Positions 1 through 64,000 of a DNA stretch of 64,000 nt are shown here, piece by piece. The notes beneath the pieces were generated by a model. It was not told where the DNA came from and ran no database searches. It was given only the letters and a program-made list of their open reading frames with translations. Both the position numbers and the translations under genes were made by a program. Origin of the DNA: an uncultured Planctomycetota bacterium (lineage in GTDB: Bacteria; Planctomycetota; Planctomycetia; Gemmatales; Gemmataceae); NCBI GenBank assembly GCA_963750865.1, contig CAVVSQ010000002.1:14231-78230 (forward strand), written 5' to 3'. Each line of letters starts with the position of its first letter. Positions within the stretch are counted from its first letter, which is position 1.

Positions 1-230
1 AACCCGAAGTTTACCGGGTCCTCCTTGAAGCAGGCAACAGACAAATCATTCAGCATGAATGGCTGTTTAATCTGGCGGGCAACTCGCATCACGGTCAGCC
101 ATTGACTCGTGGCACGCAGTTTTTTGATTTTCTTGCGGCGAACACCATCCATCTCGGCCCGTTCAATGGCCCGTTCGCGACCTTCGCCTTGATCCACGAG
201 GTCCCACAAGAGAGGATGCGTCTCCGCCAT
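1..230 (-). CDS. hypothetical protein (5' part only, runs off left edge)
   Basis: Stop-free minus-strand frame from ATG at 230 (GGAG just upstream) to position 1: MAETHPLLWDLVDQGEGRERAIERAEMDGVRRKKIKKL... No domain recognised. Absent from ORF track because there is no stop in the window. Confidence 0.35.
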   Translation of the reverse strand, partial: MAETHPLLWDLVDQGEGRERAIERAEMDGVRRKKIKKLRATSQWLTVMRVARQIKQPFMLNDLSVACFKEDPVNFG

Positions 231-571
231 AGCTCCGTCCCAACGGGTCCTTGTTCCGATTTAATCGGGCGACGCCGGTCTGAGCTCAAAAATCCAAAAT
301 ATCGCACAAATCGGCTTATTCCAAGGCAGCTGCTCACAAAAGCGGATTCCCCATGTTGCCGGGGAACGTATTCAATTCGTTGCATAAACTGCCACGTGGT
401 CCATCCTAGGCGGTCTTTCTGGGGAGGCAAACAGCCAAGGTCGTCCCGTGTTACCAGCGGTCACGAGGCCGGTGGCCGAATCTGCCAACGGTTGACACCC
501 AATTGCGACGCGGGGGCTCTGTGAGGTCGAGAAGAACGTCGGACAACGCTACCGCGGCCACAGACCGACGG

Positions 572-817
572 TTACGTTTCGGAAGCCCCGTCTTCAGGGG
601 TGATAAGCTCCAAGTCATCCTCGGACATGTGAGCCGGGAAGGGGTTGTTATTCAAAGTGAGCATTACCCAGTGATAACCTTTGGCCGGCTGCGGGAACAA
701 TTTACCACGTTGATCAACCGCCCGTTGCGGATCAAGCACAACGCCAATCGAGTTAGTAAACGCCCCTTTGGTAATCTTCACGACCGTGCCAGGCAGAAAA
801 CGGTTTTGAAGTGGCAT
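572..817 (-). CDS. small hypothetical protein with KOW-like motif
   Basis: ORF 572..844, trimmed to ATG at 817 preceded by GGAGG. GTVVKITKGAFTNSIGVV resembles a KOW motif. Confidence 0.4.
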   Translation of the reverse strand: MPLQNRFLPGTVVKITKGAFTNSIGVVLDPQRAVDQRGKLFPQPAKGYHWVMLTLNNNPFPAHMSEDDLELITPEDGASET

Positions 818-943
818 GTTATTGCCTCCGGAGGGCAGTCCCATACCGGGTAATTACTCCGGCCGACCCAACGGGCAGAATATGCCCGATTTGCTGCTCC
901 AACCAAAAGAGCTAGCCACTTTAACTGCTTGAACTGCTCCCGT

Positions 944-1372
944 TTATTTCCGGTTGAACTTGGCATAGAACTCCCTGGCTTTGGCGAGGAGTTGGTCGTT
1001 GGTCGTGTGGTGGTCGTCCACGACGACCGAACCGATGATCTTTCCCGCTACATCGGAGTGGTGGTCCTTCAAGTCGGCGAGCAATTGCTCCATCGCACTG
1101 CTCCGGCCCGTTCCGCTCCCGAACAGCAAGACCTGTTCGGCCCCTTGCAGCGTTTTTGCTACCGCCTCGTAGTAGCTTTTGCGTTCGGGCGGACGCTTAC
1201 CGTCCGTCCACTCGTGGGCGGAATGCAGATGCCGCCCATGTCCGTGCGGGTCGTAGGGGGCGATCCGTTCCGGTGTGGCCCCGCTGACCTCGGTGCGGTA
1301 GATCCGTGCTTCTTGGTGGTCGATGACGACCAACAGGTGTGGGGCGGTCTTCTTTTTGTCAGATGTCGCCAT
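944..1372 (-). CDS. hypothetical protein (possibly host-attachment/eRF1-like fold)
   Basis: Intact 142-aa ORF directly downstream of the response regulator on the same strand. Family assignment is only a weak recollection. Confidence 0.5.
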   Translation of the reverse strand: MATSDKKKTAPHLLVVIDHQEARIYRTEVSGATPERIAPYDPHGHGRHLHSAHEWTDGKRPPERKSYYEAVAKTLQGAEQVLLFGSGTGRSSAMEQLLADLKDHHSDVAGKIIGSVVVDDHHTTNDQLLAKAREFYAKFNRK

Positions 1373-1388
1373 AATTCTCTTCCTCTGA

Positions 1389-1805
1389 TTATGTCCGGTG
1401 TTGCGTCGGTGCAGTCGAGGCGGTATTCAGCGTAGGTCGGACCGTTTTGAACATTTCGAGCAGTTTGGCGAGGTCCACGGGCTTTATATAGTAGTGGTCA
1501 AAACCCGTCTCCTGCTGACGCTGACGGTCTGCTTCACTTGGGGTGTGGCCGGTCAACGCGCACATCACCACGTCCTTGAATTCCGGCTTCGCCCGCAAAC
1601 GCTTGGCGACCTCATAACCATCCATCCCCGGCAGGCCGATGTCCATTAGCACTACGTCGGGTCGGGAAGCGGAGGCTAATCTCAAAGCTGCCGGACCACT
1701 CCGAGCTAATTGGACCTCGTGCCCGTACAGCCGCAATAACATGTTCAGGCTGTCGGCGGCATCGACGTTGTCTTCAACCACCAGCACACGCAGAGGTCGG
1801 TCCAT
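1389..1805 (-). CDS. response regulator, receiver domain only (CheY-like)
   Basis: RVLVVEDNVDAADSL...PDVVLMDIGLPGMDGYEVAKRLR...ALTGH...KPVD: canonical REC acidic pocket, T and K positions. Confidence 0.9.
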   Translation of the reverse strand: MDRPLRVLVVEDNVDAADSLNMLLRLYGHEVQLARSGPAALRLASASRPDVVLMDIGLPGMDGYEVAKRLRAKPEFKDVVMCALTGHTPSEADRQRQQETGFDHYYIKPVDLAKLLEMFKTVRPTLNTASTAPTQHRT

Positions 1806-2983
1806 CGTGTTGGCCCGGCTCCAAAGCGGTTTTCACTTCATGCACCGGTGGCCCTAATATTACCGGCAATTTGATGGTGAATTCGCATCCTTTCCCTAAC
1901 CCGGCACTGTACGCTTGCAACCTTCCATCGTGCATCTCCACCAGGTTGTGAGCGAGAGCAAGACCAATGCCTAAGCCGCCGTAGGACCGACCGAGTGAGC
2001 CGTCTACCTGCGTGAATAGCTCGAAGACGTGACGGAGCAGTTCGGGGGCGATGCCGACGCCGTTATCCAGCACTCGTATCACGGCCTCGCTCCCCTCTTG
2101 GTTGAGCGTCATCCGAATGAGGCCACCCGTGTCGCTGTACTTGGCCGCGTTGTTGAGCAGGTTGACCACGACCTGCTCCAAGCGAGCCGGGTCTGCTTGC
2201 ACCCAAATGGGTTTGGTGGGAAGCGACACCGAGAAATCGTGTTTGCGTGCATCCATGAAGGGACGGGCCGTCTCGCCTGCATGGTTGACGACCGCACGCA
2301 ATTCCACATGCTCTTTGGTAAGCCGTAATTTCCCTTTGGTAATCCTGCTGATGTCTAAAAGGTCGTCAACCAAGTCGCACCATTACTCCCACTTGGCGGT
2401 TGATGATGTTTCCGGCTTGCTCGATGATCGGGTCGTTCGTCTTCATCTGCCGCAGGATGTTCAAGGCGTTGAGAATCGGCGACAGGGGACTGCGTAATTC
2501 GTGGGAAAGCAAAGCCATGAAGTTTTCTTTGCTTCGATTGGCGTCGGCTAGATCGTCTGCCCGCTCGCGTTGGGCCTGCACTGCCTCGTTTTCGGTAAGG
2601 TCGTGCATCACTCTGGCGAATGACCGCGCCTTTTTGTTCTCGTCGAACAACGGCGTCACGACGGACTGACACCAAAAACGGGTATCATCCTTGCGAACCT
2701 GCCAGCAATAACTGTCAGCCCGACCTTGAGCCGAAGCCGTCTTGAGTTCATGCTCGGGTTGACCCGTGAGAATGTCTTCGGGCGAAAAGAAACGGGAAAA
2801 GTGCTTGCCAATCACTTCATTGGCTTGGTAGCCGAATATACGTTCCGCTCCTGGGTTCCAACACAGCACTTGCCCTTCCAGGCCGACCAGAAAAATGGCG
2901 TATTCCTTGGCATCCGTCGCCAGCAGGTCGAATCGCTCTCCCATTTCTTGTGATGAGAGGTTGCTTGAGTCATCTGAGTTCAT
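1774..2983 (-). pseudogene. PAS sensor histidine kinase, one frameshift
   Basis: ORF 2366..2983 gives PAS plus HisKA (FMALLSHELRSPLSPI). ORF 1774..2373 gives HATPase_c (N, G1, G2 boxes). Frames join as ...QVGVMVRL/VDDLLDISRI with one extra G near 2370. Confidence 0.85.
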
Positions 2984-3292
2984 GGCTTACCTTTCTGCAG
3001 ACTGATTCCGCTCTCGCCGCCAGGCAAGAGCCCTCCGTGCTTAGGATGGGCGGATTGGTTAGATGGCCATCACCTTTTTGAGGTTGACTGCCAAATAAGA
3101 AAAGATGGCCATCCGGCCAGTTTGACTGGTTCATTCTACGCGCGTTGACGACTAAAAGCCAGCAAATGTTCAAGAGCCACCGTCTGCCGGAGGAGATCCC
3201 TGCCCCCGTGGCCTTTGGTCACCGCCAGGCCGCTGAAGCCCCTCGCCTCCGGCACCTTGGGACGAATTGACGCTCAGGCCAGCACGGGTCAG

Positions 3293-3748
3293 CTATGCGA
3301 CATCGGGTGTAGCCCGCCGACCTGTGATCCCGTCGATGCGGATTCGATAGTAGATGGCCTGTGAAGGCTCAGTTGAACCCTGTGGCCCCTTGGCGGCATC
3401 GCCGGGTTCCCACCAGTTCGCATTCTGCTGAAGTAATTCAAATGCTCGCAGGCGTTCTTGCACCCACTGGGAAGAGTCCGGCAACTCCTCATACTGCCCG
3501 ATAATGATAACGCTCGTCCAGTGATCGAAGCTCTTGATGTCATCAAATTCCACGCAAACATGGGGATTGGCCCGCATCCACTCGACCTTCTGGCCTGGCA
3601 TCGTAAAGCCGTAAAGGAATGGTCTGAGATACCTCAAAAAAAGGGGGACGATGTAAGGCTGATTCTCGCGGGCACAGGCCAGCCTGGCGAGCCGGGCCGA
3701 TGACAGCATGGTCAAGGACTCGTCCCATGTCATCTCTTGAACGACCAT
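3293..3748 (-). CDS. pyridoxamine 5'-phosphate oxidase family (flavin-binding split barrel) protein
   Basis: LARLACARENQPYIVPLF...ANPHVCVEFD...WTSVIIIGQYEEL pattern typical of the Pyridox_ox_2 family. ATG at 3748 chosen over the TTG at 3772. Confidence 0.75.
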   Translation of the reverse strand: MVVQEMTWDESLTMLSSARLARLACARENQPYIVPLFLRYLRPFLYGFTMPGQKVEWMRANPHVCVEFDDIKSFDHWTSVIIIGQYEELPDSSQWVQERLRAFELLQQNANWWEPGDAAKGPQGSTEPSQAIYYRIRIDGITGRRATPDVA

Positions 3749-3893
3749 GATCCACCCCTTCCACGAAACCAATTTTTCTCAAGTGGACAGATTCCCGGCC
3801 AATTAAGGAGGCGGGAAAGCGAAGATATTTGCGCTTTTACACCAATAGAGGCCCACGCCCGCTTCCCTCCAGGACCTTTCGGTCACCGCCCTA

Positions 3894-4008
3894 GCGACGT
3901 TAGCATTGATAACGTTTCCTTTCAACGCAGCCATTCGCCGTTATTCCATGGGGGGATTACTGCCCCATTTCAAGCCTTGATTTGTGCCATTATTTCGGCG
4001 AGGATGAC
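3894..4008 (+). repeat. repeat family R1, copy a (3' fragment only)
   Basis: Aligns by eye with 5990-6101 and 7530-7643. Contains the reverse 18-mer GGATTACTGCCCCATTTC at 3954..3971. Confidence 0.8.
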
Positions 4009-4119
4009 ACATGCCCGACTCACGCTGATTCCCCTGGGACTAGGCGTGTACTTCCTTTGCCAAACATATACCACATCCCACATTTATCAAAAACGCGCTG
4101 GGCGGAGCGACACTGAATG

Positions 4120-4542
4120 TTACCGACGGACAAAAATGAGCAAGGCAGGCTTTTCTCCTGGGCCACCAATGAAGTCCCTTGGCGGCACCTTGTCGTCGTC
4201 GGCTACACAAATTCGCAGCCTTGCATCCGACAATGAGTAGATCCCAACCACAGTTCGATTGCTGAAGTTGAACGTGATCTGATTTGGACTCTTGGCAGTA
4301 TCACAGGCAAAGGTTCCACTAGCAAGGTGTTTGCGGCCTTCGGCATTCTGAAAAGTGAATTTATCGTCAGTGAAGGTGATGATCGTCGGCCCTCCCATCG
4401 TGGCGGGTAGATCGAACTCGAACGACCCCGACATCTGACGCCTCTCCCACTTACCTTGAAGCTTTTCTGATCCACTTCTTGAATCGCACCCTACTGTAAA
4501 AAAGAAGATGACTGCCCAGGCTCGGAAATAACGCTTAAACAT
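4120..4542 (-). CDS. TIGR03067-type (planctomycete lipocalin-like) secreted protein
   Basis: 140 aa from ATG 4542. Has an N-terminal hydrophobic segment and the pattern GKWE...ITFTDDKFTF...GTF..D..K.PNQITF...GIYSL.DARLRIC...PPRDF. The upstream part of ORF 4120..4980 lies in repeat R1 and is rejected. Confidence 0.7.
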   Translation of the reverse strand: MFKRYFRAWAVIFFFTVGCDSRSGSEKLQGKWERRQMSGSFEFDLPATMGGPTIITFTDDKFTFQNAEGRKHLASGTFACDTAKSPNQITFNFSNRTVVGIYSLSDARLRICVADDDKVPPRDFIGGPGEKPALLIFVRR

Positions 4543-4694
4543 GCGCGTCACTTTGTTGATTGGAATGCTTCCTTGCAGCCACACATTGCAAATCGTCATC
4601 ATGTGCCGTTCCAGACCGGCCCGGCAATATCTCTGATTGTGAAATCGTTGGTCCTGAGCTTCACAGAAAGTCGCCGTTCCGCATCGTGCAACCC

Positions 4695-5065
4695 CTACGA
4701 AATCCCGCCATATTCTCCCGGAAGAAATAGGGCAGTAATTCGCTTCCGTTGGGCCAGGGCGGCAGTGCCCCGAGCTTCCGCACCGAGACTCGCTAAACCC
4801 ATTCCTGCGGCTGATTATAGCATGCGGAGGGCCGCCGTTGCCAGGGCGAGGGGCGTTTTCTTCTAATGCCTTCCGATTTCTTGCGCTGAGCCAGGCGAGA
4901 TCGTGTCGGGACTGGTTTACGGCCAAAAGAGGCGAGAACAAGGACCCCCTTAAAACAGGGTGTGGTCGTCGTGGCATCAAGGAATGAGCCGCACGAAACC
5001 ATCGTTTTCCCTTGTAACAGCGTCATTCGCGCACGAGCAGTTCCTGACCACGCATCGGCCCCTGG
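4695..5065 (+). repeat. repeat family R1, copy b (5' and middle parts)
   Basis: Aligns with 7076-7375 and 8143-8190/8271-8411. Forward 18-mer GAAATAGGGCAGTAATTC at 4724..4741. Similarity stops at 5065, where the transposase remnant begins. Confidence 0.8.
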
Positions 5066-5093
5066 GTACTGTCTTGCTTTGGTAGCTTTCACC

Positions 5094-5283
5094 ATGGTCC
5101 CCGTTGAGAACGTCCAGGTCGATGAAATCTGGGGGTTTGTTGGCTGCAAAGGAAAGACCGCCGTTCGCAAGGGGGATGGACCGGAAGTAGGAGACACCTG
5201 GTGCTTCACTGGTATTTCACGCGACACCAAGATAATTCTGGCCTGGCATCTTGGCAAGCTAACCGCTACCGATGCCCTGGCGG
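5094..5283 (+). pseudogene. IS1-like DDE transposase remnant (about 60 aa)
   Basis: VQVDEIWGFVGCKGK...GDTWCFTGISRDTKIILAWHLGK matches the (V/L)QxDE(I/M)W(S/A)FVGxK...W....D..TK block of IS1-type transposases. N- and C-terminal parts are absent. Confidence 0.55.
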
Positions 5284-5404
5284 AACCATGGTCATTGCAA
5301 AAACTGCTTGCGGAAGCCGCGCCAATCTAGATAATGATGAAGGAAAGGATTTGCCCCAATTGCTCTGGAAAAAAACAATGCCACTCAATTAAGGCGTTAG
5401 TTGC

Positions 5405-5716
5405 ATGGCTTCTCAAGAAGACCCCTTGCGCCAGATTGCGGAATCGCTTGCCAACCTGGAGCGCCTGTACGCTGACAGCCTGCGCCGTCAGGAAGAGCAG
5501 ATCAAGCGATCAGAAGATCGCCAAAAGGTATTTGATGAGAGTCAAAAGATATTTGATGAGAGGCAAAAAAGGTGGGCCAAAATAGATGAAGAATTGGAAA
5601 AACATGGCTTATTTACTCAAAATCCTCGGCTGCACCTGAGTCGGATTGGTCATTTTTTGATCGTTGCTTCCCTATTAATTCTCGCCTTTACCGTTTTTAT
5701 TATGGCACGCCGTTGA
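5405..5716 (+). CDS. hypothetical coiled-coil, C-terminally membrane-anchored protein
   Basis: Intact 103-aa ORF with a charged heptad-like N-terminal part, an internal duplication (KVFDESQKIFDERQK) and a C-terminal TM (FLIVASLLILAFTVFIMA). AT-richer than its surroundings. Confidence 0.5.
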   Translation: MASQEDPLRQIAESLANLERLYADSLRRQEEQIKRSEDRQKVFDESQKIFDERQKRWAKIDEELEKHGLFTQNPRLHLSRIGHFLIVASLLILAFTVFIMARR

Positions 5717-5783
5717 ACGGAATCACACCATCCGGAATTCTCTTGGTGACGATTTTTGTTGCAACGCAATCGTAGGACAGTAC

Positions 5784-6101
5784 CAGCCCCTGAAAAGCAT
5801 ACCCCAGGCGATTGCATCCTCATAGCCACTCTTGGCCGCTGACCCTTCTTCCCATCTCAACCACCATGGCATTCGCATCGAGGCGACCGTTCCGGCCCAG
5901 CGTCCACGTGCCTTTCCATGGAGTAAAACACGGAATTGTTCGTCACGGGATGCTGTCGTTGCTTGGAATTGTGGACGCGGCGTTGGCATTGATAACGGCA
6001 TGGCTTCCTCCCTTCGAGGCGGTCATTCGCCGCTAAACCAGGGGAGGAATTACTGGCCTATTTCAGGCCTTGATTTGTTCCATTATTTAGGCAAGGATGA
6101 C
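5784..6101 (+). repeat. repeat family R1, copy c (middle and 3' parts)
   Basis: Aligns with 8180-8270 and 7385-7643. Reverse 18-mer GAATTACTGGCCTATTTC at 6047..6064. Confidence 0.8.
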
Positions 6102-6133
6102 AGCTTTTGGACCGGACACACGACCCCCGACGG

Positions 6134-6976
6134 TTACTGACTTTGGTCGGTAATGCGCATGACGATACGAAAGCCTAAGCTATTCCCTCTTAGATGAGGC
6201 TCGATCGAATCGCGGCTTGCCGAACGACATTCTTTGTCACTATCACCATACGATCCTCCGCGAACCACACGCTTTTCTCCCCTTTTAGGACCTTTTGGGT
6301 CTTTTCGGGGGCTAGTTTTATAATAATCCTTACTATACCAATCTTCACACCACTCGGATACGTTTCCATGCATGTCGTACAATGACCACTTGTTCGCCGC
6401 GAACCTACCCACATTACAAGGTTTATTATCACTACCGCCGTTAGGGAAAAAATTTGCTTGACGTAAGGACAGGGTCTGACCAAATGAAAATGCCGTCTTT
6501 GTTCCGGCGCGGCACGCATACTCCCATTCGGCCTCGGTCGGTAGAGTATATGCTTTTTTGTCCTCCCTGGATAACTTTGCACAGAAACGTTTTGCCTCAT
6601 GCCAACTAACTCTTTCGACGGGCAAATTGATTCCTTTGAAGTGACTGGGGTTTTCTCCCGTCACCTTCTCATACTCCCCTTGAGTTACTTCAAACTTGCC
6701 GATGTAGTAAGGATGAGTTATTTCAACTTCATGCTGGATCTCCTCCCTGAGCCGAAGAAACTCCATTTCAGGCGATCCCATAGTGAATTTGCCTGCTTCG
6801 ATCAAAACCAGCTTTAACCCAATGGAGGTCTCAATTTCTTTAGGTAGGAAAGGTTGTTTATTCGATGTTCCCGCGCAAGGTGCCAAACCAATAAAAGGAC
6901 ACGCAAACGCCACTCCTATTGCCAGAATCAGCCAATGCGAATGCCGATTAGTCTCATAGATCCTGGAAGGCAGCAT
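6134..6976 (-). CDS. formylglycine-generating enzyme family (SUMF1/FGE-sulfatase domain) protein
   Basis: GKFTMGSP...HEVEITHPYYIGKFEVTQGEY...VSWHEAKRFC...LPTEAEWEYACRAGT...NVGRF..NKW.LYDMHGNVSEWCEDWY...RGGSY...LGFRIV. N-terminal signal/TM. Visibly lower GC than neighbours. Confidence 0.9.
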   Translation of the reverse strand: MLPSRIYETNRHSHWLILAIGVAFACPFIGLAPCAGTSNKQPFLPKEIETSIGLKLVLIEAGKFTMGSPEMEFLRLREEIQHEVEITHPYYIGKFEVTQGEYEKVTGENPSHFKGINLPVERVSWHEAKRFCAKLSREDKKAYTLPTEAEWEYACRAGTKTAFSFGQTLSLRQANFFPNGGSDNKPCNVGRFAANKWSLYDMHGNVSEWCEDWYSKDYYKTSPRKDPKGPKRGEKRVVRGGSYGDSDKECRSASRDSIEPHLRGNSLGFRIVMRITDQSQ

Positions 6977-7075
6977 ACTAATCCTCTATTAATAGTGATT
7001 AACGATATTATTCTTCAGTTGGCATTCAATTTTTATAGTTATTTTACCTTTTTCCAGGTTTGCATCTTGTGGCCT

Positions 7076-7643
7076 CTACGAAATCCCGGCACATTTTGCC
7101 GGACGAAATAGGGCAGTAATTCGCTGCCGACGAGCCAGAGCGGCAGCACCCCGAGCGTCCGCCGCCTCACCGAGACCCGCAAAACGCATTCCTGGAGCTG
7201 ATTATAGCCTGCCGAGGACTGCCGCTGCTACGCGCACGGGGCATTTTCTTCCAATGGCTTCCGATTTCTCGGCGCTGAGCGAGGCGAGAGCGTATCCGAA
7301 CTGGTTTACGGCCAAAGGAGGCGAGAACGAGGACCCCTTCAAGACAGGGTGTGGTCGCCGTAGCCTCAAGGAATGAGCCACCTCTTGGCTGCCGCCAATT
7401 CTCCCATCTCGACCACCACGGCACTCGCATCGAGACGACCGTTCCGGCCCAGCGACCGCGTGCCTTCCCCTGGAAAAAAACAAGGAATTGTTCGCCACGG
7501 GATGCTGTCGTTGCTCGGATTTGTGAACGCGGCGTTGGCATTGATAACGTTTCCCTTCAACGCGGCCATTCGCAACTATTCCAGGGGAGGAATTACGCCC
7601 TATTTCAGGCCTTGATTTGGGCCATCATTTCGGCGAGGATGAC
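7076..7643 (+). repeat. repeat family R1, copy d (both ends present, middle part deleted)
   Basis: Forward 18-mer GAAATAGGGCAGTAATTC at 7105..7122 and its near reverse complement GAATTACGCCCTATTTC at 7590..7606. Fills the whole divergent gap between genes 6134..6976(-) and 7707..8135(+). Confidence 0.85.
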
Positions 7644-7706
7644 GACAAGTCGATGGGCTGGTCTTGCGGGAGCTGCCAGCGGGCAAAGAAGGAAGGGCAA
7701 TCGGCC

Positions 7707-8135
7707 ATGTCTAGACGTAAGGGAAGCCTGCTGACCGTCGTACTATTGGTCGCGGTGCTACCACCGGGACTGATTGGAGTCCTGTGGATAAGAACGAGCG
7801 CGGCGGAGCCAGGTGTCACAGAGGCCAATTTCCGCTCCATCGATGTGGGTATGGCGGAGAAGCAATGCCGTCAGATTCTTGGAATGCCGAAATCCGCAAC
7901 ACGGGAGCGAGCCCGAGTGGGGATACCAGCGTATCTGGTCGTTCAGTGGGAAGAACTTAAACTAGGACTAACAATCGACATGGTGTTCGATTCAAGCGGG
8001 CGTGCAGAAGGCGGACTTCTTCTCAAGAGGACTTCTCAGAATGGGCAAACCGTTATTGCTTCTCTAAACATGGGGTTGGTGACAGATAGTTCCGAAACTC
8101 TGTTCGCTCGCCTCCGTCGCTGGCTTTGCCGGTGA
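7707..8135 (+). CDS. hypothetical membrane-anchored protein
   Basis: ATG at 7707 followed by RRKGSLLTVVLLVAVLPPGLIGVLWI (signal anchor). No domain recognised. The upstream part of ORF 7617.. lies in repeat R1. Confidence 0.5.
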   Translation: MSRRKGSLLTVVLLVAVLPPGLIGVLWIRTSAAEPGVTEANFRSIDVGMAEKQCRQILGMPKSATRERARVGIPAYLVVQWEELKLGLTIDMVFDSSGRAEGGLLLKRTSQNGQTVIASLNMGLVTDSSETLFARLRRWLCR

Positions 8136-8142
8136 CTAAAAA

Positions 8143-8411
8143 AGCATCATTCCCGCACGAACACTTCCTGACCACGCATCGGCCCCCTGGAAAGCATGCC
8201 CCAGGCGATTCAATCCCCAGAGCCACTCTTGGCCGCCGCCAATTCTTCCCATCTCAACCACTATGGCACTCGCAGTAATTCGCTTCCGACGGGCCAGGGC
8301 GGTACGCCCCGAGCGTCCGCCTCTTCTAGACCCGCTAAACCCATTCCTGGAACTGATTCTAGCCCGCCGTGGGCACCCGTTGCCAGGGCGAGGAGCATTT
8401 TCTTCCAGCGC
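8143..8411 (+). repeat. repeat family R1, copy e (chimeric: middle part, start of 3' part, then 5' part)
   Basis: 8143-8270 aligns with 5025-5065 plus 5784-5870. At ...GGCACTCGCA/GTAATTCGC (about 8270) it switches to the segment seen at 4733-4860 and 7114-7245. Confidence 0.75.
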
Positions 8412-8620
8412 CTGCCGGTTTTCTTCTTCACGTCCGCGTGCTTGTTTGTCCTCAACGGAGGACGCCAAGCACCATCAGCGCCGTGCCGCTTGAAGCAAGG
8501 CAGGACCACGCCCACTTTTACCCTCACGTAATTGCGGCCCCCGCTCCGTCCTTCATCGCCAGAGACGATTTGCAGCCTGCATCACGGAAGATGGCGGCGG
8601 GTCATTGCAATGCGGGAATC

Positions 8621-8914
8621 TTACATAAGGTGTTCGCGAAACCCGTTCGCGGGATCACGATAGATGTATTCAAGGAGCTGCTTGATCTGGAAATTCGCTT
8701 TGCGGAGCGCGGCAGGAGCCATCACAAACGAGACTTTCAGATTCTGTGGGTATGGCAAACCGCTAGCAAGTGTCTCGCGGACTTTCTCGGAGTCAAGCTG
8801 CAGCGCGTATCTAAAACTTCCTCTTACACGAGTTATTCGGTTGCTTTTGTTGATCTCAAGCTTGAATTCGCCGTCTTCTCCGCAAAATCCGAATTGGCGG
8901 TCTTCGCTCGTCAA
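8621..8914 (-). CDS. hypothetical protein (TTG start overlapping upstream stop, or 3' half of a frameshifted gene)
   Basis: 97-aa ORF. Its only start candidate is the TTG inside TCTTGACG, where the upstream ORF stops. Lower GC. Confidence 0.4.
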   Translation of the reverse strand: MTSEDRQFGFCGEDGEFKLEINKSNRITRVRGSFRYALQLDSEKVRETLASGLPYPQNLKVSFVMAPAALRKANFQIKQLLEYIYRDPANGFREHLM

Positions 8915-9168
8915 GATATCGCGCTCATGTAGTCACTGAATTCTTGAATGTACTGGAAGTCCACGTACCCGCCGAACGCTTCTTTGCACCCATCTATTTC
9001 CACATCGATACTGAACCGAATGAGACCCATTATTTCAAAAGCAATCGAGCGGGACGACGTTAGCTGCTTGGTTTTGAACGCCACACGAACCGTTTTGCCG
9101 TTCCAGTTTACTCCGGCAAGTTCGATTGTAGCAAAATCAAGAGTGTCATCTTTACCATCGCCTAACAT
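8911..9168 (-). CDS. hypothetical protein
   Basis: ORF 8911..9273 trimmed to ATG 9168 (MLGDGKDDTLDF...). The Arg-rich upstream extension looks non-coding. Confidence 0.4.
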   Translation of the reverse strand: MLGDGKDDTLDFATIELAGVNWNGKTVRVAFKTKQLTSSRSIAFEIMGLIRFSIDVEIDGCKEAFGGYVDFQYIQEFSDYMSAIS

Positions 9169-9327
9169 TTCACCGACCCTTTTTGCTGCTATCGAATGGA
9201 CACGACGCAGAGCGCGGAGGGCTCGCCGCGCTCCGCGTCGCGTGCCACCTTGTGGCCCCGACAAGCATTTCACCCATCACCAATTTTAGCCAAAACCGGC
9301 TCTTCCTCAACGCCTCGCGAAATCTTT

Positions 9328-9344
9328 GTAAGTCGTACTAGAAA
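9328..9344 (+). promoter_or_regulatory. conserved island motif copy 1 (GTAAGTCGTACTAGAAA)
   Basis: Ends 41 nt before the ardC-1 ATG. Same core at 10386, 15633 and 17282. Confidence 0.55.
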
Positions 9345-9384
9345 CGGCCAGACAAGTGACAAAACGAATCAGCCGGAGACAAAA

Positions 9385-10284
9385 ATGGCACGTCAAAATG
9401 ATATTCGCACTCAAGTGAATGGCAAAATCATCGAGGCCCTCGCCAAAGGACTCACCCCGTGGAAAAAGCCGTGGGTCGCCAGCAAGAATGCGGGAAATCC
9501 CGCAAACGCTGTGAGTGGACGCTCCTATCGAGGTATTAACCCTCTTCTCCTCGAACTTGCCGCCATGGACAAGGGTTTCAAATCGAAATGGTGGGGTACG
9601 TATCGCCAATGGCAAGGCTTGGGTGCGCAGGTCAAAGGTGGCGAGCGTGGCACCCGAATCGTATTTTGGTCCCCCGTCAAGCGGACAAGTAAAAACGAGG
9701 TCGGCGAAGAAACGCAGACGACGTTCCCACTTATGCGTGAATACACGGTGTTCAATGCCGACCAATGCCAAGGAACTGAGCGGTTTGCGGTCGAGCCTGC
9801 CAGCGGCACCACCGCCGTGGACTTCGAGCCTGCCGAAAACGTCATTGGAACCACAGGAGCCGATATCAGGCACCTCGCTGGTGACAAAGCAGCCTACCAC
9901 CGTCCGCCGCACGATTTCATTGTTCTGCCAACGAAAAGCCAATTTAACCAAGCACCCTTTGGCTTGGCTGGCTATTACGCGACGGCGTTCCATGAGCTAA
10001 TGCACTGGAGCGAACATCGCGTTAGCTGGAGCGGTAGCTACGCTCTTGGTGAACTTCGTGCCGAAATTGGGGCAGCCTACCTCGCCGCCGAAATCGGCAT
10101 CCCCATCGCGGACAATCTCGAAAACCACGCGAAATACCTCGACTCGTGGCTCAAGACGATGCAAGCCGATGCCAAAGTAATCTTCCAAATCACTTCGGCA
10201 GCAAGCAAAGGTGCAGATTTCATCCTCTCCTTCAGCCGCGAACCTCAGCCGAAACCACAAGAAGAAGAACTGGTGACCGCTTGA
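9385..10284 (+). CDS. ardC: ArdC-like antirestriction protein (ssDNA-binding N-domain plus zincin-like HExxH C-domain), copy 1
   Basis: KIIEALAKGLTPWKKPW...SGRSYRGINPLLL...KWWGTYRQWQGLGAQVKGGERGTRIVFW and FHELMHWSEHR...ELRAEIGAAYL. ATG at 9385. Confidence 0.9.
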   Translation: MARQNDIRTQVNGKIIEALAKGLTPWKKPWVASKNAGNPANAVSGRSYRGINPLLLELAAMDKGFKSKWWGTYRQWQGLGAQVKGGERGTRIVFWSPVKRTSKNEVGEETQTTFPLMREYTVFNADQCQGTERFAVEPASGTTAVDFEPAENVIGTTGADIRHLAGDKAAYHRPPHDFIVLPTKSQFNQAPFGLAGYYATAFHELMHWSEHRVSWSGSYALGELRAEIGAAYLAAEIGIPIADNLENHAKYLDSWLKTMQADAKVIFQITSAASKGADFILSFSREPQPKPQEEELVTA

Positions 10285-10385
10285 CCGGAGCCAGGCAAAA
10301 CAATCTTCAACGGCGGAGCTTGACAACGGCGGTTCCAGACGATCATGTGATCGCCGAGAACACAAGAACGGAATCGGCCAACAGT

Positions 10386-10400
10386 GTAAGTCGTACTAGA
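10386..10400 (+). promoter_or_regulatory. conserved island motif copy 2 (GTAAGTCGTACTAGA)
   Basis: Ends 22 nt before the ardC-2 ATG. Confidence 0.5.
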
Positions 10401-10421
10401 TTCTCTCGGAGGCAAACAAGA

Positions 10422-11285
10422 ATGTGCGACATCCATGAAAAGGTAACGAATCAAATCCTGGACGCTCTGAAAAACCAAGGTCCCATACCTTGGCGGAACT
10501 CTTGGTTGGCTCATGAAAACGCAGGCTACCCGATGAACGTGCTGTCCAACTTTCCTTATCGGGGTGTCAATGTCATCCTCCTGCAAATGGAGGCCAACGA
10601 GCGCGGCTACTTGTCCAAATGGTGGGCGACGCCTTCGGCTTGGAAGTTCAGGGGTTGCCCGGTCAAGGCGAACCAGGCGGGAACAGAAGTTTGTTTGCAG
10701 GACAAAAAAGGACTGCGCTGCGAGGCGCTGTTTAACGCGGAACAATGCGAAGGGGCGGACAGATACTTGGTCACAGACTTCGGTGTTGGCTTAACCAATT
10801 GGGATGCGGCTGATGAGGTTATCGCGGCCACTCGGGCGGACATCAGGCATGTGCCTGGCACCCAAGCCGCCTATTTTCGGTTGCCGAAGGATTACATCAT
10901 CGTGCCCTTAAAAGAACAATTTGTGGAAGGGGGATATGGCGTCATTGCGTATTACGGAACAATATTTCACGAGTTGGTTCATTGGTCGGAGCATCGCCTC
11001 GGATGGTTTGCCAATCCCGCTTTGCCCCTGGCTCCCCGGTACACCATCGGGGAATTGCGAGCAGAACTGGGGGCCTGCTTCATGGCTGGACAGTTGAGGG
11101 TTCCTCCGCCAAACAGCTTCGCGCATTTTTTACAGTTTGTTGGCAAGTGGGAGAAAGTGATGAGCGCCGACCACACGGCGATTTTCGACATTGCCGCCGC
11201 CGCCAGTGATGCCGTGGATTTCATATTGTCGTTCAGCCAACGTTCGCAACCCGCGACCAAGAAAAAGGGCCTGGTGACGGCATGA
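10422..11285 (+). CDS. ardC: ArdC-like antirestriction protein, copy 2 (divergent paralogue)
   Basis: QILDALKNQGPIPWRNSW...NFPYRGVNVILL...KWWATPSAWKFRGCPVKANQAGTEV and FHELVHWSEHRLGW...ELRAELGACFM. ATG at 10422. Confidence 0.9.
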   Translation: MCDIHEKVTNQILDALKNQGPIPWRNSWLAHENAGYPMNVLSNFPYRGVNVILLQMEANERGYLSKWWATPSAWKFRGCPVKANQAGTEVCLQDKKGLRCEALFNAEQCEGADRYLVTDFGVGLTNWDAADEVIAATRADIRHVPGTQAAYFRLPKDYIIVPLKEQFVEGGYGVIAYYGTIFHELVHWSEHRLGWFANPALPLAPRYTIGELRAELGACFMAGQLRVPPPNSFAHFLQFVGKWEKVMSADHTAIFDIAAAASDAVDFILSFSQRSQPATKKKGLVTA

Positions 11286-11521
11286 TTCGTTACTACCAAG
11301 AACGCGACACCGGCGATTACTTGTGCATCGACACGGCGACGAACCGCTACTACCTCGACATTTTTGGCAAGGACCATTTTGAGGGTCGGGCAACGGCCAT
11401 TGCCGGACTGGTCGGGTCGGTCTGCACGACAGGCATCTGCAGGGAGTATCTTCAGAAAAAATGCAAGCGAGTGGCTCGGCAAAATGTGCCAATCAAATGG
11501 CAAACGGCCATCGGCTATTAA
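11282..11521 (+). CDS. hypothetical protein
   Basis: 79-aa ORF whose ATG overlaps the ardC-2 stop (ATGA), suggesting translational coupling. Confidence 0.5.
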   Translation: MIRYYQERDTGDYLCIDTATNRYYLDIFGKDHFEGRATAIAGLVGSVCTTGICREYLQKKCKRVARQNVPIKWQTAIGY

Positions 11522-11531
11522 GGACAAAATC

Positions 11532-12482
11532 ATGTCGGAAAACCAGGAAATCAATGACGTGACGCCCACCGCCCTGGGTCACATCGTTGGTCAGCGGTCG
11601 GTATTGGACCAGGTGCGGGTCGCCATTGAGGCGGCGTTTGCGGATGGCAAAAAGTTTGACCACGCCTTGCTCGTGGGTCCACCCGGCCTCGGGAAAACTG
11701 CAAGTCGCTGCTATAATCGCCAGCGAAATGGCGACGGAGTTCCACGAGGTGCTTGGGCAAAGCATCAAGAATCCAGGCGACTTGAACGCCGTGCTGCTGG
11801 CGGCAAAGGATAAAGACATCGTCCATTTTGACGAAGCCCATGAACTAAGAAAGCCGTTTCAAACAAGCTTGTATCGGGCGGTCGAAGGCCGAAAGCTCTT
11901 CATCGAAGGCAGGTCCAGCAAAGTACAAAACATCCCCTTGGCGGATTTTTCGGTTTTGCTCAGCACCACCGATGAATATTGCCTGCTGCAACCCCTTCGG
12001 ACCGCATGAAATTGTTGCTGCGGTTTGAATTCTACTCCGAGGAAGAACTGGCAATTCTATTGCAGCAACGGACCCATGGTTTGACCTGGATCGTGGAAGA
12101 AGTGGTCTTTTCGCTGATTGCCCAGCGTTCCCGAGGCACACCCAGGTTGGCCCTTCGTCTCTTCAATCGGCTCGCCGCGTCTGTCGAGCGGAAGGTGAAA
12201 GAGCCATCGGCCTAAATCACCTAGAACGAGCTTGCCTCTTGGAACAAATCGACTGCCTGGGCTTGGGACATATCGAGCAGGAATACCTCCGCATTTTGGC
12301 AGGCGGTGACAGCCGGTTGAACGTGATAGCCAGTCGGTTGGGATTACCGGCACGCACCGTGAGCCAGGTTTCCGAGCCGTTTCTTATCGGGTCGGCTTGG
12401 TGGTCAAGGACGATAGGGGCGGCGGCAATTAACCCAATTTGGCAGGGAGCATCTGTCCAAAAGTCGCCCAGAAGATGTCTAA
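11532..12482 (+). pseudogene. RuvB-like AAA+ ATPase paralogue, at least 5 frameshifts, IS630 at its 3' end
   Basis: Pieces in three frames: GPPGLGKT / VAAIIASEMATEFHE...IVHFDEAHEL / PLRDRMKLLLRFEFYSEEEL...SRGTPRLALRLF / RRVCRAEGERAIGLNHLE...LGLGHIEQEYLRIL...EPFLI / LVVKDDRG / RRQLTQFGREHL. Order and motifs follow RuvB. Confidence 0.8.
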
Positions 12483-13680
12483 ATAGCCGTGCGCGATTAT
12501 GCGACACGTCGCCACGTGGGTCTGTACCGAGCGTACCGACGTGCGGCGCGGGTGTTGCGCTGGTGTAACTCATAGCGGACCGCACGCATTAGAGTGACCA
12601 TGTTGGGACATTGATGGTTGCGCGTTACCTTCGCATGTAGATCGCGCCATCTCAGTTCGATCCGGTTGTCATTGGGACAATAGGGCGGCAAAAAGTGCAG
12701 GACAATGCGTCCACCCCATTGTTGCAGCGCACAGTTCGCTATCTTGCTGGTATGAATACGATAGTTATCCACGATCAGATGAATGACACGCGCTTCGGGA
12801 TAACGATCGACCAGCTTGGCCAAGAGGGCCACGAATAAAACGCTGTTTTTTTGCTTGCCCTCCACCCAGTACAACAAGCCCGTCCGCGCATCCAACGCCC
12901 CGGCCAAGTAACGTTTCTCGTTTTGCCCCGGCGTCACCACCTGCTTTTGCAAGCCCGGCAACATCCAGTCCCAGCCGATCTTGGGATTCAAATGGATGTC
13001 CACCTCGTCGCCATACAAGGCGACTTCGTTGGCCGGCAAAGTGTCCAACAGCCGGCGAATGGTGTTCAAACGCCGTGTTTTCGCGGCCGCCGCCCACGGG
13101 CAACGCACCACCGGTCGCGGGCGTCCACGCCGGGCACCCAGACGACGCAAGGCTCGGCTCATCGTGCCGACGTGGACGCGCACGCCGGTCTGGCGCACCA
13201 TCGTTTTGACCAACAACTCGCGGGTCCAGGTTGGACGCCGCCAACCGTAGGAGTGTGGCTGCTTCAGGACAGCCCAATACAAGGCATCCAGATAGGCTTC
13301 GTCCAATTTCAAGCAGCCATTGTCCTCACGGCGGTCAAACAAACCAAGCTCGCCCTGCTCGCGGAAACGGGCCGCAACGCGATAGATCGTCGAGCGATGA
13401 ACCCGCAGCACCGAGCCATATGGCGGACCGAATGACCATTGAGAAGGCCGATGACAATCAGATAATGGGTGCGCAGCAGAGGAACGCGACAACGCCGAAA
13501 ATGGCGGTTCAGCTTGTCCTTGAAGGCCCCGCGAACTTTGGGGATAATACCAGTATTGTGCATGGGAGCTCCCTCCTTGACGGACAGCGATAAACTGTAG
13601 GAGGCGAGTTCCCATGTTTTGCTTTCTACCTTGAATTTAAGCGGCCGCAGCTGTGTCGCACAATCGCGCACGGCTATTTA
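12480..13680 (-). mobile_element. IS630-family insertion sequence
   Basis: 28-bp terminal inverted repeats TAAATAGCCGTGCGCGATTATGCGACAC (12480..12507) and reverse complement at 13653..13680 (1 mismatch). TA at both junctions, as expected for the IS630/Tc1 target duplication. Confidence 0.9.
12497..13563 (-). pseudogene. IS630-family transposase, -1 frame break near 13414
   Basis: N-terminal HTH frame from ATG 13563 (MHNTGIIP...LLNGHSVRHMA) continues as SVLRVHRSTIYRVAARFREQGE...DDE_3 core (YGDEVDIHLNPKIG...IVDNYRIHTS...LPPYCPNDNRIE) in ORF 12497..13615. No slippery heptamer at the junction. Confidence 0.85.
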
Positions 13681-13703
13681 GGTTTTGTTCAAAAGGTGTT
13701 CAA

Positions 13704-14171
13704 ATGTTTGCCGAAACAAAGGCCGTCGTGACAGTGTCCGAGATGGCCCGCATGTGCGGTTTGAGTCGCGCGAGATTTTACCAGCTTCAGCACATCGGCG
13801 TGTTCCCACCGCCACTATACGATGTGTCCACTCGTCGTCCAATTTATGTCGAAGAACTGCAAAAAGTGTGTCTGGAAGTACGGCGAAGGAACTGCGGCAT
13901 CAACGGCAAGCCGGTTCTTTTTTACGCTCGCCACCTTGGGTCACCAGTGGCCAAAGGTCCAAAAACCAAAAAGCCCCCGAAAGACAATCGACACGCCGAC
14001 CTCATCGGGGCACTGCACTCCCTCGGCCTGACGACCGCCACTGCTTCCAAGGTCGAGATGGCGGTCAAGTATTTGTTTCCGCAAGGGACAGGCGAGACGG
14101 ATAAAGCCGAGGTCATCCGAGCTGTGTTCGTCCATCTGAAGCGTCAGAATCCGGGTGATAACGTGGGGTGA
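13704..14171 (+). CDS. excisionase/AlpA-like HTH DNA-binding protein
   Basis: From ATG 13704: VTVSEMARMCGLSRARFYQLQHIGVFPPP is a MerR/excisionase-type HTH. Lies directly upstream of the recombinase. The ORF-track start 13653 lies inside the IS630 inverted repeat. Confidence 0.55.
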   Translation: MFAETKAVVTVSEMARMCGLSRARFYQLQHIGVFPPPLYDVSTRRPIYVEELQKVCLEVRRRNCGINGKPVLFYARHLGSPVAKGPKTKKPPKDNRHADLIGALHSLGLTTATASKVEMAVKYLFPQGTGETDKAEVIRAVFVHLKRQNPGDNVG

Positions 14172-14240
14172 TAAGTGCCATTATCACCCGAGTTAAGCAC
14201 CCGAAGTGTCAACTTTCTGTCGAATTGCTGGAGATAAGCC

Positions 14241-15152
14241 ATGAAGAATTGGGGCGATAATGTTTTTGACCATATCGCGGTCGGGCCGGAGGACGCCCCA
14301 CTGTTTGGTCGCTTCCTGGCTGCCCATGACTTTTCGGGGAACAGTCGGCGGGCCTTCATCCAGGACGTGCGGAAGTTCGCCAGGTGGTTCGCCTCGGCAA
14401 ACAAGGAACCGTTTCGGGTCGAGCCGTGTGACCATGAGGCACGTGACCGATTTCCGCGACCACCTTCGTCGGCAGGAAGGTCAAGCGGTGGCAACAGTCA
14501 ACCGCTGTTTGGTAACTCTTCGGCGCTACTTTGGCTGGCTGGTTGAGCAAGGCCACATCGTCACAAATCCTGCGAAAGCCGTGAAGGAACTCCACCGAGT
14601 CCAGCTTGGCCGAAGGGTCTGGAGCGGAGCGTTGTCCGCCGTCTGCTGCGGGAAGTGGAGTTGCGCGAGGATGTTCGCGCGGGGGCAATCTTCTCCCTCT
14701 TCTTGTGGACCGGAGCAAGGGTTTCCGACGCCGAGAACATGGAGCTATCCGACGTAATGCTGACGGAACGAGGCGGCACGGTCATCTTCCGTTTTGGCAA
14801 AGGCAACAAACAACGTTCCGTCCCTTTGCCGCTTCCCGCACGACGTGCCTTGCAAACCTACTTGGAAACACGCCCACTCGTCGAAAGCCAAAACGTTTTC
14901 ATCGGCGAACGCGGCCCTTTGAGCGACCGGGGCATTCGGGCTTTGTGCGACAAATATTCCGCGATCATTGGCGTCAGCCTGCACCCGCATTTGTTCCGGC
15001 ACACGATGGCCCATCAGTTCCTTGCAGATAACAGTAACGACCTGGTGGGCCTGGCTCAAATCCTCGGCCACGAGAACTTGAACACCACGGCAAGATACAC
15101 GAAGCGAACCAGCGAGCAATTGTCAGAAGCCGCCGACCGCCTCACTTATTGA
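14241..15152 (+). pseudogene. tyrosine recombinase (XerC/D-like integrase), two frameshifts
   Basis: N-terminal SAM-like domain in frames 14241.. and 14260.. (RAFIQDVRKFARWF / VTDFRDHLRRQEGQAVATVNRCLVTLRRYFGWLV). Catalytic domain in 14655..15152 (TGARVSD...GKGNKQR...HLFRHTMA...[12 protein letters not shown]). Breaks near 14425 and 14615. Confidence 0.85.
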
Positions 15153-15251
15153 CTGTGGCACTGGCTAAAACCAATGTGAAACGCATGGAATTTGCACTTT
15201 CAGACAGAATCGAAGTTCATGCCGCCAGGCTGACCAGTTGACTCCATAGCT

Positions 15252-15509
15252 TTAAGGTCCTACAGGTGGTTCCGCTTCTCGTTTGTCTCGTTTGAGTCGC
15301 ATTGCCTTGACGTTGAAATACCACCCTGCCAATAAAACCAGCAACGCAGTCGGAGTGCCGATTAGATAACGTAGTGTCGGCGAAATCTCCGGGCCAGGTG
15401 TAAGGCTAAACTGTACTGGATTGAGTAGCGGATAATACACAAACCCTAATGCGATAACCCCCGATAAAGCAAGAGTCGCCGCGAAGATCGAGTAAAATGA
15501 TGTTTTCAT
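15252..15509 (-). CDS. small two-TM membrane protein
   Basis: ATG 15509. Two hydrophobic helices and a basic C-terminus. Low GC. The only minus-strand ORF inside the island core. Confidence 0.45.
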   Translation of the reverse strand: MKTSFYSIFAATLALSGVIALGFVYYPLLNPVQFSLTPGPEISPTLRYLIGTPTALLVLLAGWYFNVKAMRLKRDKREAEPPVGP

Positions 15510-15632
15510 ATGTGCTACCAATGAGACAGTAGGAAGCTACGTCGGTCAGCATACCACCTCCTACGCGGCATATCAATAACGTACTCCGTCTGGGCCTTCT
15601 CACTGCGGCGGGCACTGGCATTCTCATCTGCC

Positions 15633-15649
15633 GTAAGCCGTACTAGAAA
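15633..15649 (+). promoter_or_regulatory. conserved island motif copy 3 (GTAAGCCGTACTAGAAA)
   Basis: Ends 44 nt before ATG 15693, at the head of the small-gene array. Confidence 0.5.
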
Positions 15650-15692
15650 TCGACATGGCAAAGTCAGTGGCCTTCAAACCTAGGAGACAACC

Positions 15693-15821
15693 ATGCCTGA
15701 GTTCGATTTCGACGGCTTTTTCGACGGAGCAGATGAGCTCGATGACGGGATGGATCAAGGCAGCGAGTACGAGGATGGCTTCAGCCTCTTCGACCCGGAC
15801 ATGCAAGATAACGCTGATTAA
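15693..15821 (+). CDS. 42-aa hyper-acidic peptide
   Basis: AGGAGA 6 nt upstream of ATG. MPEFDFDGFFDGADELDDGMDQGSEYEDGFSLFDPDMQDNAD. Below the ORF-track cut-off. The next gene starts 14 nt after its stop. Confidence 0.45.
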   Translation: MPEFDFDGFFDGADELDDGMDQGSEYEDGFSLFDPDMQDNAD

Positions 15822-15834
15822 GGGGGGCAAGCTG

Positions 15835-16029
15835 ATGGACATCGTGGACAAAGTCATTGCTTATGAGGATGGCACTTTGGACGAACAGGCGACGATTGCC
15901 TTTTTCCAAGAACTCATCGACTCCGGTTGGGTTTGGCAGTTGCAAGGTCGCTATGGTCGAACCGCCGCGAGCCTTATTGAGGCGGGCCTATGCACGCGGA
16001 GACCGGTTAAACGAGATCGTGAAGGTTGA
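15835..16029 (+). CDS. small conserved phage/plasmid-type protein
   Basis: MDIVDKVIAYEDGTLDEQATIAFFQELIDSGWVWQLQGRYGRTAASLIEAGLC. I recall this pattern from mobile-element small proteins, with no family name. Confidence 0.5.
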   Translation: MDIVDKVIAYEDGTLDEQATIAFFQELIDSGWVWQLQGRYGRTAASLIEAGLCTRRPVKRDREG

Positions 16030-16032
16030 ACC

Positions 16033-16383
16033 ATGGACGCTTTTCTCAACGCCTACATCGTCGCCGCCCTCTGGTCGTCAAACGACGAAGCCACACCAGA
16101 GGGCGGCGAACCGCTTGACGCAAATTACGGTCCCAACGACCTCCATGCCGAGACTCTTGAAAAAATGAAAGCCGATTGCGACAGGTTCCAGGCCGAGAAT
16201 GCCACGGACATCGCAGGAAGCGAGGAAAGAGCTGGCCACGACTTTTGGCTAACCAGAAATCATCACGGCTGCGGCTTTTGGGATGGCGACTGGCCCGAAG
16301 CGGGGGAACGCCTCACTCAAGCGTGCAGAAACTTCCCTGAGGTCAATCTCTACGTGGGGGACGACGGCTGGATTTACTGCTGA
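16033..16383 (+). CDS. conserved ICE/plasmid accessory protein
   Basis: AALWSS...AGHDFWLTRNHHGCGFWDGDW pattern recalled from ICE/plasmid accessory regions. Starts 4 nt after the upstream stop. Confidence 0.6.
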   Translation: MDAFLNAYIVAALWSSNDEATPEGGEPLDANYGPNDLHAETLEKMKADCDRFQAENATDIAGSEERAGHDFWLTRNHHGCGFWDGDWPEAGERLTQACRNFPEVNLYVGDDGWIYC

Positions 16384-16408
16384 TTCCCGAACAGGGAAAG
16401 ACAAAACA

Positions 16409-16627
16409 ATGTACGCACTTGTCGAAACTCGTGGCGGTATCGTGTCCGGTGTCACCTTACACGATACCCATATCGACGCGATTAATCGAGCCTGCCACAT
16501 CGCCGAGCAAAACGGTCTATGTGAAACCGACGAGGCCAAGCAAGAAGTTCTCGACGCCTTGGGAAGCCATGACTCCTACCGATGCGGCCATTACCGCGTC
16601 ACTGTCGTTGAAGCGATCAAAACTTAA
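16409..16627 (+). CDS. small hypothetical protein
   Basis: 72 aa from ATG 16409, co-directional and closely packed. Confidence 0.5.
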   Translation: MYALVETRGGIVSGVTLHDTHIDAINRACHIAEQNGLCETDEAKQEVLDALGSHDSYRCGHYRVTVVEAIKT

Positions 16628-16642
16628 TGGGGGGACTTCACC

Positions 16643-16912
16643 ATGGGCCTCACGGCAAAAGAATTAGCTCAAGCGGTCCGCGATGAACGCATGGAATTCG
16701 ATGATGCCCTGATGGAATTGCTCATGCAAAACCAGCCCGACCAGCCCGACCTGGGGTTCTTCATGATGCTTAAAGTCGCAATCGGCTACGCGAAATTAGA
16801 CCGCTGGGACAAGCAACTCGCAATATCCGATGACGACAGCTTGAGCGTGCGTGACATCATCGAGAGATTTGACCTGGGGCCGTTTCTTGAGATCGACGCA
16901 AATGAGGATTGA
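16643..16912 (+). CDS. small acidic hypothetical protein
   Basis: Intact 89-aa ORF, 15 nt after the previous stop. Confidence 0.5.
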   Translation: MGLTAKELAQAVRDERMEFDDALMELLMQNQPDQPDLGFFMMLKVAIGYAKLDRWDKQLAISDDDSLSVRDIIERFDLGPFLEIDANED

Positions 16913-17045
16913 GAATTTCCGGGCATGGCAGGCCACAGCTTCGAGGACACATTGGAGCTAGAACGGCGTAAAGAACATTTGAATCTAAGGCGCACTCAAA
17001 GCGATGTCCAGGCGACCGACGAGAAAGAAACAAAGGAACGCTGCG

Positions 17046-17252
17046 ATGCTTGAACCGCATGATTTTCAGGTAAGCAACGAAGGCACCATTTGGCTGTTCA
17101 CGCCACTAAACGAACGTGCCAACACCTTTGCTCAGACCGAACTTGGACTGGAAGCATGGCAATGGGTCGGAGATGGTTTTGCCATCGAACATCGCATTGC
17201 TCGCCAACTTGTTCAGTCCTTAAAGGAAGAAGGCTTTGAGTTTCAAAAGTAA
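17046..17252 (+). CDS. small hypothetical protein
   Basis: ORF 17004..17252 trimmed to ATG 17046 (MLEPHDFQVSNEGTIWLF...). Confidence 0.45.
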   Translation: MLEPHDFQVSNEGTIWLFTPLNERANTFAQTELGLEAWQWVGDGFAIEHRIARQLVQSLKEEGFEFQK

Positions 17253-17281
17253 GCCGTGGATCGTCCACAACAACGGTTTGC

Positions 17282-17298
17282 GTAAGTCGTACTAGAAA
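17282..17298 (+). promoter_or_regulatory. conserved island motif copy 4 (GTAAGTCGTACTAGAAA)
   Basis: Ends 39 nt before ATG 17337. The flank AACGGCA resembles copy 1 (ACGGCCA). Confidence 0.55.
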
Positions 17299-17336
17299 AC
17301 GGCAGAGTGGCAAACAAACACGAAAAAGGAGCCATC

Positions 17337-17582
17337 ATGCCTGACCCAACCGAAGCCATCCGTCGCCAACGTATCGTCGAAATCAATATTGAGCCTGGCA
17401 GTCGTCAATCCCTGGAGTCCCAACACGGCCAGGTGTGGGACACCGACGAACTTGGCGAGGCTTTTGAGGTGATTGGCTTCATGGCACCGTTTGTGGTTGT
17501 CTCCCGGAAAGCCGACGGCGAAAAAGGCAGCCTGGAATTTCAACATGAGCCCCGGTTTTATTTCAATTTTCAACCGCATTGA
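17337..17582 (+). CDS. small hypothetical protein
   Basis: AAGGAG 7 nt upstream of ATG 17337. 81 aa. Confidence 0.55.
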   Translation: MPDPTEAIRRQRIVEINIEPGSRQSLESQHGQVWDTDELGEAFEVIGFMAPFVVVSRKADGEKGSLEFQHEPRFYFNFQPH

Positions 17583-17594
17583 CGAGAGGGCAAC

Positions 17595-18020
17595 ATGGAC
17601 AAAGACCCCGAGTATCTGACCATCAAATATCTCTGCCCCAACTGCAACTTAAAATGGGAAGAGCAGTGGACATGTGCCTGCGACTCGGAATGTCCGAATT
17701 GTGGTCTGAGCAACATTATGGCACTTTCGTGGGATACAGCCCGAGGTAAACGACTGTTCCGTCTCGGTGAAGTCGTCGCCACACCAGCAGCCTTGGCAGC
17801 TCTGGACGAGAGCGGTCAAACGCCGGACTTTTTTTTCGACCGCCATGCTGCGGGCCAGTGGGGTCTCATTGACCAAGACGATGCGCGGCTCAATGACAAG
17901 GCAGTACGCAACGGCAACTGGATTCTCTCGGTTTACCAAACCCTCAAAGGCAAAACGTTCTGGATCATCACCGAGAGCGACCGAAGCGTCACGACGCTCT
18001 TGCTGCCCGAAGAGCGTTGA
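17595..18020 (+). CDS. zinc-ribbon fused to a widespread ICE/plasmid small-protein domain
   Basis: N-terminus CPNC...C.C...CPNC. C-terminus VATPAALAAL...GQWGLIDQDD...ILSVY......FWIITESDRSVTTLLLPEE matches the family recalled as ..GDWG.L...D...N..A......S.Y......IWIITE.DRS.TT.LLPEEY. Confidence 0.65.
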   Translation: MDKDPEYLTIKYLCPNCNLKWEEQWTCACDSECPNCGLSNIMALSWDTARGKRLFRLGEVVATPAALAALDESGQTPDFFFDRHAAGQWGLIDQDDARLNDKAVRNGNWILSVYQTLKGKTFWIITESDRSVTTLLLPEER

Positions 18021-18045
18021 CCAAACTTAAAAGGATGAATTAGCG

Positions 18046-19089
18046 ATGGGATTAACGATTCACTACACGTTGAAAACCAAACAGCATGCCCCTTTTGGCG
18101 AGGGTCACGAGCAAGATAACGCCAAAGAGGTCGAGCAGATCGTCCATAAGATGCGGCAACTGGCCATGGACCTGCCGTTTGAGGAAGTGGGCGAGGTCGT
18201 GAACGTGGCGGGTAAGGATTGCGATTTCGAGGCCCGCCGAGCCGAACTGCAAAACGGCGACGCAAAGAACGAAGGGCTATTTTGGCTGTTAATTCAGGCA
18301 GGGAAGAGCGTGGGGTGCCCGTGGAACAAGCACATGAGCCGCAAGCTCAATCCGACCCGCATTATCGCTTTTGATACCTGGCCTGGCCCTGGAAGCGAAG
18401 CGGCCAATTTCGGCCTCTGTCATTATCCCGCCGAAGTCGAGTGGGAGTACAGGCCAGAGGATGACCAGCGTTTTGAAGAGCTCACCAAATCCGGCGTTCG
18501 CGAGTTTTCGTGGCACAGATGGAAACGTTGCCGCAAGTTGGACCATTACCGTCCAACCCATGAGTTGCGAGAAACTCGCAAGGTGCCGACCAAACTGGCG
18601 GGCTGGCACTGGGGCTCCTTCTGCAAAACACAGTATTCGAGCGGCCCGAAGTGTGGGGGCATCGCCAATTTCCTCCGCTGCCATATCTCGGTCATCACGT
18701 TGCTGGACCGAATCGCGAAATTGCCCGACTTGAAAGTCCGTGTGGACGATGAAGGAAAGTATGGCCCAAGCACCTACTCGGACGACTGGAAGGAAGCCTA
18801 CGATGCGGGTCGCAAGCCCATCTACCGCCGCCATAAGGGCAAGTACAACCCGGCTGCGCTGGCGCAGGAAGTCGGCGAGTGGAACACGATGATCGCGGGG
18901 GTTGCTGGCGCTCTTAGCGATGCGCTAGCCGCTGGCGGGATGAAGCTGGAAGCTCCCATAAAAGGCTTTTCCGATTTCGAGCAACTGGAATTCAAGGGCC
19001 ACAACCAAAAACATTTGTCTCCTTTCCTTCAAGCAATGGCGAAACTCGGCAAGGCAAACGCCGCTGGTGACCTTGGGCCGAGCGATTGA
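18046..19089 (+). CDS. hypothetical protein (347 aa, no recognisable domain)
   Basis: Long intact ORF with ordinary protein-like composition, 25 nt after the previous stop. Confidence 0.65.
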   Translation: MGLTIHYTLKTKQHAPFGEGHEQDNAKEVEQIVHKMRQLAMDLPFEEVGEVVNVAGKDCDFEARRAELQNGDAKNEGLFWLLIQAGKSVGCPWNKHMSRKLNPTRIIAFDTWPGPGSEAANFGLCHYPAEVEWEYRPEDDQRFEELTKSGVREFSWHRWKRCRKLDHYRPTHELRETRKVPTKLAGWHWGSFCKTQYSSGPKCGGIANFLRCHISVITLLDRIAKLPDLKVRVDDEGKYGPSTYSDDWKEAYDAGRKPIYRRHKGKYNPAALAQEVGEWNTMIAGVAGALSDALAAGGMKLEAPIKGFSDFEQLEFKGHNQKHLSPFLQAMAKLGKANAAGDLGPSD

Positions 19090-19191
19090 GCAGGCAACGC
19101 ATTTCATCGTGGTGAATCCTTGCGCACCGGGATGATATCCACAGGGTCTTGCTGCCGAGAAATGCGTTCCAGTAACCCTTGAAAGAAAAAA

Positions 19192-19749
19192 ATGTCAAAT
19201 TACTTGGGAAACTTCTTTCGTGACCGTCGAGACGAATTTGGCCTCACGCTCGGGGAGCTGGCCCGAACGCTGGGCTACCGCAATGTCACAAGGGGCGTTC
19301 GACGCATCTTCCACCTTGAGCGCGAAGGGACCATCAAGGAAGACCTTCTGATAAAGCTCGCCGAGGCACTGGGAATCGAATTGCCCACCGTGGAACGGCT
19401 GATTGACGAGGACCATAAGGAACATCTTCGTCAATGGGAACTGTGGGTGAACGAGTCGCAGCCTATGTTTCTGGTAGTGAAGCTAATGCCAGCGGTGTAC
19501 TCAAAAAAAGCCCTGCCTCCCGAAGTCACGACACCTGAGCAAGCTGAAGCCTGGGCTTGCGAGTTTGCTCGGCAGCATCGGCTGCGGGTCTGCCTGGTTC
19601 TCTCCAGGCGGCTGTCAGTGTGGATTGATGCCGACGGTAACGTCGAGACAAGAACCGAAGCCACTCCTGGCGAGCCGAATACGCCCTGGATGAAACTCCC
19701 GGGTAACCCGCGAAAGTTCCTGTTCGGGCTCCAAGATAGCCATGAATGA
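19192..19749 (+). CDS. HTH (XRE-like) DNA-binding protein with unknown C-terminal domain
   Basis: FGLTLGELARTLGYRNVTRGVRRIFHLEREGTI...LIKLAEALGI is an HTH_3-like N-terminus. 12-nt inverted repeat 19094..19105 / 19159..19170 upstream. Confidence 0.65.
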   Translation: MSNYLGNFFRDRRDEFGLTLGELARTLGYRNVTRGVRRIFHLEREGTIKEDLLIKLAEALGIELPTVERLIDEDHKEHLRQWELWVNESQPMFLVVKLMPAVYSKKALPPEVTTPEQAEAWACEFARQHRLRVCLVLSRRLSVWIDADGNVETRTEATPGEPNTPWMKLPGNPRKFLFGLQDSHE

Positions 19750-20389
19750 CCCAGACTTCAAAATTCGTTTCCATCACATGACCATCCGTGACCTGGACGA
19801 GCAAAAGTTCGTTGTAGCGAAGCTCCGGCGTGTAAGCTCGTCTCCCGTCCACCTTGGAACCGTGTGCAAACCAACGGAGAGCGCTGTGGGGCGGCTGGCC
19901 GACATTTTTCGTCTGGGAATAAACAGTCGCAACTATGCCGACCTTTGCAGGATTGAGCGGCTTCTACGGGAGCGGTTTCATACGGACCCAGAATCCGAGT
20001 GGCGTGCATGCAACGAAGTCATTTGCCGTTCCTTGGGAGTCGAGCGGCTGGATGCCATCGCTCCCAAAAAGCCAATGTGGTCAAGTCGGTGTTCTGGTTT
20101 TTCCGTGACTTTTCACACGGCAAAAATGCTCGACCTGCCATATGTCGTGGCCAGCGTGAACGGCATTTTTGGGTCCCCGGCACCGCTCTTCTTGACCTGG
20201 CCCAGCGAAAAGGAAAGTGCCATTGAGAGGCTTCGAGATGTTTTCAGGGTTGGCTTGCGGGGGCGGGCTTTTCGGGATTTTTTGGAGGTTGGTCGGGAGT
20301 GCGGGAAAGGCGAGGACGAGATTGTGGCGGAGTGGAAGGCGTGCGAGAGGGCGGCGTGGTGGGCTTTGGAGCGGGTCGTGCGACATTGA
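19742..20389 (+). CDS. hypothetical protein with internal duplication
   Basis: ATG overlaps the end of the HTH gene by 8 nt. Two similar halves: ESAVGRLADIFRLGINSRNYADL...EWRACNEV and ESAIERLRDVFRVGLRGRAFRDF...EWKACERA. Confidence 0.55.
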   Translation: MNDPDFKIRFHHMTIRDLDEQKFVVAKLRRVSSSPVHLGTVCKPTESAVGRLADIFRLGINSRNYADLCRIERLLRERFHTDPESEWRACNEVICRSLGVERLDAIAPKKPMWSSRCSGFSVTFHTAKMLDLPYVVASVNGIFGSPAPLFLTWPSEKESAIERLRDVFRVGLRGRAFRDFLEVGRECGKGEDEIVAEWKACERAAWWALERVVRH

Positions 20390-20409
20390 TTTTAATTGGA
20401 ATTAGCAGT

Positions 20410-20445
20410 CAAAAACCCGTGAGCAAACGGTGGTCATGGGGAGGG
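20410..20445 (+). repeat. direct repeat copy 1 (candidate att-like site)
   Basis: CAAAAACCCGTGAGCAAACGGTGGTCATGGGGAGGG versus 22119..22155 CAAAAACCGCCCGAGAAAAAGGTGGTCATGGGGAGGG. The last 17 nt are identical. Confidence 0.5.
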
Positions 20446-20583
20446 ACTGGACGCTCAAATATATATGTGTTTTTTTCCCCTTTCACCGAGCAATCTCCAA
20501 TTGAGCAATCTTTCCATGAATGTCCGCAATTCGCACGTGCAGACCCTCTCTTACGGGACCGCCGTGAGATTGCGTGTTGCTCA

Positions 20584-20760
20584 TCATATACGTCGGCTAT
20601 CCAGGCTTTTTGCCTTGGTTGTTGCCCACGTAGTCAGCATGTTTCTCTTGCACTGTGGGCACAGAATCAGGTTACTGTGCGGCTGCCGAAACTTCACCGG
20701 CGTCCCACACAACGGGCAAGGGAGCGTTTGGGTGGTCAGTTTTTTCCGCTTATTATTCAT
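20584..20760 (-). CDS. possible 58-aa zinc-ribbon protein
   Basis: MNNKRKKLTTQTLPCPLCGTPVKFRQPHSNLILCPQCKRN... (CxxC...CxxC). Below the ORF-track cut-off. No clear RBS. Confidence 0.3.
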   Translation of the reverse strand: MNNKRKKLTTQTLPCPLCGTPVKFRQPHSNLILCPQCKRNMLTTWATTKAKSLDSRRI

Positions 20761-20906
20761 GCTTCACCTGCGGCGTGCTGTTACCGAATGCCCCAACAAG
20801 GCCGCTACTTGAACATCAGGAAAGCCGTGGGCACGGGCATAGCCGTAAGCAATGCCCCGATTTGTCTAGGCCAGCTGGAACTGCTCAGCCATTACTGAAA
20901 TGGTGT

Positions 20907-21614
20907 CTAGTCATCCCAAGGCCAAGGGCCATCGCTATTTCGCATTATTGCCGCACGAAGCGTCGCCTGGTTAGTGTTTTGTGAGACACGGACCGTGCTG
21001 CCATCTACCATAACGACATGAGAATACCCCTCGAAGAAGCCCCCTAATTTTGGAAGAGGTTGGTTCTCATCATAAGGTATGTCCTCTGGCTTAGTCCATG
21101 GAACTGATTGCCCGGCTTCTGCAATCAGTATTGTGTATGAACGCCGGGGAAAGTCTTCCTTGATTCGCCATCCCTCACGCCCTTCAAACGCTGTCCCTTT
21201 GCCAACGAATACTTGAAACAAAGTTGTGTAAGGCTCCAACGGCGGGTTTCCCTCAAGGGGACAATACGAATACGGAATGTTTGGGAGTAGCCGGAGGTTA
21301 TGCGGGCTGTCCCACGGCTCGTCGAGCTTGAACTGACGAAAAAGGTCCTCTTTTTCTAAATAAGGAAGGAGTAAAACTCGCCAGCTGAGAAGCGGCACAC
21401 CATCTCTACTGTACACAGCTGCCGGAGGCAACCGCCCATGCTTTTCGTCGTATTTGTGCATGGCCCAGGCCAACTCCTTCAAGCAAAATCCTGGAACGTA
21501 CCTCCCCTCCTTGTCAGACCTGGTTCGAGGGTCCTCCTTGTTCCAGCAGGCGTAGAACGTGATGATGACGCAGACCAAAGCCACGACCAAACCGATTTCG
21601 AGGAGGCGACGCAT
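20907..21614 (-). CDS. DUF1559-domain protein
   Basis: LSWRVLLLPYLEKEDLFRQFKLDEPWDSPHN is the DUF1559 signature. Has an N-terminal TM helix but no obvious prepilin-type motif. Lower GC. Confidence 0.85.
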   Translation of the reverse strand: MRRLLEIGLVVALVCVIITFYACWNKEDPRTRSDKEGRYVPGFCLKELAWAMHKYDEKHGRLPPAAVYSRDGVPLLSWRVLLLPYLEKEDLFRQFKLDEPWDSPHNLRLLPNIPYSYCPLEGNPPLEPYTTLFQVFVGKGTAFEGREGWRIKEDFPRRSYTILIAEAGQSVPWTKPEDIPYDENQPLPKLGGFFEGYSHVVMVDGSTVRVSQNTNQATLRAAIMRNSDGPWPWDD

Positions 21615-21810
21615 CTCAGCACCGGGCTAGGTAGATTAGGCTTTTGGCCATTCTACCTCTCCTTCCTTCGATTGCAAGCCGGTGAGGACGCGAACGGCGA
21701 ATGCCTGCAAAGTATCATGGGGTTGGTGGAAGTTGATGCCAGAACCCCAGGCGAACGAGCGAACGGCATTCTTGTGATGTGTGCTATTCGCCGCTCGCCC
21801 GTTCGCTGTG

Positions 21811-22040
21811 CTAACGAACATTGTCGAGAGCAGCCCGCAGCGCCTTCGCCCGTGCCGTCAGGTGGGAATAGTGGCGGTGGAGCATAACCGTACCCGACCG
21901 AATGTCCCAACAACTCTGCAACCTGGGCGTCCGAGACGCCGTTGACAAGGGCGTCAGTGGCGATGGTGGACCGCCTCCATGCCGTATGCAGGCTCACCGA
22001 CAAGGTGGTGGCTGTAACTGCCGATGGTGTTCTTTCAAGT
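21811..22040 (-). pseudogene. tyrosine recombinase C-terminal remnant
   Basis: LHTAWRRSTIATDALVNGVSDAQVAELLGHS, then in another frame VMLHRHYSHLTARAKALRAALDNVR stop. Only the last 70 aa or so of an integrase, with one frame break. Confidence 0.6.
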
Positions 22041-22118
22041 TCGGCAGCAAGCGAATGAGCATGACGCAGCGTTTTGAGGCATTTCGTGCGGCAAAAATGA
22101 AATCCCGAAAACCCGATT

Positions 22119-22155
22119 CAAAAACCGCCCGAGAAAAAGGTGGTCATGGGGAGGG
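22119..22155 (+). repeat. direct repeat copy 2 (candidate att-like site)
   Basis: See 20410..20445. Lies about 80 nt beyond the integrase remnant. Confidence 0.5.
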
Positions 22156-22437
22156 CCTAAATGCCATGTCGCCTTCTTTTTGTGCGTTTCAAAGTTATCA
22201 CCTCGGCGTTTCCCCGCACCTGCCCTGGGCGCTGGAAAAAGCTCAAGAACTCCTTTCTGAAATAATCGGCGGCGGAAAAAAAAGGGGCCACAGGAGAAAA
22301 AAATCGGCGGCGGGTATCGTGTGCGGCTACTCATATAAGGCAAAGGTCGGCAACCAAGTATAATATGACGGTCCTTCCACGGAAGGACATTCAGCGGGAT
22401 CGAGGTGATTCGTGACCAGAGAGAGGAAATAGGTTAA

Positions 22438-22734
22438 ATGGCAGATGTCCCTTTGAGTCACGAAACCAAAAGGCGGCTAGAACTTTTGTTCAACGGCCCA
22501 GATGCAGGTGTCGCCGCCGATTTGCTGATGAATGAGTGCGGCAGCAACCTTCCGTTCTGCGAAAACGCAGGCCCACTCGAACTGGAGCGTCTTCGTTTCG
22601 CCGCTCTGAAACTCAGTGATGGGCACTTGGACCGTCTTCTCGAAGCAATCGAACTCGCAAAGCAGGATTGGCGTGACTTGTTGATGGCGGCTGGTTTTGG
22701 AAAAGATGTCAAGGCTCATGAGCGATGGTTATAA
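22438..22734 (+). CDS. hypothetical protein
   Basis: Intact 98-aa ORF, helical-looking, no domain recognised. Confidence 0.45.
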   Translation: MADVPLSHETKRRLELLFNGPDAGVAADLLMNECGSNLPFCENAGPLELERLRFAALKLSDGHLDRLLEAIELAKQDWRDLLMAAGFGKDVKAHERWL

Positions 22735-22844
22735 CAGCGGACCAAAGGCGGTCGTCCTTGACAAGCCACTACCGACTCTGAGGTTCGACGTGGTTTTCGT
22801 CGGCAGAGAAGTAAACGGATGTTCTGTTTGGGGGAGGACGCCTT

Positions 22845-23378
22845 GTGTTGATTCGTGAGTTGCCTCACGACGCACTCCAAGTGCTGAAACGGCTAAATGC
22901 ACCGCCTCGCCTTGTGGCACACCTTGCCCTCGTCCACGACGTAGCCGCCGATATCCTCCAATCCTTGTCTGCTCAATGGCAAGACTTTCCGATTGACAAG
23001 GAGGCGGTTCTGTTTGGGGCGGCAACGCATGACATTGGGAAAGTGCTGCACCCTGCTGAACTGATTGGTCCTGGCAGCAATCACGAAAAGGATGGACCAG
23101 GTCTGCTTGAACAGGTGGGAATACCGGCAGATCGTTCCCGGTTTGCCAGGACTAATGGCACTTGGAAACAAGAGGCGACATTGGCTCTTGAAGACATCGT
23201 AGTCGCCTTGGCGGATACTTGCTGGAGGGGCAAGCGGGATGAAGAACTGGAGTCCCGTCTGGCATCTTTCATTGCTGGCTTGCAAGGCATCGAGAAGTGG
23301 GAAGCGTTCCTCGCCCTTGACGAGATCGTAGCAAAAATTGCAGCCCATGCTGAGGAGCGATTGGCTTGGCAGGGCTAG
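22845..23378 (+). CDS. HD-domain phosphohydrolase-like protein
   Basis: LALVHDVAADI...GAATHDIGKVLHP...HEKDG...ALADTCW. GTG start. Confidence 0.7.
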   Translation: MLIRELPHDALQVLKRLNAPPRLVAHLALVHDVAADILQSLSAQWQDFPIDKEAVLFGAATHDIGKVLHPAELIGPGSNHEKDGPGLLEQVGIPADRSRFARTNGTWKQEATLALEDIVVALADTCWRGKRDEELESRLASFIAGLQGIEKWEAFLALDEIVAKIAAHAEERLAWQG

Positions 23379-23422
23379 TTCAATAGTTGAGCGTTTCCAC
23401 GGAGGCATAGCGAGAAGCGTAC

Positions 23423-24166
23423 ATGAATGAGGAAAGAGCCAAATCGATTTCAACGTGGGGAAAGGCCGCAGGTGCTCATTTGGCCGTGGTCGGCCTGAGC
23501 TTCGTTCTCTCGTTTATGTTGTTGCGAAGAGTTGGCCTTATGCCAGGAGAAGTCCTTGACTGTATGGCGTTTGGATTTCTTTTGTTTTATGCAGTAGCGG
23601 CGGTTGCAGCTTTGCTCATTCGCAGGGTTAGTATACTTTCCTGTAGCATCGTTTTTGCCCTAGCATTTCTTCCCACTGGTGGGTGCCTTGGTGTCCAAGA
23701 AACAAGGAAGGAGATAAACTACCGATATTACCTTCCTTTTGATCGGTTTCGAGATAACCTTGCTACACCTGTTCCAAAAAGTGTGTCCAATCTCCGCTTC
23801 GTGTCGATGGAAGAGGGTGTCAGTACCGACTTGATGTTCCAGTTCGACATTGATCCCGCAGACGTGGAGGCGATATTGAAGTGGCGAAAACTTGAACGAG
23901 TGGACCCCAAGAACATGCTCAACCCGAAGGACTTCTTTCAATACGCCTACTACATGCCGGTAGAGGGCGGCTACCATGTCTTCCAGGGAAAGGACAAGTT
24001 TGATGACGTATTGACGATCAAAACTAACGAATCACATTCCCACGCCATCTTCCGCAAAGAATCGTCCAGCATCTACCGTGATCGGCGGTGGGAAAACGAA
24101 AGTCCGATTACCCTGCAAATGGATAACGAAGCCCTTGAGCGGCTTAAACGCAAGAACGGAGAATAG
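23423..24166 (+). CDS. hypothetical membrane protein
   Basis: Three N-terminal hydrophobic helices, then a soluble domain. Low GC. No domain recognised. Confidence 0.5.
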   Translation: MNEERAKSISTWGKAAGAHLAVVGLSFVLSFMLLRRVGLMPGEVLDCMAFGFLLFYAVAAVAALLIRRVSILSCSIVFALAFLPTGGCLGVQETRKEINYRYYLPFDRFRDNLATPVPKSVSNLRFVSMEEGVSTDLMFQFDIDPADVEAILKWRKLERVDPKNMLNPKDFFQYAYYMPVEGGYHVFQGKDKFDDVLTIKTNESHSHAIFRKESSSIYRDRRWENESPITLQMDNEALERLKRKNGE

Positions 24167-24298
24167 GTTGTGAAAGTTCACGAACTAAGGGCGGTAGCCG
24201 AAACGCCGATCGACTTGAGTGCGATAGCCGGTCGCACGGAAGTCGGCTCGACCTAACGGCAACGAAAAACGAAGCCAAGAGACACGAACCATGAGTGA

Positions 24299-25350
24299 TT
24301 AGTGATTGATTTGGCACTTCGGCAGAGCCTTGCGCAAATCCGCCACCCCAGCGTCGGACACTTTCGTGACAACAATGTCCAGGTATTGCAAGCTTTTGAA
24401 ATTAGCAAGTTCTTTTAGTCCCACGTCCGTCACCTTTGTGCCACCGAGTGCCAGATTCTGCAAGCCCTTGAAAACTGCAAGCTCCTTTAGCCCCGCGTCC
24501 GTCACCTTCGTATAGCAGAGGCTCAAGTGTCTGCAAGCTCTTGAGACCTGCAAGTTCCTTCAGCCCCGCGTCCGTCACCTGCGTTCCGAGAGGTCTAGTG
24601 TTACCATAGCTCTTGAGACCTGCAAGTTCTTTTAGCCCCGCGTCCGTCACTTTCGTTCCGAAAAGGTCCAAGGTCTGCAAGTTCTTTAGGCCTGCGAGTT
24701 CCTTCAGCCCCGCGTCCGTCACCTTCGTTTCACCAAGGCCCAGATTCTGCAAGCCCTTGAGACCTGCAAGTTCCTTCAGCCCCGCGTCCGTCACGCTCGT
24801 GTAATGGAGGCTCAGGGTTTGCAAGGTCTTGAGACCCGCAAGTTCCTTCAGCCCTGCGTCCGTCACTTTGGTGTTGCAGAGGTCCAGTGTCTGCAAGCTC
24901 TTGAGACCTGCAAGTTCCTTCAGCCCCGCGTCCGTCACCTTCGTGTCGCCAAGGCCCAGATTCTGCAAGCTCCTTGAGACCTGCAAGTTCCTTCAGCCCC
25001 GCGTCCGTCACCTTCGTGTTGCTGAAATCCACGCTGGTTTTTACCAGCGCTCGTAATCCCACGAGGCCACGTTCGATTCCCGCTCCATGAACAGGGACGC
25101 CATTAATCCACAGCCCAAAAAGTGGCAATTCTGGGAGGCTATGTTCTACTTTCCCTCCAAGCGCCTTTATTGCTTGCTCCGCCTTCGTGTCATCCTCGCC
25201 AGCAAACAGTGGTCCGGTCAGGAGCAGCGCAAAGGCAAATGGCAGGAGCCTTCCGCTTGTCGAAATAATGCGATTATTCTCGTCCAAGGACGCACTTCCC
25301 CCTTTCTTTTGAGCAGGTGTCAGTGGCTGTCTAGGAGCGTGCCACAACAC
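24299..25350 (-). pseudogene. secreted leucine-rich-repeat protein (24-aa TKVTDAGLKELAGLKxLQxLxL repeats), frameshifted
   Basis: ORFs 24730..25350, 24402..24986 and 24299..24553 each carry the same repeat in different frames. Signal-like RLLPFAFALLLTGPLFAG. 72-nt DNA periodicity. Confidence 0.75.
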
Positions 25351-25652
25351 AACATCGGCTTATCCCCGGCAAATCAGGGCGAGTATAGCCCGACGAATCG
25401 GATCGAGCAAGGTCGGCCAAGCGGCGACAACATGAGGCAATTCGCGGTCAATCAGGGATGGCTTGCAAAGCGTCGCGAGAGATTTGAACAACCAAGGCCA
25501 CACGACACACCGGGGCAAGCCGTGGAGCGCGGTTCAGGTTATGCGCGTTTGGGTCGTGTGATGCGTTGAAATCCCGAACGTAGATGCGGAACGCTCTGTG
25601 GTTCCGCGTCCGTACTGTCCGCAGACATCGGGCGAAAAAGCGATGCCGGGTT

Positions 25653-26240
25653 TTACGGGAATTCGAGGCTGTAACCCTCCTTATTCTTGAAGGGCTTTAC
25701 GGCGTTAAGCTCCGAATACACGGTCAGCCGCTTGCTTTTCTCCACAGGATCTTGCAACGACAAAACCAACTCAACGCGGGTGTCTCGAATATCCGTCATG
25801 AGATACCGAGTTTTTGTCTCCTTGACGGCCTCAATCACAACCGGATAACCATCCGGCAATTTGGCGACGATGGGGTAGCCGTTGTATCCGTAGTACGAGC
25901 TAATGAAACGCGAACCAAAGGTTGGGGAGAAGACATTGTAGCCGTTCGCCCCCTCCAAATTCACTGTCTTGCCAATCCAGAGTTTGTATTCCGGCGTAGA
26001 CGAAACATCCCTGGTATGGCGCATCCGGCAATTCCCAAGGAAGCGACCAATCCGAGAGCACAGGCTATTCTCTGCTTTGACATTTGGAGTCCTTTCCTTC
26101 GCGAACAACATTATCAGACCGATAGCGTTAAAGCAACTTCCAAATTGCGACGCGCGAGAACCTTGCCGCCGAAAGACACCGGATTCTGCAGCAAATGCCA
26201 TCGGCCTAACGGAAAGAACCACATTCATTTCGCCGCACAC
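25653..26240 (-). CDS. hypothetical protein (start uncertain)
   Basis: 195-aa ORF. The C-terminal 130 aa or so look protein-like (YKLWIGKTVNLEGANGYNVFSPTFG...). Low GC. Confidence 0.4.
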   Translation of the reverse strand: MCGEMNVVLSVRPMAFAAESGVFRRQGSRASQFGSCFNAIGLIMLFAKERTPNVKAENSLCSRIGRFLGNCRMRHTRDVSSTPEYKLWIGKTVNLEGANGYNVFSPTFGSRFISSYYGYNGYPIVAKLPDGYPVVIEAVKETKTRYLMTDIRDTRVELVLSLQDPVEKSKRLTVYSELNAVKPFKNKEGYSLEFP

Positions 26241-26440
26241 ACCTGGGCCAGGTTAGCCATGCGGATATGGTCGGGCAACGTGGACCACGCTTCCATGACG
26301 CGAGCCAAGTCTGGGTCGATTTCGGGGTTTTTGGTCGAAAATGCGTCGGAATCCGCAGCGCACTTTTCAGAATCTCCTAGAATCCCTGTGTTTTCTTGAG
26401 TATGTTCGATTCTCGTCGGGGTCATTTTTGGATACTGCAA
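26225..26440 (-). CDS. possible small hypothetical protein
   Basis: 71-aa ORF overlapping the next ORF start. Weak evidence. Confidence 0.25.
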   Translation of the reverse strand: MQYPKMTPTRIEHTQENTGILGDSEKCAADSDAFSTKNPEIDPDLARVMEAWSTLPDHIRMANLAQVCAAK

Positions 26441-26563
26441 AAAACCGCTCTTGGCATGAAAAATGACCGGCGCGATGCCACGCGCGGTTCTCGCCCTTGC
26501 GCCGTTTCGTTTAAGTTGTACTGCGCCGATTGAATTTCAACCGACCCTTAAGGGAGTAACATC

Positions 26564-27599
26564 ATGGCCCCATTGCGCTCGGCTGGCTTGCTTATTCTTT
26601 CCCTGGTTCTTGGAGGGGGACCCGCCAGGCTGGCCCAAGAACTCGCGGCACAACATATCAAGGCGGACAAGGCCAAAGCCCTTACCAAGGCCGTCTATGA
26701 CATTCGTGATCTCGTGGCCAAGCCGACCATTGTGGGCATGTCTGGCCGCCCGTTCCGCGCCGCTGAACCGGCCCAAAAAGCGCTTGGGATTGTTGCGCAA
26801 TTTCGTCAACTCTCGATCCGATGACCGATACGTCCACCCCGCTGGATCGCGAAACCATCGAGATTTTGAATGGCACCCGCGTCGTGATTCGCGCAAGCGC
26901 GGCTGAGGCACGCCAAGATCTCCGCTCTGCTGCAAGTTTTGCGAGCCCAAGGTGATATTGCCGTGTCCGTTGTGGCCCATTTGTATGAAGTCGATGAAGC
27001 TTTTTACACCAAGCTCAAGAACGCAAAGCCGCATTTCTCTGGAGGAATCGGAACGGCAATTCCTGAAGGAGATTCGCCCCGCTGGATTCTCTTTTCAACC
27101 TCCTGCCCAAACAGAAAAAGGTCATGGACGGGGAAAAGGTCCAGGTTACCAGCGGCGAAGATGCCCCGCTCCTATCTTGGCACCAGGGCGTGCGCTGCCT
27201 GGCCGGTCCCGAGCAGCTACGCAAGGGCGAAAAAGGCCCGCAAACGCTGTTGGAAGGAGTTTCTTTTGTTGCGAACCTGGAGGTGAGCCAGACAGGCGCT
27301 CAGGCCGCTTAAAACTCACTGAGAAAGCCGCCGAGCTAGAGAGGATTCAAAATACCAAGCTATTCGTGGCCGAGGGCAAAGAGGTCGCTGCCGAGGTTCC
27401 GCTATTCAGGGAACACACGCAAACGCGCATTGTAGAAATCCCGGACGGGGGAACCTTCCTCATGCCCGTGCTTTACCGGCCACGTGTGGCCCGCGACAAG
27501 GGCCGTTGGTGGGCTCTCTCCATTACGCCACGTATCGTTATTGAGGCAGAGGAAAAGGCCATCGAAAACGCTATCAAGGGTTCGGTGCCCAAACCCTGA
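26564..27599 (+). pseudogene. secreted protein, possibly secretin-like, at least 3 frameshifts
   Basis: Signal peptide MAPLRSAGLLILSLVLGG. Plausible pieces in three frames: LLQVLRAQGDIAVSVVAHLYEVDEAFYTKLKNAK / KVQVTSGEDAPLLSW...VSFVANLEVSQTGA / LKLTEKAAELERIQ...IVEIPDGGTFLMPV. Family call is tentative. Confidence 0.4.
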
Positions 27600-27714
27600 C
27601 GTGATATCACGTCGAGGATCGCCGGGCTCTGCGCCAATGGGGTCATCCGCCGCCCGATTAATGCGAGCAAGTCGCGCTCAATGGTAAATGGTAATTGGTT
27701 AGCGTGTTGAACTG

Positions 27715-28191
27715 CTATTCAAGCAGGGGGTCGCCCGGTTTGGAGTGGCTCGCCTTCCACAAAATGGTGCGTGCTTCTGACGTGTTAATGTCGCGCAGCG
27801 CACGCTCGGCATACGGAGTGAATCTGGGGTTGCCGTCGTGCAATACTTCCGCAAGAAAGGGTACGGATTCTGGCAGCGCCGCGATTTCCAGTGCCATCAT
27901 CATATACAAGCGAACGTCTTCGCGTGAATCCGTACGGAACGTTTCAAACAAATCTGAGAGGCAATAAGTTGCATTTTTTGCTAGTTCCTGGGAGATAATA
28001 TCAGCCCAAGCTCCCTTCGCTTTTCTGGCTCGAATCAGGCGGGCGCACTCGGCTACGCCGGGAAAGCGTGGATACCTGCGGCACCAGCATCGGTACTCGG
28101 GATCAATGTCGCGGTCTCGAAAGCATTGCCCATCGTTGCGTGTCCGTTGTGCCAGCTCGCGGGTCATGGTCCTGGACCGGCTACCGCTCAT
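27715..28191 (-). CDS. hypothetical protein with HEAT-like repeats (start uncertain)
   Basis: ORF 27715..28287. VPFLAEVLHDGNPRFTPYAERALRDI resembles a HEAT repeat. ATG 28191 chosen. Confidence 0.4.
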   Translation of the reverse strand: MSGSRSRTMTRELAQRTRNDGQCFRDRDIDPEYRCWCRRYPRFPGVAECARLIRARKAKGAWADIISQELAKNATYCLSDLFETFRTDSREDVRLYMMMALEIAALPESVPFLAEVLHDGNPRFTPYAERALRDINTSEARTILWKASHSKPGDPLLE

Positions 28192-28328
28192 AGTACTACA
28201 GCGCCGTGGTCTACGGAATGACGAGGCGAGAGAGAGGGGGAGTCCCGGAAGACCGCAGGCTTCGCACCTGCCGAGTTCCTGAGCCATTCATGTGGGCCAG
28301 AAGCCTCGTGACCAAGTCCCGTTAATAG

Positions 28329-28441
28329 GTTCGCATCTCCCACCTTGCAAAATCAATAATCAAAAAACTCCATTCAAAATCCCCTGGAAGTGGTTCCATC
28401 CAAGTGCCTCTCCATCTGCCATGTCGTCTTCTTTTTAAGGG
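28329..28441 (+). repeat. 115-nt repeat R2, copy 1
   Basis: GGTTCGCATC.CCCAC....CA.AAT.AATAATC.AAAAACTCCATTCAAAATCCCC.GGA.GTGGTTCCATCC...GTCGTCTTCTTTT shared with 34039..34152 and 35999..36114, all in the same orientation. Confidence 0.85.
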
Positions 28442-29783
28442 TTGCCTCCGATAAAGCCCTCCGAGTTACCCACGTCGATTTACGAGCCACAAGTTTTTTC
28501 AGCCCAACTATCGTCAGCAATGCCGCAAACGCACCAATGGCCCCACCGTAGATTGCCCCGACCAATGCCTGCTCCTGGTCCACCATGAAGGCTTGCGCCG
28601 TGGCCCCCAACATGGCCCCAAAGAAACCGGCAAGAGCTCGTCTCTTCCCGCCCAACACCAATTCGCTCAAAATCGCTCCAACAGCACCGCCGACAAACAA
28701 TCCAACTATCGCCACGAACATCGCCCCAAGCAAGGCTCCGGCCATGACCCCGCCTAAGACGCCCAGGATACCTCCCGAAAACGATCCCGCCTTTACTTGA
28801 TTCAACCTTCCGAGAACCAGCCCGAGCTTTGATCCAGCTTTCCAACCGAGAATCCCAAGCAGCACGGCTCCAGCGACTGCCAGGATACGTGCAAGTTCCA
28901 TTGATGCGAGGAGCGAACCCAAAACACTGCCAATTCCGGCCCCCGAAACAAGGACAACGACCAGGACAACCGTGAACGAAATACTTATTTTGGGAAGAAA
29001 CGATGGTGGGATAAACGGAAGTCCGGGGAAAACCTCGGCTCCCTGGCTCTCAGCATATTCAAAGTTAGTAAACCAGTACGCATAGTCTTCGATCAATTCG
29101 CGGTTCTCGGCATTGTTGCTCCCTTCAAGGTCGGCCAAAGGCAATTCGATTGGTTCGTTGTCCTCGACCCCCTCACAAAGCAGTCCTTCAGTTGCATCGT
29201 CGTCCTCTAGATCAAGCAATTTCGTGATTGTAACCGGGCATTCCTTCTCCATGGCGAGAGGACCGGTTTCGACTATGTATTGAGCCTGAAAAGGAAACGT
29301 TAAATGCGTCGTCAAATACCGGTGATACCGCCGCATATTCTCGTCAGTTGCCACTCGCAGAGGGTCATCGCTTGTCAGTCCGAAAATGGCCCTTATGCGA
29401 TCCACTTGGTTGTTTCGTGACAGAGGCCCTTTGACAAGAGCCGTGGGCCGCTCGATGTTGGTAGGCTGGCCGGTGTCGAATTCGAGATCGTTCTCCTCCA
29501 TCCACATGGTTTCCATTTCCAGACCGTCTCGCTCGCACCTCTTGTTGTAGACTGGGGTCATTTGGTCGATAGTGTCTTGATTCCACTTGACCAGGTAGGT
29601 CGCAGCATCAATCTGTTGAACTGTACCAGCCCAACCGCCAAGAGGAATGTCGGCAAAATCCGGGTCCGTGATACCAGTCTTGACCCTGACTGCGGTGCCG
29701 ACCGGAAACTTGGCACCGCCTTGGGGTATTTCTGGTGAATTGCTCACCGCGAGCTCCGTGTAGAAAGCCTTTGACGAAACCAC
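28374..29783 (-). CDS. membrane protein: soluble N-terminal domains (second one CcbP-like?) plus Gly-zipper-rich TM region
   Basis: Intact 469-aa ORF. FPVGTAVRVKTGITDPDFADIPLGGWAGTV...VKWNQDTI and YHRYLTTHLTFPFQAQY...ELIEDYAYWFTNF recalled from cyanobacterial-type proteins. C-terminal half is GxxxG/A-rich helices. The last 22 codons or so lie inside repeat R2. Confidence 0.65.
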   Translation of the reverse strand: MVSSKAFYTELAVSNSPEIPQGGAKFPVGTAVRVKTGITDPDFADIPLGGWAGTVQQIDAATYLVKWNQDTIDQMTPVYNKRCERDGLEMETMWMEENDLEFDTGQPTNIERPTALVKGPLSRNNQVDRIRAIFGLTSDDPLRVATDENMRRYHRYLTTHLTFPFQAQYIVETGPLAMEKECPVTITKLLDLEDDDATEGLLCEGVEDNEPIELPLADLEGSNNAENRELIEDYAYWFTNFEYAESQGAEVFPGLPFIPPSFLPKISISFTVVLVVVLVSGAGIGSVLGSLLASMELARILAVAGAVLLGILGWKAGSKLGLVLGRLNQVKAGSFSGGILGVLGGVMAGALLGAMFVAIVGLFVGGAVGAILSELVLGGKRRALAGFFGAMLGATAQAFMVDQEQALVGAIYGGAIGAFAALLTIVGLKKLVARKSTWVTRRALSEATLKKKTTWQMERHLDGTTSRGF

Positions 29784-29786
29784 GCC

Positions 29787-30176
29787 TTACAGGTCATCCT
29801 TTCGCGTGATACGCGCATCCAGCGACCACGAACCTGCCCCTACCCAGAGCAGAAATATCGAAGCCAGCAGCATCGCGTAGTCGGTGCGTGCCTCGTGAGC
29901 CATGCTCCAAAAACCGCTTTTGAGCAAAATAGGAATCTTCGTCGTTGAAATCGCAACCAGCATGTTGATTATCATGGTAATGGCGGCGAGGCCAGTAAAC
30001 AACCCAAGGAGGAATAGCACCCCGCACACGATCTCACAAACGCCAACAAAGGGAGCCATGATTTCTGGGGCTGGGATGCCGATTTTGATAAAGCGGCCCA
30101 CGCCCTGGTCGTTTGAAAAGAGGAACTTTTGGATGCCCTCGCTGAGAAAGACGCCACCGACTATGAGACGAATCAA
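29787..30176 (-). CDS. DoxX family membrane protein
   Basis: LIVGGVFLSEGIQKF...APFVGVCEIVCGVLFLLGLFT...LLASIFLLWVGAGSWSLD. Listed start is TTG. An ATG at about 30229 in another frame (MNLFENFWELTH) suggests a possible N-terminal frameshift. Confidence 0.8.
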   Translation of the reverse strand: MIRLIVGGVFLSEGIQKFLFSNDQGVGRFIKIGIPAPEIMAPFVGVCEIVCGVLFLLGLFTGLAAITMIINMLVAISTTKIPILLKSGFWSMAHEARTDYAMLLASIFLLWVGAGSWSLDARITRKDDL

Positions 30177-30296
30177 GATGACGGCGGCAGGTGCGTGAGT
30201 TCCCAGAAGTTTTCAAAGAGGTTCATGTTGTGAAATCCGTGGAGTTTTCCCCGAAAACAGCCGCGTCAGCCACAAGACCAGTCCCACGTCGGGGAC

Positions 30297-30641
30297 CTAT
30301 TTTTCCCTAAGAACCTCAAACAGCGTGTGCAGTTTTGTGACCAAAAAGACTTCGTAAACATGGGTATTGAGGTTAAACAGCGTGAGCCGCACACCAGCGG
30401 CTCTTGTTTTTGTGTGAAGCGTGATGAGCGTGCCCAAATCCGCGCCGGTGACGAACTCTATGTGGATAAAATCCAAGAGGAGATGGCTCCCGCGCCGTCG
30501 CTCGGTTCTTCCATCGAGTTCCCGTGCGAGGGGATTTCCAGCTGCACGATTCCTTCTGCCTGTAAACGTGATGACCGTTACCTGGCCGTTGCGTTCCACT
30601 TTCGGCGGCATATGAAGACAATGCATCAGTTTCTCCTCCAT
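30297..30641 (-). CDS. STAS-domain protein (anti-sigma-factor antagonist-like)
   Basis: ERNGQVTVITFTG...LARELDG.....HLLLDFIHIEFVTGADLGTLITLHTKTRAAGVRLTLFNLNTHVYEVFLVTKL. ATG 30641. Confidence 0.75.
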   Translation of the reverse strand: MEEKLMHCLHMPPKVERNGQVTVITFTGRRNRAAGNPLARELDGRTERRRGSHLLLDFIHIEFVTGADLGTLITLHTKTRAAGVRLTLFNLNTHVYEVFLVTKLHTLFEVLREK

Positions 30642-31247
30642 GAAGAACAGGCTCGCGTTCTCGGTGGGCCTTGGGAATTCGAGGTAGCAGTTTGATTCGG
30701 CTGCTTTCCCGACCACGGGAGAGCGGTAAAAAAATGGCTAGCCGATGCGTTCCGATTTCGGTTCTGGGAAGCTTAAATTAGACCGTTTCAATTAAACGGC
30801 AAGGGAGTCTATCCTTTCACGGCCATAAGGTGCTGACATGGCAGCGATTCCTTCAATTTATTTCGTGAAATCGCACAACCTGATGGCCGAAATTACCAAG
30901 CGCCGGTGGTTTGCAACTGCAGTTAAGAGTCTCCGCCTGGCAGCGAGGGGTCAACTATCTTCAAATATGGCACTCCCCTTGCTGTCGATTTCTTGAAAGG
31001 AGGTTTGCGATGAAACGTGTCAATATCGTGCTCGTGATAGGCAGCTTTCATAGCCGAGCATCTCTTGCTGCTGGCCCTATGACGATCTGCGAATATTGGC
31101 GGGAATAAGCAGGCCAGTGATGCTGCTGTCTGCACCGAGGCCTGTGGGTCCACTCCGAGCTCGTGTGCTACCGACAACCCGATTTGTTGCTTCTTGTGTG
31201 TTTGAAGATACCATAATCCCCAAGGCTTTTCCCCAAGGAGGCGCACG

Positions 31248-31580
31248 ATGGCTAGGAAATCTGGCCCCAATAAATCTGAGGCGATTCGAGAAGTTCTGAC
31301 CAAGAGCCCCGAGATGGCGGTAAAGGAAGTCGTTAGCACGCTTGCTTCGAAAGGCATGCGGGTTATGCCCAACCTGGTGTACTTCATCAAAGGCAAGCTA
31401 AATGCCAAGGCTCAGCGGAAGACGCGAGTGGTTAGGGCAGCCCAGGAGGCGTCCATGGCGGGCAGGAATGGGATTATTGGTGCAGACCCTCTCACGCTCA
31501 TCCGTGAAATCAAAGCCCTCGCCCGCAAATCTGGCGGGATCGGGAACCTGAAGGCGTTGATAGAGGCGATGGCAGAGTGA
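31248..31580 (+). CDS. hypothetical small basic protein
   Basis: AAGGAGG 7 nt upstream of ATG. KSEAIREVLTKSPEMAVKEVVSTLASKGM. No family name. Confidence 0.55.
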   Translation: MARKSGPNKSEAIREVLTKSPEMAVKEVVSTLASKGMRVMPNLVYFIKGKLNAKAQRKTRVVRAAQEASMAGRNGIIGADPLTLIREIKALARKSGGIGNLKALIEAMAE

Positions 31581-31694
31581 TTTGTTGCGAATTAGATTAG
31601 CCGGATTCCGTGAAGCACTAAATGCCACAGCCTGGACTTCACCAACCGAAATACAAATCAGATGTTTTTCCGCGAGGCAGGAGTTTATTGAGAA

Positions 31695-31898
31695 TTATTT
31701 TCGCAGCCTCCACATTGCTCTGAAGAACCCAGACTTCGGGCTGTCAGATGGAACCCGAGCGCTGTACGTAGACGTGTTTTCACGTTGCACTCGAAAACGA
31801 ATGCCTGCGTCCTTTAATGCGCGTTGCCAGGCAACAAACTCGGGCTGATTTGAGGCTGTAGCAAGGCGAACGAGATTATCATGCGGTGAGTCGGCCAT
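31695..31898 (-). CDS. possible DUF2007-like small protein
   Basis: LVRLATASNQPEFVAWQRALKDAGIRFRVQ weakly resembles the putative signal-transducing DUF2007 fold. Confidence 0.3.
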   Translation of the reverse strand: MADSPHDNLVRLATASNQPEFVAWQRALKDAGIRFRVQRENTSTYSARVPSDSPKSGFFRAMWRLRK

Positions 31899-31996
31899 TT
31901 TTGACTTCGTTTTTGCTTGGCACCCAAAGCTGGTCCTGCCACTTTAGCGAATATTGTCGATGGTTGCTTTCTCAAGATGGTGGGAATTGCGGGCGT

Positions 31997-32263
31997 CTAT
32001 TCTTGAGCCATTTTGCGTAAGATGGCCAGACGAGTCTGCACCGCCATAACACGACTCCTTGCCCCAGCTATGAGCGTGGCCGCTCGCGTGGCGTACGGCC
32101 CCGAACTAAAAAGCTTCGTCAGGCAAACGCATTTCTCGTTGACCCGCTTCATTCCGGCGGCACCGTCACGTTGCGTGAAACCGTGTTGGCCCAGCGTGAA
32201 GGATCGCAAGAATTTGCAGGCGTCATCCAGTTCGATTTTCTTGGCCGCGAATGATGTTGCCAT
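31997..32263 (-). CDS. possible hypothetical protein
   Basis: 88-aa ORF. No support beyond its length. Confidence 0.25.
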   Translation of the reverse strand: MATSFAAKKIELDDACKFLRSFTLGQHGFTQRDGAAGMKRVNEKCVCLTKLFSSGPYATRAATLIAGARSRVMAVQTRLAILRKMAQE

Positions 32264-32624
32264 GGTTTTCCTTCACGGGCGGATAATCAGGGAGCGGCGA
32301 TGACAAATCTTGCAAACGAATTTGGCAGGAGCAAGCGAAAAAATCAAAAGCCGACGTGATAGGAATATGCAATTCCTTCGCGTCGGTTTACTTTACGCCC
32401 CACGCATCAGCTATTGGCGAGAGGCAGGTCGTTTGGTCATCCGATAGTTGGTTGCAGGCATCTTAGTTGATCCGGCAGGGAAAACAAGGTGGTCCATCCG
32501 AGAAAGGTCGCCAGACTGTCCATCGTGCCCGAGTCGTCCCTCTTGATTCCGCTGCCGCCTCCTGCGTGGGGAAAAGCAAATCTCGCTCAAAGAACGTTAT
32601 CTCATGACGCTTCAAATCGAGCCA

Positions 32625-33503
32625 CTACACTGTGATATTGTCCTTGCCGCCTTTTTCGTTTGCCTCGGCAATCAACCTCTCACAAGCCCTTTGTGGCTCC
32701 TGTTCGTCATGAAGAATGGCGGCGATGCGGGCATCGGGAACCATCCTGGTCAGGCCATCGGAACACAAAAGGAGAATGTCGACTGGTTCGAGGTCGAGCT
32801 TATGTAGTTCGACGCGAACTCCCGGCTCACGGCCTCCCACGGCGTTTGTCACGATATGCCTGTTGGCGTGACGCGATGCCGCTTGTGGCGACAAAGCTCC
32901 ACTTCGAATCAACTCCGCGACCAGCGTATGGTCATTGGTCAACTGCTGAAGTATGCCCTTTGAAAACAGATAACAGCGGCTATCGCCGACGTGGGCCACG
33001 AATAGTCTCCAATCGACGACAAACGCCATTGTCAGCGTGGTTCCCATGCCGATAAGTTCGGGATGCCGAGCAGCCTCCTCAAATATTCTGGCGTCGGCTT
33101 GCACCAGAGCACCCTGAAACTCCTGCATGACGTTTTGCTCGTCAGAGGGTTTCAAGGGGAAAAACCGCTTGAGGGTGTTGAGCAGGAATCCCTCGATTGT
33201 CAGGACCGTGAGGGCACTGGCCACTTCCCCTGCCTGATGGCCGCCGACGCCGTCCGCGACGATGAAGATATGACCTCGGTGGCTGCTGTATTGGGCTTTC
33301 GCTTGGGGTATGCTCGTATTGTGAACTCCCATGGTCCTCACCAGTTCCACGACGACGAATTGGTCTTCGTTGGTGGGCCGGACACGTCCCGGATGGGTTT
33401 GGCCGAAGCTCCGCACAGAAAAAGGGCGGGGCTTTTTCGTTTGGATTTGAGTGTCGGTGCCAGCGAAATCGAAATCAGTTCTGGATTGGCTCATGACGCT
33501 CAT
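32625..33503 (-). CDS. PP2C-family Ser/Thr protein phosphatase
   Basis: GRVRPTNEDQF...FIVADGVGGHQAGEVAS...GMGTTLT...VAHVGDSRCYL...LTNDHT...LLLCSDGLT...GGKDNITV. Confidence 0.9.
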   Translation of the reverse strand: MSVMSQSRTDFDFAGTDTQIQTKKPRPFSVRSFGQTHPGRVRPTNEDQFVVVELVRTMGVHNTSIPQAKAQYSSHRGHIFIVADGVGGHQAGEVASALTVLTIEGFLLNTLKRFFPLKPSDEQNVMQEFQGALVQADARIFEEAARHPELIGMGTTLTMAFVVDWRLFVAHVGDSRCYLFSKGILQQLTNDHTLVAELIRSGALSPQAASRHANRHIVTNAVGGREPGVRVELHKLDLEPVDILLLCSDGLTRMVPDARIAAILHDEQEPQRACERLIAEANEKGGKDNITV

Positions 33504-33714
33504 CCTACCGCAGCCTTAAAAAATGGTACGCCCACCGGCTCTATCATAAGCGATTAGGCTGTCGATGAATCCACTAAAAAGTTCCGTGCGAGTGCGAGCT
33601 GAGCGGAAGGAACACCGTGCCATTCGCATGACAGGCGGCTCTACTCGGACGATATCCAGCGGGAAACGCTGGCCTTGTGCGTATAATTAAATGAGCGGAA
33701 TCCGTGAGGCCTGT

Positions 33715-34002
33715 ATGAAGAGTTCCTTGCCAGCCTTCGATTTGCTGGAAAAAACGCACGCCTTCCCGTGCCCCTATCTGTTCAAGGTCATCGGCAAGGC
33801 CGATCAAAGCTTCTTGGCAAGGGTTGTCGCCGCGGTGCGAGAAGCATTGCTTATCGAAGTCGATCCGCCGTACCGCGTTCGTGCAGCAGTGGGTGGTCGG
33901 CATCTCTCAGTCACGCTTGAGCCCGTGGTGCAATCCGCCCAAGAAGTCGTCGCCATCTATCATCGGCTCGGCGTCCTTGATGGCGTCGTGATGCTGCTTT
34001 GA
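33715..34002 (+). CDS. YbeD-like (DUF493) protein
   Basis: FPCPYLFKVIGKADQSF...VGGRHLSVTLEPVVQSAQEVVAIYHRL...VVMLL. ATG 33715 preferred over 33691. Confidence 0.75.
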   Translation: MKSSLPAFDLLEKTHAFPCPYLFKVIGKADQSFLARVVAAVREALLIEVDPPYRVRAAVGGRHLSVTLEPVVQSAQEVVAIYHRLGVLDGVVMLL

Positions 34003-34038
34003 TCCAGGCTGTAGGTATCGGGGTGCCTCGGGGTGGTC

Positions 34039-34152
34039 GGTTCGCATCCCCCACGTCTCAAAATTAATAATCGAAAAACTCCATTCAAAATCCCCCGGGA
34101 AGTGGTTCCATCCTGGGACCTCCGCACTTCCCATGTCGTCTTCTTTTAAGGG
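34039..34152 (+). repeat. 115-nt repeat R2, copy 2
   Basis: See 28329..28441. Lies between the ybeD-like gene and the ars promoter. Confidence 0.85.
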
Positions 34153-34179
34153 AGCCTCGGCGGCGCTGGCTCCTTGCCC

Positions 34180-34212
34180 TTGACTTTCATAAATTACACG
34201 TAATAGTGTAAT
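34180..34212 (+). promoter_or_regulatory. candidate ars promoter (TTGACT) with perfect 7-6-7 palindrome ATTACAC-GTAATA-GTGTAAT
   Basis: TTGACT at 34180..34185. Palindrome 34193..34212 overlaps the expected -10 region. AAAGGAG RBS and arsR ATG at 34233 follow. Confidence 0.5.
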
Positions 34213-34232
34213 AGTGTAGTAAAGGAGCCGCC

Positions 34233-34577
34233 ATGAAGACGAAGACCGCAAAGAACGCCGACGCCGGTTGCTGCACCAATCCCGCATTGAAGGAACGCCC
34301 GCTGCTGTCGCCGATCCAGGCGGGCGGGCTGGCGGCGGTGTTCAAGGTGCTGGCCAACGACACTCGCCTCCGTCTTCTTCACGCCCTGGTGCGGGCCGAT
34401 GAACTGTGCGTGACCGACCTCGCCGCCTCGGTCGGGATGAAACCCCAGGCCGTTTCAAACCAGCTTCAACGTCTCTCCGACCTGGGCATCCTGGCGTCAC
34501 GTCGGGAGGGCACCAATATCCACTACCGGCTCGTGGACTTGTGCGTGCGGTCGCTCTTGACCAAGGGCTTTGCCTGA
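34233..34577 (+). CDS. arsR: ArsR/SmtB-family transcriptional repressor
   Basis: VFKVLANDTRLRLLHALVRADELCVTDLAASVGMKPQAVSNQLQRLSDLGILASRREGTNIHYRL. Confidence 0.9.
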   Translation: MKTKTAKNADAGCCTNPALKERPLLSPIQAGGLAAVFKVLANDTRLRLLHALVRADELCVTDLAASVGMKPQAVSNQLQRLSDLGILASRREGTNIHYRLVDLCVRSLLTKGFA

Positions 34578-34676
34578 TGGAAGAGGTCAGCGACCGAAGC
34601 CAGGGCAGGCCGAGGAGTTGTGTTGCGAATGAACGAGCGGGCTGCTGAGGCGGCATCCAACGAAGGAGATGTGTTC

Positions 34677-35063
34677 GTGAAAAAAGTCGTATTCGTCTGC
34701 GTCGAGAACTCGAACCGCAGCCAAATGGCCGAGGCGTTCGCCCGCATTCACGGGGCCGGGAAAGTCGAGGCATTCAGCGCCGGTTCTCGCCCTTCCGGTC
34801 GGGTGAACCCAAAGGCGATCGAAGCCATGAAGGAACTCGGCTACGACCTGACCACGCATACGTCGAAGGGGTTGGACGCCTTCAACGGCAAGGAAGTCGA
34901 TGTCGCCGTCACGATGGGCTGCGGCGACGAATGCCCGCTGGTCCTCGCCAAGCAGCGGGTGGACTGGAAGATTCCCGACCCCAGGGACATGACCCCGGAG
35001 CAATTCCGGGAAGTGCGGAATCTGATCGAAACGAAGGTCAAGGAACTGATTCAAACGCTTTAG
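34677..35063 (+). CDS. arsC: arsenate reductase, LMW-PTP (thioredoxin-coupled) type
   Basis: KKVVFVCVENSNRSQMAEA...FSAGS...VAVTMGCGDECP...DWKIPDP. GTG 34677 sits 8 nt after AAGGAG. An in-frame ATG at 34629 is the alternative. Confidence 0.85.
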   Translation: MKKVVFVCVENSNRSQMAEAFARIHGAGKVEAFSAGSRPSGRVNPKAIEAMKELGYDLTTHTSKGLDAFNGKEVDVAVTMGCGDECPLVLAKQRVDWKIPDPRDMTPEQFREVRNLIETKVKELIQTL

Positions 35064-35075
35064 AAGGGGAACCTC

Positions 35076-35955
35076 ATGTCGCAAGTCATCGAACAAGCCG
35101 TGAAGTCGAAGTATGGGGCCGTCGCCACGAGCGGCCTGTCCACCGAGCATTCCGGCGTCCGCGCCGTGGCCGAAGCGTTCGGCTATTCGCCCGAAGAACT
35201 GGCGTCGATCCCGGCCGAGGCCAACATGGGCTTGTCGTGCGGCAACCCCACGGCGACCGCCAACCTGCGGCCCGGCGAAGTCGTGGTGGACCTCGGTTGC
35301 GGCGGTGGCCTCGACGTGTTTCTGGCGGCGTCGAAGGTCGGGCCGACCGGGAAGGCCATCGGCATCGACATGACCACCGAGATGCTGGAACTTGCTCGCC
35401 AGAATGCCGCCAAGGGGCAGCAACGGCCAGCCGATTACGAACGTCGAGTTCCATCAGGCGACCATCGACAAGCTGCCGCTGCCTGCCGGATCGGTGGACT
35501 GCGTGATAAGCAACTGCGTCATCAATCTGGCTCCGGACAAGCCCGCCGTCTTCCGAGAGATTGCCCGGGTGTTAAAGCCCGGCGGACGGCTGGCGGTCAG
35601 CGACATTGCCCTCAAGAAGCCGCTGCCCGCCGAGATCGGCCAAGACCTGATGGCCTACGTCGGCTGCATCGCTGGAGCCATCCTGATCGAAGACTACCGC
35701 AGGCAACTGCACGAAGCAGGCTTCGCCGCCGTGGAGGTCATCGACACAGGGGCCGACCTCAACGCCTACGCCAAGGTCGAGAACCAGGGCGGCTGTTGCC
35801 CGCCAGCGGCGTCAAGCCTGCCGTTGTCGAAACTGGTTGTTGCTCGACGCCTAAGCCGCGATGACACGTTGCACGCTCGGCTGCTCGATTTGCTGACTCG
35901 GTACAACGTGAACGACTACGCCGCCAGCGTGCGGGTGTTTGCCGTGAAGCCGTAA
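35076..35955 (+). pseudogene. arsM: arsenite S-adenosylmethionine methyltransferase, one frameshift near 35415
   Basis: ORF 35076.. ([44 protein letters not shown]) continues in ORF 35392..35955 ([34 protein letters not shown]...[12 protein letters not shown]...[14 protein letters not shown]). Confidence 0.85.
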
Positions 35956-35998
35956 GCCCCTGGGCTTCTGCGAAAGCGAAAGACGAAGCGAGATAATG

Positions 35999-36114
35999 GG
36001 CTCGCATCCCCCACGTTGCAGAATTAATAATCGAAAAACTCCATTCAAAATCCCCCTGGATGTGGTTCCATCCTGGGGCCTCGCCATCTGCCCTGTCGTC
36101 TTCTTTTTTATGGG
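35999..36114 (+). repeat. 115-nt repeat R2, copy 3
   Basis: See 28329..28441. Starts 44 nt after the arsM stop. Confidence 0.85.
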
Positions 36115-36820
36115 AGTCTTGTTTCAAAGTTTTCTATTCGGTGTTTTTTTGCAGGTGGGTGGGAGGGTGAAAAAGTTTTTGGGAGTCCAGGGGGAAAAAA
36201 TCGGCGAGCATTCTTCGGTGGGATAGGGGAGGGTTCAAGGCGTAAGCGGCAGGGATTCTTGAGATAGCCGACCGCACCAACGTCACAGGTAACATTACCT
36301 GCGGCACGAGGGCCTTTGGCTACTATGAGGGGGAGGCCATTCGGCCTACAGCCGAGGAGCGGGCAAAGGAATTTCGTCGATACCTGCCAGAACATCACAT
36401 GACAGATTAGGAGGTTAAGCGAGGGGAAGTCGGGCCACAAAACCGAGCCCAGCTGCCGCTCGCGGCCATCGCCCAAAGGTTGCGGATTGCAGTTTTTGTT
36501 TACCGGATTGGGTTACCGGTTTCGTTACCGGATTCGGTCCAAAAACGCACTCTTTCGCCGCCAAAACCGTCAGGTCGTGAAAAACCTTTGTTAGTCCGTA
36601 AACTAAGGTAAAGTAATCCTTTACATCTCATTTAGTTCGGCATAACATTGGGAAATGGATTGGCCTAATCTGCTTTCAAGACCGGTGCAATCGGCCGCTC
36701 TGCCACCCCTCCCGTGGTGGCATTCTACTAGAATCTTGACTAGCATAAAAGTTCACCCTGGGCGCTCCGTCGCGAGTCCGGGCTGGAAATTTGTCCATTT
36801 TTGCCGTTCGGAGATCTTTG

Positions 36821-37747
36821 ATGGAGACGCGTGCATTGGGGGCGACTGGGTTACGCTTGCCCGTGTTGGGCTTGGGCACGGCCCCTTTGGGTCAGGAATA
36901 CGGGCGTTTCAACATCGAGGAAGCGCTCGACTGCATCCATGCCGCGCTCGAATTGGGCATCAATTTCCTGGATACATCGCCCTATTATGGCCGCGGGCTG
37001 TCGGAGAACTTGCTCGGCATGGCCCTGCGGGGAATTCCGCGATCGTTACATTCTGTGCAGCAAGCTCGGACGCTATGACACGAGTCATTTTGACTTTTCC
37101 GCGCGGCGCGTGGTGGAAAGCGTGGACATCAGCCTGCATCGGCTCGGCGTGGATCATCTCGATATTTGCTTATGCCACGATATTGAATTTGTTGACATGA
37201 ATCGGATAGTCGAGGAAACGTTGCCGGCCCTGCGCAAGGTGCGCGACCAAGGGAAGGTGCGTTTCATTGGCGTCAGCGGCTATCCGTTGTCGATCTTTCG
37301 CTTCATTCTCGACCGCACCGATCTGGACGTCATTCTTTCTTATGGTCATTACACTTTGCAAAATCGCCGCTTGGCGGAATTGACTCCTTATTCAGAGAGC
37401 AAGAAAGTTGGCGTCATCAATGCCTCGCCATTTGCAGCGCGGTTGCTGTCAAGCGACCCCTTGCCTCCCTGGCATAAGGCCTCCGCGCTGGTGAAGGAAA
37501 CGTGTCGTCAGCGGCGCTTTTTTGTGAAGAGCACGGGACGCCCATTGCCAAGTTGGCCCTGCAATTCGCTGCCGGCAATCCCGCGTTCGCCTGCTGCCTG
37601 GCCGGGAGCGTCGATCGCGAACAATTGCGCCAGTGGACGGAATGGTTGGCCGAGCCGATTGACGGGAGTCTCCTGGCCGAAGTGGAACGCATTCTGTCCC
37701 CGGCGCTGGACGTTAGCTACCTGGAAGGCCGGCCCGAGAACAACTGA
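36821..37747 (+). pseudogene. aldo/keto reductase, two frameshifts (about 37045 and 37505)
   Basis: METRALGATGLRLPVLGLGTAPLG...INFLDTSPYYGRGLSE / DRYILCSKLGRY...SLHRLGVDHLDICLCHDIEF...GKVRFIGVSGY / CEEHGTPIAKLALQFAAGNP in three frames. Confidence 0.8.
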
Positions 37748-37904
37748 ACGCCGCACGGCCTGGGACCGCCAATCTGATGATTGGCTATTTCGTTAAACCT
37801 GCCAAGCAGGAGGTTGGCGTTCCCGGGCAATGCTTGACCTGGAACGCAATTCCGAACAAGATGGAGGAACGGGACGACGATTTTGTGCATTGCCGAGGAG
37901 TTCC

Positions 37905-39357
37905 ATGCAGTTGCCGAGTTTATTCGCACCGCCGCCGGATGGTTACGCATCGCGGCGTGAGTTTTTGCACCGGGTCGGCAGCGGCTTTGGCACGGTGGCG
38001 CTTGCGGCTTTGCTCCAACAGCAGAGCCTGCTGGGCCAGGAGGCCCCACTCAATCCGCTCGCGCCTCGTCCGGGCCATTTTGCCGCCAAGGCCAAATCGG
38101 TCATTTGGCTCTTCATGAATGGCGGCCCCAGCCAAGTCGATACCTGGGACTATAAGCCCGAACTGGCGCGGCGCGACGGCGTCGATCTCGCCGGCTTCGA
38201 CCGCGATACCGGTTTTTTTCGCGATCAGGTCGGACCCATCATGAAGTCGCCCTATCGGTTCGCTCGCCATGGACAGTCCGGTGCCTGGGTCTCGGAAATC
38301 TTTCCCAACCTGGCCCGGCATGTCGACAAAATGGCGTTTATTTATTCCTGCTGGACGGACTCCAACAACCATTCGCCCGCCTTGATGAAAATCAACACCG
38401 GCATGACACGCATGGGCTTTCCCTGCGTCGGCAGCTGGGTGACGTATGGATTGGGAACGCAAAGCCAAAGCTTGCCCGCGTTCGTCGTGATGTATGACAC
38501 GCTGGGTCGGGGCTTGCCCAAGGGCTATTCGCAGAACTGGGCGCTGGGTTCTTGCCGAGCATTTACCAGGGAACGGCCCTCAAGCCACAAGGCGCCCGAT
38601 CGACAACTTGTTCCGCCCTCGCGATCTCACCGATCGCCAGCAGCGCAACCAGCTTGACCTGTTGCATCGGCTGAACCACGATCGATCGAACGCGAGCACG
38701 GGGGGCGAATTGTCAGCCCGCATCGAATCGTTCGAGTTGGCTTACCGCATGCAAATGGCGGCCCCCGAGGCCTTGGAGTTCCAACACGAGTCGCGGCAAA
38801 CGCAGCGCCTCTACGGCATCGACAATCCGCGCTGCGGACATTTTGCCAAGCAATGCTTGATGGCCCGGCGCCTGGTCGAACGCGGTGTCCGTTTCGTGCA
38901 GATTTACTCCGGCGGCGAGGAGAACGAGCGGAGCTGGGATGGCCACATGAACATAAAGGCCAATCACAGCGGCTTCGCGGGCGAGACCGACTTGCCGATT
39001 GCCGGATTGCTCACCGATTTGGATCAGCGCGGCCTATTGGATGAAACGCTCGTTGTCTGGGGAGGGGAGTTTGGTCGTCTGCCCCTCGTTCAACGCGGCG
39101 GCACCGGTCGAGACCATAATCCGCACGCTTTTACGGTGTGGCTTGCCGGTGCCGGCATCAAAGGCGGCACGCAGTACGGCGCCACCGACGAGATCGGCCA
39201 TCGCGCCGCCGAGAACCGAGTGAGTGTTCATGACCTCCATGCCACCATCCTCCATCTGCTCGGCATTGACCATCTGCGGCTGACTTATCGCTATAGCGGC
39301 CGCGACTTTCGCCTCACGGATGTCAGCGGCGAAGTCGTCCAGGGAATTTTGGCGTGA
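37905..39357 (+). pseudogene. DUF1501-domain (sulfatase-fold) protein with Tat-type signal, two frameshifts (about 38545 and 38605)
   Basis: SRREFLHRVGSGFG...FMNGGPSQVDTWDYKPEL...GYSQNW / AGFLPSIYQGTALKPQGA / PIDNLFRP...VVWGGEFGRLP...GRDHNPHAF. Both breaks look like 1-nt losses in G or C runs. Confidence 0.9.
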
Positions 39358-39445
39358 AGAGCCGCGCACGCAGTAAGCGGTTCCGCGCCGCACAAAAAGA
39401 TACACCGCTTACTACGTGCGCGGCTCCTTAAGAGCGAAACGTGCC

Positions 39446-41189
39446 ATGCAAAAAACCGTAATCTGCACGCAGTGCAACCTGAAGCTGGCCGTCCCGGCGA
39501 CAGCCCAGGGACAGCGCATCCAGTGCCCCAATTGCCGAACAGTGTTTTCCGTCGAAACCGATGCGACGTATGCCGATCGAGGCTTCGACGACGCCGCGGA
39601 CTCGCCGATTCATCAGAGTTCAAGTCTGGCTTGGACCTGCGTTTGCATTGTCACGATAGCGCTTGCCGGCGCCATCGGAGGGTTGACATGGCAATTTACC
39701 CATCAACCCGCGGCTGAAGAAGCGATTGCCGCGTTGGATGACACGACACCGGTTAGTTCTCAGGAGCTCAATGCGCAGTCCGCCTCAAATGGTGAAAGAG
39801 AAAAAGGAAACCGAAGTGCCGGCGATCCCAATAAAAGAGCCGCCGAACGGCAATGGCAAACCTGCCCCAAACGCTGCAAGCGAGGCCGTTGCGGAGTTGG
39901 ATGCATCGCCGAAGCCGCAAGTCGAAGAAGTCGCGAAAAGCGAACCGGCGCCGCCAAAAAAGCAAATCAAAGAAAGCCCCAGGCCGCCAGAGATTCTTTC
40001 CCCGGCACCGAACCGCCGGTTTCCATCGATGAGCCGTTCGAAACCAAGCCCGCTCCTGGAAAGAGAGAACCGGATCCCAACGCACCGAAAGTGAAAATCC
40101 TCGATCTGGATAGTTTCGACATTCGCGGCGGGGATGGAGTGGGACCGATGCGCGGGGGACCAGCGCCGTCCGGACCTGCCGGCAAATTGGTGGGCCGCTT
40201 GAGCGCACATTTGGGTGCCGTGTTTGATGTCGAGGCGAAGGCGGCATTGCTCCTCTTGCCCGGCGGTCAGGCCAAGCTGCTTGATTATCCGAGCTTTCGT
40301 CCTTTGGGGACTTACAAGCTCGGCGGGGGGACCGCCTATTATCCTGTTTACGATAAAACCAAGGGCAGGCTGTATGTCTTGACCCCAAGCGCCAAGGCGA
40401 AAGATCCGGCGGGCAAACCAGGTGGGAGCCAACTGGTCTGCTACGACGTACGTGGCTTGCTCGCCGGCCGACTCAAGCCTCGCGCAGAGCTGCGCCCGTC
40501 AAGATGATTTCACTTGGTGGTTTTTGCACCAATCTTGGCAGCTCTCCGGACGGCGCGTGGCTCTATGCTCTTGACGCGAGCGGGCTCAAACTCCGCACAT
40601 CAACGTGAACCAGGAAAAAGTCGATCAGCGTGTGGCCGTGCCTTCCTTCACTGAGAGCATTTATGTGGCGGGCGACGGCAAGCGCATCTATGCGCTGGCT
40701 CACACGGCGGCACGCACGGCAAAAGGCCCGCTACCCAAGGGAGTTATTGCCGTCCTGGATACACCATCGTTAACCCTCGCCAAAACAATCCGCATTGACA
40801 ACGACCCGTTCGCGCTGGCGGTGACCAAGGAAGGAATTCTGTTCGTCTCAGGCCGTGGCGGCGTCCGCAGCGATATTACAGTGGTCGATGTCAACAAGGA
40901 ACCTGCGTTGGTGGCAAACTGGCGCGGTGTGCCACCCAACGCGCAGCCTCAAATTGTCCGACGACGAAAAAGTGCTCTTTATCAGCAAAGCCGGCAACGT
41001 GAGTTTCGTGGCCGGCCTGGCCATACCCGAAACTCTCGCGGGCAGCGAACTTCCCAGCGCCAGTGGACGCAACCTACTCCCGCTGCCGCGCCGGCGAGTT
41101 TCTTATTACACCGGACCACCAATTCCTTCTATGTGACTCAGGCGCCGTAGTGCTGTTGGCGGGTGGCAATCTGGAATAAGCGGTCGGAG
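39446..41189 (+). pseudogene. zinc-ribbon / TM / Pro-Lys-Glu linker / beta-propeller-like repeat protein, several frameshifts
   Basis: MQKTVICTQCNLKLAVP...IQCPNCRTVF, a TM helix, then repeat-like strands spread over three frames (RLYVLTP, WLYALDASG, RIYALAH, ILFVSGRGG, VLFISKAGN, FLLCDSGAVVLL). Stop at 41187. Confidence 0.5.
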
Positions 41190-41221
41190 CTTCAATAAAT
41201 GGGCGCACCAAACCCGATCTC

Positions 41222-41725
41222 ATGAAGGCCTTGTTGACCCGCCTCGATCGGTGGCTTGTCAAGCATCGCCGCCGGTTTCACGCGGGTTTGCTTCCCGGCG
41301 CCACGTCCGCTGATATTGCGGCTCTTGAAAAGAACTTGGCATGTCCAATCCCCACGGCACTGGCCGAACTTTTAGCTTGGCACAACGGTCAACGGGACGA
41401 TGCCGTCGGCAAATTCGAAGAGGATTGGCAGTTGATGGGCTGCGCAGCCATTGCCGCGGCGAAAGAGGAGTTGGACGCCAATGCGGCCGCCAACGGCTGG
41501 CGAAAAATATGGTTGCCGTTTTTGGACGACGACGCCGGGGATTATGTCTTCTTGGACATCACCAGTAAACCTATGCCGGTGCTTGCCTTTTGGTTGGGGA
41601 ACAAACAGCCCGAGGAGCTGGCGCCCGACCTCGAGAGTTGGCTGCGGGAATTTGTTAGCCGTGTTGAAAAGGGCCACTATCACGAAGATCCGGAACGGGG
41701 AACGTTCATGCGCAGTGACAATTAA
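41222..41725 (+). CDS. SMI1/KNR4 (SUKH-1) family protein
   Basis: ATSADIAALEKNLACPIPTALAELLAWHNG...WLPFLDDDAGDYVFLD. Confidence 0.75.
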   Translation: MKALLTRLDRWLVKHRRRFHAGLLPGATSADIAALEKNLACPIPTALAELLAWHNGQRDDAVGKFEEDWQLMGCAAIAAAKEELDANAAANGWRKIWLPFLDDDAGDYVFLDITSKPMPVLAFWLGNKQPEELAPDLESWLREFVSRVEKGHYHEDPERGTFMRSDN

Positions 41726-41782
41726 CCGCCGCGATGGAGAAACGCGAGTCGGATTTGAGGCACTCCGAACGGCCGGTGGTGT

Positions 41783-41836
41783 GTACTCATCTCGCTCCGC
41801 GAGATGAACGAGCATCTCGCGGAGCGAGATGAGTAC
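41783..41836. terminator. perfect 24-bp-stem hairpin between convergent genes
   Basis: GTACTCATCTCGCTCCGCGAGATG-aacgag-CATCTCGCGGAGCGAGATGAGTAC. Imperfect complementarity extends to 41759..41860. No U-tract. Confidence 0.45.
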
Positions 41837-41896
41837 AAGCCACCGCGGTTTCGGAGCACCTAAGACGGGACCACGCGTTCTTGATTTTCTCGGAGG

Positions 41897-42583
41897 TTAA
41901 TTATTACTGAATTCCGGCGGGAACTTACGGTCTGTGGCTTGGCTGAGAGGGGGTGCATCCTCAAGGTGCTTGAGTAGGCGACTTAGCCTTTCTTCGACTT
42001 CGAGCTCTTCCAGCAGCGTTTGCTTAAATTCCGTTTGCAGCGGCAGAGCGAAGGCGAAGATATCGCATAAGGCGATCAGCGACAGTTCGCTTTTGAGCAA
42101 TTTGCGAAATTGGGTTTTGACCGTCGGCTGGCTCGGGAATAAATGGGGCACCAGCTTGCCGAGTTGCCGGCGCAGTTTGCGTTCATGTTTGGCGTCGGCC
42201 ACCGGCACCTCGGCCAACAACTCGGCCTTGGCCTTGCGGTACGCTTTTCCGTGCGGAATTTCCTGATTGAGCTGCAATCGGCTTAGACCGCGCAAAAGGA
42301 TGTTGTAGCATCCATCCGCCATTTTTTGATCGGCTACGATCTTCCCCAGGCAGGCGACCGAGTGCAAGGGCGGGCAGGCGGCATACTCAGCTTCCCAGCC
42401 GGGCTTGGGCAAAATCAGCGCGATCAGCCGGTCACCGGCCAAGGCATCCGCGGTCATCTGCAGGTAACGGGGCTCGAAAATGTGCAACGGCTGCATGACC
42501 TGCGGGAAAAACACCAGGTGCGGCAGCGGAAACAAGCGGACGCTGCCGGCGAAGTTTGTCAGGGCTGAGTAGTCGTCGTTCAT
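41897..42583 (-). CDS. LON N-terminal (substrate-binding) domain protein
   Basis: VRLFPLPHLVFFPQVMQPLHIFEPRYLQM...GCYNILLRGLSRLQL. Confidence 0.85.
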   Translation of the reverse strand: MNDDYSALTNFAGSVRLFPLPHLVFFPQVMQPLHIFEPRYLQMTADALAGDRLIALILPKPGWEAEYAACPPLHSVACLGKIVADQKMADGCYNILLRGLSRLQLNQEIPHGKAYRKAKAELLAEVPVADAKHERKLRRQLGKLVPHLFPSQPTVKTQFRKLLKSELSLIALCDIFAFALPLQTEFKQTLLEELEVEERLSRLLKHLEDAPPLSQATDRKFPPEFSNN

Positions 42584-42632
42584 GGTGCCGCTTCAATCCG
42601 CGGGACATGCTTTTCCCACGGCCAGGTGTCGG

Positions 42633-43064
42633 TTAGTGATCTTCATCCAAGAATTCCGCGGGGTCGGGCCATTGCTCAGGTGGCGGATCGAGAGTGATCT
42701 CCGGAATGTTCTTTTCCACGGGAGTAACGCGTGCGTCGGGGTCCGGGGACGCGAGCAGCGGAGCGAAGCAGCGTTCCATGTCCGCCCAAAAAGTTTGTTG
42801 CTTGATGCCAAGGTGCGGCGAGCCGTATTTCGCCATGTAATCCCGGCTGGAGCGGTAGAGCTTGGCGGCGCCGCGGACGTTCCCATTGCAAAAATGCAGC
42901 AGCCCGACCGCCGCTTGAATCAGCGCTTGGAAAAAGCGCTTGTCCTCGGTGAAAGTCTCCATCCAGAGCGACTCCCAGACCTCGTGGGCCTCGAAAAAGT
43001 CGCCGCGATTGAATAGCACGATCCCGGCAAGATAACGGGGATCGTAAGCATTGGCCATGGTCAT
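42633..43064 (-). CDS. DUF309-domain protein
   Basis: GIVLFNRGDFFEAHEVWESLW.....KRFFQALIQAAVGLLHFCNGNVRGAAKL. Confidence 0.8.
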   Translation of the reverse strand: MTMANAYDPRYLAGIVLFNRGDFFEAHEVWESLWMETFTEDKRFFQALIQAAVGLLHFCNGNVRGAAKLYRSSRDYMAKYGSPHLGIKQQTFWADMERCFAPLLASPDPDARVTPVEKNIPEITLDPPPEQWPDPAEFLDEDH

Positions 43065-43116
43065 ATGCTTATTTTAGCCGGCTGAATCCGCCCTGGATAC
43101 CAAAATGAGGTAATTC

Positions 43117-44144
43117 ATGTTTTTCTCTCAGCGGCTGCCGCTCGGAAGTGTCATTGCCCTATGCCGAGCGATGCGGCATAGCCTGGGCGCGGGCATCACC
43201 CTCGTGCAGGCCTTTCGCCAGCAGGCAGAGCGGGGCCAGCGGGGCGTCAGGCCGTTGGCGCAGCGGATTCTTGTTCGTTTGGAGCAGGGGGACGGGCTGG
43301 TCGATGCCTTGCAGGGCGAGAAAAACGTGGTTCCCCCGCTCTTGCTTGCGCTCGTCGAGGTAGGCGAGGAGACCGGACACTTGGCGGAGGTGTTCGCTCA
43401 GCTGGAGAAATACTATACCCTGCAAGATTCCTTGCGCAAGCAATTTCGCAGCCAGTGCATGTTGCCCGTGATCCAGTTTTGCCTCGCACTTTTCATAATC
43501 GCCGGGCTGATCTTTGTTTTGGGCATGATCGCGGCGCCTGGCGGAAACCAGCCTCAAGCCGTCTTCGGCCTGCGCGGAGCACTCGGTGCCTTACGGTTTC
43601 TGGTTACCAGCTTCGGTTCCATCGGGTTATTGTGGCTATCGTTTTTGTTATTGGCGCACGGCCCGGCAGAATGGCCTTGTCGACGCCGTTCTCTTGCAGG
43701 TGCCGATCATCGGTCCGTGCATCGAGGCATTTGTCATGGGGCGCTTTTGCATGGCCGTTTGCCTGACATTCGAGAGTGGCATGCCCATTGCCCGCGCACT
43801 TGCAGCTCAGCCTAGTTGCAACCGGCAATGCCGCCTTTCGAGCGAAAACCGAAATTATCACGCGAGCGGTCAAACAGGGAGAACCCGTAGCCGAAGCGTT
43901 GGCGCGATCAAACTTGTTCTCCAACGATTTTCTAAGTCTGGTCGCCATGGCGGAGGAGGGGGGCGCGTGCCGGAAGTGTTGCGCGCAGCAAGTAGATTAC
44001 TGGAATGAAGAAGCCGCCTTGCGGCTGAAGGTAACGCTGCGTCTGGCGAGCTGGTGCGTGTGGGTCATTTACGCGGTCTTCATGATAAGCGCGATTTTCA
44101 ATGTGGCGGGAATTTATTTAGGAGCGCTGGGGGGCGGGCGATGA
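43117..44144 (+). pseudogene. type II secretion system F (GspF/PilC-like) family membrane protein, about 3 frameshifts
   Basis: AMRHSLGAGITLVQAF...VPPLLLALVEVGEETGHLAEVFAQLEKYY / LLQVPIIGPCIEAFVMGRFCMAVCLTFESGMPIARAL / ...FSNDFLSLVAMAEEGG...VIYAVFMISAIFNVAGIY across ORFs 43117.., 43586.. and 43776... Confidence 0.7.
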
Positions 44145-44159
44145 GGCAAGCACCGGGCG

Positions 44160-44763
44160 TTACGCTTCCGGCTCGCCAAGCGGGCGCGCAGGCTGCGTTA
44201 GCGCCTGCGTCAGCCGGTCGATTTGCTCGCGCATCGGCCTGGGTGGTTTGGGAGTTTTTTGACCCACGCGGCCCGCCACCTTGAGCCAGATTACGACGGG
44301 CCCGTCTCCAGCCAACGCTTCGGGCGCACCGGCTTGCCAACCGGTGAGCGTATCGAAGGTGTAAACGCGCCTGATACCGGCCCCGCGCCATTTGGGCGAA
44401 GTTGACACTTCCCGCACCCGCGTAGGCCTGACCGCCGGTGACTTCATAAAGACCGTTATCCAAAATCAAGAGGTAAACCGGCGCCGCCTGTTCGGCGAGC
44501 GTCACCAGGCTGCCGAGATTCATCAGCATGCAGCCGTCGCCGTTGACGACAATCACGCCGCGCTCGGGATGTGCCAGCGCCAATCCCAGACCAATTCCCG
44601 GCGCGTGGCCCATGGCCGACGGGATATATGCGAAGTCGAGCGGTGAATCGGAAAGGCGCGGCCAAATGCCGGCGGAACTCATCGTCGTCACCACGATTCG
44701 GTCGCCCCGCAGCGGCACCATAACTTCGAGAGCTTGTTGTTGCGTCATGGGCATGGCAATCAC
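44160..44763 (-). pseudogene. sulfopyruvate/phosphonopyruvate decarboxylase beta-like (TPP-binding) subunit, one frameshift near 44385
   Basis: AMGHAPGIGLGLALA...VVNGDGCMLMNLGSLVT...LLILDNGLYEVTGGQ, then in another frame GIRRVYTFDTLTGW...GPVVIWLKV. GTG start overlaps the alpha-subunit stop (GTGA). Confidence 0.7.
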
Positions 44764-45242
44764 TCAGCTATCAGAGCCGCGCCGGCGCGCTGTTCGGCCT
44801 GGCGCTGGGCATAGGCCTGGCCTAAGTCTGCCGCGGTGTGCGTCTTGTCAAGAATGAGGTAGGGGAGCTTCCACGCCTGTAAAATCGGCTCAGTGAAAAT
44901 TGGACAGGTATCCGCCGTTTTGCCCGCCTGATGCAGATAGTAGCCGCGGACCCCGACGATTAAAAACAACGGCAGTTGCAGGTCGTGAACGACGTTCCGC
45001 AGCGCATCGCCCGCCTCGAACAGGCCGGTGCATTGGATCATGACGACCGGCTTTTGTCCGCCCAACATCAGCCCGGCGGCGATCGCGATCGCCTCGCCTT
45101 CTCGGCAGACCCGAATAAGACGCAGACTGGCCGCACCGGTCAGCGCCGCTTCCCAGCCGCCCAACTCGCTATCGGGAATCCAGATTACGTGGCTGACGCC
45201 ATTGGCCTCAAGAGCGGCGACCACGTCGGGGCCGTGCAACAT
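44760..45242 (-). CDS. sulfopyruvate/phosphonopyruvate decarboxylase alpha-like (TPP enzyme N-terminal domain) subunit
   Basis: GVSHVIWIPDSELG...VCREGEAIAIAAGLMLGGQKPVVMIQCTGLFEAGDALR...LPLFLIVGVRG. Confidence 0.75.
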   Translation of the reverse strand: MLHGPDVVAALEANGVSHVIWIPDSELGGWEAALTGAASLRLIRVCREGEAIAIAAGLMLGGQKPVVMIQCTGLFEAGDALRNVVHDLQLPLFLIVGVRGYYLHQAGKTADTCPIFTEPILQAWKLPYLILDKTHTAADLGQAYAQRQAEQRAGAALIAE

Positions 45243-45256
45243 AAGGACATCCTAAC

Positions 45257-45289
45257 AAAAAAGCCCGCCGGCAAGGAGGGCCGGCGGGC
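45257..45289 (-). terminator. rho-independent terminator of the cytochrome-like gene
   Basis: On the minus strand: GCCCGCCGGC-cctcctt-GCCGGCGGGC followed by TTTTTT, starting about 20 nt after the stop at 45309. Confidence 0.6.
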
Positions 45290-45308
45290 GCTCGTAAAGT
45301 GAAGCCGT

Positions 45309-45671
45309 TTACTTTTTGTGTTCCTTGTGGCAATTGGCGCAATTCGCCAGCTTTGCCAGCGACTTGGCGGCCTTCTGATCGCCCATGACGGCCAGGTCGG
45401 CGGCTTTGACCAATGCGACCGTCTTGGTCTTCCACCCTTCGGCGTCACCCTTGGGAGGAGTATTTTGCGACAACGCCTTGTAAAGCTCCGCGAGGTGCTT
45501 CTTGTCTTCCTCGCTGGCGTTGCCGGCGGCAACTTTCTTCAGCAAACCGTCCTTGTGTGCTTCCTTCATGACTTCCTTGATGGTGTATTTCGCTTTCTCA
45601 CCAGCATGGTTGTCACCGAGAACCAGCGCGATGCCCATCACCGCCAGCAAACTTGCAGCAAGCAATTTCAT
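45309..45671 (-). CDS. small secreted protein with C-terminal CxxCH haem-c motif (class II cytochrome-c-like)
   Basis: ATG 45671. Signal MKLLAASLLAVMGIALVLG, helical body, ...LANCANCHKEHKK. The longer ORF 45309..46091 is rejected. Confidence 0.55.
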   Translation of the reverse strand: MKLLAASLLAVMGIALVLGDNHAGEKAKYTIKEVMKEAHKDGLLKKVAAGNASEEDKKHLAELYKALSQNTPPKGDAEGWKTKTVALVKAADLAVMGDQKAAKSLAKLANCANCHKEHKK

Positions 45672-45929
45672 GCAATGACCCCATTCAAAGTAAGCCCCCC
45701 TCAAAGGAGCGATTACCCTTCCCAGCACTCGGCAAACGAACGCCGTTCCCGGGGGAAAGGAATCACCATTTCTACAAAGCACCCGGGCCGAACACAAGCA
45801 AAATCGCCGGGTGTTTTTTTTGAGAATGAAAGAAATAGAATTGAAAGAGCCGCGCACGAAATAAGCGGATAATCCGGATGTGCCAACCCAAACCGCTTGC
45901 CGCGTGCGCCGCTCTTTGGAGCTCGGGCC

Positions 45930-46291
45930 ATGACACGACCCGTCAGGATTTGGCAGCGCCGCCCATTGCGGCGAGCGTTGCGCAATTGGCTCGAACGCCA
46001 TCAGAACCCCGTCAATTTCTGGATACACCTGGTCGGCATACCGTTGGCGCTGGGTGGCATCGTTTTGTTTTTCGTGCTTCCGTGGGAACAATGGTATTGG
46101 CCGGCGCCGCGTTGGTCGGCGGCTATGGGCTACAATTCATCGGCCACCGCGTGGAAGGTAACGACATGGGGGAATGGGCCGCCATCAAGCGGCTTTTGGG
46201 GTTTCCCTATGTGGCGATTGCGCCGTCGTTTAGCCGCGACGCGCAGCAGAGCGCGGAGCCATCGCCGCGCTCCGCTGCGCGTCGCGGCTAA
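45930..46291 (+). pseudogene. DUF962 (Mpo1-like) membrane protein, one frameshift near 46100
   Basis: HQNPVNFWIHLVGIPLALGGIVLFFV (frame 45897..) continues as LVGGYGLQFIGHRVEGN (frame 45878..46291). Confidence 0.55.
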
Positions 46292-46301
46292 ACAAACGCC
46301 A

Positions 46302-49300
46302 CTACGGCTGCCCGCGCTTGCCGCGATTGGCCTCTTGGTGGAACAGCATGACGCTCATCCCCTCCGGGCGCGGTTCGACGTCGGCGGGAAGCGACCACGC
46401 CTGGACGCCGCGACCCGGCAGGGTGCGGACGACATTGACGGCCCAGGCGGTGTTGCCGCGAATGCGCTCGCCGGTCAACTCATTGAGCGGGATCGCCGCC
46501 TCGACTTGCCAGGCGTCGGTGTCGCTGTGGACAGCGACGAACCACTTCGGATCCCAAGTCAAATCGCCCCAGCAGTCGTCGCGCACGCAGCCCCGCTGAT
46601 CCACTTGCAAGTGAAAATACGTGGCGTAATCCCGGATCGAGATCCAGCAGAATGCTGACGCGATCGATAGGGATCGAGATTGGCATCGCGCGTGCGGTTT
46701 TTGACCGGCGGCACCGAGCGGCCGGCGGGGTGACGGCAACGCAACGCGATATAAAGATACTCTTGGTCGTACGCAAACCGGGCCTCCGTTGGGTATTCCT
46801 TGGCCGTTTCGCCCACCGCGTTTTGCATGACGAGTGGCTCCAGGCCATGCCAACAGGCGTCATCCAGTTTGCCGTCGAGATAGGGCTTGGCGTTGGTGCA
46901 CCGGCATAGGGCGAAACGCCGCGGCGGCGCCATGGTGCGGCTGGCGAGCCAAAGCTCGGCCGCGGCGGCATCGCTCCACGGTCCCTTGGGGCCGAACGTG
47001 CGGAACTTCGTGTACCATTCTTGGGCCTCGCTGAGTTGGCCAGCTGGCGGCGTGAAGCTTGCAGGCAAAACTGAATCGCGGGATCCGAGGCGTACAACGG
47101 ACCAAAGGCGGCCAAGCGTTGACCGAATAGCAGGCTTCCCTGAAACCACTGGCGCGTCTGCTCCTTGTCCGCCAGGAAATCCACTCGTCCTTGCCGTGCG
47201 ACCTCCGTGCCCTTTACTTGCTGGACATCTGCCGCTTTCGCATCGGGGTTCAGTCTGGGATTCAATTGCACGGCACTGGCCATCGAAAATTGCCCCAGTT
47301 CTTGCCGGCGACGCGCCTCGCTGCTGCTCACGTGGCAAACGAGCCAGCGATACGCATCAACGGCCAAAGGGTGCGCTGGATAGTGATCGACCATGAGGCA
47401 GAAAGGTTTCCCGCGCCAGGTTCCACTGTCCCTTGCGCACATACTGGTTGGCAATCGCGAAAGCGGTGCGAGCGCCAATGTCGTCGGGGAGTTTCGCCAG
47501 AGTCGGGGCAATGTGTGCCAAGGTCTGATTGGGGTCATCAAGGTTGCGCGAGTTGCAACAGGTTGTGACGCTGGCTCAACGCCTTGACGAGCTCGGCGTC
47601 CGCTACCGGTTCTTGGCCTACTTCACGGCGCGTATCGCGCACCGCCATGGCCATGCCGTGCATCATATGAGTCTGCTTATCCGCCCCGGCCAGCGCACTA
47701 TAAACTAAGCGATAATAACGTTGACCCGGCACAGGCCTTGGCTCCGTCACAAGCAAATCGAGCGCGGTCGCGGCATAATCGCCCGCGCTCGCTTCCAGGC
47801 GCGGCTGAAAGGTATTGTTGTCCATGACGATCTGGGCATCGTTTTTGTCCCACACGTAATAGAGTTTTTTCACGCTCCAGGCGCTGAGGGCCAATTGCTG
47901 AAGCTGCTCGGGGAAAGCCTTCGCGTCGCCGGCTCGCTTGGCTGCTTCCAGCAACGCTTCGCCGAGCAGGATATTTCCTGGACTTTTGGTGCCTGGGTGA
48001 TTGGTGAGCAACACTTCGGGCCGCCAGATTCGCAGAGCTAGCACAAGTTGGCGAAGAAGCTCCTGACTGGCATCGTTGCCCTGTCGCTCGCTCCAAAAGG
48101 CGTGCAATGCTTTGGCGTCGTCACCAGCTTGGTGCTGGGGGAGTGGAAACTGCCAGAGCATCTCGCCGGCCGCTCCGCCGGCGCGGCGCCAGCCCGCGGC
48201 AAAACGGCTGGGATCACCGGCCCGCACCGGCGCTGACGAAGCCGCGTCGGCTGACACAACGCGCAACCCCGTCAACAAATAACCTTCCTCGGCTCCCATG
48301 ATCGCCAACGTATCGACCGGCACGTCTGCCGCCTGCGCATGAACAAACACGCCCCGGCACGCTTGCCGCCGCGGCGTTGGCACTTCCAGGCTTGGCCGCC
48401 GTCGCTGGTCGCGAGGATGGTGCCGAGTTCGCCAACGGCCCAGCCGCGCTTGTCATCAATAAAAAACACACCATGGAGCGGCAATGACTGGCCGGTTTGG
48501 CGGACGTTCCAAGAGGCACCGCTGTCGGCGGTGTGAAGGACGACGGAACCAGGCCGGCCGACGATCCAGGCCTTGTGTGCCAACGGCGTGGATGGCGTTG
48601 AAATCGAGACTCGCGCGTACGCTCTCGGGAACCTTGAGATCGGCAAAGCCCCAGCGCGTGCCACCGCTGACGCTGGTCAGGATTAATCCGCCCTGGCCGA
48701 CCGCCACGGCGCGTTTGGGGAGAATAATCATCGCGTTAATGGCCCGATCGCCGAGCTTTTCGACGTCGCGCTTGGCCAAAGCTGGTGCCGCGAAATGTCG
48801 CCAAGCGACTCCAGGCCCCGCCCAGGATGCCTGTCTGCGCATCTTGAAAATCACCAGCCAACCACGAGACGGCGCGCGGCCCAGGCACCGGTTCCCAGTG
48901 GCCGCCGCCGTCGGTTGTCTTGAAAACTCCCGTGGCGAAATGTTCGGTGCCGTCGCCGATTATGAAGCCAATTTTCGCATCGAGAAACTTGACCTGGTTA
49001 AGACCCGGCAGGGCGTTGGTCAACTGCCGCTGCCACGTTTGCCCGCCATCGCGCGTGAATAACAAAACGCCAATGCTGCCGCGCTCATGCGGTTGCTCCT
49101 CGCGGCCGACGACCCATCCGACATAGGGAGTCAAAAAGGCGAGCGAACGCAACGAGGCACGCGTTCCGGTCGCTTGGCGTTCCCAAGTTTGGCCTCCGTC
49201 GATCGTGTGCTGGATGACGCCTTCGTCGCCGACCGCCCAACCCTCCTTGCCGTTATCGACGAACTGGACCGCGCAAAGTGGCATCATCGGGATAACGTAG

Positions 49301-49363
49301 ATCGGCAGCCGACGCGGATACGGCGGAGAGGAACACCGCCAAAGTGACAAGCAACACGCGCAT
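46302..49363 (-). pseudogene. large secreted multidomain protein (BNR/Ycf48-like propeller, LmbE/PIG-L-like region, CBM9-like C-terminus), many frameshifts
   Basis: Signal MRVLLVTLAVFLSAVSASA at 49363. TIDGGQTWERQ / TRDGGQTWQRQ / TTDGGGHWEPV / TSDGGQAW repeats. IRIWRPEVLLTNHPG. DGKLDDACW...EYLYIALRC and WQVEAAIPLNEL. Pieces lie in ORFs 48736.., 48456.., 48272.., 47538.., 46480.., 46559.. and 46302... Confidence 0.6.
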
Positions 49364-49402
49364 GGAGGAACGCTCCTTGTTCCAAAAATTCCGGTCAACT
49401 AC

Positions 49403-49567
49403 GAGCCGCGTCTTTCCGAGCCGCGACCGTTAGGAAGCGGCCAACCGCACCCGTCACGGGCATTGATTGCCTCTCAAATGACTGTTTTGAACGCACGCTG
49501 GAGGCCGACTGTGGCCACTCCCTAACGGTCGCGGCTCGGAAAGACGCGGCTCGGAAAGACGCGGCTC
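49403..49567. repeat. 40-nt inverted repeat with 70-nt spacer and a 15-nt tandem duplication
   Basis: 49403..49442 is the reverse complement of 49513..49552 (about 36/40). GGAAAGACGCGGCTC is repeated at 49553..49567. Lies between the GT2 gene end and the start of the large gene. Confidence 0.7.
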
Positions 49568-49582
49568 GGTTGGATAGACACC

Positions 49583-50452
49583 TTAATTGAACATCCAATA
49601 GCGGAGGATGCAGAAAAATGCCTGGACGGCATCCTTGAAGCCGATCTTCTTGCCTTCCTCATAGGTGCGGCCGCTGTAGCTGATCGGCACCTCGTAGATG
49701 CGCCATTTGGGGCGACGCTTGGCGATCTTGGCGGTCACTTCCGGCTCGAAGCCGAAGCGGTTGGACTTGAGATCGATGTCTTTCAGAACTTCGCGGCGAA
49801 ATACTTTGTAGCACGTCTCCATGTCGGTGAGATTTAGGTTCGTGAACAGATTCGACATCAGCGTCAAAAGTCGATTGCCCACGGAGTGCCAAAAATAAAG
49901 GACGCGATGCGAGTCGCCGATGAAGCGCGAGCCGAATACCACATCCGCGCGATTGTCGAGAATGGGCTGGATTAGCCGGGGGTATTCCGCCGGGTCGTAT
50001 TCCAAGTCGGCGTCTTGGACCAAGACGACATCGCCGGTCGCCTGTTTGAAGCCCGCGCGCAGCGCGGCACCCTTGCCTTGGTTCTGCGGCTGATAAATGA
50101 CGATATGGCCTCGGTGCTCATACTCCTTCAGGATTTCGCGGGTGCCGTCGGTGCTGCAATCATCGACCAGAATGATTTCCTTGGGAATTGGCGTGGCCTC
50201 GACGCGGCGCATGACCTCGCGGAGCCATTGCTTTTCATTGAAAATCGGCATGACGACCGACAGCTTGAAAGTCGCAGGAATGGGCATAATCCCCAGTTGC
50301 CGGCAACCCGCTTCGCCCAGAAGTGTCGCCAACACCTGATAGCGCTTGCTCGGTGACTCGGCGGCTTGCTCAAGAAGGGTCTGCAGGTCGGCGGTATGCG
50401 GCCCATGGTGATGATGTGTCACACCTTGAGCCGTGAAATTGCTTGAGTTCAT
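49583..50452 (-). CDS. family 2 glycosyltransferase (polyprenol-phosphate sugar synthase-like)
   Basis: [14 protein letters not shown]...[12 protein letters not shown]...[12 protein letters not shown]...[12 protein letters not shown]...VFGSRF. Confidence 0.9.
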
Positions 50453-50569
50453 GTCCTAATCCTTGGACAACGGATCCTGGTCGGCACGCGCCCCATACCG
50501 CTGGGGATTATCCAGCATAAGCGGGGAAACGGTCAAGGCGAAGTAACAGGATGGTGCCATGACTGTGCT

Positions 50570-50662
50570 ATCCGCGGGATTCGGAGTACCTCATCCCGCG
50601 GCTTGAATTTCAGGTGGAAATCACTTCAAGCCGCGGGATGAGGTACTCCGAATCCCGCGGAT
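50570..50662. repeat. perfect 38-bp inverted repeat (17-nt loop), each arm itself a 9-bp hairpin
   Basis: ATCCGCGGGATTCGGAGTACCTCATCCCGCGGCTTGAA ... exact reverse complement at 50625..50662. Lies in the divergent gap between 50452(-) and 50737(+). Confidence 0.85.
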
Positions 50663-50736
50663 CCATCCTCTCTTGCCCGCGTCTTGCCTGTCTGTTATAT
50701 GCCGCCTGGAACGTGAGCTTGGCGGGAGCACCAAAT

Positions 50737-51502
50737 ATGAAGCAATTTATCCTGGCGGCGGCGGTATTGGCATTCGTGGCCACCACCGATCAGTGCAAGG
50801 CGCAGACTCCCCGGACCCGGTTCGGGCGGGTCGGTGCTCAAGGATCCGTTTGCCGCACCGTCACCGATGACGACGACGCCGGCGACCGGTTCCGTGGAAG
50901 CTCTCATCAGCCCCACTCCGAATCCCACGAAGCACTATCTGCATCCGCCGCAAGAAAAGCCCGACATCAATCAAGACATTCAGGTCACCAAGGAACTGGG
51001 CCCGTGGCTCATCATGGTGCAAAGCTACACCAGCCCCGAGGCGTCGATCATGGCCCGGCAAATGGTGCAGGAGTTGCGCACGACCTATAATCTGCCCGCC
51101 TACACCTTCAACTACGGCGCCGAGGAAAAGCGCAAGGAATATGAGCGCGTCAAAACGATCATTGAAAATCAGCGCGCGTATCTTCTCAAAAATGGCCTGC
51201 CGCTCGATACCCATATGCGTGTCCGCACCATCCACATTGAAGAGCAGGTCGGCGTTTTGCTTGGCGGCTATGCGACCGAAGAAGCCGCCCGCCGCGCTTT
51301 GGACGGTATTCGCAAGCTCACTCCCCCCGATCCCAAAAAGGTCCAGCTCTCGGTCAAGTTTTTCGGCACTGGTGAAACCAATAAATACGGCAAGCTAGAA
51401 CGCGCTGAAGGCGTCTATGTCAATCCTTTTAAAACTGCGTTCATCGCCCATAATCCCAAGGTCAAGATCGAGCACCCGCTGACTGGGACAAGCACGACAT
51501 GA
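50737..51502 (+). pseudogene. secreted protein with SPOR-like domain, one frameshift near 50830
   Basis: Signal MKQFILAAAVLAFVATTDQCKA (frame 50614..), then LKDPFAAPSP...WLIMVQSYTSPEASIMARQMVQEL...VLLGGYATEEAARRALDGI (frame 50834..51502). Confidence 0.5.
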
Positions 51503-51927
51503 ACCTGTTGCGCAATCTTAACGCGACCGAGCCATTGAGTCTCTTGGCTTGCAAAAAGCCGTTTACGCTTGCCGTCAAGGATTTTCCGACGCCGACCATC
51601 GTGCAAGCCAAGGGCGGGGGCAGCACGGTTTTAGCAAGCCTGGGGTTGGGCGGCAAAACGGGCCCGCGCGAGGACACCGCTGCCGGCGCCGCCCACTCGT
51701 TAGGCGAGTGGTTGCGCAAAGGGCGAATCGACGCCTATGTGCTGCACACCAAATACACCAGCATTGTCTGCGTCGGCAATTTCGACAGCCCCGACGATCC
51801 CAATCTGCGCACCATGAAAACCCTCCTCGAAACCCGCGTCATGCCCCAAATCGCTCAGTATTTCCCCGTCCTTCCCAATCAAACGATGGTCCAGGCTCGC
51901 GTCGAGACGATGCAGATTCCGCGCTAA
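51499..51927 (+). CDS. hypothetical protein with SPOR-like segment (ATGA-coupled to upstream gene, or its continuation)
   Basis: AYVLHTKYTSIVCVGNFDSPDDPNLRTMKTLLE. The ATG overlaps the upstream TGA. Confidence 0.5.
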   Translation: MNLLRNLNATEPLSLLACKKPFTLAVKDFPTPTIVQAKGGGSTVLASLGLGGKTGPREDTAAGAAHSLGEWLRKGRIDAYVLHTKYTSIVCVGNFDSPDDPNLRTMKTLLETRVMPQIAQYFPVLPNQTMVQARVETMQIPR

Positions 51928-51930
51928 TTT

Positions 51931-51994
51931 TTTGTGGGACGGCTCTCCTGAGCCGTCTTTTAGGTCGGACGGCTCAGGAGAGCCGTCCCACAAA
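51931..51994 (+). terminator. perfect 27-bp-stem hairpin 4 nt after the stop of 51499..51927
   Basis: TTTGTGGGACGGCTCTCCTGAGCCGTC-ttttaggtcg-GACGGCTCAGGAGAGCCGTCCCACAAA. Confidence 0.5.
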
Positions 51995-52076
51995 AGTGGC
52001 GTCCCACAAAAGTGGCGTCCCACAAAAGTGGCGTCCCACAAAAGTGGCGTCCCACAAAAAAGAGTCGTCCCACAAT
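51995..52076 (+). repeat. 16-nt tandem repeat AGTGGCGTCCCACAAA x4 plus one degenerate unit
   Basis: Units at 51995, 52011, 52027 and 52043, with a degenerate unit at 52059..52076. GTCCCACAAA also ends the preceding hairpin. Lies about 90 nt upstream of the ECF sigma ATG. Confidence 0.85.
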
Positions 52077-52166
52077 AGCGCGACATTTCATTCCGTCATA
52101 TCGAAGGATTCCCCCTTTTCGCGACAATAATCTACTGAAGCTATCGCAACGGCCCGAGACGTTTTC

Positions 52167-52749
52167 ATGACTTCGGACGAGTCAGTCCGGGAGCGCTGTC
52201 TTTGGCAGGCGGTCCTGGCCGGTGATGACCGAGCATGGCGCGCGTGGTACGAAGCGTCGTTCGAGCCGCTTTACGCCTATGTGCTGTGGCGGTGCGCGGG
52301 CTTGCGCGATGTCGCCGACGATATCGTCCAGGAAACGTGGCTGACCGCGGTGCGATGCTTGCATAAGTTCGATCCAGAACGAGCGACGTTTTTGACCTGG
52401 CTGCGCGGCATCGCGGGCAACTTGGCGCGAAACTATTTCCGCAAGGAAAAACGCCGACCCATCCAGCCGCTCGGCGCCATCGATGTCGCTTCGGATGCGG
52501 ACAGCCGGGATGAAGCGGAGAACATCGCCGTCGCGCTCGCCGCGTTGCCCGAGCATTACGAGATGGTCTTGCGCTAAATACCTGGACCAACAAAGCGTAG
52601 CCGACATCGCGGCCCAGCGCCAGGAATCGATCAAGGCTGTCGAATCGCTGCTGACGCGAGCACGGCAGGCGCTGCGGGATGCGCTGGGTAAAGCACCGGG
52701 CGCTAACGCTTGCGGCTCGCCCAAAACGGGTTGCATTGGCGAGCCCTGA
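52167..52749 (+). pseudogene. ECF-type RNA polymerase sigma factor, one frameshift near 52575
   Basis: Region 2 DIVQETWLTAV...FLTWLRGIAGNLARNYFRK (ORF 52167..). Region 4 LDQQSVADIAAQRQESIKAVESLLTRARQALR (ORF 52483..). Junction ...EMVLR/AKYLDQQ. Confidence 0.85.
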
Positions 52750-52797
52750 GCGTCAGCGACCGGTGAGACACCTTGGAAATGTGCAAATGTGAAATGT

Positions 52798-52879
52798 GGC
52801 CGGGGTCTCGGTACTCCGAGACCCCGGTACTCCATGATCTTCCGTATTACCGGGGTCTCGGAGTACCGAGACCCCGGCC
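52798..52879. repeat. perfect 30-bp inverted repeat, each arm itself a 12-bp palindrome
   Basis: GGCCGGGGTCTCGGTACTCCGAGACCCCGG (52798..52827) and exact reverse complement at 52850..52879. Shares the 10-mer GGTACTCCGA with the 50570 element. Lies between the sigma and anti-sigma-like genes. Confidence 0.85.
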
Positions 52880-52937
52880 ACGCGCCACCACGCGCCCACG
52901 TGCCACGCCGCGGGGCACGACGCGAACGAGACTACAC

Positions 52938-53462
52938 ATGAGCGATCCCATCGAGCGATTTTTGGTGACCGATTTTAGCGGCGCCACCGTGCCAGAGTTG
53001 CGCCAACAGGTCTTGGCCCAGACCACGCGGTTACTGTGGCGCAAACGGTTGCGGCGGCGTTTGTTTCAGGTCGGCGCGCTGGCAGCTTGTTTCTTCGCCG
53101 GCATGCTAACAATGAACGGCTTGATGAGTGGCGAGGGGCGAGTGGCGAGTGGCGAGAATATCGGCAGACCACCCGAAGCGCCGGCAGTACCGTCAACCAC
53201 GCCCGCGCCGCCGCCCTCGCTGCTCGACCTGGAATGGCGCGCGTTCGATAGCCGGGAAAACCGGGCCGCGCTGTTCTTCGAGGTGGCGCGCCGCTATTTG
53301 GAGGAGCAAAACGATTACGAGTCCGCGTTACGCTGTTATCGCCAGGCCCTGGATGCCGCCCCACGCGAGGGTCTGGCGATTCGTCCCGACGACAATTGGT
53401 TCGTCATGGCCCTTAAAGAAGCACGACAAAAGGAGGAAAATGATGCGGTACTTAATCCGTAG
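52938..53462 (+). CDS. single-pass membrane protein, anti-sigma-factor-like by position
   Basis: ATG 52938. RRLFQVGALAACFFAGMLTMNGL is a TM helix. Follows the ECF sigma gene. No conserved anti-sigma motif recognised. Confidence 0.5.
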   Translation: MSDPIERFLVTDFSGATVPELRQQVLAQTTRLLWRKRLRRRLFQVGALAACFFAGMLTMNGLMSGEGRVASGENIGRPPEAPAVPSTTPAPPPSLLDLEWRAFDSRENRAALFFEVARRYLEEQNDYESALRCYRQALDAAPREGLAIRPDDNWFVMALKEARQKEENDAVLNP

Positions 53463-54678
53463 TTTGGTTATCGCCTATTTGACGATGCTCGAGAGTTCTC
53501 TGTGCCAAGCTCAGCCCATAGACGCTCCGCCCAAACGCACGGAAACCACGACAAAAAAAGAGTCCGTAAACGTCGAAAAAAAGGCGACGGCCCGAGAGCT
53601 AAAGGAACTGGAGCGCGTCGAGCATCAACTCCGGTCTGAGGTGCGCAACCTTTCGCTGGATAACCTCCTCGCCCAGGCGCTGAAGGACAACCCCGATATC
53701 CGCGTCGCCGAAGCGAAGATGCGCGAAGCCGAGGCCGAGCTCAACCGCGTCAAGCTCCAAGTCACCCAGAAGGTGGTGACGCAGCAGCGGGAACTCGTGA
53801 TGTATCAATCCGCTCTGAAGCAGGCCCAGGCCAATTTTGATCGAATCCAGGCTCTCCATCGCCAAGGGGCAACCTCAACTGAAAGTATCGGCGCCGCGGA
53901 AGCAAGCTTGCAAAAAGCAAAGGCGGAGTTGGCACGGATTGAGGCCGAACTCCCTTATATCTTAGGTTCCACCCGGCCCGCCTTGCAAATTGGCCAGATC
54001 GGTCCAATCGGCGGTCAAGGTGGTCAACCTGGGCGGAGCGGCGGCCAAATCGGCCAGATCGGTGGGCAAATCGGCCAGATTGGACAAATCGGCGGTCAGA
54101 TTGGTCAAGGGCGGAGCGGCGGACAGATCGGTCAGCTCGGTGGACAAATCGGCCAGATCGGTACATTCGGGGGTGGATTTGGGGTAGCCGGGAGTGGATT
54201 TGGGGTAGCCGGTGGCGCGCTTGGCGGTCCAGGCGGCGCCCTTGGCGGCCAATTCGGGATGTCCGATGGCCTGCGGGCCAAGGGTCAACTGAGGGCCGAC
54301 ACTTCTCGCTTACCCGAGAGCATGGCTACCAAGATTCGCACGGCGCTGGATACGCCAGTTCAGGTTAATTTCAACGAGGTATCGCCGAAGGATATCTTGG
54401 CGTTTTTGCAGCAACACGCCAAAGGATGCAACCTCGTCGATCAAGCCCACTTCGACAAGAATGTGCTGGTATCGCTGCGGCTGACGGAACCCGTCCCCTT
54501 GGGCGCCATCTTCCAGTTCCTCGAAGACAAATGCGGCGTGAACTTCGTAATACGCGAATATGGCATCGTCATGGCCCATAGAGGGACCATGCCGCCTGGA
54601 GCCATCAGCCTGCAAGCTTTCTGGAAGGACCGAACGCCGACCGCCGTGACTTCGCCGTCAGCGGGGCAGAAAAAGTGA
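53440..54678 (+). CDS. secreted coiled-coil / Gly-Gln-Ile repeat / C-terminal globular domain protein
   Basis: GGAGG then ATGATG at 53440, overlapping the upstream gene end. Signal MMRYLIRSLVIAYLTMLESSLCQA, TolC-like coiled coil, GQIGQIGGQIG run, then a conserved-looking C-terminus. Confidence 0.6.
   Translation: MMRYLIRSLVIAYLTMLESSLCQAQPIDAPPKRTETTTKKESVNVEKKATARELKELERVEHQLRSEVRNLSLDNLLAQALKDNPDIRVAEAKMREAEAELNRVKLQVTQKVVTQQRELVMYQSALKQAQANFDRIQALHRQGATSTESIGAAEASLQKAKAELARIEAELPYILGSTRPALQIGQIGPIGGQGGQPGRSGGQIGQIGGQIGQIGQIGGQIGQGRSGGQIGQLGGQIGQIGTFGGGFGVAGSGFGVAGGALGGPGGALGGQFGMSDGLRAKGQLRADTSRLPESMATKIRTALDTPVQVNFNEVSPKDILAFLQQHAKGCNLVDQAHFDKNVLVSLRLTEPVPLGAIFQFLEDKCGVNFVIREYGIVMAHRGTMPPGAISLQAFWKDRTPTAVTSPSAGQKK
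53986..54260 (+). repeat. coding microsatellite-like region (GGN-CAR-ATY units, then GGxGF/GALGG units)
   Basis: Encodes QIGQIGPIGGQGGQPGRSGGQIGQIGGQIGQIGQIGGQIGQGRSGGQIGQLGGQIGQIG... Confidence 0.8.
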
Positions 54679-54725
54679 CACGCGCACAACCAGAGCGCAC
54701 AATCCTAGCCGCGCACATTTAGAAT

Positions 54726-54876
54726 CCTCGTGACCAGGCTCCGCCTGGTCACGCACTGTTCACGAGCCTCCGCCTCGTTTTCGGACTCGCTGGCGAGAGC
54801 ATGCGGGCCCATGGGCGATTTCGTGCAGGCGGAGCCTGCCGGGCAGTGCGTCACCAGGCGGAGCCTGGTGACGAGG
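54726..54876. repeat. long imperfect nested palindrome between convergent genes
   Basis: 33-nt arms 54726..54758 and 54844..54876 (31/33). Each contains GTGACCAGGCTCCGCCTGGTCAC-type internal palindromes. Confidence 0.75.
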
Positions 54877-54886
54877 TTTCTTCCGC

Positions 54887-55662
54887 TTACTTCGTGCGCG
54901 GCTCTTTTTTCTCCTCGCGGACTTTCAATTCGAAGAGTCCGCTCTCCATCCCGAAGCTGGTGGCATAAATGCGATAAACGCCGTCGGCCGGCGGGGTGAA
55001 GCGAATTCGCGCGTTGTTGTTGCCACCGGAGTCGTCGTCCTGAGCGAGCTGCTTCCCGGCCGCATCTTCCAAGCGCAGGAATGAGTCGAACTGCTTGCTG
55101 GTCATGTCGATCACATACTTGGCGGTCATTTTCAGCTTCACGTCGTAAACGCGGCAACGCTTATGCCGCACTTTGTCCAGTGGATCATCCTTGCTGAGCA
55201 TGGCTTCGATAGCCAGCTCTTCGGGCCCAACGGTAAAAATCTCCCCGGGCTTCGTGGGCGTCAAATGCAGGGGCGCAAGCTGATGACATATTGCCCCGAA
55301 CTGCCGCCGGGCGAATTGACCAGCAGCTTGAACCGACCGGTCTCGGGTGCCTTGAAGGTTGACGAAGCGGCCAACAAGCCAACCTGCTGACCCTTCTCGT
55401 TTTCCAGGCGCAACGCAATGAAGAAGCCGCGCGAATCCATGGTGACGATGTAGGCTGTGTCCTTCTTGAAATCGGCAAAATGCGTCACCTGCTGCTCGGT
55501 GCTCGTCAGCGTTCCCTTGAGAACGATCTCCTTGGGCGCCTGTTTTTCCTTTTTTACATCGGCCTTGCTCTGAGCTAGCACGGGGCAAAACGGCAACAGC
55601 CAGATCATAGCAAGACAAAATGCCAGAGCCGGCCAACGGATTATCATCGTTGTTCTCTCCAT
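54887..55662 (-). pseudogene. secreted protein with two PPC-like (pre-peptidase C-terminal type) domains, one frameshift near 55265
   Basis: Signal MERTTMIIRWPALAFCLAMIWLL. YIVTMDSRGFFIALRLENEKGQ...GRFKLLV (ORF 55261..) and YVIDMTSKQFDSFLRLEDAAGKQLAQDDDSGGNNNARI...GVYRIYATSF (ORF 54887..). Confidence 0.5.
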
Positions 55663-55925
55663 GAGCGCGATAAGATACTCGCTGCCATTGTAGTCTTTGG
55701 CGATCAGGCGCGCAGCTTCCCAAGTGTTAACGGGAATCCGCCGCAACTCCAATCCCTCCAAGTCTTTTTCCTCTGTCGCAACCCCCGCATTGGACAAAAC
55801 GCCTCCCGCGACCTATCCTTGTTTGGTTTATTTCCGAATTGATGATGGATTGTCTTTCGCGGATCGGACTTGTCCGTCCCGGATCGATTGTTCGCTCGCC
55901 TTGAAGAACTTCTGTAGGGTTTGCC

Positions 55926-58900
55926 ATGAGTTGGTTGCGGGAAGCAAACGCCGAGCCTATTCCCGGTTATCGCTTGATCGAACCGCTCGGCAGCGGCGGC
56001 TTCGGCGAAGTCTGGAAATGCGAGGCTCCCGGCGGGCTCTTCAAGGCCATCAAGTTCGTCTATGGCAATCTCAATTCGCTCGATGTCGATTGCGTGCGCG
56101 CCGAGCAAGAGCGCAAGGCGCTCGAACGCATTAAAGCGGTCAACCATCCGTTTGTCTGCTCGCTCGAGCAAGTCCAAGACGTTGGCGGTGAGCTCGTCAT
56201 CGTCATGGAGTTGGCCGAACGCACGCTCCATGACCTGTTCACGGAGTGCCAAAGCACCGGCCTGATCGGCATCCCACGCTCCAATCTTTTGAGCTATCTC
56301 GCCGATGCCGCCGAAGCGCTCGACTTCATGAACAACGAGCCGCATAAGCTGCAACATCTCGACATAAAGCCGAAGAACCTGTTCATCATCGGCAATCACG
56401 TCAAGGTGGCGGACTTCGGCCTGGTCAAGAGTCTCGAACGGCATTCGTCCTCCGGTCTCATGGGAGGAGTGACGCCGCTTTATTCCGCGCCCGAAACATA
56501 CACCGGCAAAATCTCGCAATTCAGCGATCAATATAGCCTTGCCATCGTCTATCAAGAGCTTCTGACCGGCCATCGCCCGTTCGCCGGCAAGAATGTCCGG
56601 CAACTCGCCCAGCAACACATCAACGAAGAGCCGGATCTGCGGTCGCTTCCGGAGGCGGAGCGGCCGATCGTCGCGCGGGCCTTGGCGAAAGATCCGACTA
56701 AACGCTTCCCCAGTTGCTCGGCGTTCATAACCACCCTCTACAAGGCTCGCCCGGTGGGCCGTGTGGCCACGCTTCCCACGACCGCCCCCGCCAAGGAATT
56801 GGCATTCGCGGGGGTCGGCGCCGCCGGTCGCAAGGTCGAGAGCTTGCGCGATTTTCAACTGGAGGAAATCGGCGACCATCCGTCCGAGGCAGTCGATTTC
56901 GGCGCGCCGCCGCTGCCGCCGCCCGACCCGGACGAAGAATCCAATATCCAGTCGGAAATGGGCGTGACCATCGCCCAGCCCGACACCGGCGCCCTGCGGC
57001 CCACGATGATCATCGGCGTCGGCGCCTTCGGTCGCAAAGCGCTGTTGGAGCTGCGTTGCCGTTTTCTCGACCGCTTCGGCGACTTGAGCAAGTTGCCGCT
57101 GCTGCGCTTTCTGTGCATCGACGCCGACCCTGAAGTTCTCAACACCGCCATTCGCGGAGCGCCTGAAGTTGCCTTGACCCGCAACGAGGTTTATCCGCTG
57201 CCGTTGCAGCCGGTGGTCAACTATCGCCGCCGCAGCTTGGAAGAGCTCAGCGAATGGTTGCCTCGCGAAAAGCTCTATGCCATGCCGCGTTCGCTGCAAA
57301 CGCAAGGCTCGCGGGCGCTGGGCCGGCTGGCCTATTCGGACAACCAGCAACGCCTGGTGGCGCGCCTGCGGCGCGAAATCCAAGAGATCACCAACCCGGA
57401 CAACATCTATCAGTCCGTGACGCAAACCGGCCTGGCTCTGCGCGACAGCACCCCGCGCATTTACGTCATCGCCGCGGCCGGAGGCGGCGGCAGCGGCATG
57501 TTGCCCGACCTGGGATATGCCATTCGCCGCATGCTCGCCCAATTGCGGCATCCCGACAGCAAAGTCAGCGCCTTTCTTTTGTGCGGCGCACCGCAAGACC
57601 CCGCCACGCCAAAACAGGAACAGGCCAACATCTACGCCACGCTCACGGAACTGAATCATTTTTGCGATGAAAACGTCCGCTTCGCCGCTCAATATGGCAT
57701 GGACGGCCCCCGGATTATTGATGAAGGCGCTCCCTATACATCGGTCTACATGTTGCCCCAGGCCCACCGCACGCCCGAAGCCATGGACGCCAGCGTCGCG
57801 CATCTGGGTAACTATCTCTTTCATGAATTGACCACGCCGCTGGGGCTACGCCTGGACAATTTGCGCCATGAAGATGACCTTGGGACAACCGGCGCTCAAG
57901 CCCGCTCGCTCGCCGTGCCCCTGCGCAGCTTTGGCACGTTTGCGGTTTGGTTTCCGCGCGGCCTGCTCATTCGCCTGGCGTCCCGGCAAGCGTGTCAGCG
58001 ACTCATCACCGGCTGGCTCAGCACCGCCCGCGAGGAAATCAGCGCCGAGAGCCAGCAGCAAATCCAGGAACTCATCGCCAAGGTATTGCAGCATGAGCTT
58101 CTCAAGCCCAACGTTTTGGGCAAGCGCATCGAAGCCCTGACGCAGGCCGGCTCGCCCACGGATGTCGGCAACACGCCCGGCGAAGTGCTCGCCGGCATCT
58201 TGGCCAAGCTGGAAGAGCAAATCGTTCAACCCGTCGTCCAAGAGGACGCGGGCAACTGGGCCAAGCAGGCGCTCAATCGCGTGCGCGACTGGGTCGGCTC
58301 CGGCGAGGCGACTCAAGAAGTCAACGAATGGCGCAAGACGCGCCTGACGCGCGCCTTGTGCGTGGCGGCCCAAAAAGTCGTCGACGACTGGGATCGCGAA
58401 ATATCCCAGGGACTCGTCGCCCTCATGGACAATCCCGGCGCCCGCGTCGCCGCCGCCGAGATAGCCCTCGAAAACCTCGAAGCCTTTTTCCGCAAGGAAA
58501 GCGAAACACGCAAGGATGCCATCGCCCAGCAAGCCGGCAAGACCGCCGCGGCCTGGCAAAACCTCGAGCTGGCCGTCCAGGAATGCGTCGCCGGCGGCGG
58601 CGGTTTTCGCCTATTCGGCGGTCGCTCGCGCGGCCGGCAACTGCGTGCCTTCATGGATCAAGTCGCTCATTTCGCTCACGAGCGCTTGGCCGAGGAAATC
58701 CTCGGCGCCGTCCGCCACGCCCTGGCCCTGTTGGCCGGCAAACTAGCCGAGCGCCACCCGCGACATGGGCTTCGTCCGCCAACGTCTCCGGCATTTGCAA
58801 GAAAATCTCGATGCCGCGCCAACCGACGCGGACGAGGAGGTCGCCAACACCCGCGGCGGCGGCGACTTCACGATGAGCCACACTCCCATCCCCTCGACCG

Positions 58901-59589
58901 AATCCTTTTGGGAAGCGATCCGCCAATCGCCGACGGCACGCGTGGTTTTGCCCGGCGGTGAAACGGACCTCGAACGCGCCGCCCTCAAGTTTTTGCAAGG
59001 GCTTAAGCCCGAGCAGTGGCTTATTCTGGACAAAGAGTTGCACGAGCGCATCTTGGTGGCCCGCGGCGGCCTTCACGGCGCTTGCATGACGAGCGGCGAT
59101 TTGACCCGCCACCTGGCAACGCCTCTGCTCGTCGAAGCGGGTAGCATCCTGAGCCAACATTTGCCGATAATGGACGTGGCGCAGATTCTCTGCAACGAAG
59201 CCGGCGCCCGTGAGGGCTCGGCCAATACGGTCTCCGAACTGAGCACCACCGATTTGGAGGCCCAGGTGCGCAACTATCTCGCCCGCGCCACGCCTCTTTT
59301 TGCCAGTCAACGGGAAACTTTTCAGCATGCCTTTTTGCTGGTACCCGCCAGCCAGGCCGGCAGAGCGCTCGAAAGCGCCATCCACCAAGTCGTTCCGGAT
59401 ATCCGTCACGTCCGCGTGGCCGGCCAATCCGACTTGATGCTGTGCCGCGAGCAAGGCTCGCTCACCGCCCAAGATCTCCACGCCATCCTCAAACCGTGTC
59501 ACACCGCCTACGAGCAACTCCACGGCGCGCCCAACACGTCGCCGCACGCCCGCTTCGATATCCAAGACTGGCTGCCCCTCGACCCCTGA
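55926..59589 (+). pseudogene. Ser/Thr protein kinase fused to a tubulin-like (FtsZ/tubulin superfamily) domain and a long helical C-terminal region; one frameshift near 58755
   Basis: Kinase: GSGGFGEVWK...AIK...HLDIKPKNLF...VADFGL...YSAPE. Tubulin-like: PTMIIGVGAFGRKALLELR...LRFLCIDAD and IYVIAAAGGGGSGMLPDLGY. The ORF 55926..58961 tail becomes Arg-rich nonsense where ORF 58765..59589 (MGFVRQRLRHLQENL...) takes over. Confidence 0.85.
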
Positions 59590-59614
59590 GCCGCCACAGT
59601 TTAAAAAAAACACC

Positions 59615-60352
59615 ATGGCAGTGGATTGGTCGGTTCTCGTCGTGATGGCGGTGATCTTTCTCGCCACGCTGATTCGGTCGGCATTCGGGTTTGGCGAAGC
59701 CCTCGTTGCGGTGCCTTTGCTCGCCATGCTCATCCCGGTCGAGGAGGCGGTGCCGCTGGCCACGCTCGTCTCGATCACCGTCGCGGGCGTTGTCGTCGTC
59801 CAGGATTGGCATCATATTCACGTCCGCAGCGCCGGTTGGCTAATTATCTCGACCTTATTCGGCATTCCGTTGGGGCTGTGGTTGCTGACCGCGATTTCTG
59901 AAACAGTGGTCAAGGCGAGCCTGGCGATTGTCATCCTTGGATTTTCACTGTACTGCCTGGCCAGCCGAAGCACGTATGAATTGAAGAGCGACCGATTGGC
60001 GTGGCTGTTTGGCTTCTGCGCGGGTGTCTTGGGCGGAGCTTACGGGATGAACGGCCCCCCGTTGGTGATCTATGGCTCACTGCGCCATTGGTCTCCGGCA
60101 CATTTCCGGGCCACCTTGCAAGGTTATTTCCTGCCCGCGAGTTTGATCGGCATGTGCGGCTACTGGCTGGCTGGTCTATGGACGCCCGCCGTGACTCGCA
60201 ATTATTTCTGGTCTTTGCCACTGGCCCTGGCAGCGATATTCCTGGGGCGGACGATCAACCAGCGCATGAGAGGACGCGCATTTCTTCGCTACATCCACAT
60301 CGGCCTGCTATTTGTCGGCACGGGATTGCTGATTCAGTCGATGGGAAGATAG
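59615..60352 (+). CDS. TauE/SafE-family anion exporter
   Basis: Intact 245 aa, multi-TM, IRSAFGFGEALVAVPLL and GGAYGMNGPPLVIY motifs. Confidence 0.8.
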   Translation: MAVDWSVLVVMAVIFLATLIRSAFGFGEALVAVPLLAMLIPVEEAVPLATLVSITVAGVVVVQDWHHIHVRSAGWLIISTLFGIPLGLWLLTAISETVVKASLAIVILGFSLYCLASRSTYELKSDRLAWLFGFCAGVLGGAYGMNGPPLVIYGSLRHWSPAHFRATLQGYFLPASLIGMCGYWLAGLWTPAVTRNYFWSLPLALAAIFLGRTINQRMRGRAFLRYIHIGLLFVGTGLLIQSMGR

Positions 60353-60383
60353 ACGATAGAAGTCGATGGTCAGTTCGGCGGCT

Positions 60384-61647
60384 TCAATTCGCCATCTTGG
60401 GCACCTGTCCTTGCGGGATTAGCTTTCGCCAAGCAGCCTGCCCGGCGGCACGCTCCGCAGCGGTGCCGGCGGCATCGTAAGCGATGCTCTTGCCTTCGGG
60501 AACCAGTTCCGTTAGGGTCGCGCCAGCCAACTGGCGGATCGGTAAGCGATCGCTTTGCAGATAGTTGATAAGAAGGTCATAGGTTTCCGGTCGCGACCGC
60601 GCTTCGGGGCCAAAACCGTGCAAGAGCTCCATGATTATGCTTGCCTGCCCGGATTTCAGCTTCTCGCCAATCAGAGCCTCGTAGAGACCCACGTCTTGCG
60701 CACTGCCACGACCGATGTAGTGGCGTAACGCCGTTGCACCGGCAACGCGCACCTCCTTGGCTTTCGCGTCGTCCAGCGCTTTGATCCCACTAACCGGCCT
60801 ATCCAGAGCAACACCCGAATACGCGGCGACGACGCGGAGCGTAGCGTCCTTGCTCTGCTGCGCTTCGAGGATCGCGGCGGCTGCACCCTGTTCCGCAATC
60901 GCGGGCGCAGCGTCTCGATGGCCGTTTGCAAGCGCTGGATGCGCAGCGGTTGCTGTTCGGCGGGGTTGACCCACTCGGGCACTTGCTTAAGCCTCAACGG
61001 GCCTTTGACCCCTTGGCCGCTATCGAAATGGTATAACACCGGCCCTTCAAGAAGCTCCTTTTGCTTGTTTTTATCGAGGTTGGCCTCGCCCTGAATCACG
61101 AAGAAAATCAACTCGCCGATCGGCTTTTGCTCAGCCTTCGGCGTCTTCGAAAACGGCGCTCCCAAGGGCCAGTGACTAAACAGTTCCAGCGCGACCACAG
61201 CCTTTTTGTCAATGAGCTCGAAGTCCAGGTTTTTGCCCTGGATGCGGGCCCGCACTTTGACCGAGCCGTTTTCCTTGTGATTCTCGATCAAGACGCGGCC
61301 TCGATGCAAAGTAAAATCGAGCTCAAGCCCGGCCCGCGGTTGGTGCAGCGTGACGACGCTTTCCAATACCGGCGTCGGCGAAAAATCAGGCAAGTTGCCG
61401 GCAAGCACCAGGCGTATGTCGCCTTCCGCGATATCCAAATTGCCGCGCGCTCCGGGAAGTGTCAGCAACTCCCGCTCGGGGGCCACGCCGTCATAAAGCA
61501 TGGGCGTCAGCCAACTGTTATTGCCCGCGCGCTGAAGGACCGTGCCCACGGGCGACGCAGCTTTGCCGCCGGTTTGTCGCCCGCCATGACGGGGGAAGCC
61601 AGCAATAGGAGTGTGATGGCCAACAGTCGGCGTGCCATGAGTTTCAT
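60384..61647 (-). pseudogene. secreted hypothetical protein with HEAT-like C-terminus, two frameshifts (about 61560 and 60960)
   Basis: Signal MKLMARRLLAITLLLLASPVMA from ATG 61647, continued by ORF 60671..61651 and then ORF 60384..60974. Confidence 0.45.
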
Positions 61648-61703
61648 CCAAAGGTCCATGAGTTTACTTATCTAGGACAAGGTAAAGGGAATCGCCGGCA
61701 GCG

Positions 61704-63296
61704 TCAATCGTTCGCGGAAGGGGGCCGTCCCACGAAACAATATACCTCGGCCAACTCCGGGTCGTCCCCGTGCTCGGGTGGTGCCAGGCTTTGATAATAG
61801 CCCACTTGGCTCAGCGCTTGGCCGCGATCACCGACGGCCGCGAGGATCGGATCGAGGCTGGGCTTCTTGGCATGTATCTCCACGCACCATGTCTTGCCCG
61901 TCAAGGCCCGAGCCGCGCCCAAGTCTCCACGCCAGTAAACGCGATCGTCATGCTGGCGAAAGTACCATTCGAGACCTGGGCGAATTTCGGACGGCGCATG
62001 AAAGATGACGACGCGATCGTTTGGTGACACTCGCTGGAGCAAGTCTTCAACGAAATTCCGGTTCCACAATTCCGCGGTTGTCTTGAACGGCTTCACGATA
62101 TCACGGATCAGTCCAGCCGCGCCAAAAGCCGCAAGCAGCAACGCGACCAGGACACTCGCCCGGCGTTCGCCCACGCTGTTTGGCGACCAGCGCCGCGCGA
62201 CGGTAATCAGGCCGTTGGCCATGAGCAAACAGATCGCCGGTGCCAGATGCTGGTCGAGGCGGGCACTGCCGCCGTAGGGGTACTTGTGAAGCATGCCGGC
62301 GACGACGGACAGGGCGAATGGCCACAGAAGCAGTCCAAGCATCCGGCGATTGCCCCCGCGCCACCATGACCAGGCGCCGATTACACAGAAGAGCGTGGTC
62401 AAGCTGCTGGCAAAGTTGGGTCCGCCGATCGGATAGGCGAGCATGTTGCCCGTGTTGGCTTTGAAAAACCACCACAAGAGACTCAACGGATCGCGTTCGG
62501 GGAACCATTCGTGCCAGGTGCTATTGAAAGCATTGTTGGGATTGCCCAAATGCGGGCTCAATTGCGGCTTGCCGATCAAAAAATAATTGCCGCAAAACGT
62601 GACGACCAGCAGCAAGTTGAAGGTGACGAACCAGGCTTTCGCCCGGTAACTCCGCGCTCCCCAAACGATGGGCAACAGCACAATTGCAACCGCACCGGCC
62701 ACCAGCACCGCCGGATAGGAGCTAACCACGGCCAGCGGAACGATTGCGGCTAGCAAGACCAGCCAGCGAATTCTTTCCGGATTGCGAACGTACAACACTG
62801 CCGGCAACAGCAAACCGAGCGTGACCAGTAAGTCCTCGGAATAAGGCTTCACCTCAACGGAATGGCGCACGGGGTAATAGGAAACCGCCAGCAGCGCCAA
62901 AGCCAGTGAGGCGCCGACCGGCGGCAACACCCGTCGGCACAGGGCCCAGAAAAGAGCGAGCGACGCCAACCCTGCCAAAAAGGGAAGCAGCCTCAAGACC
63001 CACTCCGCCGGCCCAAGCCAATGATAAATCGCCAACTCGCTCCACAGAAAGGTCAGCGGGCAAATTTGACCGACGCGCAAGGGGCCGATCAAATCGGCAT
63101 AGCCGGCGTCCAAGAAGTTCACGCACACAAACGATTCATCGCCCCAGATGGGAAATTGCAGGAGATAGCGCACCGTTCGCCAGGCCACGCCCATGGCGAC
63201 TGCGACATAGGCCCAAAAGATCGCGGTTTGATAAAAGCGGACGCGCGTCGGCCTCGGTGCCGCGGCGGTTGGGGATAAGTCAAGGAGCGCTGTCAT
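61704..63296 (-). CDS. ArnT/PMT-like (GT-C fold) membrane glycosyltransferase
   Basis: About 11 TM helices. IWGDESFV...PLTFLW and a periplasmic C-terminal domain. ATG 63296 chosen within ORF 61704..63461. Confidence 0.75.
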   Translation of the reverse strand: MTALLDLSPTAAAPRPTRVRFYQTAIFWAYVAVAMGVAWRTVRYLLQFPIWGDESFVCVNFLDAGYADLIGPLRVGQICPLTFLWSELAIYHWLGPAEWVLRLLPFLAGLASLALFWALCRRVLPPVGASLALALLAVSYYPVRHSVEVKPYSEDLLVTLGLLLPAVLYVRNPERIRWLVLLAAIVPLAVVSSYPAVLVAGAVAIVLLPIVWGARSYRAKAWFVTFNLLLVVTFCGNYFLIGKPQLSPHLGNPNNAFNSTWHEWFPERDPLSLLWWFFKANTGNMLAYPIGGPNFASSLTTLFCVIGAWSWWRGGNRRMLGLLLWPFALSVVAGMLHKYPYGGSARLDQHLAPAICLLMANGLITVARRWSPNSVGERRASVLVALLLAAFGAAGLIRDIVKPFKTTAELWNRNFVEDLLQRVSPNDRVVIFHAPSEIRPGLEWYFRQHDDRVYWRGDLGAARALTGKTWCVEIHAKKPSLDPILAAVGDRGQALSQVGYYQSLAPPEHGDDPELAEVYCFVGRPPSAND

Positions 63297-63419
63297 TGAC
63301 GTGGGATTCCTTTCCCTGGTAGATCGGTGTGAATCCGAAGTTAAAGGTAGCAAACTGGGCAAAAAATGTAAACGGAAGGGCCCTTTAACTTGTCCGCACC
63401 CGCTTTTTAAAAAAGAAAA

Positions 63420-63575
63420 GCCACGGATTGAACACGGACAGAACACGGATAAGACGAGCAAAATTAAGCAAAACCCTGTCTAAATGTCTAAACCGTTTTG
63501 CCTCTTTATCCGTGTTTTATCCGTGTTCCATCCGTGGCTAACGCATTTTGAGTTCCATCCGTGGCCAACGCATTT
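63420..63575. repeat. 43-nt inverted repeat built from (G/A)ACACGGAT units plus tandem TTCCATCCGTGGC(T/C)AACGCATTT
   Basis: 63420..63463 versus reverse complement of 63496..63538 (about 37/43). Tandem units at 63526 and 63553. Confidence 0.75.
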
Positions 63576-63612
63576 GGAATCGCAGCGTCCGAAGTGCGAG
63601 ATCATGCAATTC

Positions 63613-64000
63613 TTACTTGGCCGCACTCGCCGCGATGAAGGGCATGCTCTTCGCCTTGCCAGGCACCCAGGCGTTGCGGGCGCCCAGAATCGCGATGCGA
63701 AAGCCGTCGGCTTCGGGGGTGCCCGGCAATGTCATCGCGACCTTGCCGTTCTCGATGACTTCCAAAGTGCCCGCGCGGAAAAAGTCGGAGTGCGCATCGT
63801 GGACGACGCGAATATCGTCGATCTTGGCCAGCGGAATCTCGTGACTGGGCGTCCCCTTCCAGCCGCGGCGAATCATCAGCCGGCGATTGGTGAGCGTGTA
63901 ACGCCGGGCGGCGAACGGCAGCAGTTTGCCGAAATAAACCGCGGACATGATGAGCCACGCCAACGGGGCCAAGATAATGGTGCGCGTCAGCTTCTGTCCC
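63613..64000 (-). CDS. bacterial PH-domain (bPH_2/YdbT-like) membrane protein, N-terminus outside window
   Basis: RRYTLTNRRLMIRRGW...EIPLAKIDDIRV......FFRAGTLEV. The frame stays open to position 64000. Confidence 0.6.
   Translation of the reverse strand, partial: GQKLTRTIILAPLAWLIMSAVYFGKLLPFAARRYTLTNRRLMIRRGWKGTPSHEIPLAKIDDIRVVHDAHSDFFRAGTLEVIENGKVAMTLPGTPEADGFRIAILGARNAWVPGKAKSMPFIAASAAK

Follow-up and report, generated by a model that had tools for sequence, protein, structure and literature searches.

ArdC is known to act during the entry of single-stranded DNA. Small tyrosine-recombinase islands, IMEs and CIMEs are compact elements with a recombinase, a Xis-like gene and variable cargo; they lack mating-pair-formation genes and frequently show decay and IS insertion. 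Integrons combine a tyrosine recombinase with an adjacent, variable array in which small co-directional ORFs are parted by repeated sites; in the FtsK/XerCD/dif system, a motor protein activates the Xer recombinase. The anti-defence islands of plasmid leading regions are strictly co-directional arrays of many small genes, ArdC included (Samuel et al. 2024, PMC11541004). In the establishment regulon of plasmid R388 (IncW), a single repressor system, ArdK/StbA, governs PardC, Pssb and three further promoters (Porf7, Porf12 and Porf14), which give a burst of expression after transfer (PMC3937220). Understanding of gene transfer in the phylum Planctomycetes is still scant, and the literature contains no report of conjugation among its members.

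The window analysed here, a 64-kb stretch of DNA from an uncultured planctomycete, contains about 18 co-directional ORFs between 9.3 and 20.4 kb. This stretch of about 11 kb carries two ArdC genes, a coupled small ORF, a RuvB-like AAA+ ATPase gene, a Xis-like HTH gene, a Xer-like recombinase gene and 11-12 small cargo genes. A preliminary description had read it as an integrase-bearing island whose cargo resembles a leading-region anti-defence array; that observation is partly confirmed, and its interpretation is partly supported. The block is a mobile-element-type island, as the same gene set recurs in unrelated contigs with different flanks. It is probably no longer mobile and represents a family of small integrating Planctomycetes elements that apparently has not been described, with anti-restriction (ArdC) genes and numerous tiny genes of unknown function akin to the part of conjugative plasmids that enters first; the explanation we prefer, and consider reasonably likely, is that it belongs to a planctomycete element family of about 5-15 kb and is integrated and now probably immobile.

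As described earlier, all supported genes from 9385 to 20389 lie on the plus strand, except for the IS630 transposase gene (12497-13615, minus strand); coordinates below refer to the plus strand unless stated otherwise. The only other exception is an unsupported ORF (15252-15521, minus strand) for an 89-aa membrane-like protein, which has a sub-threshold match to DUF6203 and no homologue in related loci. The start of the block had been placed at 8621 on account of two small minus-strand ORFs (8621-9273). Neither has a homologue or a domain, and the left border is therefore not established. Searches with Pfam and PHROGs bore out the reported absence of relaxase, T4SS and phage structural genes from the block, its flanks and the remaining large ORFs in the window. 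No att repeat, tRNA target, conserved sequence past the recombinase stop or empty site was found, which leaves integration and excision as putative activities.

The two tandem ArdC paralogues were correctly recognised: each has both Pfam domains and aligns over its full length with the solved R388 ArdC. ArdC1 (9385-10284, 299 aa) matches ArdcN at 2.8e-38, MPTase-PolyVal at 1.1e-26, PHROG 7245 'anti-restriction protein' at 2e-69 and PDB 6sna (R388 ArdC) at E 7.5e-48; it conserves HExxH as well as the residues equivalent to E229 and Y255. ArdC2 (10422-11285, 287 aa) is more divergent (PDB 6sna, E 1.5e-22); it retains HExxH and the Glu ligand and has Phe at the Y255 equivalent. Judged by sequence, both are bona fide ArdC-family genes, and tandem ArdC pairs are likewise present in the related loci L004, L010 and L019. 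The small coupled ORF also stands: orf79 (11282-11521, 79 aa) shares its first 4 nt with the stop end of ArdC2, to which it is translationally coupled. Counterparts of orf79 in L004, L005, L056 and L057 are 62-66% identical, and it has no match in Pfam, PHROG or NCBIfam.

The RuvB-like ATPase gene (11532-12482) was assigned to the right family, but it is a probable pseudogene rather than an intact gene. Its RuvB_N, AAA_lid_4 and RuvB_C domains are spread over four different frames in Pfam searches, and comparison with intact homologues in L001 and L003 gives a frame path of 3>1>3>2>1>3, corresponding to about five single-nucleotide indels. With a RuvB cut-off of 282, the intact orthologue in L003 reaches 229 bits. 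The next core gene (13704-14171) encodes a conserved basic HTH protein (155 aa, pI 9.9) that is 50-67% identical across all family members and always occupies the place between the RuvB-like and recombinase genes. This Xis/RDF-like protein had been labelled 'excisionase-like', which finds faint backing in a match to PHROG 2790 'excisionase and transcriptional regulator' (E 0.0076).

The recombinase gene (14241-15152) is likewise a probable pseudogene. Relative to the intact 303-aa L003 protein, its first and last parts share one frame while about 175 nt in mid-gene lie in the +1 frame, giving two compensating frameshifts; in addition, the starting frame is interrupted by a stop at 14544-14546. 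The C-terminal piece matches Phage_integrase at 7e-24. The best NCBIfam match of the L003 protein is XerC (171 bits; cut-off 335). The block thus contains a recombinase gene, as 'integrase-bearing' implies, but this gene, like its RuvB-like partner, seems to be inactivated.

A 1203-bp insertion sequence (12479-13681, minus strand) separates the RuvB-like gene from the HTH gene and sits in the TA that belongs to the stop codon of the former. Its assignment to IS630 holds (NCBIfam transpos_IS630, 169 bits; cut-off 100). It has 29-nt terminal inverted repeats (97%) with TA at either junction, and occurs once in the window. Its removal restores a spacer of 22 nt, as in L003.

Given about five frameshifts in the RuvB-like gene, and two plus an internal stop in the recombinase gene, the mobility module of this copy is most likely dead. 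Related elements have been inactivated independently: the RuvB-like gene is split in L004 and interrupted in L011, while the recombinase gene is truncated in L001 and IS-interrupted in L056/L057. The frameshifts could instead be assembly artefacts in an intact and active element, which we regard as possible but unlikely. Disrupted copies concentrate in the ERZ2503xxxx assemblies, whose contig naming suggests long reads, while short-read JGI contigs mostly have intact genes. Across 19.2 kb, two such assemblies of a single element, L056 and L057, are set apart by 5 single-nucleotide indels at short runs, the type of lesion seen here. Both disrupted genes regain their original frame, and at least one host gene, that for the histidine kinase, also looks split or truncated, as perhaps do the DUF1501 and aldo-keto reductase genes. 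However, seven events in 1.95 kb exceed the measured background 13- to 27-fold (P 1e-6 to 1e-8), no such lesions affect the adjacent genes, and the IS630 insertion is real under either reading.

All seven frame disruptions fall within these 1.95 kb of RuvB-like and recombinase sequence and none in the roughly 6.8-8 kb of ArdC and cargo genes (P about 1e-5 under uniform decay); L004 shows the same pattern. This would be expected if the cargo had become domesticated host DNA, with ArdC and the small genes kept for the cell after loss of the mobility genes, for example in DNA repair or against invaders. We give this little credence: a single locus offers little power, recent inactivation alone would spare the cargo without selection, and highly variable cargo does not fit a fixed host function.

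The preferred reading, an immobilised member of a mobile family, draws on metagenomic data. At least 16 metagenomic contigs, unrelated and differently flanked, contain the same gene set. Loci with the conserved architecture are L001, L003, L004, a JGI contig, L008, L010, L011, L014, L016, L019, L026, L032, L033, L038 and L056/L057. The RuvB-like, HTH and Xer-like genes form an invariant, tightly coupled core, accompanied by one or two ArdC genes (or ParB) and shuffled arrays of small genes; DUF932, an orphan methyltransferase and ParB-like genes are further components of related arrays. Elements vary strongly in their cargo, and L010 has the core with no array. Flanks vary from locus to locus and accumulate IS elements; where elements are bounded by host genes, they measure only about 5-15 kb. 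No relaxase or T4SS gene was found in any related locus, which leaves single-stranded DNA entry as a putative route.

The block resembles IMEs, CIMEs and small tyrosine-recombinase islands in size, in its recombinase and Xis-like genes, in the lack of mating-pair-formation genes, and in variable cargo with frequent decay and IS insertion. Unlike them, it has no relaxase, recognisable att repeats or tRNA target; in its family, the recombinase gene often lies inside the gene array rather than at its edge, and a RuvB paralogue is invariantly coupled to it. To our knowledge, such a coupling has not been described. The pairing recalls FtsK/XerCD/dif, in which a Xer recombinase is linked with a hexameric-type DNA motor ATPase, but here the coupling is inferred from gene adjacency and the motor is a RuvB paralogue rather than FtsK.

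The packed array 3' of the recombinase gene is as described, with 11-12 ORFs separated by -8 to 102 nt. Of the roughly 18 plus-strand ORFs, 14 are matched by homologues in related elements. The 42-aa, 347-aa and 215-aa proteins had been called orphans; each has homologues. The first of these (15693-15821) is indeed hyper-acidic, with 16 D/E residues, no K or R and a net charge of -16, and shares 57% identity (E 1e-13) with a 43-aa ORF found in the corresponding place in L003 (8805-8936). It is followed by a DUF7417 protein (15835-16029; Pfam PF24192, 1e-17; PHROG 3908, 1e-22) with homologues in L003 and L055, and by an acidic 116-aa protein of family F6 (16033-16383; PHROG 1915, 1.7e-26; net charge -16). 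The latter is 74% identical in L003 and L004, and its family occurs on 9 proteobacterial plasmids. A group of small ORFs (16409-17252) comes next: orf72 (16409-16627), orf89 (16643-16912; net charge -12), the doubtful orf42b (16925-17053) and orf82 (17004-17252). orf89 has two relatives in L055; for orf72, orf42b and orf82, the fetched loci contain no homologue and the family searches gave no match.

Further along, an 81-aa protein of family F12 (17337-17582) is 64-80% identical in L003, L004, L032 and L055. A 141-aa protein (17595-18020) joins a unique N-terminal CxxC..CxxC extension to a widespread domain, F5, of about 95 aa; it has 666 homologues, and most family members carry one. The AF2 model of its C-terminal domain (pLDDT 92-98) has no significant fold match in PDB. 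The large, uncharacterised 347-aa protein of family F7 (18046-19089) has 1,903 homologues, including ones in L003, L004, L014, L054, L055 and the JGI contig. It has no Pfam match, and its AF2 model (pLDDT 84, pTM 0.73) has no fold relative in PDB or BFVD. Near the right end lies a 185-aa Xre/CI-type HTH_3 protein of family F8 (19192-19749; Pfam HTH_3, 7e-5; PHROG 3 'transcriptional repressor', 2e-4), with relatives in L016 and L019 (41-42% identity) that are similarly placed in their own arrays. The last gene (19742-20389) encodes a 215-aa protein with 53 cluster representatives, up to 57% identical, and no family or PDB match. Its reported internal duplication is real, with the halves aligning at E 2e-11.

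Several small cargo families are shared with a real plasmid leading region or with similar plasmid and phage arrays. The F5 domain, the C-terminal part of the 141-aa protein, is found on 191 plasmids, 81 of them conjugative. One of its homologues lies in the genuine leading region of Ralstonia plasmid pB1903, in an array with SSB, ArdC, an N6-methylase and KleA that adjoins the T4SS coupling protein. The block shares with leading-region islands this cargo family and the strictly co-directional array with ArdC, but lacks relaxase, T4SS, SSB, PsiB, known anti-CRISPRs and an Frpo-type ssDNA promoter structure; no Frpo-like ssDNA structure was found in its intergenic DNA. Its array is chromosomal, is joined to a recombinase module, is found in Planctomycetes and is preceded by short (13-22 nt) motifs before single genes or gene groups. 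The leading-region reading thus survives as an analogy, and not as membership. The non-ArdC cargo had also been expected to include anti-defence proteins. Profile and PDB sequence searches gave no match to a characterised anti-defence protein, nor did fold searches with the confident models of the 347-aa and 141-aa families; the anti-defence reading therefore rests on ArdC and guilt by association.

The same genes could come from a defective temperate phage or a phage satellite and represent its early or lysogeny region, in which an integrase, a Xis-like protein, a CI-like repressor, ArdC, small acidic early proteins and repeated early promoters would be at home. Phages with a single block of repeated promoters are known. 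PHROG matches exist for ArdC (7245), DUF7417 (3908), the 116-aa protein (1915) and the F10 family (8203), and the HTH_3 protein weakly matches phage repressors. Against this, neither the 64-kb window nor the 10-kb surroundings of any long related locus examined yielded a capsid, terminase, portal or tail family; elements with host genes on both sides measure only about 5-15 kb; and when 2.9 million viral contigs were searched with the recombinase, only distant integrases (31-38% identical) came up. We consider a phage origin improbable.

For the small integrating element that we prefer, the following scheme can be proposed; we infer all functional roles in it other than the family assignment of ArdC. 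The core trio would carry out integration and excision, the recombinase forming a Holliday-junction intermediate, the HTH protein giving directionality and the RuvB paralogue acting on the junction or on DNA. The array and ArdC may be an establishment set, expressed as one block upon entry into a new cell: ArdC would shield incoming DNA from restriction, and the remaining products may act on host defence or physiology. The array proteins are small and often acidic, and members of several of their families are encoded in plasmid leading regions and phage genomes as well. No transfer machinery is encoded; movement between cells would therefore need a helper element or another route. In the present copy, IS630 has split the operon and frameshifts have gathered in the RuvB-like and recombinase genes, with the ArdC and cargo ORFs still open.

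A common control signal, promoter or operator, may be provided by an element-specific motif before the transcription units, comparable to the ArdK regulon of R388. In most of the elements examined, the majority of genes are preceded, at a distance of 5-50 nt, by a 13-22-nt motif on the same strand that is particular to the element. In the window, the motif occurs four times against 0.01 expected, always on the plus strand, within the block and upstream of a start: at 9328-9342 (GTAAGTCGTACTAGA), 42 nt upstream of ArdC1; at 10386-10400, 21 nt upstream of ArdC2; at 15633-15647 (GTAAGCCGTACTAGA), 45 nt upstream of the acidic peptide ORF; and at 17282-17296, 40 nt upstream of the 81-aa ORF. As in R388 (PMC3937220; ArdC, PMC7213743), ArdC and several units share one repeated upstream signal, which would yield an expression burst on entering a naive cell. 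Unlike in R388, no ArdK or StbA homologue was identified, there is no conjugation module, and motifs differ between related elements. Two points count against the HTH proteins as readers of the motif: the recognition region of the conserved HTH protein is identical across elements with differing motifs, and the HTH_3 protein is found in some family members only.

The motifs might alternatively be recombination sites of an integron-like platform, at which the recombinase inserts or shuffles promoterless small-gene cassettes; the recombinase adjoins a variable co-directional small-ORF array, gene order is shuffled between elements, L010 has the core without an array, and homogeneous element-specific repeats before most genes recall the species-specific attC sites of chromosomal integrons. 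This is very improbable, as the recombinase is Xer-like and not IntI (53 bits for the L003 protein on the integron integrase model; cut-off 265) and runs co-directionally with the array rather than divergently, while the motifs are 13-22 nt long without attC-type extended dyads, also precede core genes 5' of the recombinase (ArdC, RuvB-like) and lie 180-400 nt from the breakpoints of relocated genes.

Within the proposed element family, analogous per-gene motifs in 6-13 copies are present in L003, L004, L011, L014, L026, L032 and L056. L003 has six copies of the same motif as this block; those at 8746 and 11413 precede the orthologues of the acidic peptide ORF and the 81-aa ORF, respectively.

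The ArdC-bearing block is most likely a small integrative element of Planctomycetes, present here as a decayed copy. Two ArdC genes (ArdC1, 9385-10284; ArdC2, 10422-11285), identified from the ORF map, translations and domain scans, are followed by a 79-aa ORF (11282-11521) which overlaps the ArdC2 stop by 4 nt. Next come a RuvB-like AAA+ gene (11532-12482), a gene for a basic HTH protein (13704-14171) and a tyrosine recombinase gene (14241-15152); 11-12 small ORFs occupy the region from the recombinase end to 20389. The strand bias claimed in the preliminary description holds: in the ORF map and domain scans, every supported gene between 9385 and 20389 is on the + strand except the IS transposase. 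On its minus strand, the block contains only this IS630 transposase gene and an 89-aa ORF that is unsupported. The left border of the block is somewhere within 6976-9328 and the right border within 20389-20907.

The same architecture is found every time in the context of the nearest ArdC1 relatives: one or two ArdC genes, small ORFs, a RuvB-like gene, a gene for a 150-190-aa HTH protein, a gene for a 303-aa recombinase and a co-directional array of small genes which have no Pfam match. A metagenome scan with the recombinase catalytic domain recovered 32 loci at 60-89% identity. Among the related loci fetched for comparison (L001-L057, mostly metagenomic contigs), the RuvB-like/HTH/recombinase trio is contiguous in every locus long enough to show it (at least 16). 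Nearly all loci have ArdC; L014 and L026 have it downstream of the recombinase, and L056 and L057 have ParB-like genes instead. When the window proteins were mapped onto all loci, 14 of about 18 window ORFs had homologues in other family members, and cargo order was shuffled from element to element. Some members are flanked by host genes after only ~5-10 kb. A literature search returned no paper with this gene combination or with ArdC-bearing elements in Planctomycetes.

Both ArdC proteins align over their full length to R388 ArdC (PDB 6sna) and contain the ArdcN domain, which is N-terminal and binds ssDNA (Pfam PF08401; 2.8e-38 for ArdC1, 3.9e-20 for ArdC2). The HExxH motif of the C-terminal gluzincin domain (HELMH in ArdC1, HELVH in ArdC2) is aligned with H201-H205 of R388 ArdC, and in both paralogues the glutamate of GELRAE is aligned with the metal ligand E229; the equivalent of Y255 is tyrosine in ArdC1 and phenylalanine in ArdC2. 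At the sequence level, both proteins are members of the ArdC family (reference R388 ArdC, PDB 6sna/6i89) by their ArdcN domain, HExxH and Glu ligand, as expected from the description of two divergent paralogues in tandem. PMC7213743 demonstrates anti-restriction activity in the recipient during conjugation, for R388 ArdC only. ArdC1 has 1,269 strong homologues, and one ArdC homologue is named from a Planctomycetaceae genome; a scan of the genome collection with ArdC1 gave only a weak Opitutales match, and searches for exact copies of the window's proteins found none.

The RuvB-like ATPase gene is not a single ORF: RuvB_N, AAA_lid_4 and RuvB_C are in different frames. Its frame path relative to the intact L001 and L003 orthologues is 3>1>3>2>1>3, which implies one insertion plus four deletions of a single base each, all at short runs; the native stop of the gene falls at ~12480. 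The intact L003 protein has RuvB_N, lid and winged-helix domains and scores 229 bits, under the RuvB equivalog cut-off of 282, so the ATPase is a full-length RuvB paralogue. The tyrosine recombinase gene is present as claimed, without the intact frame: about 175 nt mid-gene are in the +1 frame, start and end share a frame, and the starting frame meets a stop at 14544-14546. The best NCBIfam match of the L003 recombinase is XerC (171 bits), and with the integron integrase model TIGR02249 it reaches 53 bits (cut-off 265); the enzyme is Xer-like rather than an integron integrase.

The IS630 identification was correct. The element (12479-13681, 1203 bp) is bounded by 29-nt terminal inverted repeats with a TA at each junction, and its DDE_3 transposase scores 169 bits with NCBIfam NF033545 (cut-off 100). 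It is inserted in the TA of the RuvB-like stop codon, and in silico excision restores a 22-nt spacer as in L003. IS630 truncates no gene, but it cuts the RuvB-like gene off from those that follow.

Decay of the mobility module is probably real. It is nevertheless a real possibility that the frameshifts are assembly errors and the element is intact: five 1-nt indels in 19.2 kb distinguish L056 from L057, although both are assemblies of a single element, and these indels alter the gene calls for ParB and a transposase and provide a direct measure of indel noise in those assemblies. The genes are also mostly intact in short-read contigs, and a host histidine kinase gene (1774-2983, minus strand) looks split in the window, with PAS+HisKA and HATPase_c in different frames. 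A host DUF1501 gene (38494-39357, + strand), which matches profile positions 142-390 only, is probably split or truncated, and an aldo-keto reductase gene (36831-37796, + strand; profile positions 61-199 only) looks truncated. These host genes fit a low background of assembly indels or pseudogenes. Against this explanation, the background rate as measured gives a P of 1e-6 to 1e-8 for seven frame events in 1.95 kb. Moreover, all seven are in the RuvB-like and recombinase genes, and the remaining + strand coding sequence (~6.8-8 kb) is free of them; for seven events, the P of this distribution is ~1e-5. A frameshift survey of the whole window by overlapping open frames was too noisy at the window's GC content.

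Core genes are rearranged in several relatives. L033 has two tandem RuvB-like genes (3647-5630), and the RuvB-like gene of L011 is split by a ~3.2-kb insertion (4788-8847). L010 has the core genes and no cargo array; at 10396-18569 the 3' part of its recombinase gene is duplicated together with three FGE-sulfatase genes, and a recombinase fragment is found at 15975-16256.

Short motifs precede four genes of the block. GTAAGYCGTACTAGA has four copies in the 64-kb window (0.01 expected), all on the + strand and all inside the block. The ORFs of ArdC1, ArdC2, the acidic peptide and the 81-aa protein each have a copy 21-45 nt before their start (motif starts 9328, 10386, 15633 and 17282), and the copies split the block into four putative units. 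In L003 this motif occurs six times. A related motif, AAYTGTACCAAG, occurs in L004 (10 copies) and L011 (8 copies), while L014, L026, L032 and L056 each have an unrelated motif of their own in 7-13 copies; a 12-mer count found no such motif in L016, L019 or L033. The motifs are 13-22 nt long, on the gene strand and 5-70 nt before most start codons, core genes as well as cargo, and homologous genes bear the motif type of the element in which they reside. The L014 motif, GGTTGAC-TACG-GTCTTAACC, has the potential to fold into a small hairpin whose loop is of UNCG type.

The motifs are read as putative element-specific promoters or operators. No sigma-70-like promoter or terminator was found at the unit boundaries; sigma-70 promoters were rejected as an explanation of the motifs themselves, as there is no second conserved block upstream and a consensus scan showed no enrichment. 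The conserved HTH protein is ruled out as the reader of the motifs because its recognition region is identical in elements with different motifs. Cassette recombination sites are argued against by the breakpoints of relocated genes, which are 180-400 nt from any motif. The closest documented logic is that of the R388 regulon, where a single repressor acts on PardC, Pssb and further promoters of establishment genes, resulting in a transcriptional burst after transfer (PMC3937220). Repeats near gene starts are also seen on two plasmids. The small-gene array of a Methylobacterium plasmid has ~11 copies of TATCCRATATGG near gene starts; the leading region of pB1903, a Ralstonia plasmid, has ~100-bp repeat units at 255-594, 4070-4217 and 8168-8315, upstream of its SSB, ArdC and F5-methylase operons; these repeats may be Frpo-like elements.

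Three cargo proteins had been considered orphans. None is: there are 1,903 homologues of the 347-aa protein and 53 cluster representatives for the 215-aa protein, and the acidic peptide is conserved in L003 directly behind a motif copy. The C-terminal domain of the 141-aa protein (F5) is found on 191 plasmids, 81 of them conjugative, and in pB1903 the coupling protein is preceded by an array of SSB, ArdC, an F5 homologue, an N6-methylase and KleA; this domain is the best link of the cargo to plasmid leading regions. The 116-aa family is found in a similar small-gene array on the Methylobacterium plasmid. Larger planctomycete arrays also have ParB-like genes, DUF932 and an orphan N6/N4 methyltransferase; of the known anti-defence, SSB, methyltransferase and toxin-antitoxin genes, the window has ArdC alone (two copies).

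The preliminary description had proposed an anti-defence array. In the profile and fold checks, no known anti-defence protein other than ArdC was matched. Beyond ArdC, Pfam, PHROGs and NCBIfam returned only families of unknown function for the cargo, and a PDB sequence search found no relative for any cargo protein. The confident AlphaFold model of the 347-aa family (pLDDT 84) had no significant fold match in PDB or BFVD, nor did the equally confident one of the 141-aa C-terminal domain (pLDDT 92-98) in PDB; weak RAMP-like and RelE/HigB-like fold matches were dismissed (E at least 0.03, TM below 0.5). With net charges of -16, -16 and -12, three of the cargo proteins are strongly acidic, which is compatible with DNA mimicry and is no evidence of it. 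Two observations concern the array of L055, on a 438-kb contig: its 347-aa family gene is interrupted by a 339-aa minus-strand gene (8338-10960), and it holds a ComM/Mg-chelatase fragment, as does L026.

Leading-region anti-defence islands are located beside oriT, on the side opposite relaxase/traM, with their genes on one strand (the T-strand). They are enriched in anti-defence, SSB, methyltransferase and toxin-antitoxin genes, and their genes are preceded by long imperfect hairpins that form single-strand promoters of the Frpo/ssi type (PMC11541004). The block resembles these islands in the co-orientation of its genes, and this part of the claimed leading-region signature stands; unlike them, it has no adjacent relaxase and no Frpo-type structure. 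ssDNA folds of all gaps of at least 84 nt gave z of +1.1 to -0.5, with one modest hairpin at 19090-19191 (z -1.9). Leading regions are a good functional analogy for the block, which lies outside the family by its defining features. The hairpin is in the gap between the 347-aa and HTH_3 genes; it has a stem of ~10-12 bp (AACGCATTTC...GAAATGCGTT) and could be a terminator or regulatory site.

As to an ICE or IME, the block has genes for a Xer-like recombinase and an Xis-like HTH protein that are intact in relatives, but in the window the recombinase is frameshifted. It differs from an ICE or IME in that no relaxase or T4SS was found in any locus. The absence of relaxase, T4SS and phage structural genes from the block, as first described, was confirmed and extends to the related loci, where there is no primase either; relaxase and TraM Pfam families are absent from the window and from the called genes of related loci. 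No convincing flanking direct repeats (att) surround the block, there are no tRNA genes in the 64-kb window and no tRNA targets near any of 18 loci, no conserved sequence follows the recombinase stop across the loci compared, and short contigs show no terminal overlaps indicative of circular forms.

The decayed integrative element would combine ArdC and a motif-controlled array of establishment-type genes with an integration module made up of the Xer-like recombinase, the Xis-like protein and the RuvB-like motor. It would depend on some external route for transfer from cell to cell. Alternatives to this reading are a domesticated island, a phage or satellite early region and an integron-like platform. 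As regards phage, a recombinase scan of the viral collection returned distant integrases only (31-38% identical), and no PHROG was matched to the right of the block (21.9-27.6 kb). Unlike an integron, the block has a recombinase which is not of the IntI type, and its motifs differ from attC in their length, in preceding core genes too and in being away from rearrangement breakpoints.

Mobile elements of planctomycetes are almost unknown; a preprint on the planctomycete plasmidome reports one putatively conjugative and three mobilizable plasmids and no observed case of conjugation within the phylum. A broader proposal, which we regard as tentative and rather doubtful, is that Planctomycetes have an unrecognised class of small integrative elements in which RuvB-paralogue motor, Xer-like and Xis-like proteins are coupled with a motif-wired establishment/anti-defence set. 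If this is true, the motor is obligatorily coupled to the recombinase and the Xis-like protein, and the motifs are dedicated promoters or operators read by some factor, co-evolving with each element. Large families without annotation, among them that of the 347-aa protein, for which no fold relative is known, would represent new effectors of anti-defence or establishment, and the elements would be indirect evidence of frequent conjugation-like DNA entry in this phylum. A widespread element family with ArdC and further establishment genes of plasmid type implies regular DNA entry which meets host restriction. The 347-aa, 141-aa, 116-aa, acidic-peptide and F10 families are a tractable set to screen for new anti-defence activities; the invariant trio suggests an unstudied motor-assisted site-specific recombination module. 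As a regulatory signal, the element-specific motifs upstream of genes are clean and testable, and they might also be used as expression parts in planctomycete genetics.

The flanking genes of the block include DUF1559, DUF1501 and FGE-sulfatase genes, which indicate a planctomycete host. Genes with the FGE-sulfatase domain adjoin the element in the window (6134-6976), L001, L010, L012, L014, L016, L054 and a JGI contig. A distance of 10 nt separates the stop of such a gene from that of the recombinase in L010 and L016, and the L016 gene is placed between recombinase and cargo; these genes could be a preferred target or a component of the element. Also to the left of the block, segments at 7113-7430 and 8220-8421 are repeated at ~80-90% identity; they correspond to two paralogous minus-strand ORFs (7167-7541 and 8136-8468) with no family match. 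A hybrid histidine kinase/response regulator family is found a few kb from the element in the window (1389-2983, minus strand), L019 (699-3044) and L032 (10662-13115); identity between window and L019 is 52-56%, and orientations differ among the three loci.

GC content is ~0.54 across 1-33 kb and ~0.60 farther right, so composition does not set the block apart. A PP2C phosphatase gene (32625-33503, minus strand) is 64% identical to the PP2C gene flanking the L004 element (L004 534-1448), and an ORF at 31206-31577 (+ strand) resembles the small protein between the two ArdC genes of L004 (L004 9269-9808). As both are just before the GC step at ~34 kb, the island may exceed the block or be mosaic. 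Farther right, a 1011-aa protein (55926-58961, + strand) combines a Ser/Thr kinase domain with a tubulin-like domain (Tubulin_2).

Follow-up and report, generated by a model that had tools for sequence, protein, structure and literature searches.

A lineage-specific, strand-oriented motif precedes the gene units of an ardC-led island in a planctomycete-like genome and may act as a compact promoter

What is the role of a short sequence that recurs just before several genes of a small anti-restriction island? Our study addresses this question in a window of 64,000 nucleotides, by which we mean the whole stretch of DNA analysed. In this 64-kb window the motif GTAAGYCGTACTAGA has four exact matches, all on the plus strand (9328-9342, 10386-10400, 15633-15647 and 17282-17296), against a chance expectation of 0.01 obtained from dinucleotide shuffles of the 64 kb, and no further match appears on either strand when up to two mismatches are allowed. 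A position weight matrix was derived from 27 related sites, including two one-mismatch hits outside the islands; it assigns 26.8-36.6 bits to the four copies and 7.0 bits to the runner-up position in the window. A first-pass annotation of this DNA had reported four plus-strand copies, with none elsewhere in the 64 kb, shortly upstream of four start codons, and the exact, mismatch and matrix searches agree with it. The ATGs that follow the copies lie at 9385, 10422, 15693 and 17337, which leaves gaps of 42, 21, 45 and 40 nt after the 15-mer, and each of them has its own GGAG-type ribosome-binding site. The extension AAACGGC / AAATCGAC, which had been described in three of the copies, is indeed common to three of the four. 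The motif had also been said to be neither a sigma-70 promoter pair nor a palindrome; a consensus scan finds no plus-strand -35/-10 pair at the four sites, and the window copies show no dyad symmetry.

The copies head ardC-1, ardC-2, a small-gene array and the operon that begins at 17337, that is, each transcription unit of the island, whose features are the following.

9328..9342, plus strand: motif copy 1, GTAAGTCGTACTAGA, 42 nt upstream of ardC-1; CA at 9349-9350, with A9350 as the putative transcription start
9385..10284, plus strand: ardC-1, with ArdcN and zincin metallopeptidase domains
10386..10400, plus strand: motif copy 2, 21 nt upstream of ardC-2; heads a plus-strand operon of ardC-2, a 79-aa ORF, the RuvB-like gene, (the insertion sequence), the HTH gene and the integrase
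10422..11285, plus strand: ardC-2, with ArdcN and zincin metallopeptidase domains; a paralogue, 39% identical to ardC-1
11532..12479, plus strand: RuvB-like AAA+ gene, probably a pseudogene; several frame changes needed, 3' end cut by the insertion sequence
12479..13681, minus strand: IS630-family insertion with 29-nt inverted repeats; transposase ORF at 12497-13615
13704..14171, plus strand: conserved, excisionase-like HTH protein of about 155-172 aa (family c8), 5' of the integrase
14241..15152, plus strand: tyrosine integrase, probably a pseudogene; internal out-of-frame stretch, stop at 14544
15633..15647, plus strand: motif copy 3 (C at position 6), 45 nt upstream of the gene for a 42-aa acidic peptide; CA at 15654-15655
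15693..17252, plus strand: small-gene array from copy 3, with the acidic 42-aa peptide, DUF7417 (15835-16029), a 116-aa ORF (16033-16383) and ORFs of 72, 89 and 82 aa
17282..17296, plus strand: motif copy 4, 40 nt upstream of 17337-17582; CA at 17304-17305
17337..20389, plus strand: operon from copy 4, with ORFs of 81 aa (c12), 141 aa (c5) and 347 aa (c31), an HTH gene (c36) and a 215-aa ORF (19742-20389)
19192-19749, plus strand: Xre-type HTH protein (c36) of 185 aa, near the end of the operon from copy 4

The two ardC genes had been named as such in the first-pass annotation, and the two domains present in each confirm both identifications. The RuvB-like gene is judged a probable pseudogene because of its frame changes and its truncation by the insertion sequence, and the integrase gene because of its out-of-frame stretch and internal stop. 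The longest ORF of the island encodes 347 aa.

A search for the motif in homologous islands, suggested in that annotation, shows that the core (G)TAAGYCGTACT is kept upstream of genes in islands whose ArdC is at least 61% identical to that of the window (86% in locus L030, and 61-67% in L032, L034-36, L039, L114 and L116), while the flanks have diverged. More distant islands present, at the equivalent positions, a different lineage-specific motif of 11-16 nt, of which we identified at least nine versions belonging to two super-types, nGTAC/TGTAY and GACACC. The window motif is one of a set of interchangeable lineage-specific motifs; this is the main result of our study and lay beyond the view of the earlier reader. 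In nine lineages, all 129 copies are co-oriented with the genes and none lies on the opposite strand, and an ATG ORF of at least 40 aa starts no more than 70 nt downstream of 113 of them (88%), compared with 31-44% of random positions. What we observe directly is the motif together with how it is oriented, where it lies, how well it is conserved and how it is replaced from lineage to lineage. In wider searches, k-mer discovery on about a dozen more distant loci gave no clear motif, a tblastn search of plasmids with ArdC-1 returned only relatives below 40% identity, and a search of genome contigs with ArdC-1 alone returned one weak and irrelevant match. Viral contigs scanned with three versions of the motif contained only single chance matches, and no contig had several copies; a helper phage that uses motif promoters is therefore not indicated.

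To the reading that we favor, deduced from the sequences, we give about an even chance: the motif would be a compact core promoter, lacking a -35 element and read by a lineage-specific factor. The anti-restriction island, about 11 kb long, led by ardC and integrated in a planctomycete-like genome, would have in each copy the core promoter, or gene-start signal, of one transcription unit. In such a promoter the 15-mer would span approximately -22 to -8, with GTAC taking the place of the beginning of the -10 hexamer, and transcription would start at a purine, mostly the A of a conserved CA, 8 nt past the 15-mer. This CA occurs 7-8 nt after the 15-mer in 21 of the 27 lineage-A sites, and a CA located 13-15 nt past the G of GTAC is also found in lineages B and E, in L086/L103 and in L357. 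In several genes (ArdC of L086/L103, c6 of L037/L043 and the 163-aa gene of L032/L116) the A of the conserved CA is that of the start ATG itself, without a ribosome-binding site. One lineage has TATA(A/G)C, a near-consensus -10 hexamer, in place of GTAC. The fit of GTAC to the canonical hexamer is imperfect, which counts against the promoter reading: the TA of GTAC would lie 1-2 nt farther from the putative start than the usual -12/-11, and the hexamer, TAC-RGR, does not end in T.

The distribution of the copies along the islands also bears on promoter function. After minus-strand genes, a plus-strand promoter is needed anew, and the motif reappears after most such interruptions, as seen for window copies 1 and 3 (copy 3 follows the minus-strand gene 15252-15521), for L032 at 3259, 8746 and 11413, and for L357 at 3875 and 7710; its reappearance there therefore counts in favor of a promoter. 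The exception is a plus-strand gene of L357 at 5598, which lies behind a 56-aa minus-strand ORF and has no motif. Three roles had been offered in the first-pass annotation, namely an element-specific promoter, a site for the island HTH protein, and a processing or ssDNA-promoter-like signal. The first has gathered the most support, from orientation, position, the conserved CA, reappearance and lineage replacement, although a reader for it was not found in the window. Because all positions of the block are conserved within a lineage and the whole block is swapped between lineages, we infer that the reader would be a factor whose specificity co-evolves with the island; candidates are a sigma-like subunit or an activator that docks beside the -10 region.

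Promoter sets with a specificity of their own include those of the T7, T3 and SP6 RNA polymerases, the T4 late promoters read by gp55, and the orthogonal pairs of ECF sigma factors and their promoters. The island motif resembles them in being a contiguous, private motif placed before many genes, without the host -35/-10 code, and in that related elements have motifs that are related yet different. It is important to note where the likeness ends. In T7-type promoters the block reaches the start site, whereas the island motif stops about 8 nt short of the inferred start. Unlike these sets, the island yielded no gene for an RNA polymerase or a sigma factor, and no polymerase domain was found in its ORFs. 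ECF promoters combine an AAC-type -35 with a CGT-type -10 at a spacing of 16-17 nt, whereas in the contiguous motif GTAAG and CGTAC are 1 nt apart and nothing conserved lies upstream. Neither is the motif a bipartite sigma-70 promoter: a -35 element 16-18 nt upstream of a TAnnnT -10 hexamer was not found, and a conserved -35 block is absent in every lineage checked.

In the rival reading that survives best, the motif would be an asymmetric operator through which a repressor encoded by the island silences all of it, either by overlapping the promoters or by blocking elongation. We consider it a serious rival, on balance unlikely, and compatible with promoter function in the event that operator and core promoter overlap. 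In cluster A mycobacteriophages, stoperators are asymmetric 13-bp sites in many copies, which are intergenic and point in the direction of transcription, and their variants evolve together with the element (PMC9283540, PMC6550527). The island sites share these published properties, being asymmetric, 11-16 bp long, multi-copy, placed in short intergenic spaces, oriented with transcription and variable between lineages (PMC9283540); the complete co-orientation and the high proportion of copies just upstream of an ORF belong to the same likeness to stoperators of the L5 gp71 type. In plasmid R388, a single element-encoded repressor, ArdK, acts on ordinary promoters and jointly controls ardC and other operons of the maintenance (leading) region, repressing PardC and four other maintenance-region promoters (PMC3937220); the comparison with our island covers function and context. 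The 185-aa Xre-type HTH protein offers a candidate repressor: several related islands with GTAC-type motifs have it at their right end, and its recognition helix differs between lineages.

The case for an operator is weakened by several observations. A CA at a fixed distance, across lineages with differing motifs, is unexpected for a pure operator, and no alternative promoter is visible for the plus-strand units; this start-site-like CA, together with the leaderless starts, points to initiation at the site, in contrast to stoperators. The repressor that binds stoperators is a monomer with an HTH at its N terminus and a stoperator domain at its C terminus; it blocks initiation and elongation, and no such protein was found here. 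The protein at 19192-19749 is an ordinary Xre-type HTH protein whose AlphaFold model (pLDDT 92) has Foldseek matches to Xre HTH domains only, with no match for its C-terminal domain or to the two-domain repressor of cluster A, and a comparison with phage records returned no match. Its family is also present outside such islands (L358, L359), and the lineage-F arrays have the motif without a regulator gene. If the motif were a silencing site, the stoperator principle would be widened from mycobacteriophages to integrated islands of another phylum.

An RNA function, which we regard as improbable, would make the motif a 5'-UTR element, a processing site that sets mRNA 5' ends, or a translation signal like the start-associated sequences (SAS) of cluster K mycobacteriophages. 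SAS is a 13-bp asymmetric repeat of unknown function, present in one orientation just upstream of many start codons and sometimes containing the stop codon of the upstream gene (PMC3203893). The island motif is also asymmetric, of single orientation and upstream of start codons; in every case it is placed between one stop codon and the next start codon, and in some it provides the upstream stop itself (L032 at 4747 and 12185). However, SAS is found 3-7 bp before the start codon and includes the Shine-Dalgarno core, whereas the motif lies 7-47 nt away across lineage A and most genes have a separate GGAG site. Some genes begin 7 nt downstream of the 15-mer, and there the purine-rich RGRA at its end could act as the ribosome-binding site; the motif would then be part of the mRNA, which would speak against a promoter. 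A further point against the promoter comes from lineage F, where a hairpin starts inside the motif and ends at the ribosome-binding site, so that the 3' half of the motif pairs with this region. In the window, by contrast, the RNA folds of the four leaders are no better than those of shuffles (z -0.5 to -1.45). The motif has no antisense partner, with zero minus-strand or reverse-complement copies in the islands, and Rfam gives no match in the window at gathering score and nothing relevant at E<=1 in the island. An RNA signal would still need an unseen promoter for the first copy of each unit and for the copies that follow minus-strand genes.

Very improbable, in our estimation, is a use of the motif on incoming single-stranded DNA, as an Frpo-like promoter or, in a transferred leading region, as a priming site. 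ArdC, the small gene families and the single gene orientation match conjugative leading regions, whose anti-restriction genes in one orientation are also the context of Frpo / ssi promoters (PMC11541004), and the lineage-F array, with a hairpin beside each motif, adjoins plasmid-like replication genes. Frpo, however, is a long imperfect hairpin that mimics a -35/-10 duplex, and no such structure is found at the window motif: template-strand DNA folds at the four sites are no better than shuffles (z +0.8, +1.4, +1.4 and -1.0). Moreover, the window island is integrated, with its integrase module and without transfer genes in view. The processing or ssDNA-promoter-like signal of the first-pass annotation thus has no support in the window lineage from either RNA or template-strand DNA folds. 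A recombination site of the island tyrosine recombinase, marking integron-like cassette boundaries, is already disfavoured and hardly credible: a tyrosine integrase does lie beside the small-ORF arrays and copies flank nearly every gene in L088, but the motif lacks the dyad symmetry and the hairpin that attC, an imperfect palindrome, forms at each cassette boundary, only two copies serve eleven array genes in the window, synteny is kept from lineage to lineage, the arrays of lineage F have the motif but lack an integrase, and the integrases of lineages A and B are as alike as those within A while their motifs differ.

As for the putative reader of the compact promoter, searches of the window island and of lineages A and B detected no gene for a sigma factor, an RNA polymerase or a c20-like protein. 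Several other proteins were considered and rejected. The HTH segment of the c8 protein is nearly the same, by eye, in the window and in L048, where the upstream motifs are different; the RuvB-like ATPase and the integrase are as similar between lineages A and B as they are among the members of A; and the minus-strand genes upstream of ardC in other loci are host BREX-like or unrelated genes. Ten related loci encode, divergently beside ardC, a protein of family c20. The best fold matches of its AlphaFold model, in both PDB and BFVD, are sigma factors, at statistically weak values (E 0.02-3), a weak hint that a divergent protein of sigma-like fold is present in some of the related lineages. No Pfam, NCBIfam or PDB profile matches c20, and a profile search with one manual iteration did not extend the family to the window or to lineages A or B.

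A broader proposal, which we put forward tentatively and hold to be rather doubtful, is that the ardC-led anti-defence islands of planctomycete-like bacteria form a natural library of at least nine distinct promoter codes without a -35 element, each with a fast-evolving, unrecognised reader that would be sigma-like in some lineages and of another kind in the window, so that a whole island would be switched on as a private regulon that does not depend on the promoter rules of the host. A private promoter code, if the motif is one, would show that small anti-restriction islands of a poorly studied phylum can be expressed in a coordinated way without host-type promoters, and it would supply short orthogonal promoter sequences together with a route to their reader, for which c20, as a new and very divergent sigma-like family, is one candidate. 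Whether promoter or silencing site, the motif is a practical marker, since a simple pattern search is enough to mark out the island and its transcription units in contigs from metagenomes, in which most of the genes are unannotated.

The 15-mer GTAAGYCGTACTAGA has exactly four matches in the 64-kb window, all on the + strand and starting at 9328, 10386, 15633 and 17282; shuffles give a chance expectation of 0.01, and no further match with up to two mismatches is present on either strand of the window. With a weight matrix derived from related sites, the four copies reach 27-37 bits and the next best window position reaches 7 bits. Their flanks are unrelated except for a short A-rich extension, and the start codons that follow (9385, 10422, 15693 and 17337) each have their own GGAG-type ribosome-binding site. 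The first-pass annotation, which described four + strand copies located before start codons and nowhere else in the window, was accurate, and its observation is confirmed; the phenomenon is much broader than a reading of the sequence alone could reveal. The gene order around the copies indicates that they head four transcription units, which together cover every + strand gene of the island of about 11 kb.

Genes and elements of the window island
First two downstream genes: ardC-1 and ardC-2, paralogues that both encode an ArdC protein with ArdcN and zincin peptidase domains
After ardC-2: 79-aa ORF
11532-12479: RuvB-like AAA+ gene, needing at least four frame changes
12479-13681: IS630-family element, with 29-nt terminal inverted repeats (12479-12507 and 13653-13681, 97% match)
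12497-13615, minus strand: IS630-family transposase ORF
Between the IS630-family element and the integrase: conserved excisionase-like HTH gene
14241-15152: tyrosine integrase, with an out-of-frame internal stretch and a stop at 14544
15252-15521, minus strand: membrane-protein gene, after the integrase
Final part of the island: two small-gene arrays
19192-19749: Xre-type HTH gene, near the end of the second array
Closing the second array, with the Xre-type HTH gene: 215-aa ORF

Insertion of the IS630-family element took place at the 3' end of the RuvB-like gene, and the element now stands between motif copy 2 and the HTH and integrase genes. The four motif copies, both ardC genes and the small genes are all intact. 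In the recombination module, which comprises the RuvB-like gene and the integrase, the frame changes point to decay or to indel errors in the assembly. Genes for a DUF1559 protein, a Ser/Thr kinase and PP2C lie nearby and point to a planctomycete-like host. Positions 55926-58961 encode a 1011-aa protein in which a Ser/Thr kinase domain is fused to a tubulin-like (Tubulin_2) domain. The island region lies between the two copies of an imperfect 30-nt direct repeat (8069-8098 and 21716-21745), which are 73% identical overall and identical over their first 13 nt; the repeat could be a remnant of attachment sites. To the left of the island, several repeats are dispersed over about 4700-8500 (for example at about 4800, 7200-7500 and 8200-8500); the spurious ORF fragments that they give on either strand resemble one another, pointing to MITE- or REP-like elements. 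The palindrome CGATCATGTGATCG (about 10343-10356), kept in the related contig L030, precedes motif copy 2 by about 30 nt; it might serve as an operator or mark where the ardC-1 transcript ends.

A search of homologous islands, as the first-pass annotation had suggested, recovered the core (G/A/C)TAAG(C/T)CGTACT upstream of genes in the lineage A relatives, the metagenome contigs whose ArdC is 61-86% identical to ArdC-1 (L030, L032, L034-36, L039, L114 and L116). Where the contig is long enough there are two to seven copies, with unconserved flanking sequence, and none lies on the minus strand in any of the nine lineage A loci. The more distant ArdC islands of the metagenome scan do not have the GTAAGYCGTACTAGA motif; at the equivalent positions, every one of them carries a repeated + strand motif of its own.

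Motifs of the more distant ArdC islands
TTAATTGTACCAAG: L037, L043
TTAACTGTACCAAA: L357
YGACACCGACT: L045, L050
CGGACACCAACC: L066
TTAATAGTGGGTACGG: L064
YGACACCGCCGGR: L078, L079, L083, L088, L092 (lineage F)
TTAAAATGTACATG: L105
CTGAATTGTGC: L060, L063
WGTGTACGGT: L086, L103
AGTCCCGGTGTATARC: L082, L084, L090, L110

Across about 80 loci, the majority of the sequences upstream of ardC are of the nGTAC/TGTAY type or the GACACC type. Counted over nine lineages, all 129 copies share the strand of the genes and none is on the opposite one; for 113 of the 129, an ORF of 40 aa or more begins with ATG within 70 nt downstream, compared with 31-44% of random positions. At L081 (about 9900-9960), and also in L070 and L096, a perfect palindrome, AGTTACAnAATTGTAACT, replaces the asymmetric repeat upstream of ardC and may be the operator of a dimeric repressor in that lineage.

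No lineage has a conserved block at the -35 position, and no sigma-70-like pair was found on the + strand at the window motif sites; the minus-strand genes that share these intergenic regions do have such pairs, although the total of matches is no higher than chance predicts. The lineage A motif is preceded by G-C, and at 21 of its 27 sites a CA is kept 7-8 nt beyond the 15-mer. When the sites are anchored on GTAC, this CA lies 13-15 nt after the G in lineages A, B and E, in L086/L103 and in L357, and its A is that of the start ATG, without a ribosome-binding site, of ArdC in L086/L103, of the gene of protein family c6 in L037, L043 and L357, and of a 163-aa gene in L032, L035 and L116. One lineage replaces GTAC-NN with TATA(A/G)C, a near-consensus -10 hexamer. 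Furthermore, where a minus-strand gene interrupts the + units, the motif mostly returns behind it (window copies 1 and 3, L032 in three cases and L357 in two); an exception is the L357 + gene at 5598, which follows a 56-aa minus-strand ORF and has no motif. The missing -35 block, the fixed-distance CA, the -10-like hexamer and the return after minus-strand genes fit a compact core promoter, which would occupy about -22 to -8, with a predicted initiation about 8 nt downstream of the motif. We consider an island-specific, -35-less core promoter the best explanation, about evenly balanced between right and wrong.

Private promoter sets exist in T7-like phages, in T4 late genes and with ECF sigma factors, and are parallels to the motif, which lacks the defining features of sigma-70, ECF, T7-type and Frpo sites. 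It would be an element-private transcription signal, a class already known. Among the closest published parallels are the R388 ArdK regulon, in which ardC and four other maintenance-region promoters are co-regulated (PMC3937220), and the start-associated sequences of cluster K phages (PMC3203893), whose defining features the motif does not share.

The main rival, compatible with the promoter reading, is that the motif is an asymmetric repressor site, which we regard as possible but rather improbable. At the site level the motif resembles the stoperators of cluster A mycobacteriophages, which are asymmetric and orientation-locked (PMC9283540), but the candidate protein of the island differs from theirs: the high-confidence model of the Xre-type HTH protein matches Xre HTH domains only, and not the two-domain cluster A repressor. 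This family of 73 proteins has a variable recognition helix; its members occupy the right end of islands of the GTAC type whose flanking sequence differs, and they occur outside such islands too.

As for other proteins that might recognise the motif, no sigma or polymerase domain was found among the island proteins. The HTH segment of the excisionase-like protein is, by eye, near-identical in the window and in L048, whose motifs differ, and the RuvB-like gene and the integrase diverge no more between lineages A and B than inside A. In ten related loci, ardC has as its divergent neighbour a gene of the uncharacterised family c20, whose members number more than 265 (loci with such a gene include L084 1133-2029, L060 3081-3911, L090, L075/L077, L065, L067, L076 and L360 10001-10783). 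L089 encodes a very distant relative (8509-9639), likewise upstream of ardC. Family c20 has no HMM match and no Pfam domain; its AlphaFold model has two helical domains with a disordered linker, and the best Foldseek matches in PDB and BFVD are SigH, SigD, SigI, sigma-E and phage RpoE-like proteins, all weak (E 0.02-3). It is undetectable in the window and in lineages A and B, and lineage F arrays encode only ArdC and small leading-region-type genes. The proposed reader of the window motif may be host-encoded or come from a helper element.

Action at the RNA level is unlikely, and a role in single-stranded DNA considerably more so: neither the RNA folds of the four window leaders nor the template-strand DNA folds at the four sites are more stable than shuffles, and Rfam gave no match. 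RNA-structure and Frpo-like readings are thus unsupported in the window lineage, and with them the processing or ssDNA-promoter-like role that the first reading had offered. A recombination site is scarcely credible; the motif lacks the defining features of attC sites. In lineage F, a 10-14-bp GC-rich hairpin directly follows every motif, running from its CCGGR to the ribosome-binding site with an ACCAAC-type loop (for example L088 1615-1664), some compensatory changes and a near-constant leader of 37-43 nt; were transcription to begin right after the motif, the hairpin would match a stem-loop at the 5' end of the mRNA.

Some related islands adjoin host defence genes, namely a PLD/MZB/helicase cluster in L116 (393-4693) and, in the upstream regions of L056 and L079, BrxA/BrxB-like genes recognised by eye; insertion beside such genes fits the anti-restriction gene content of the islands.
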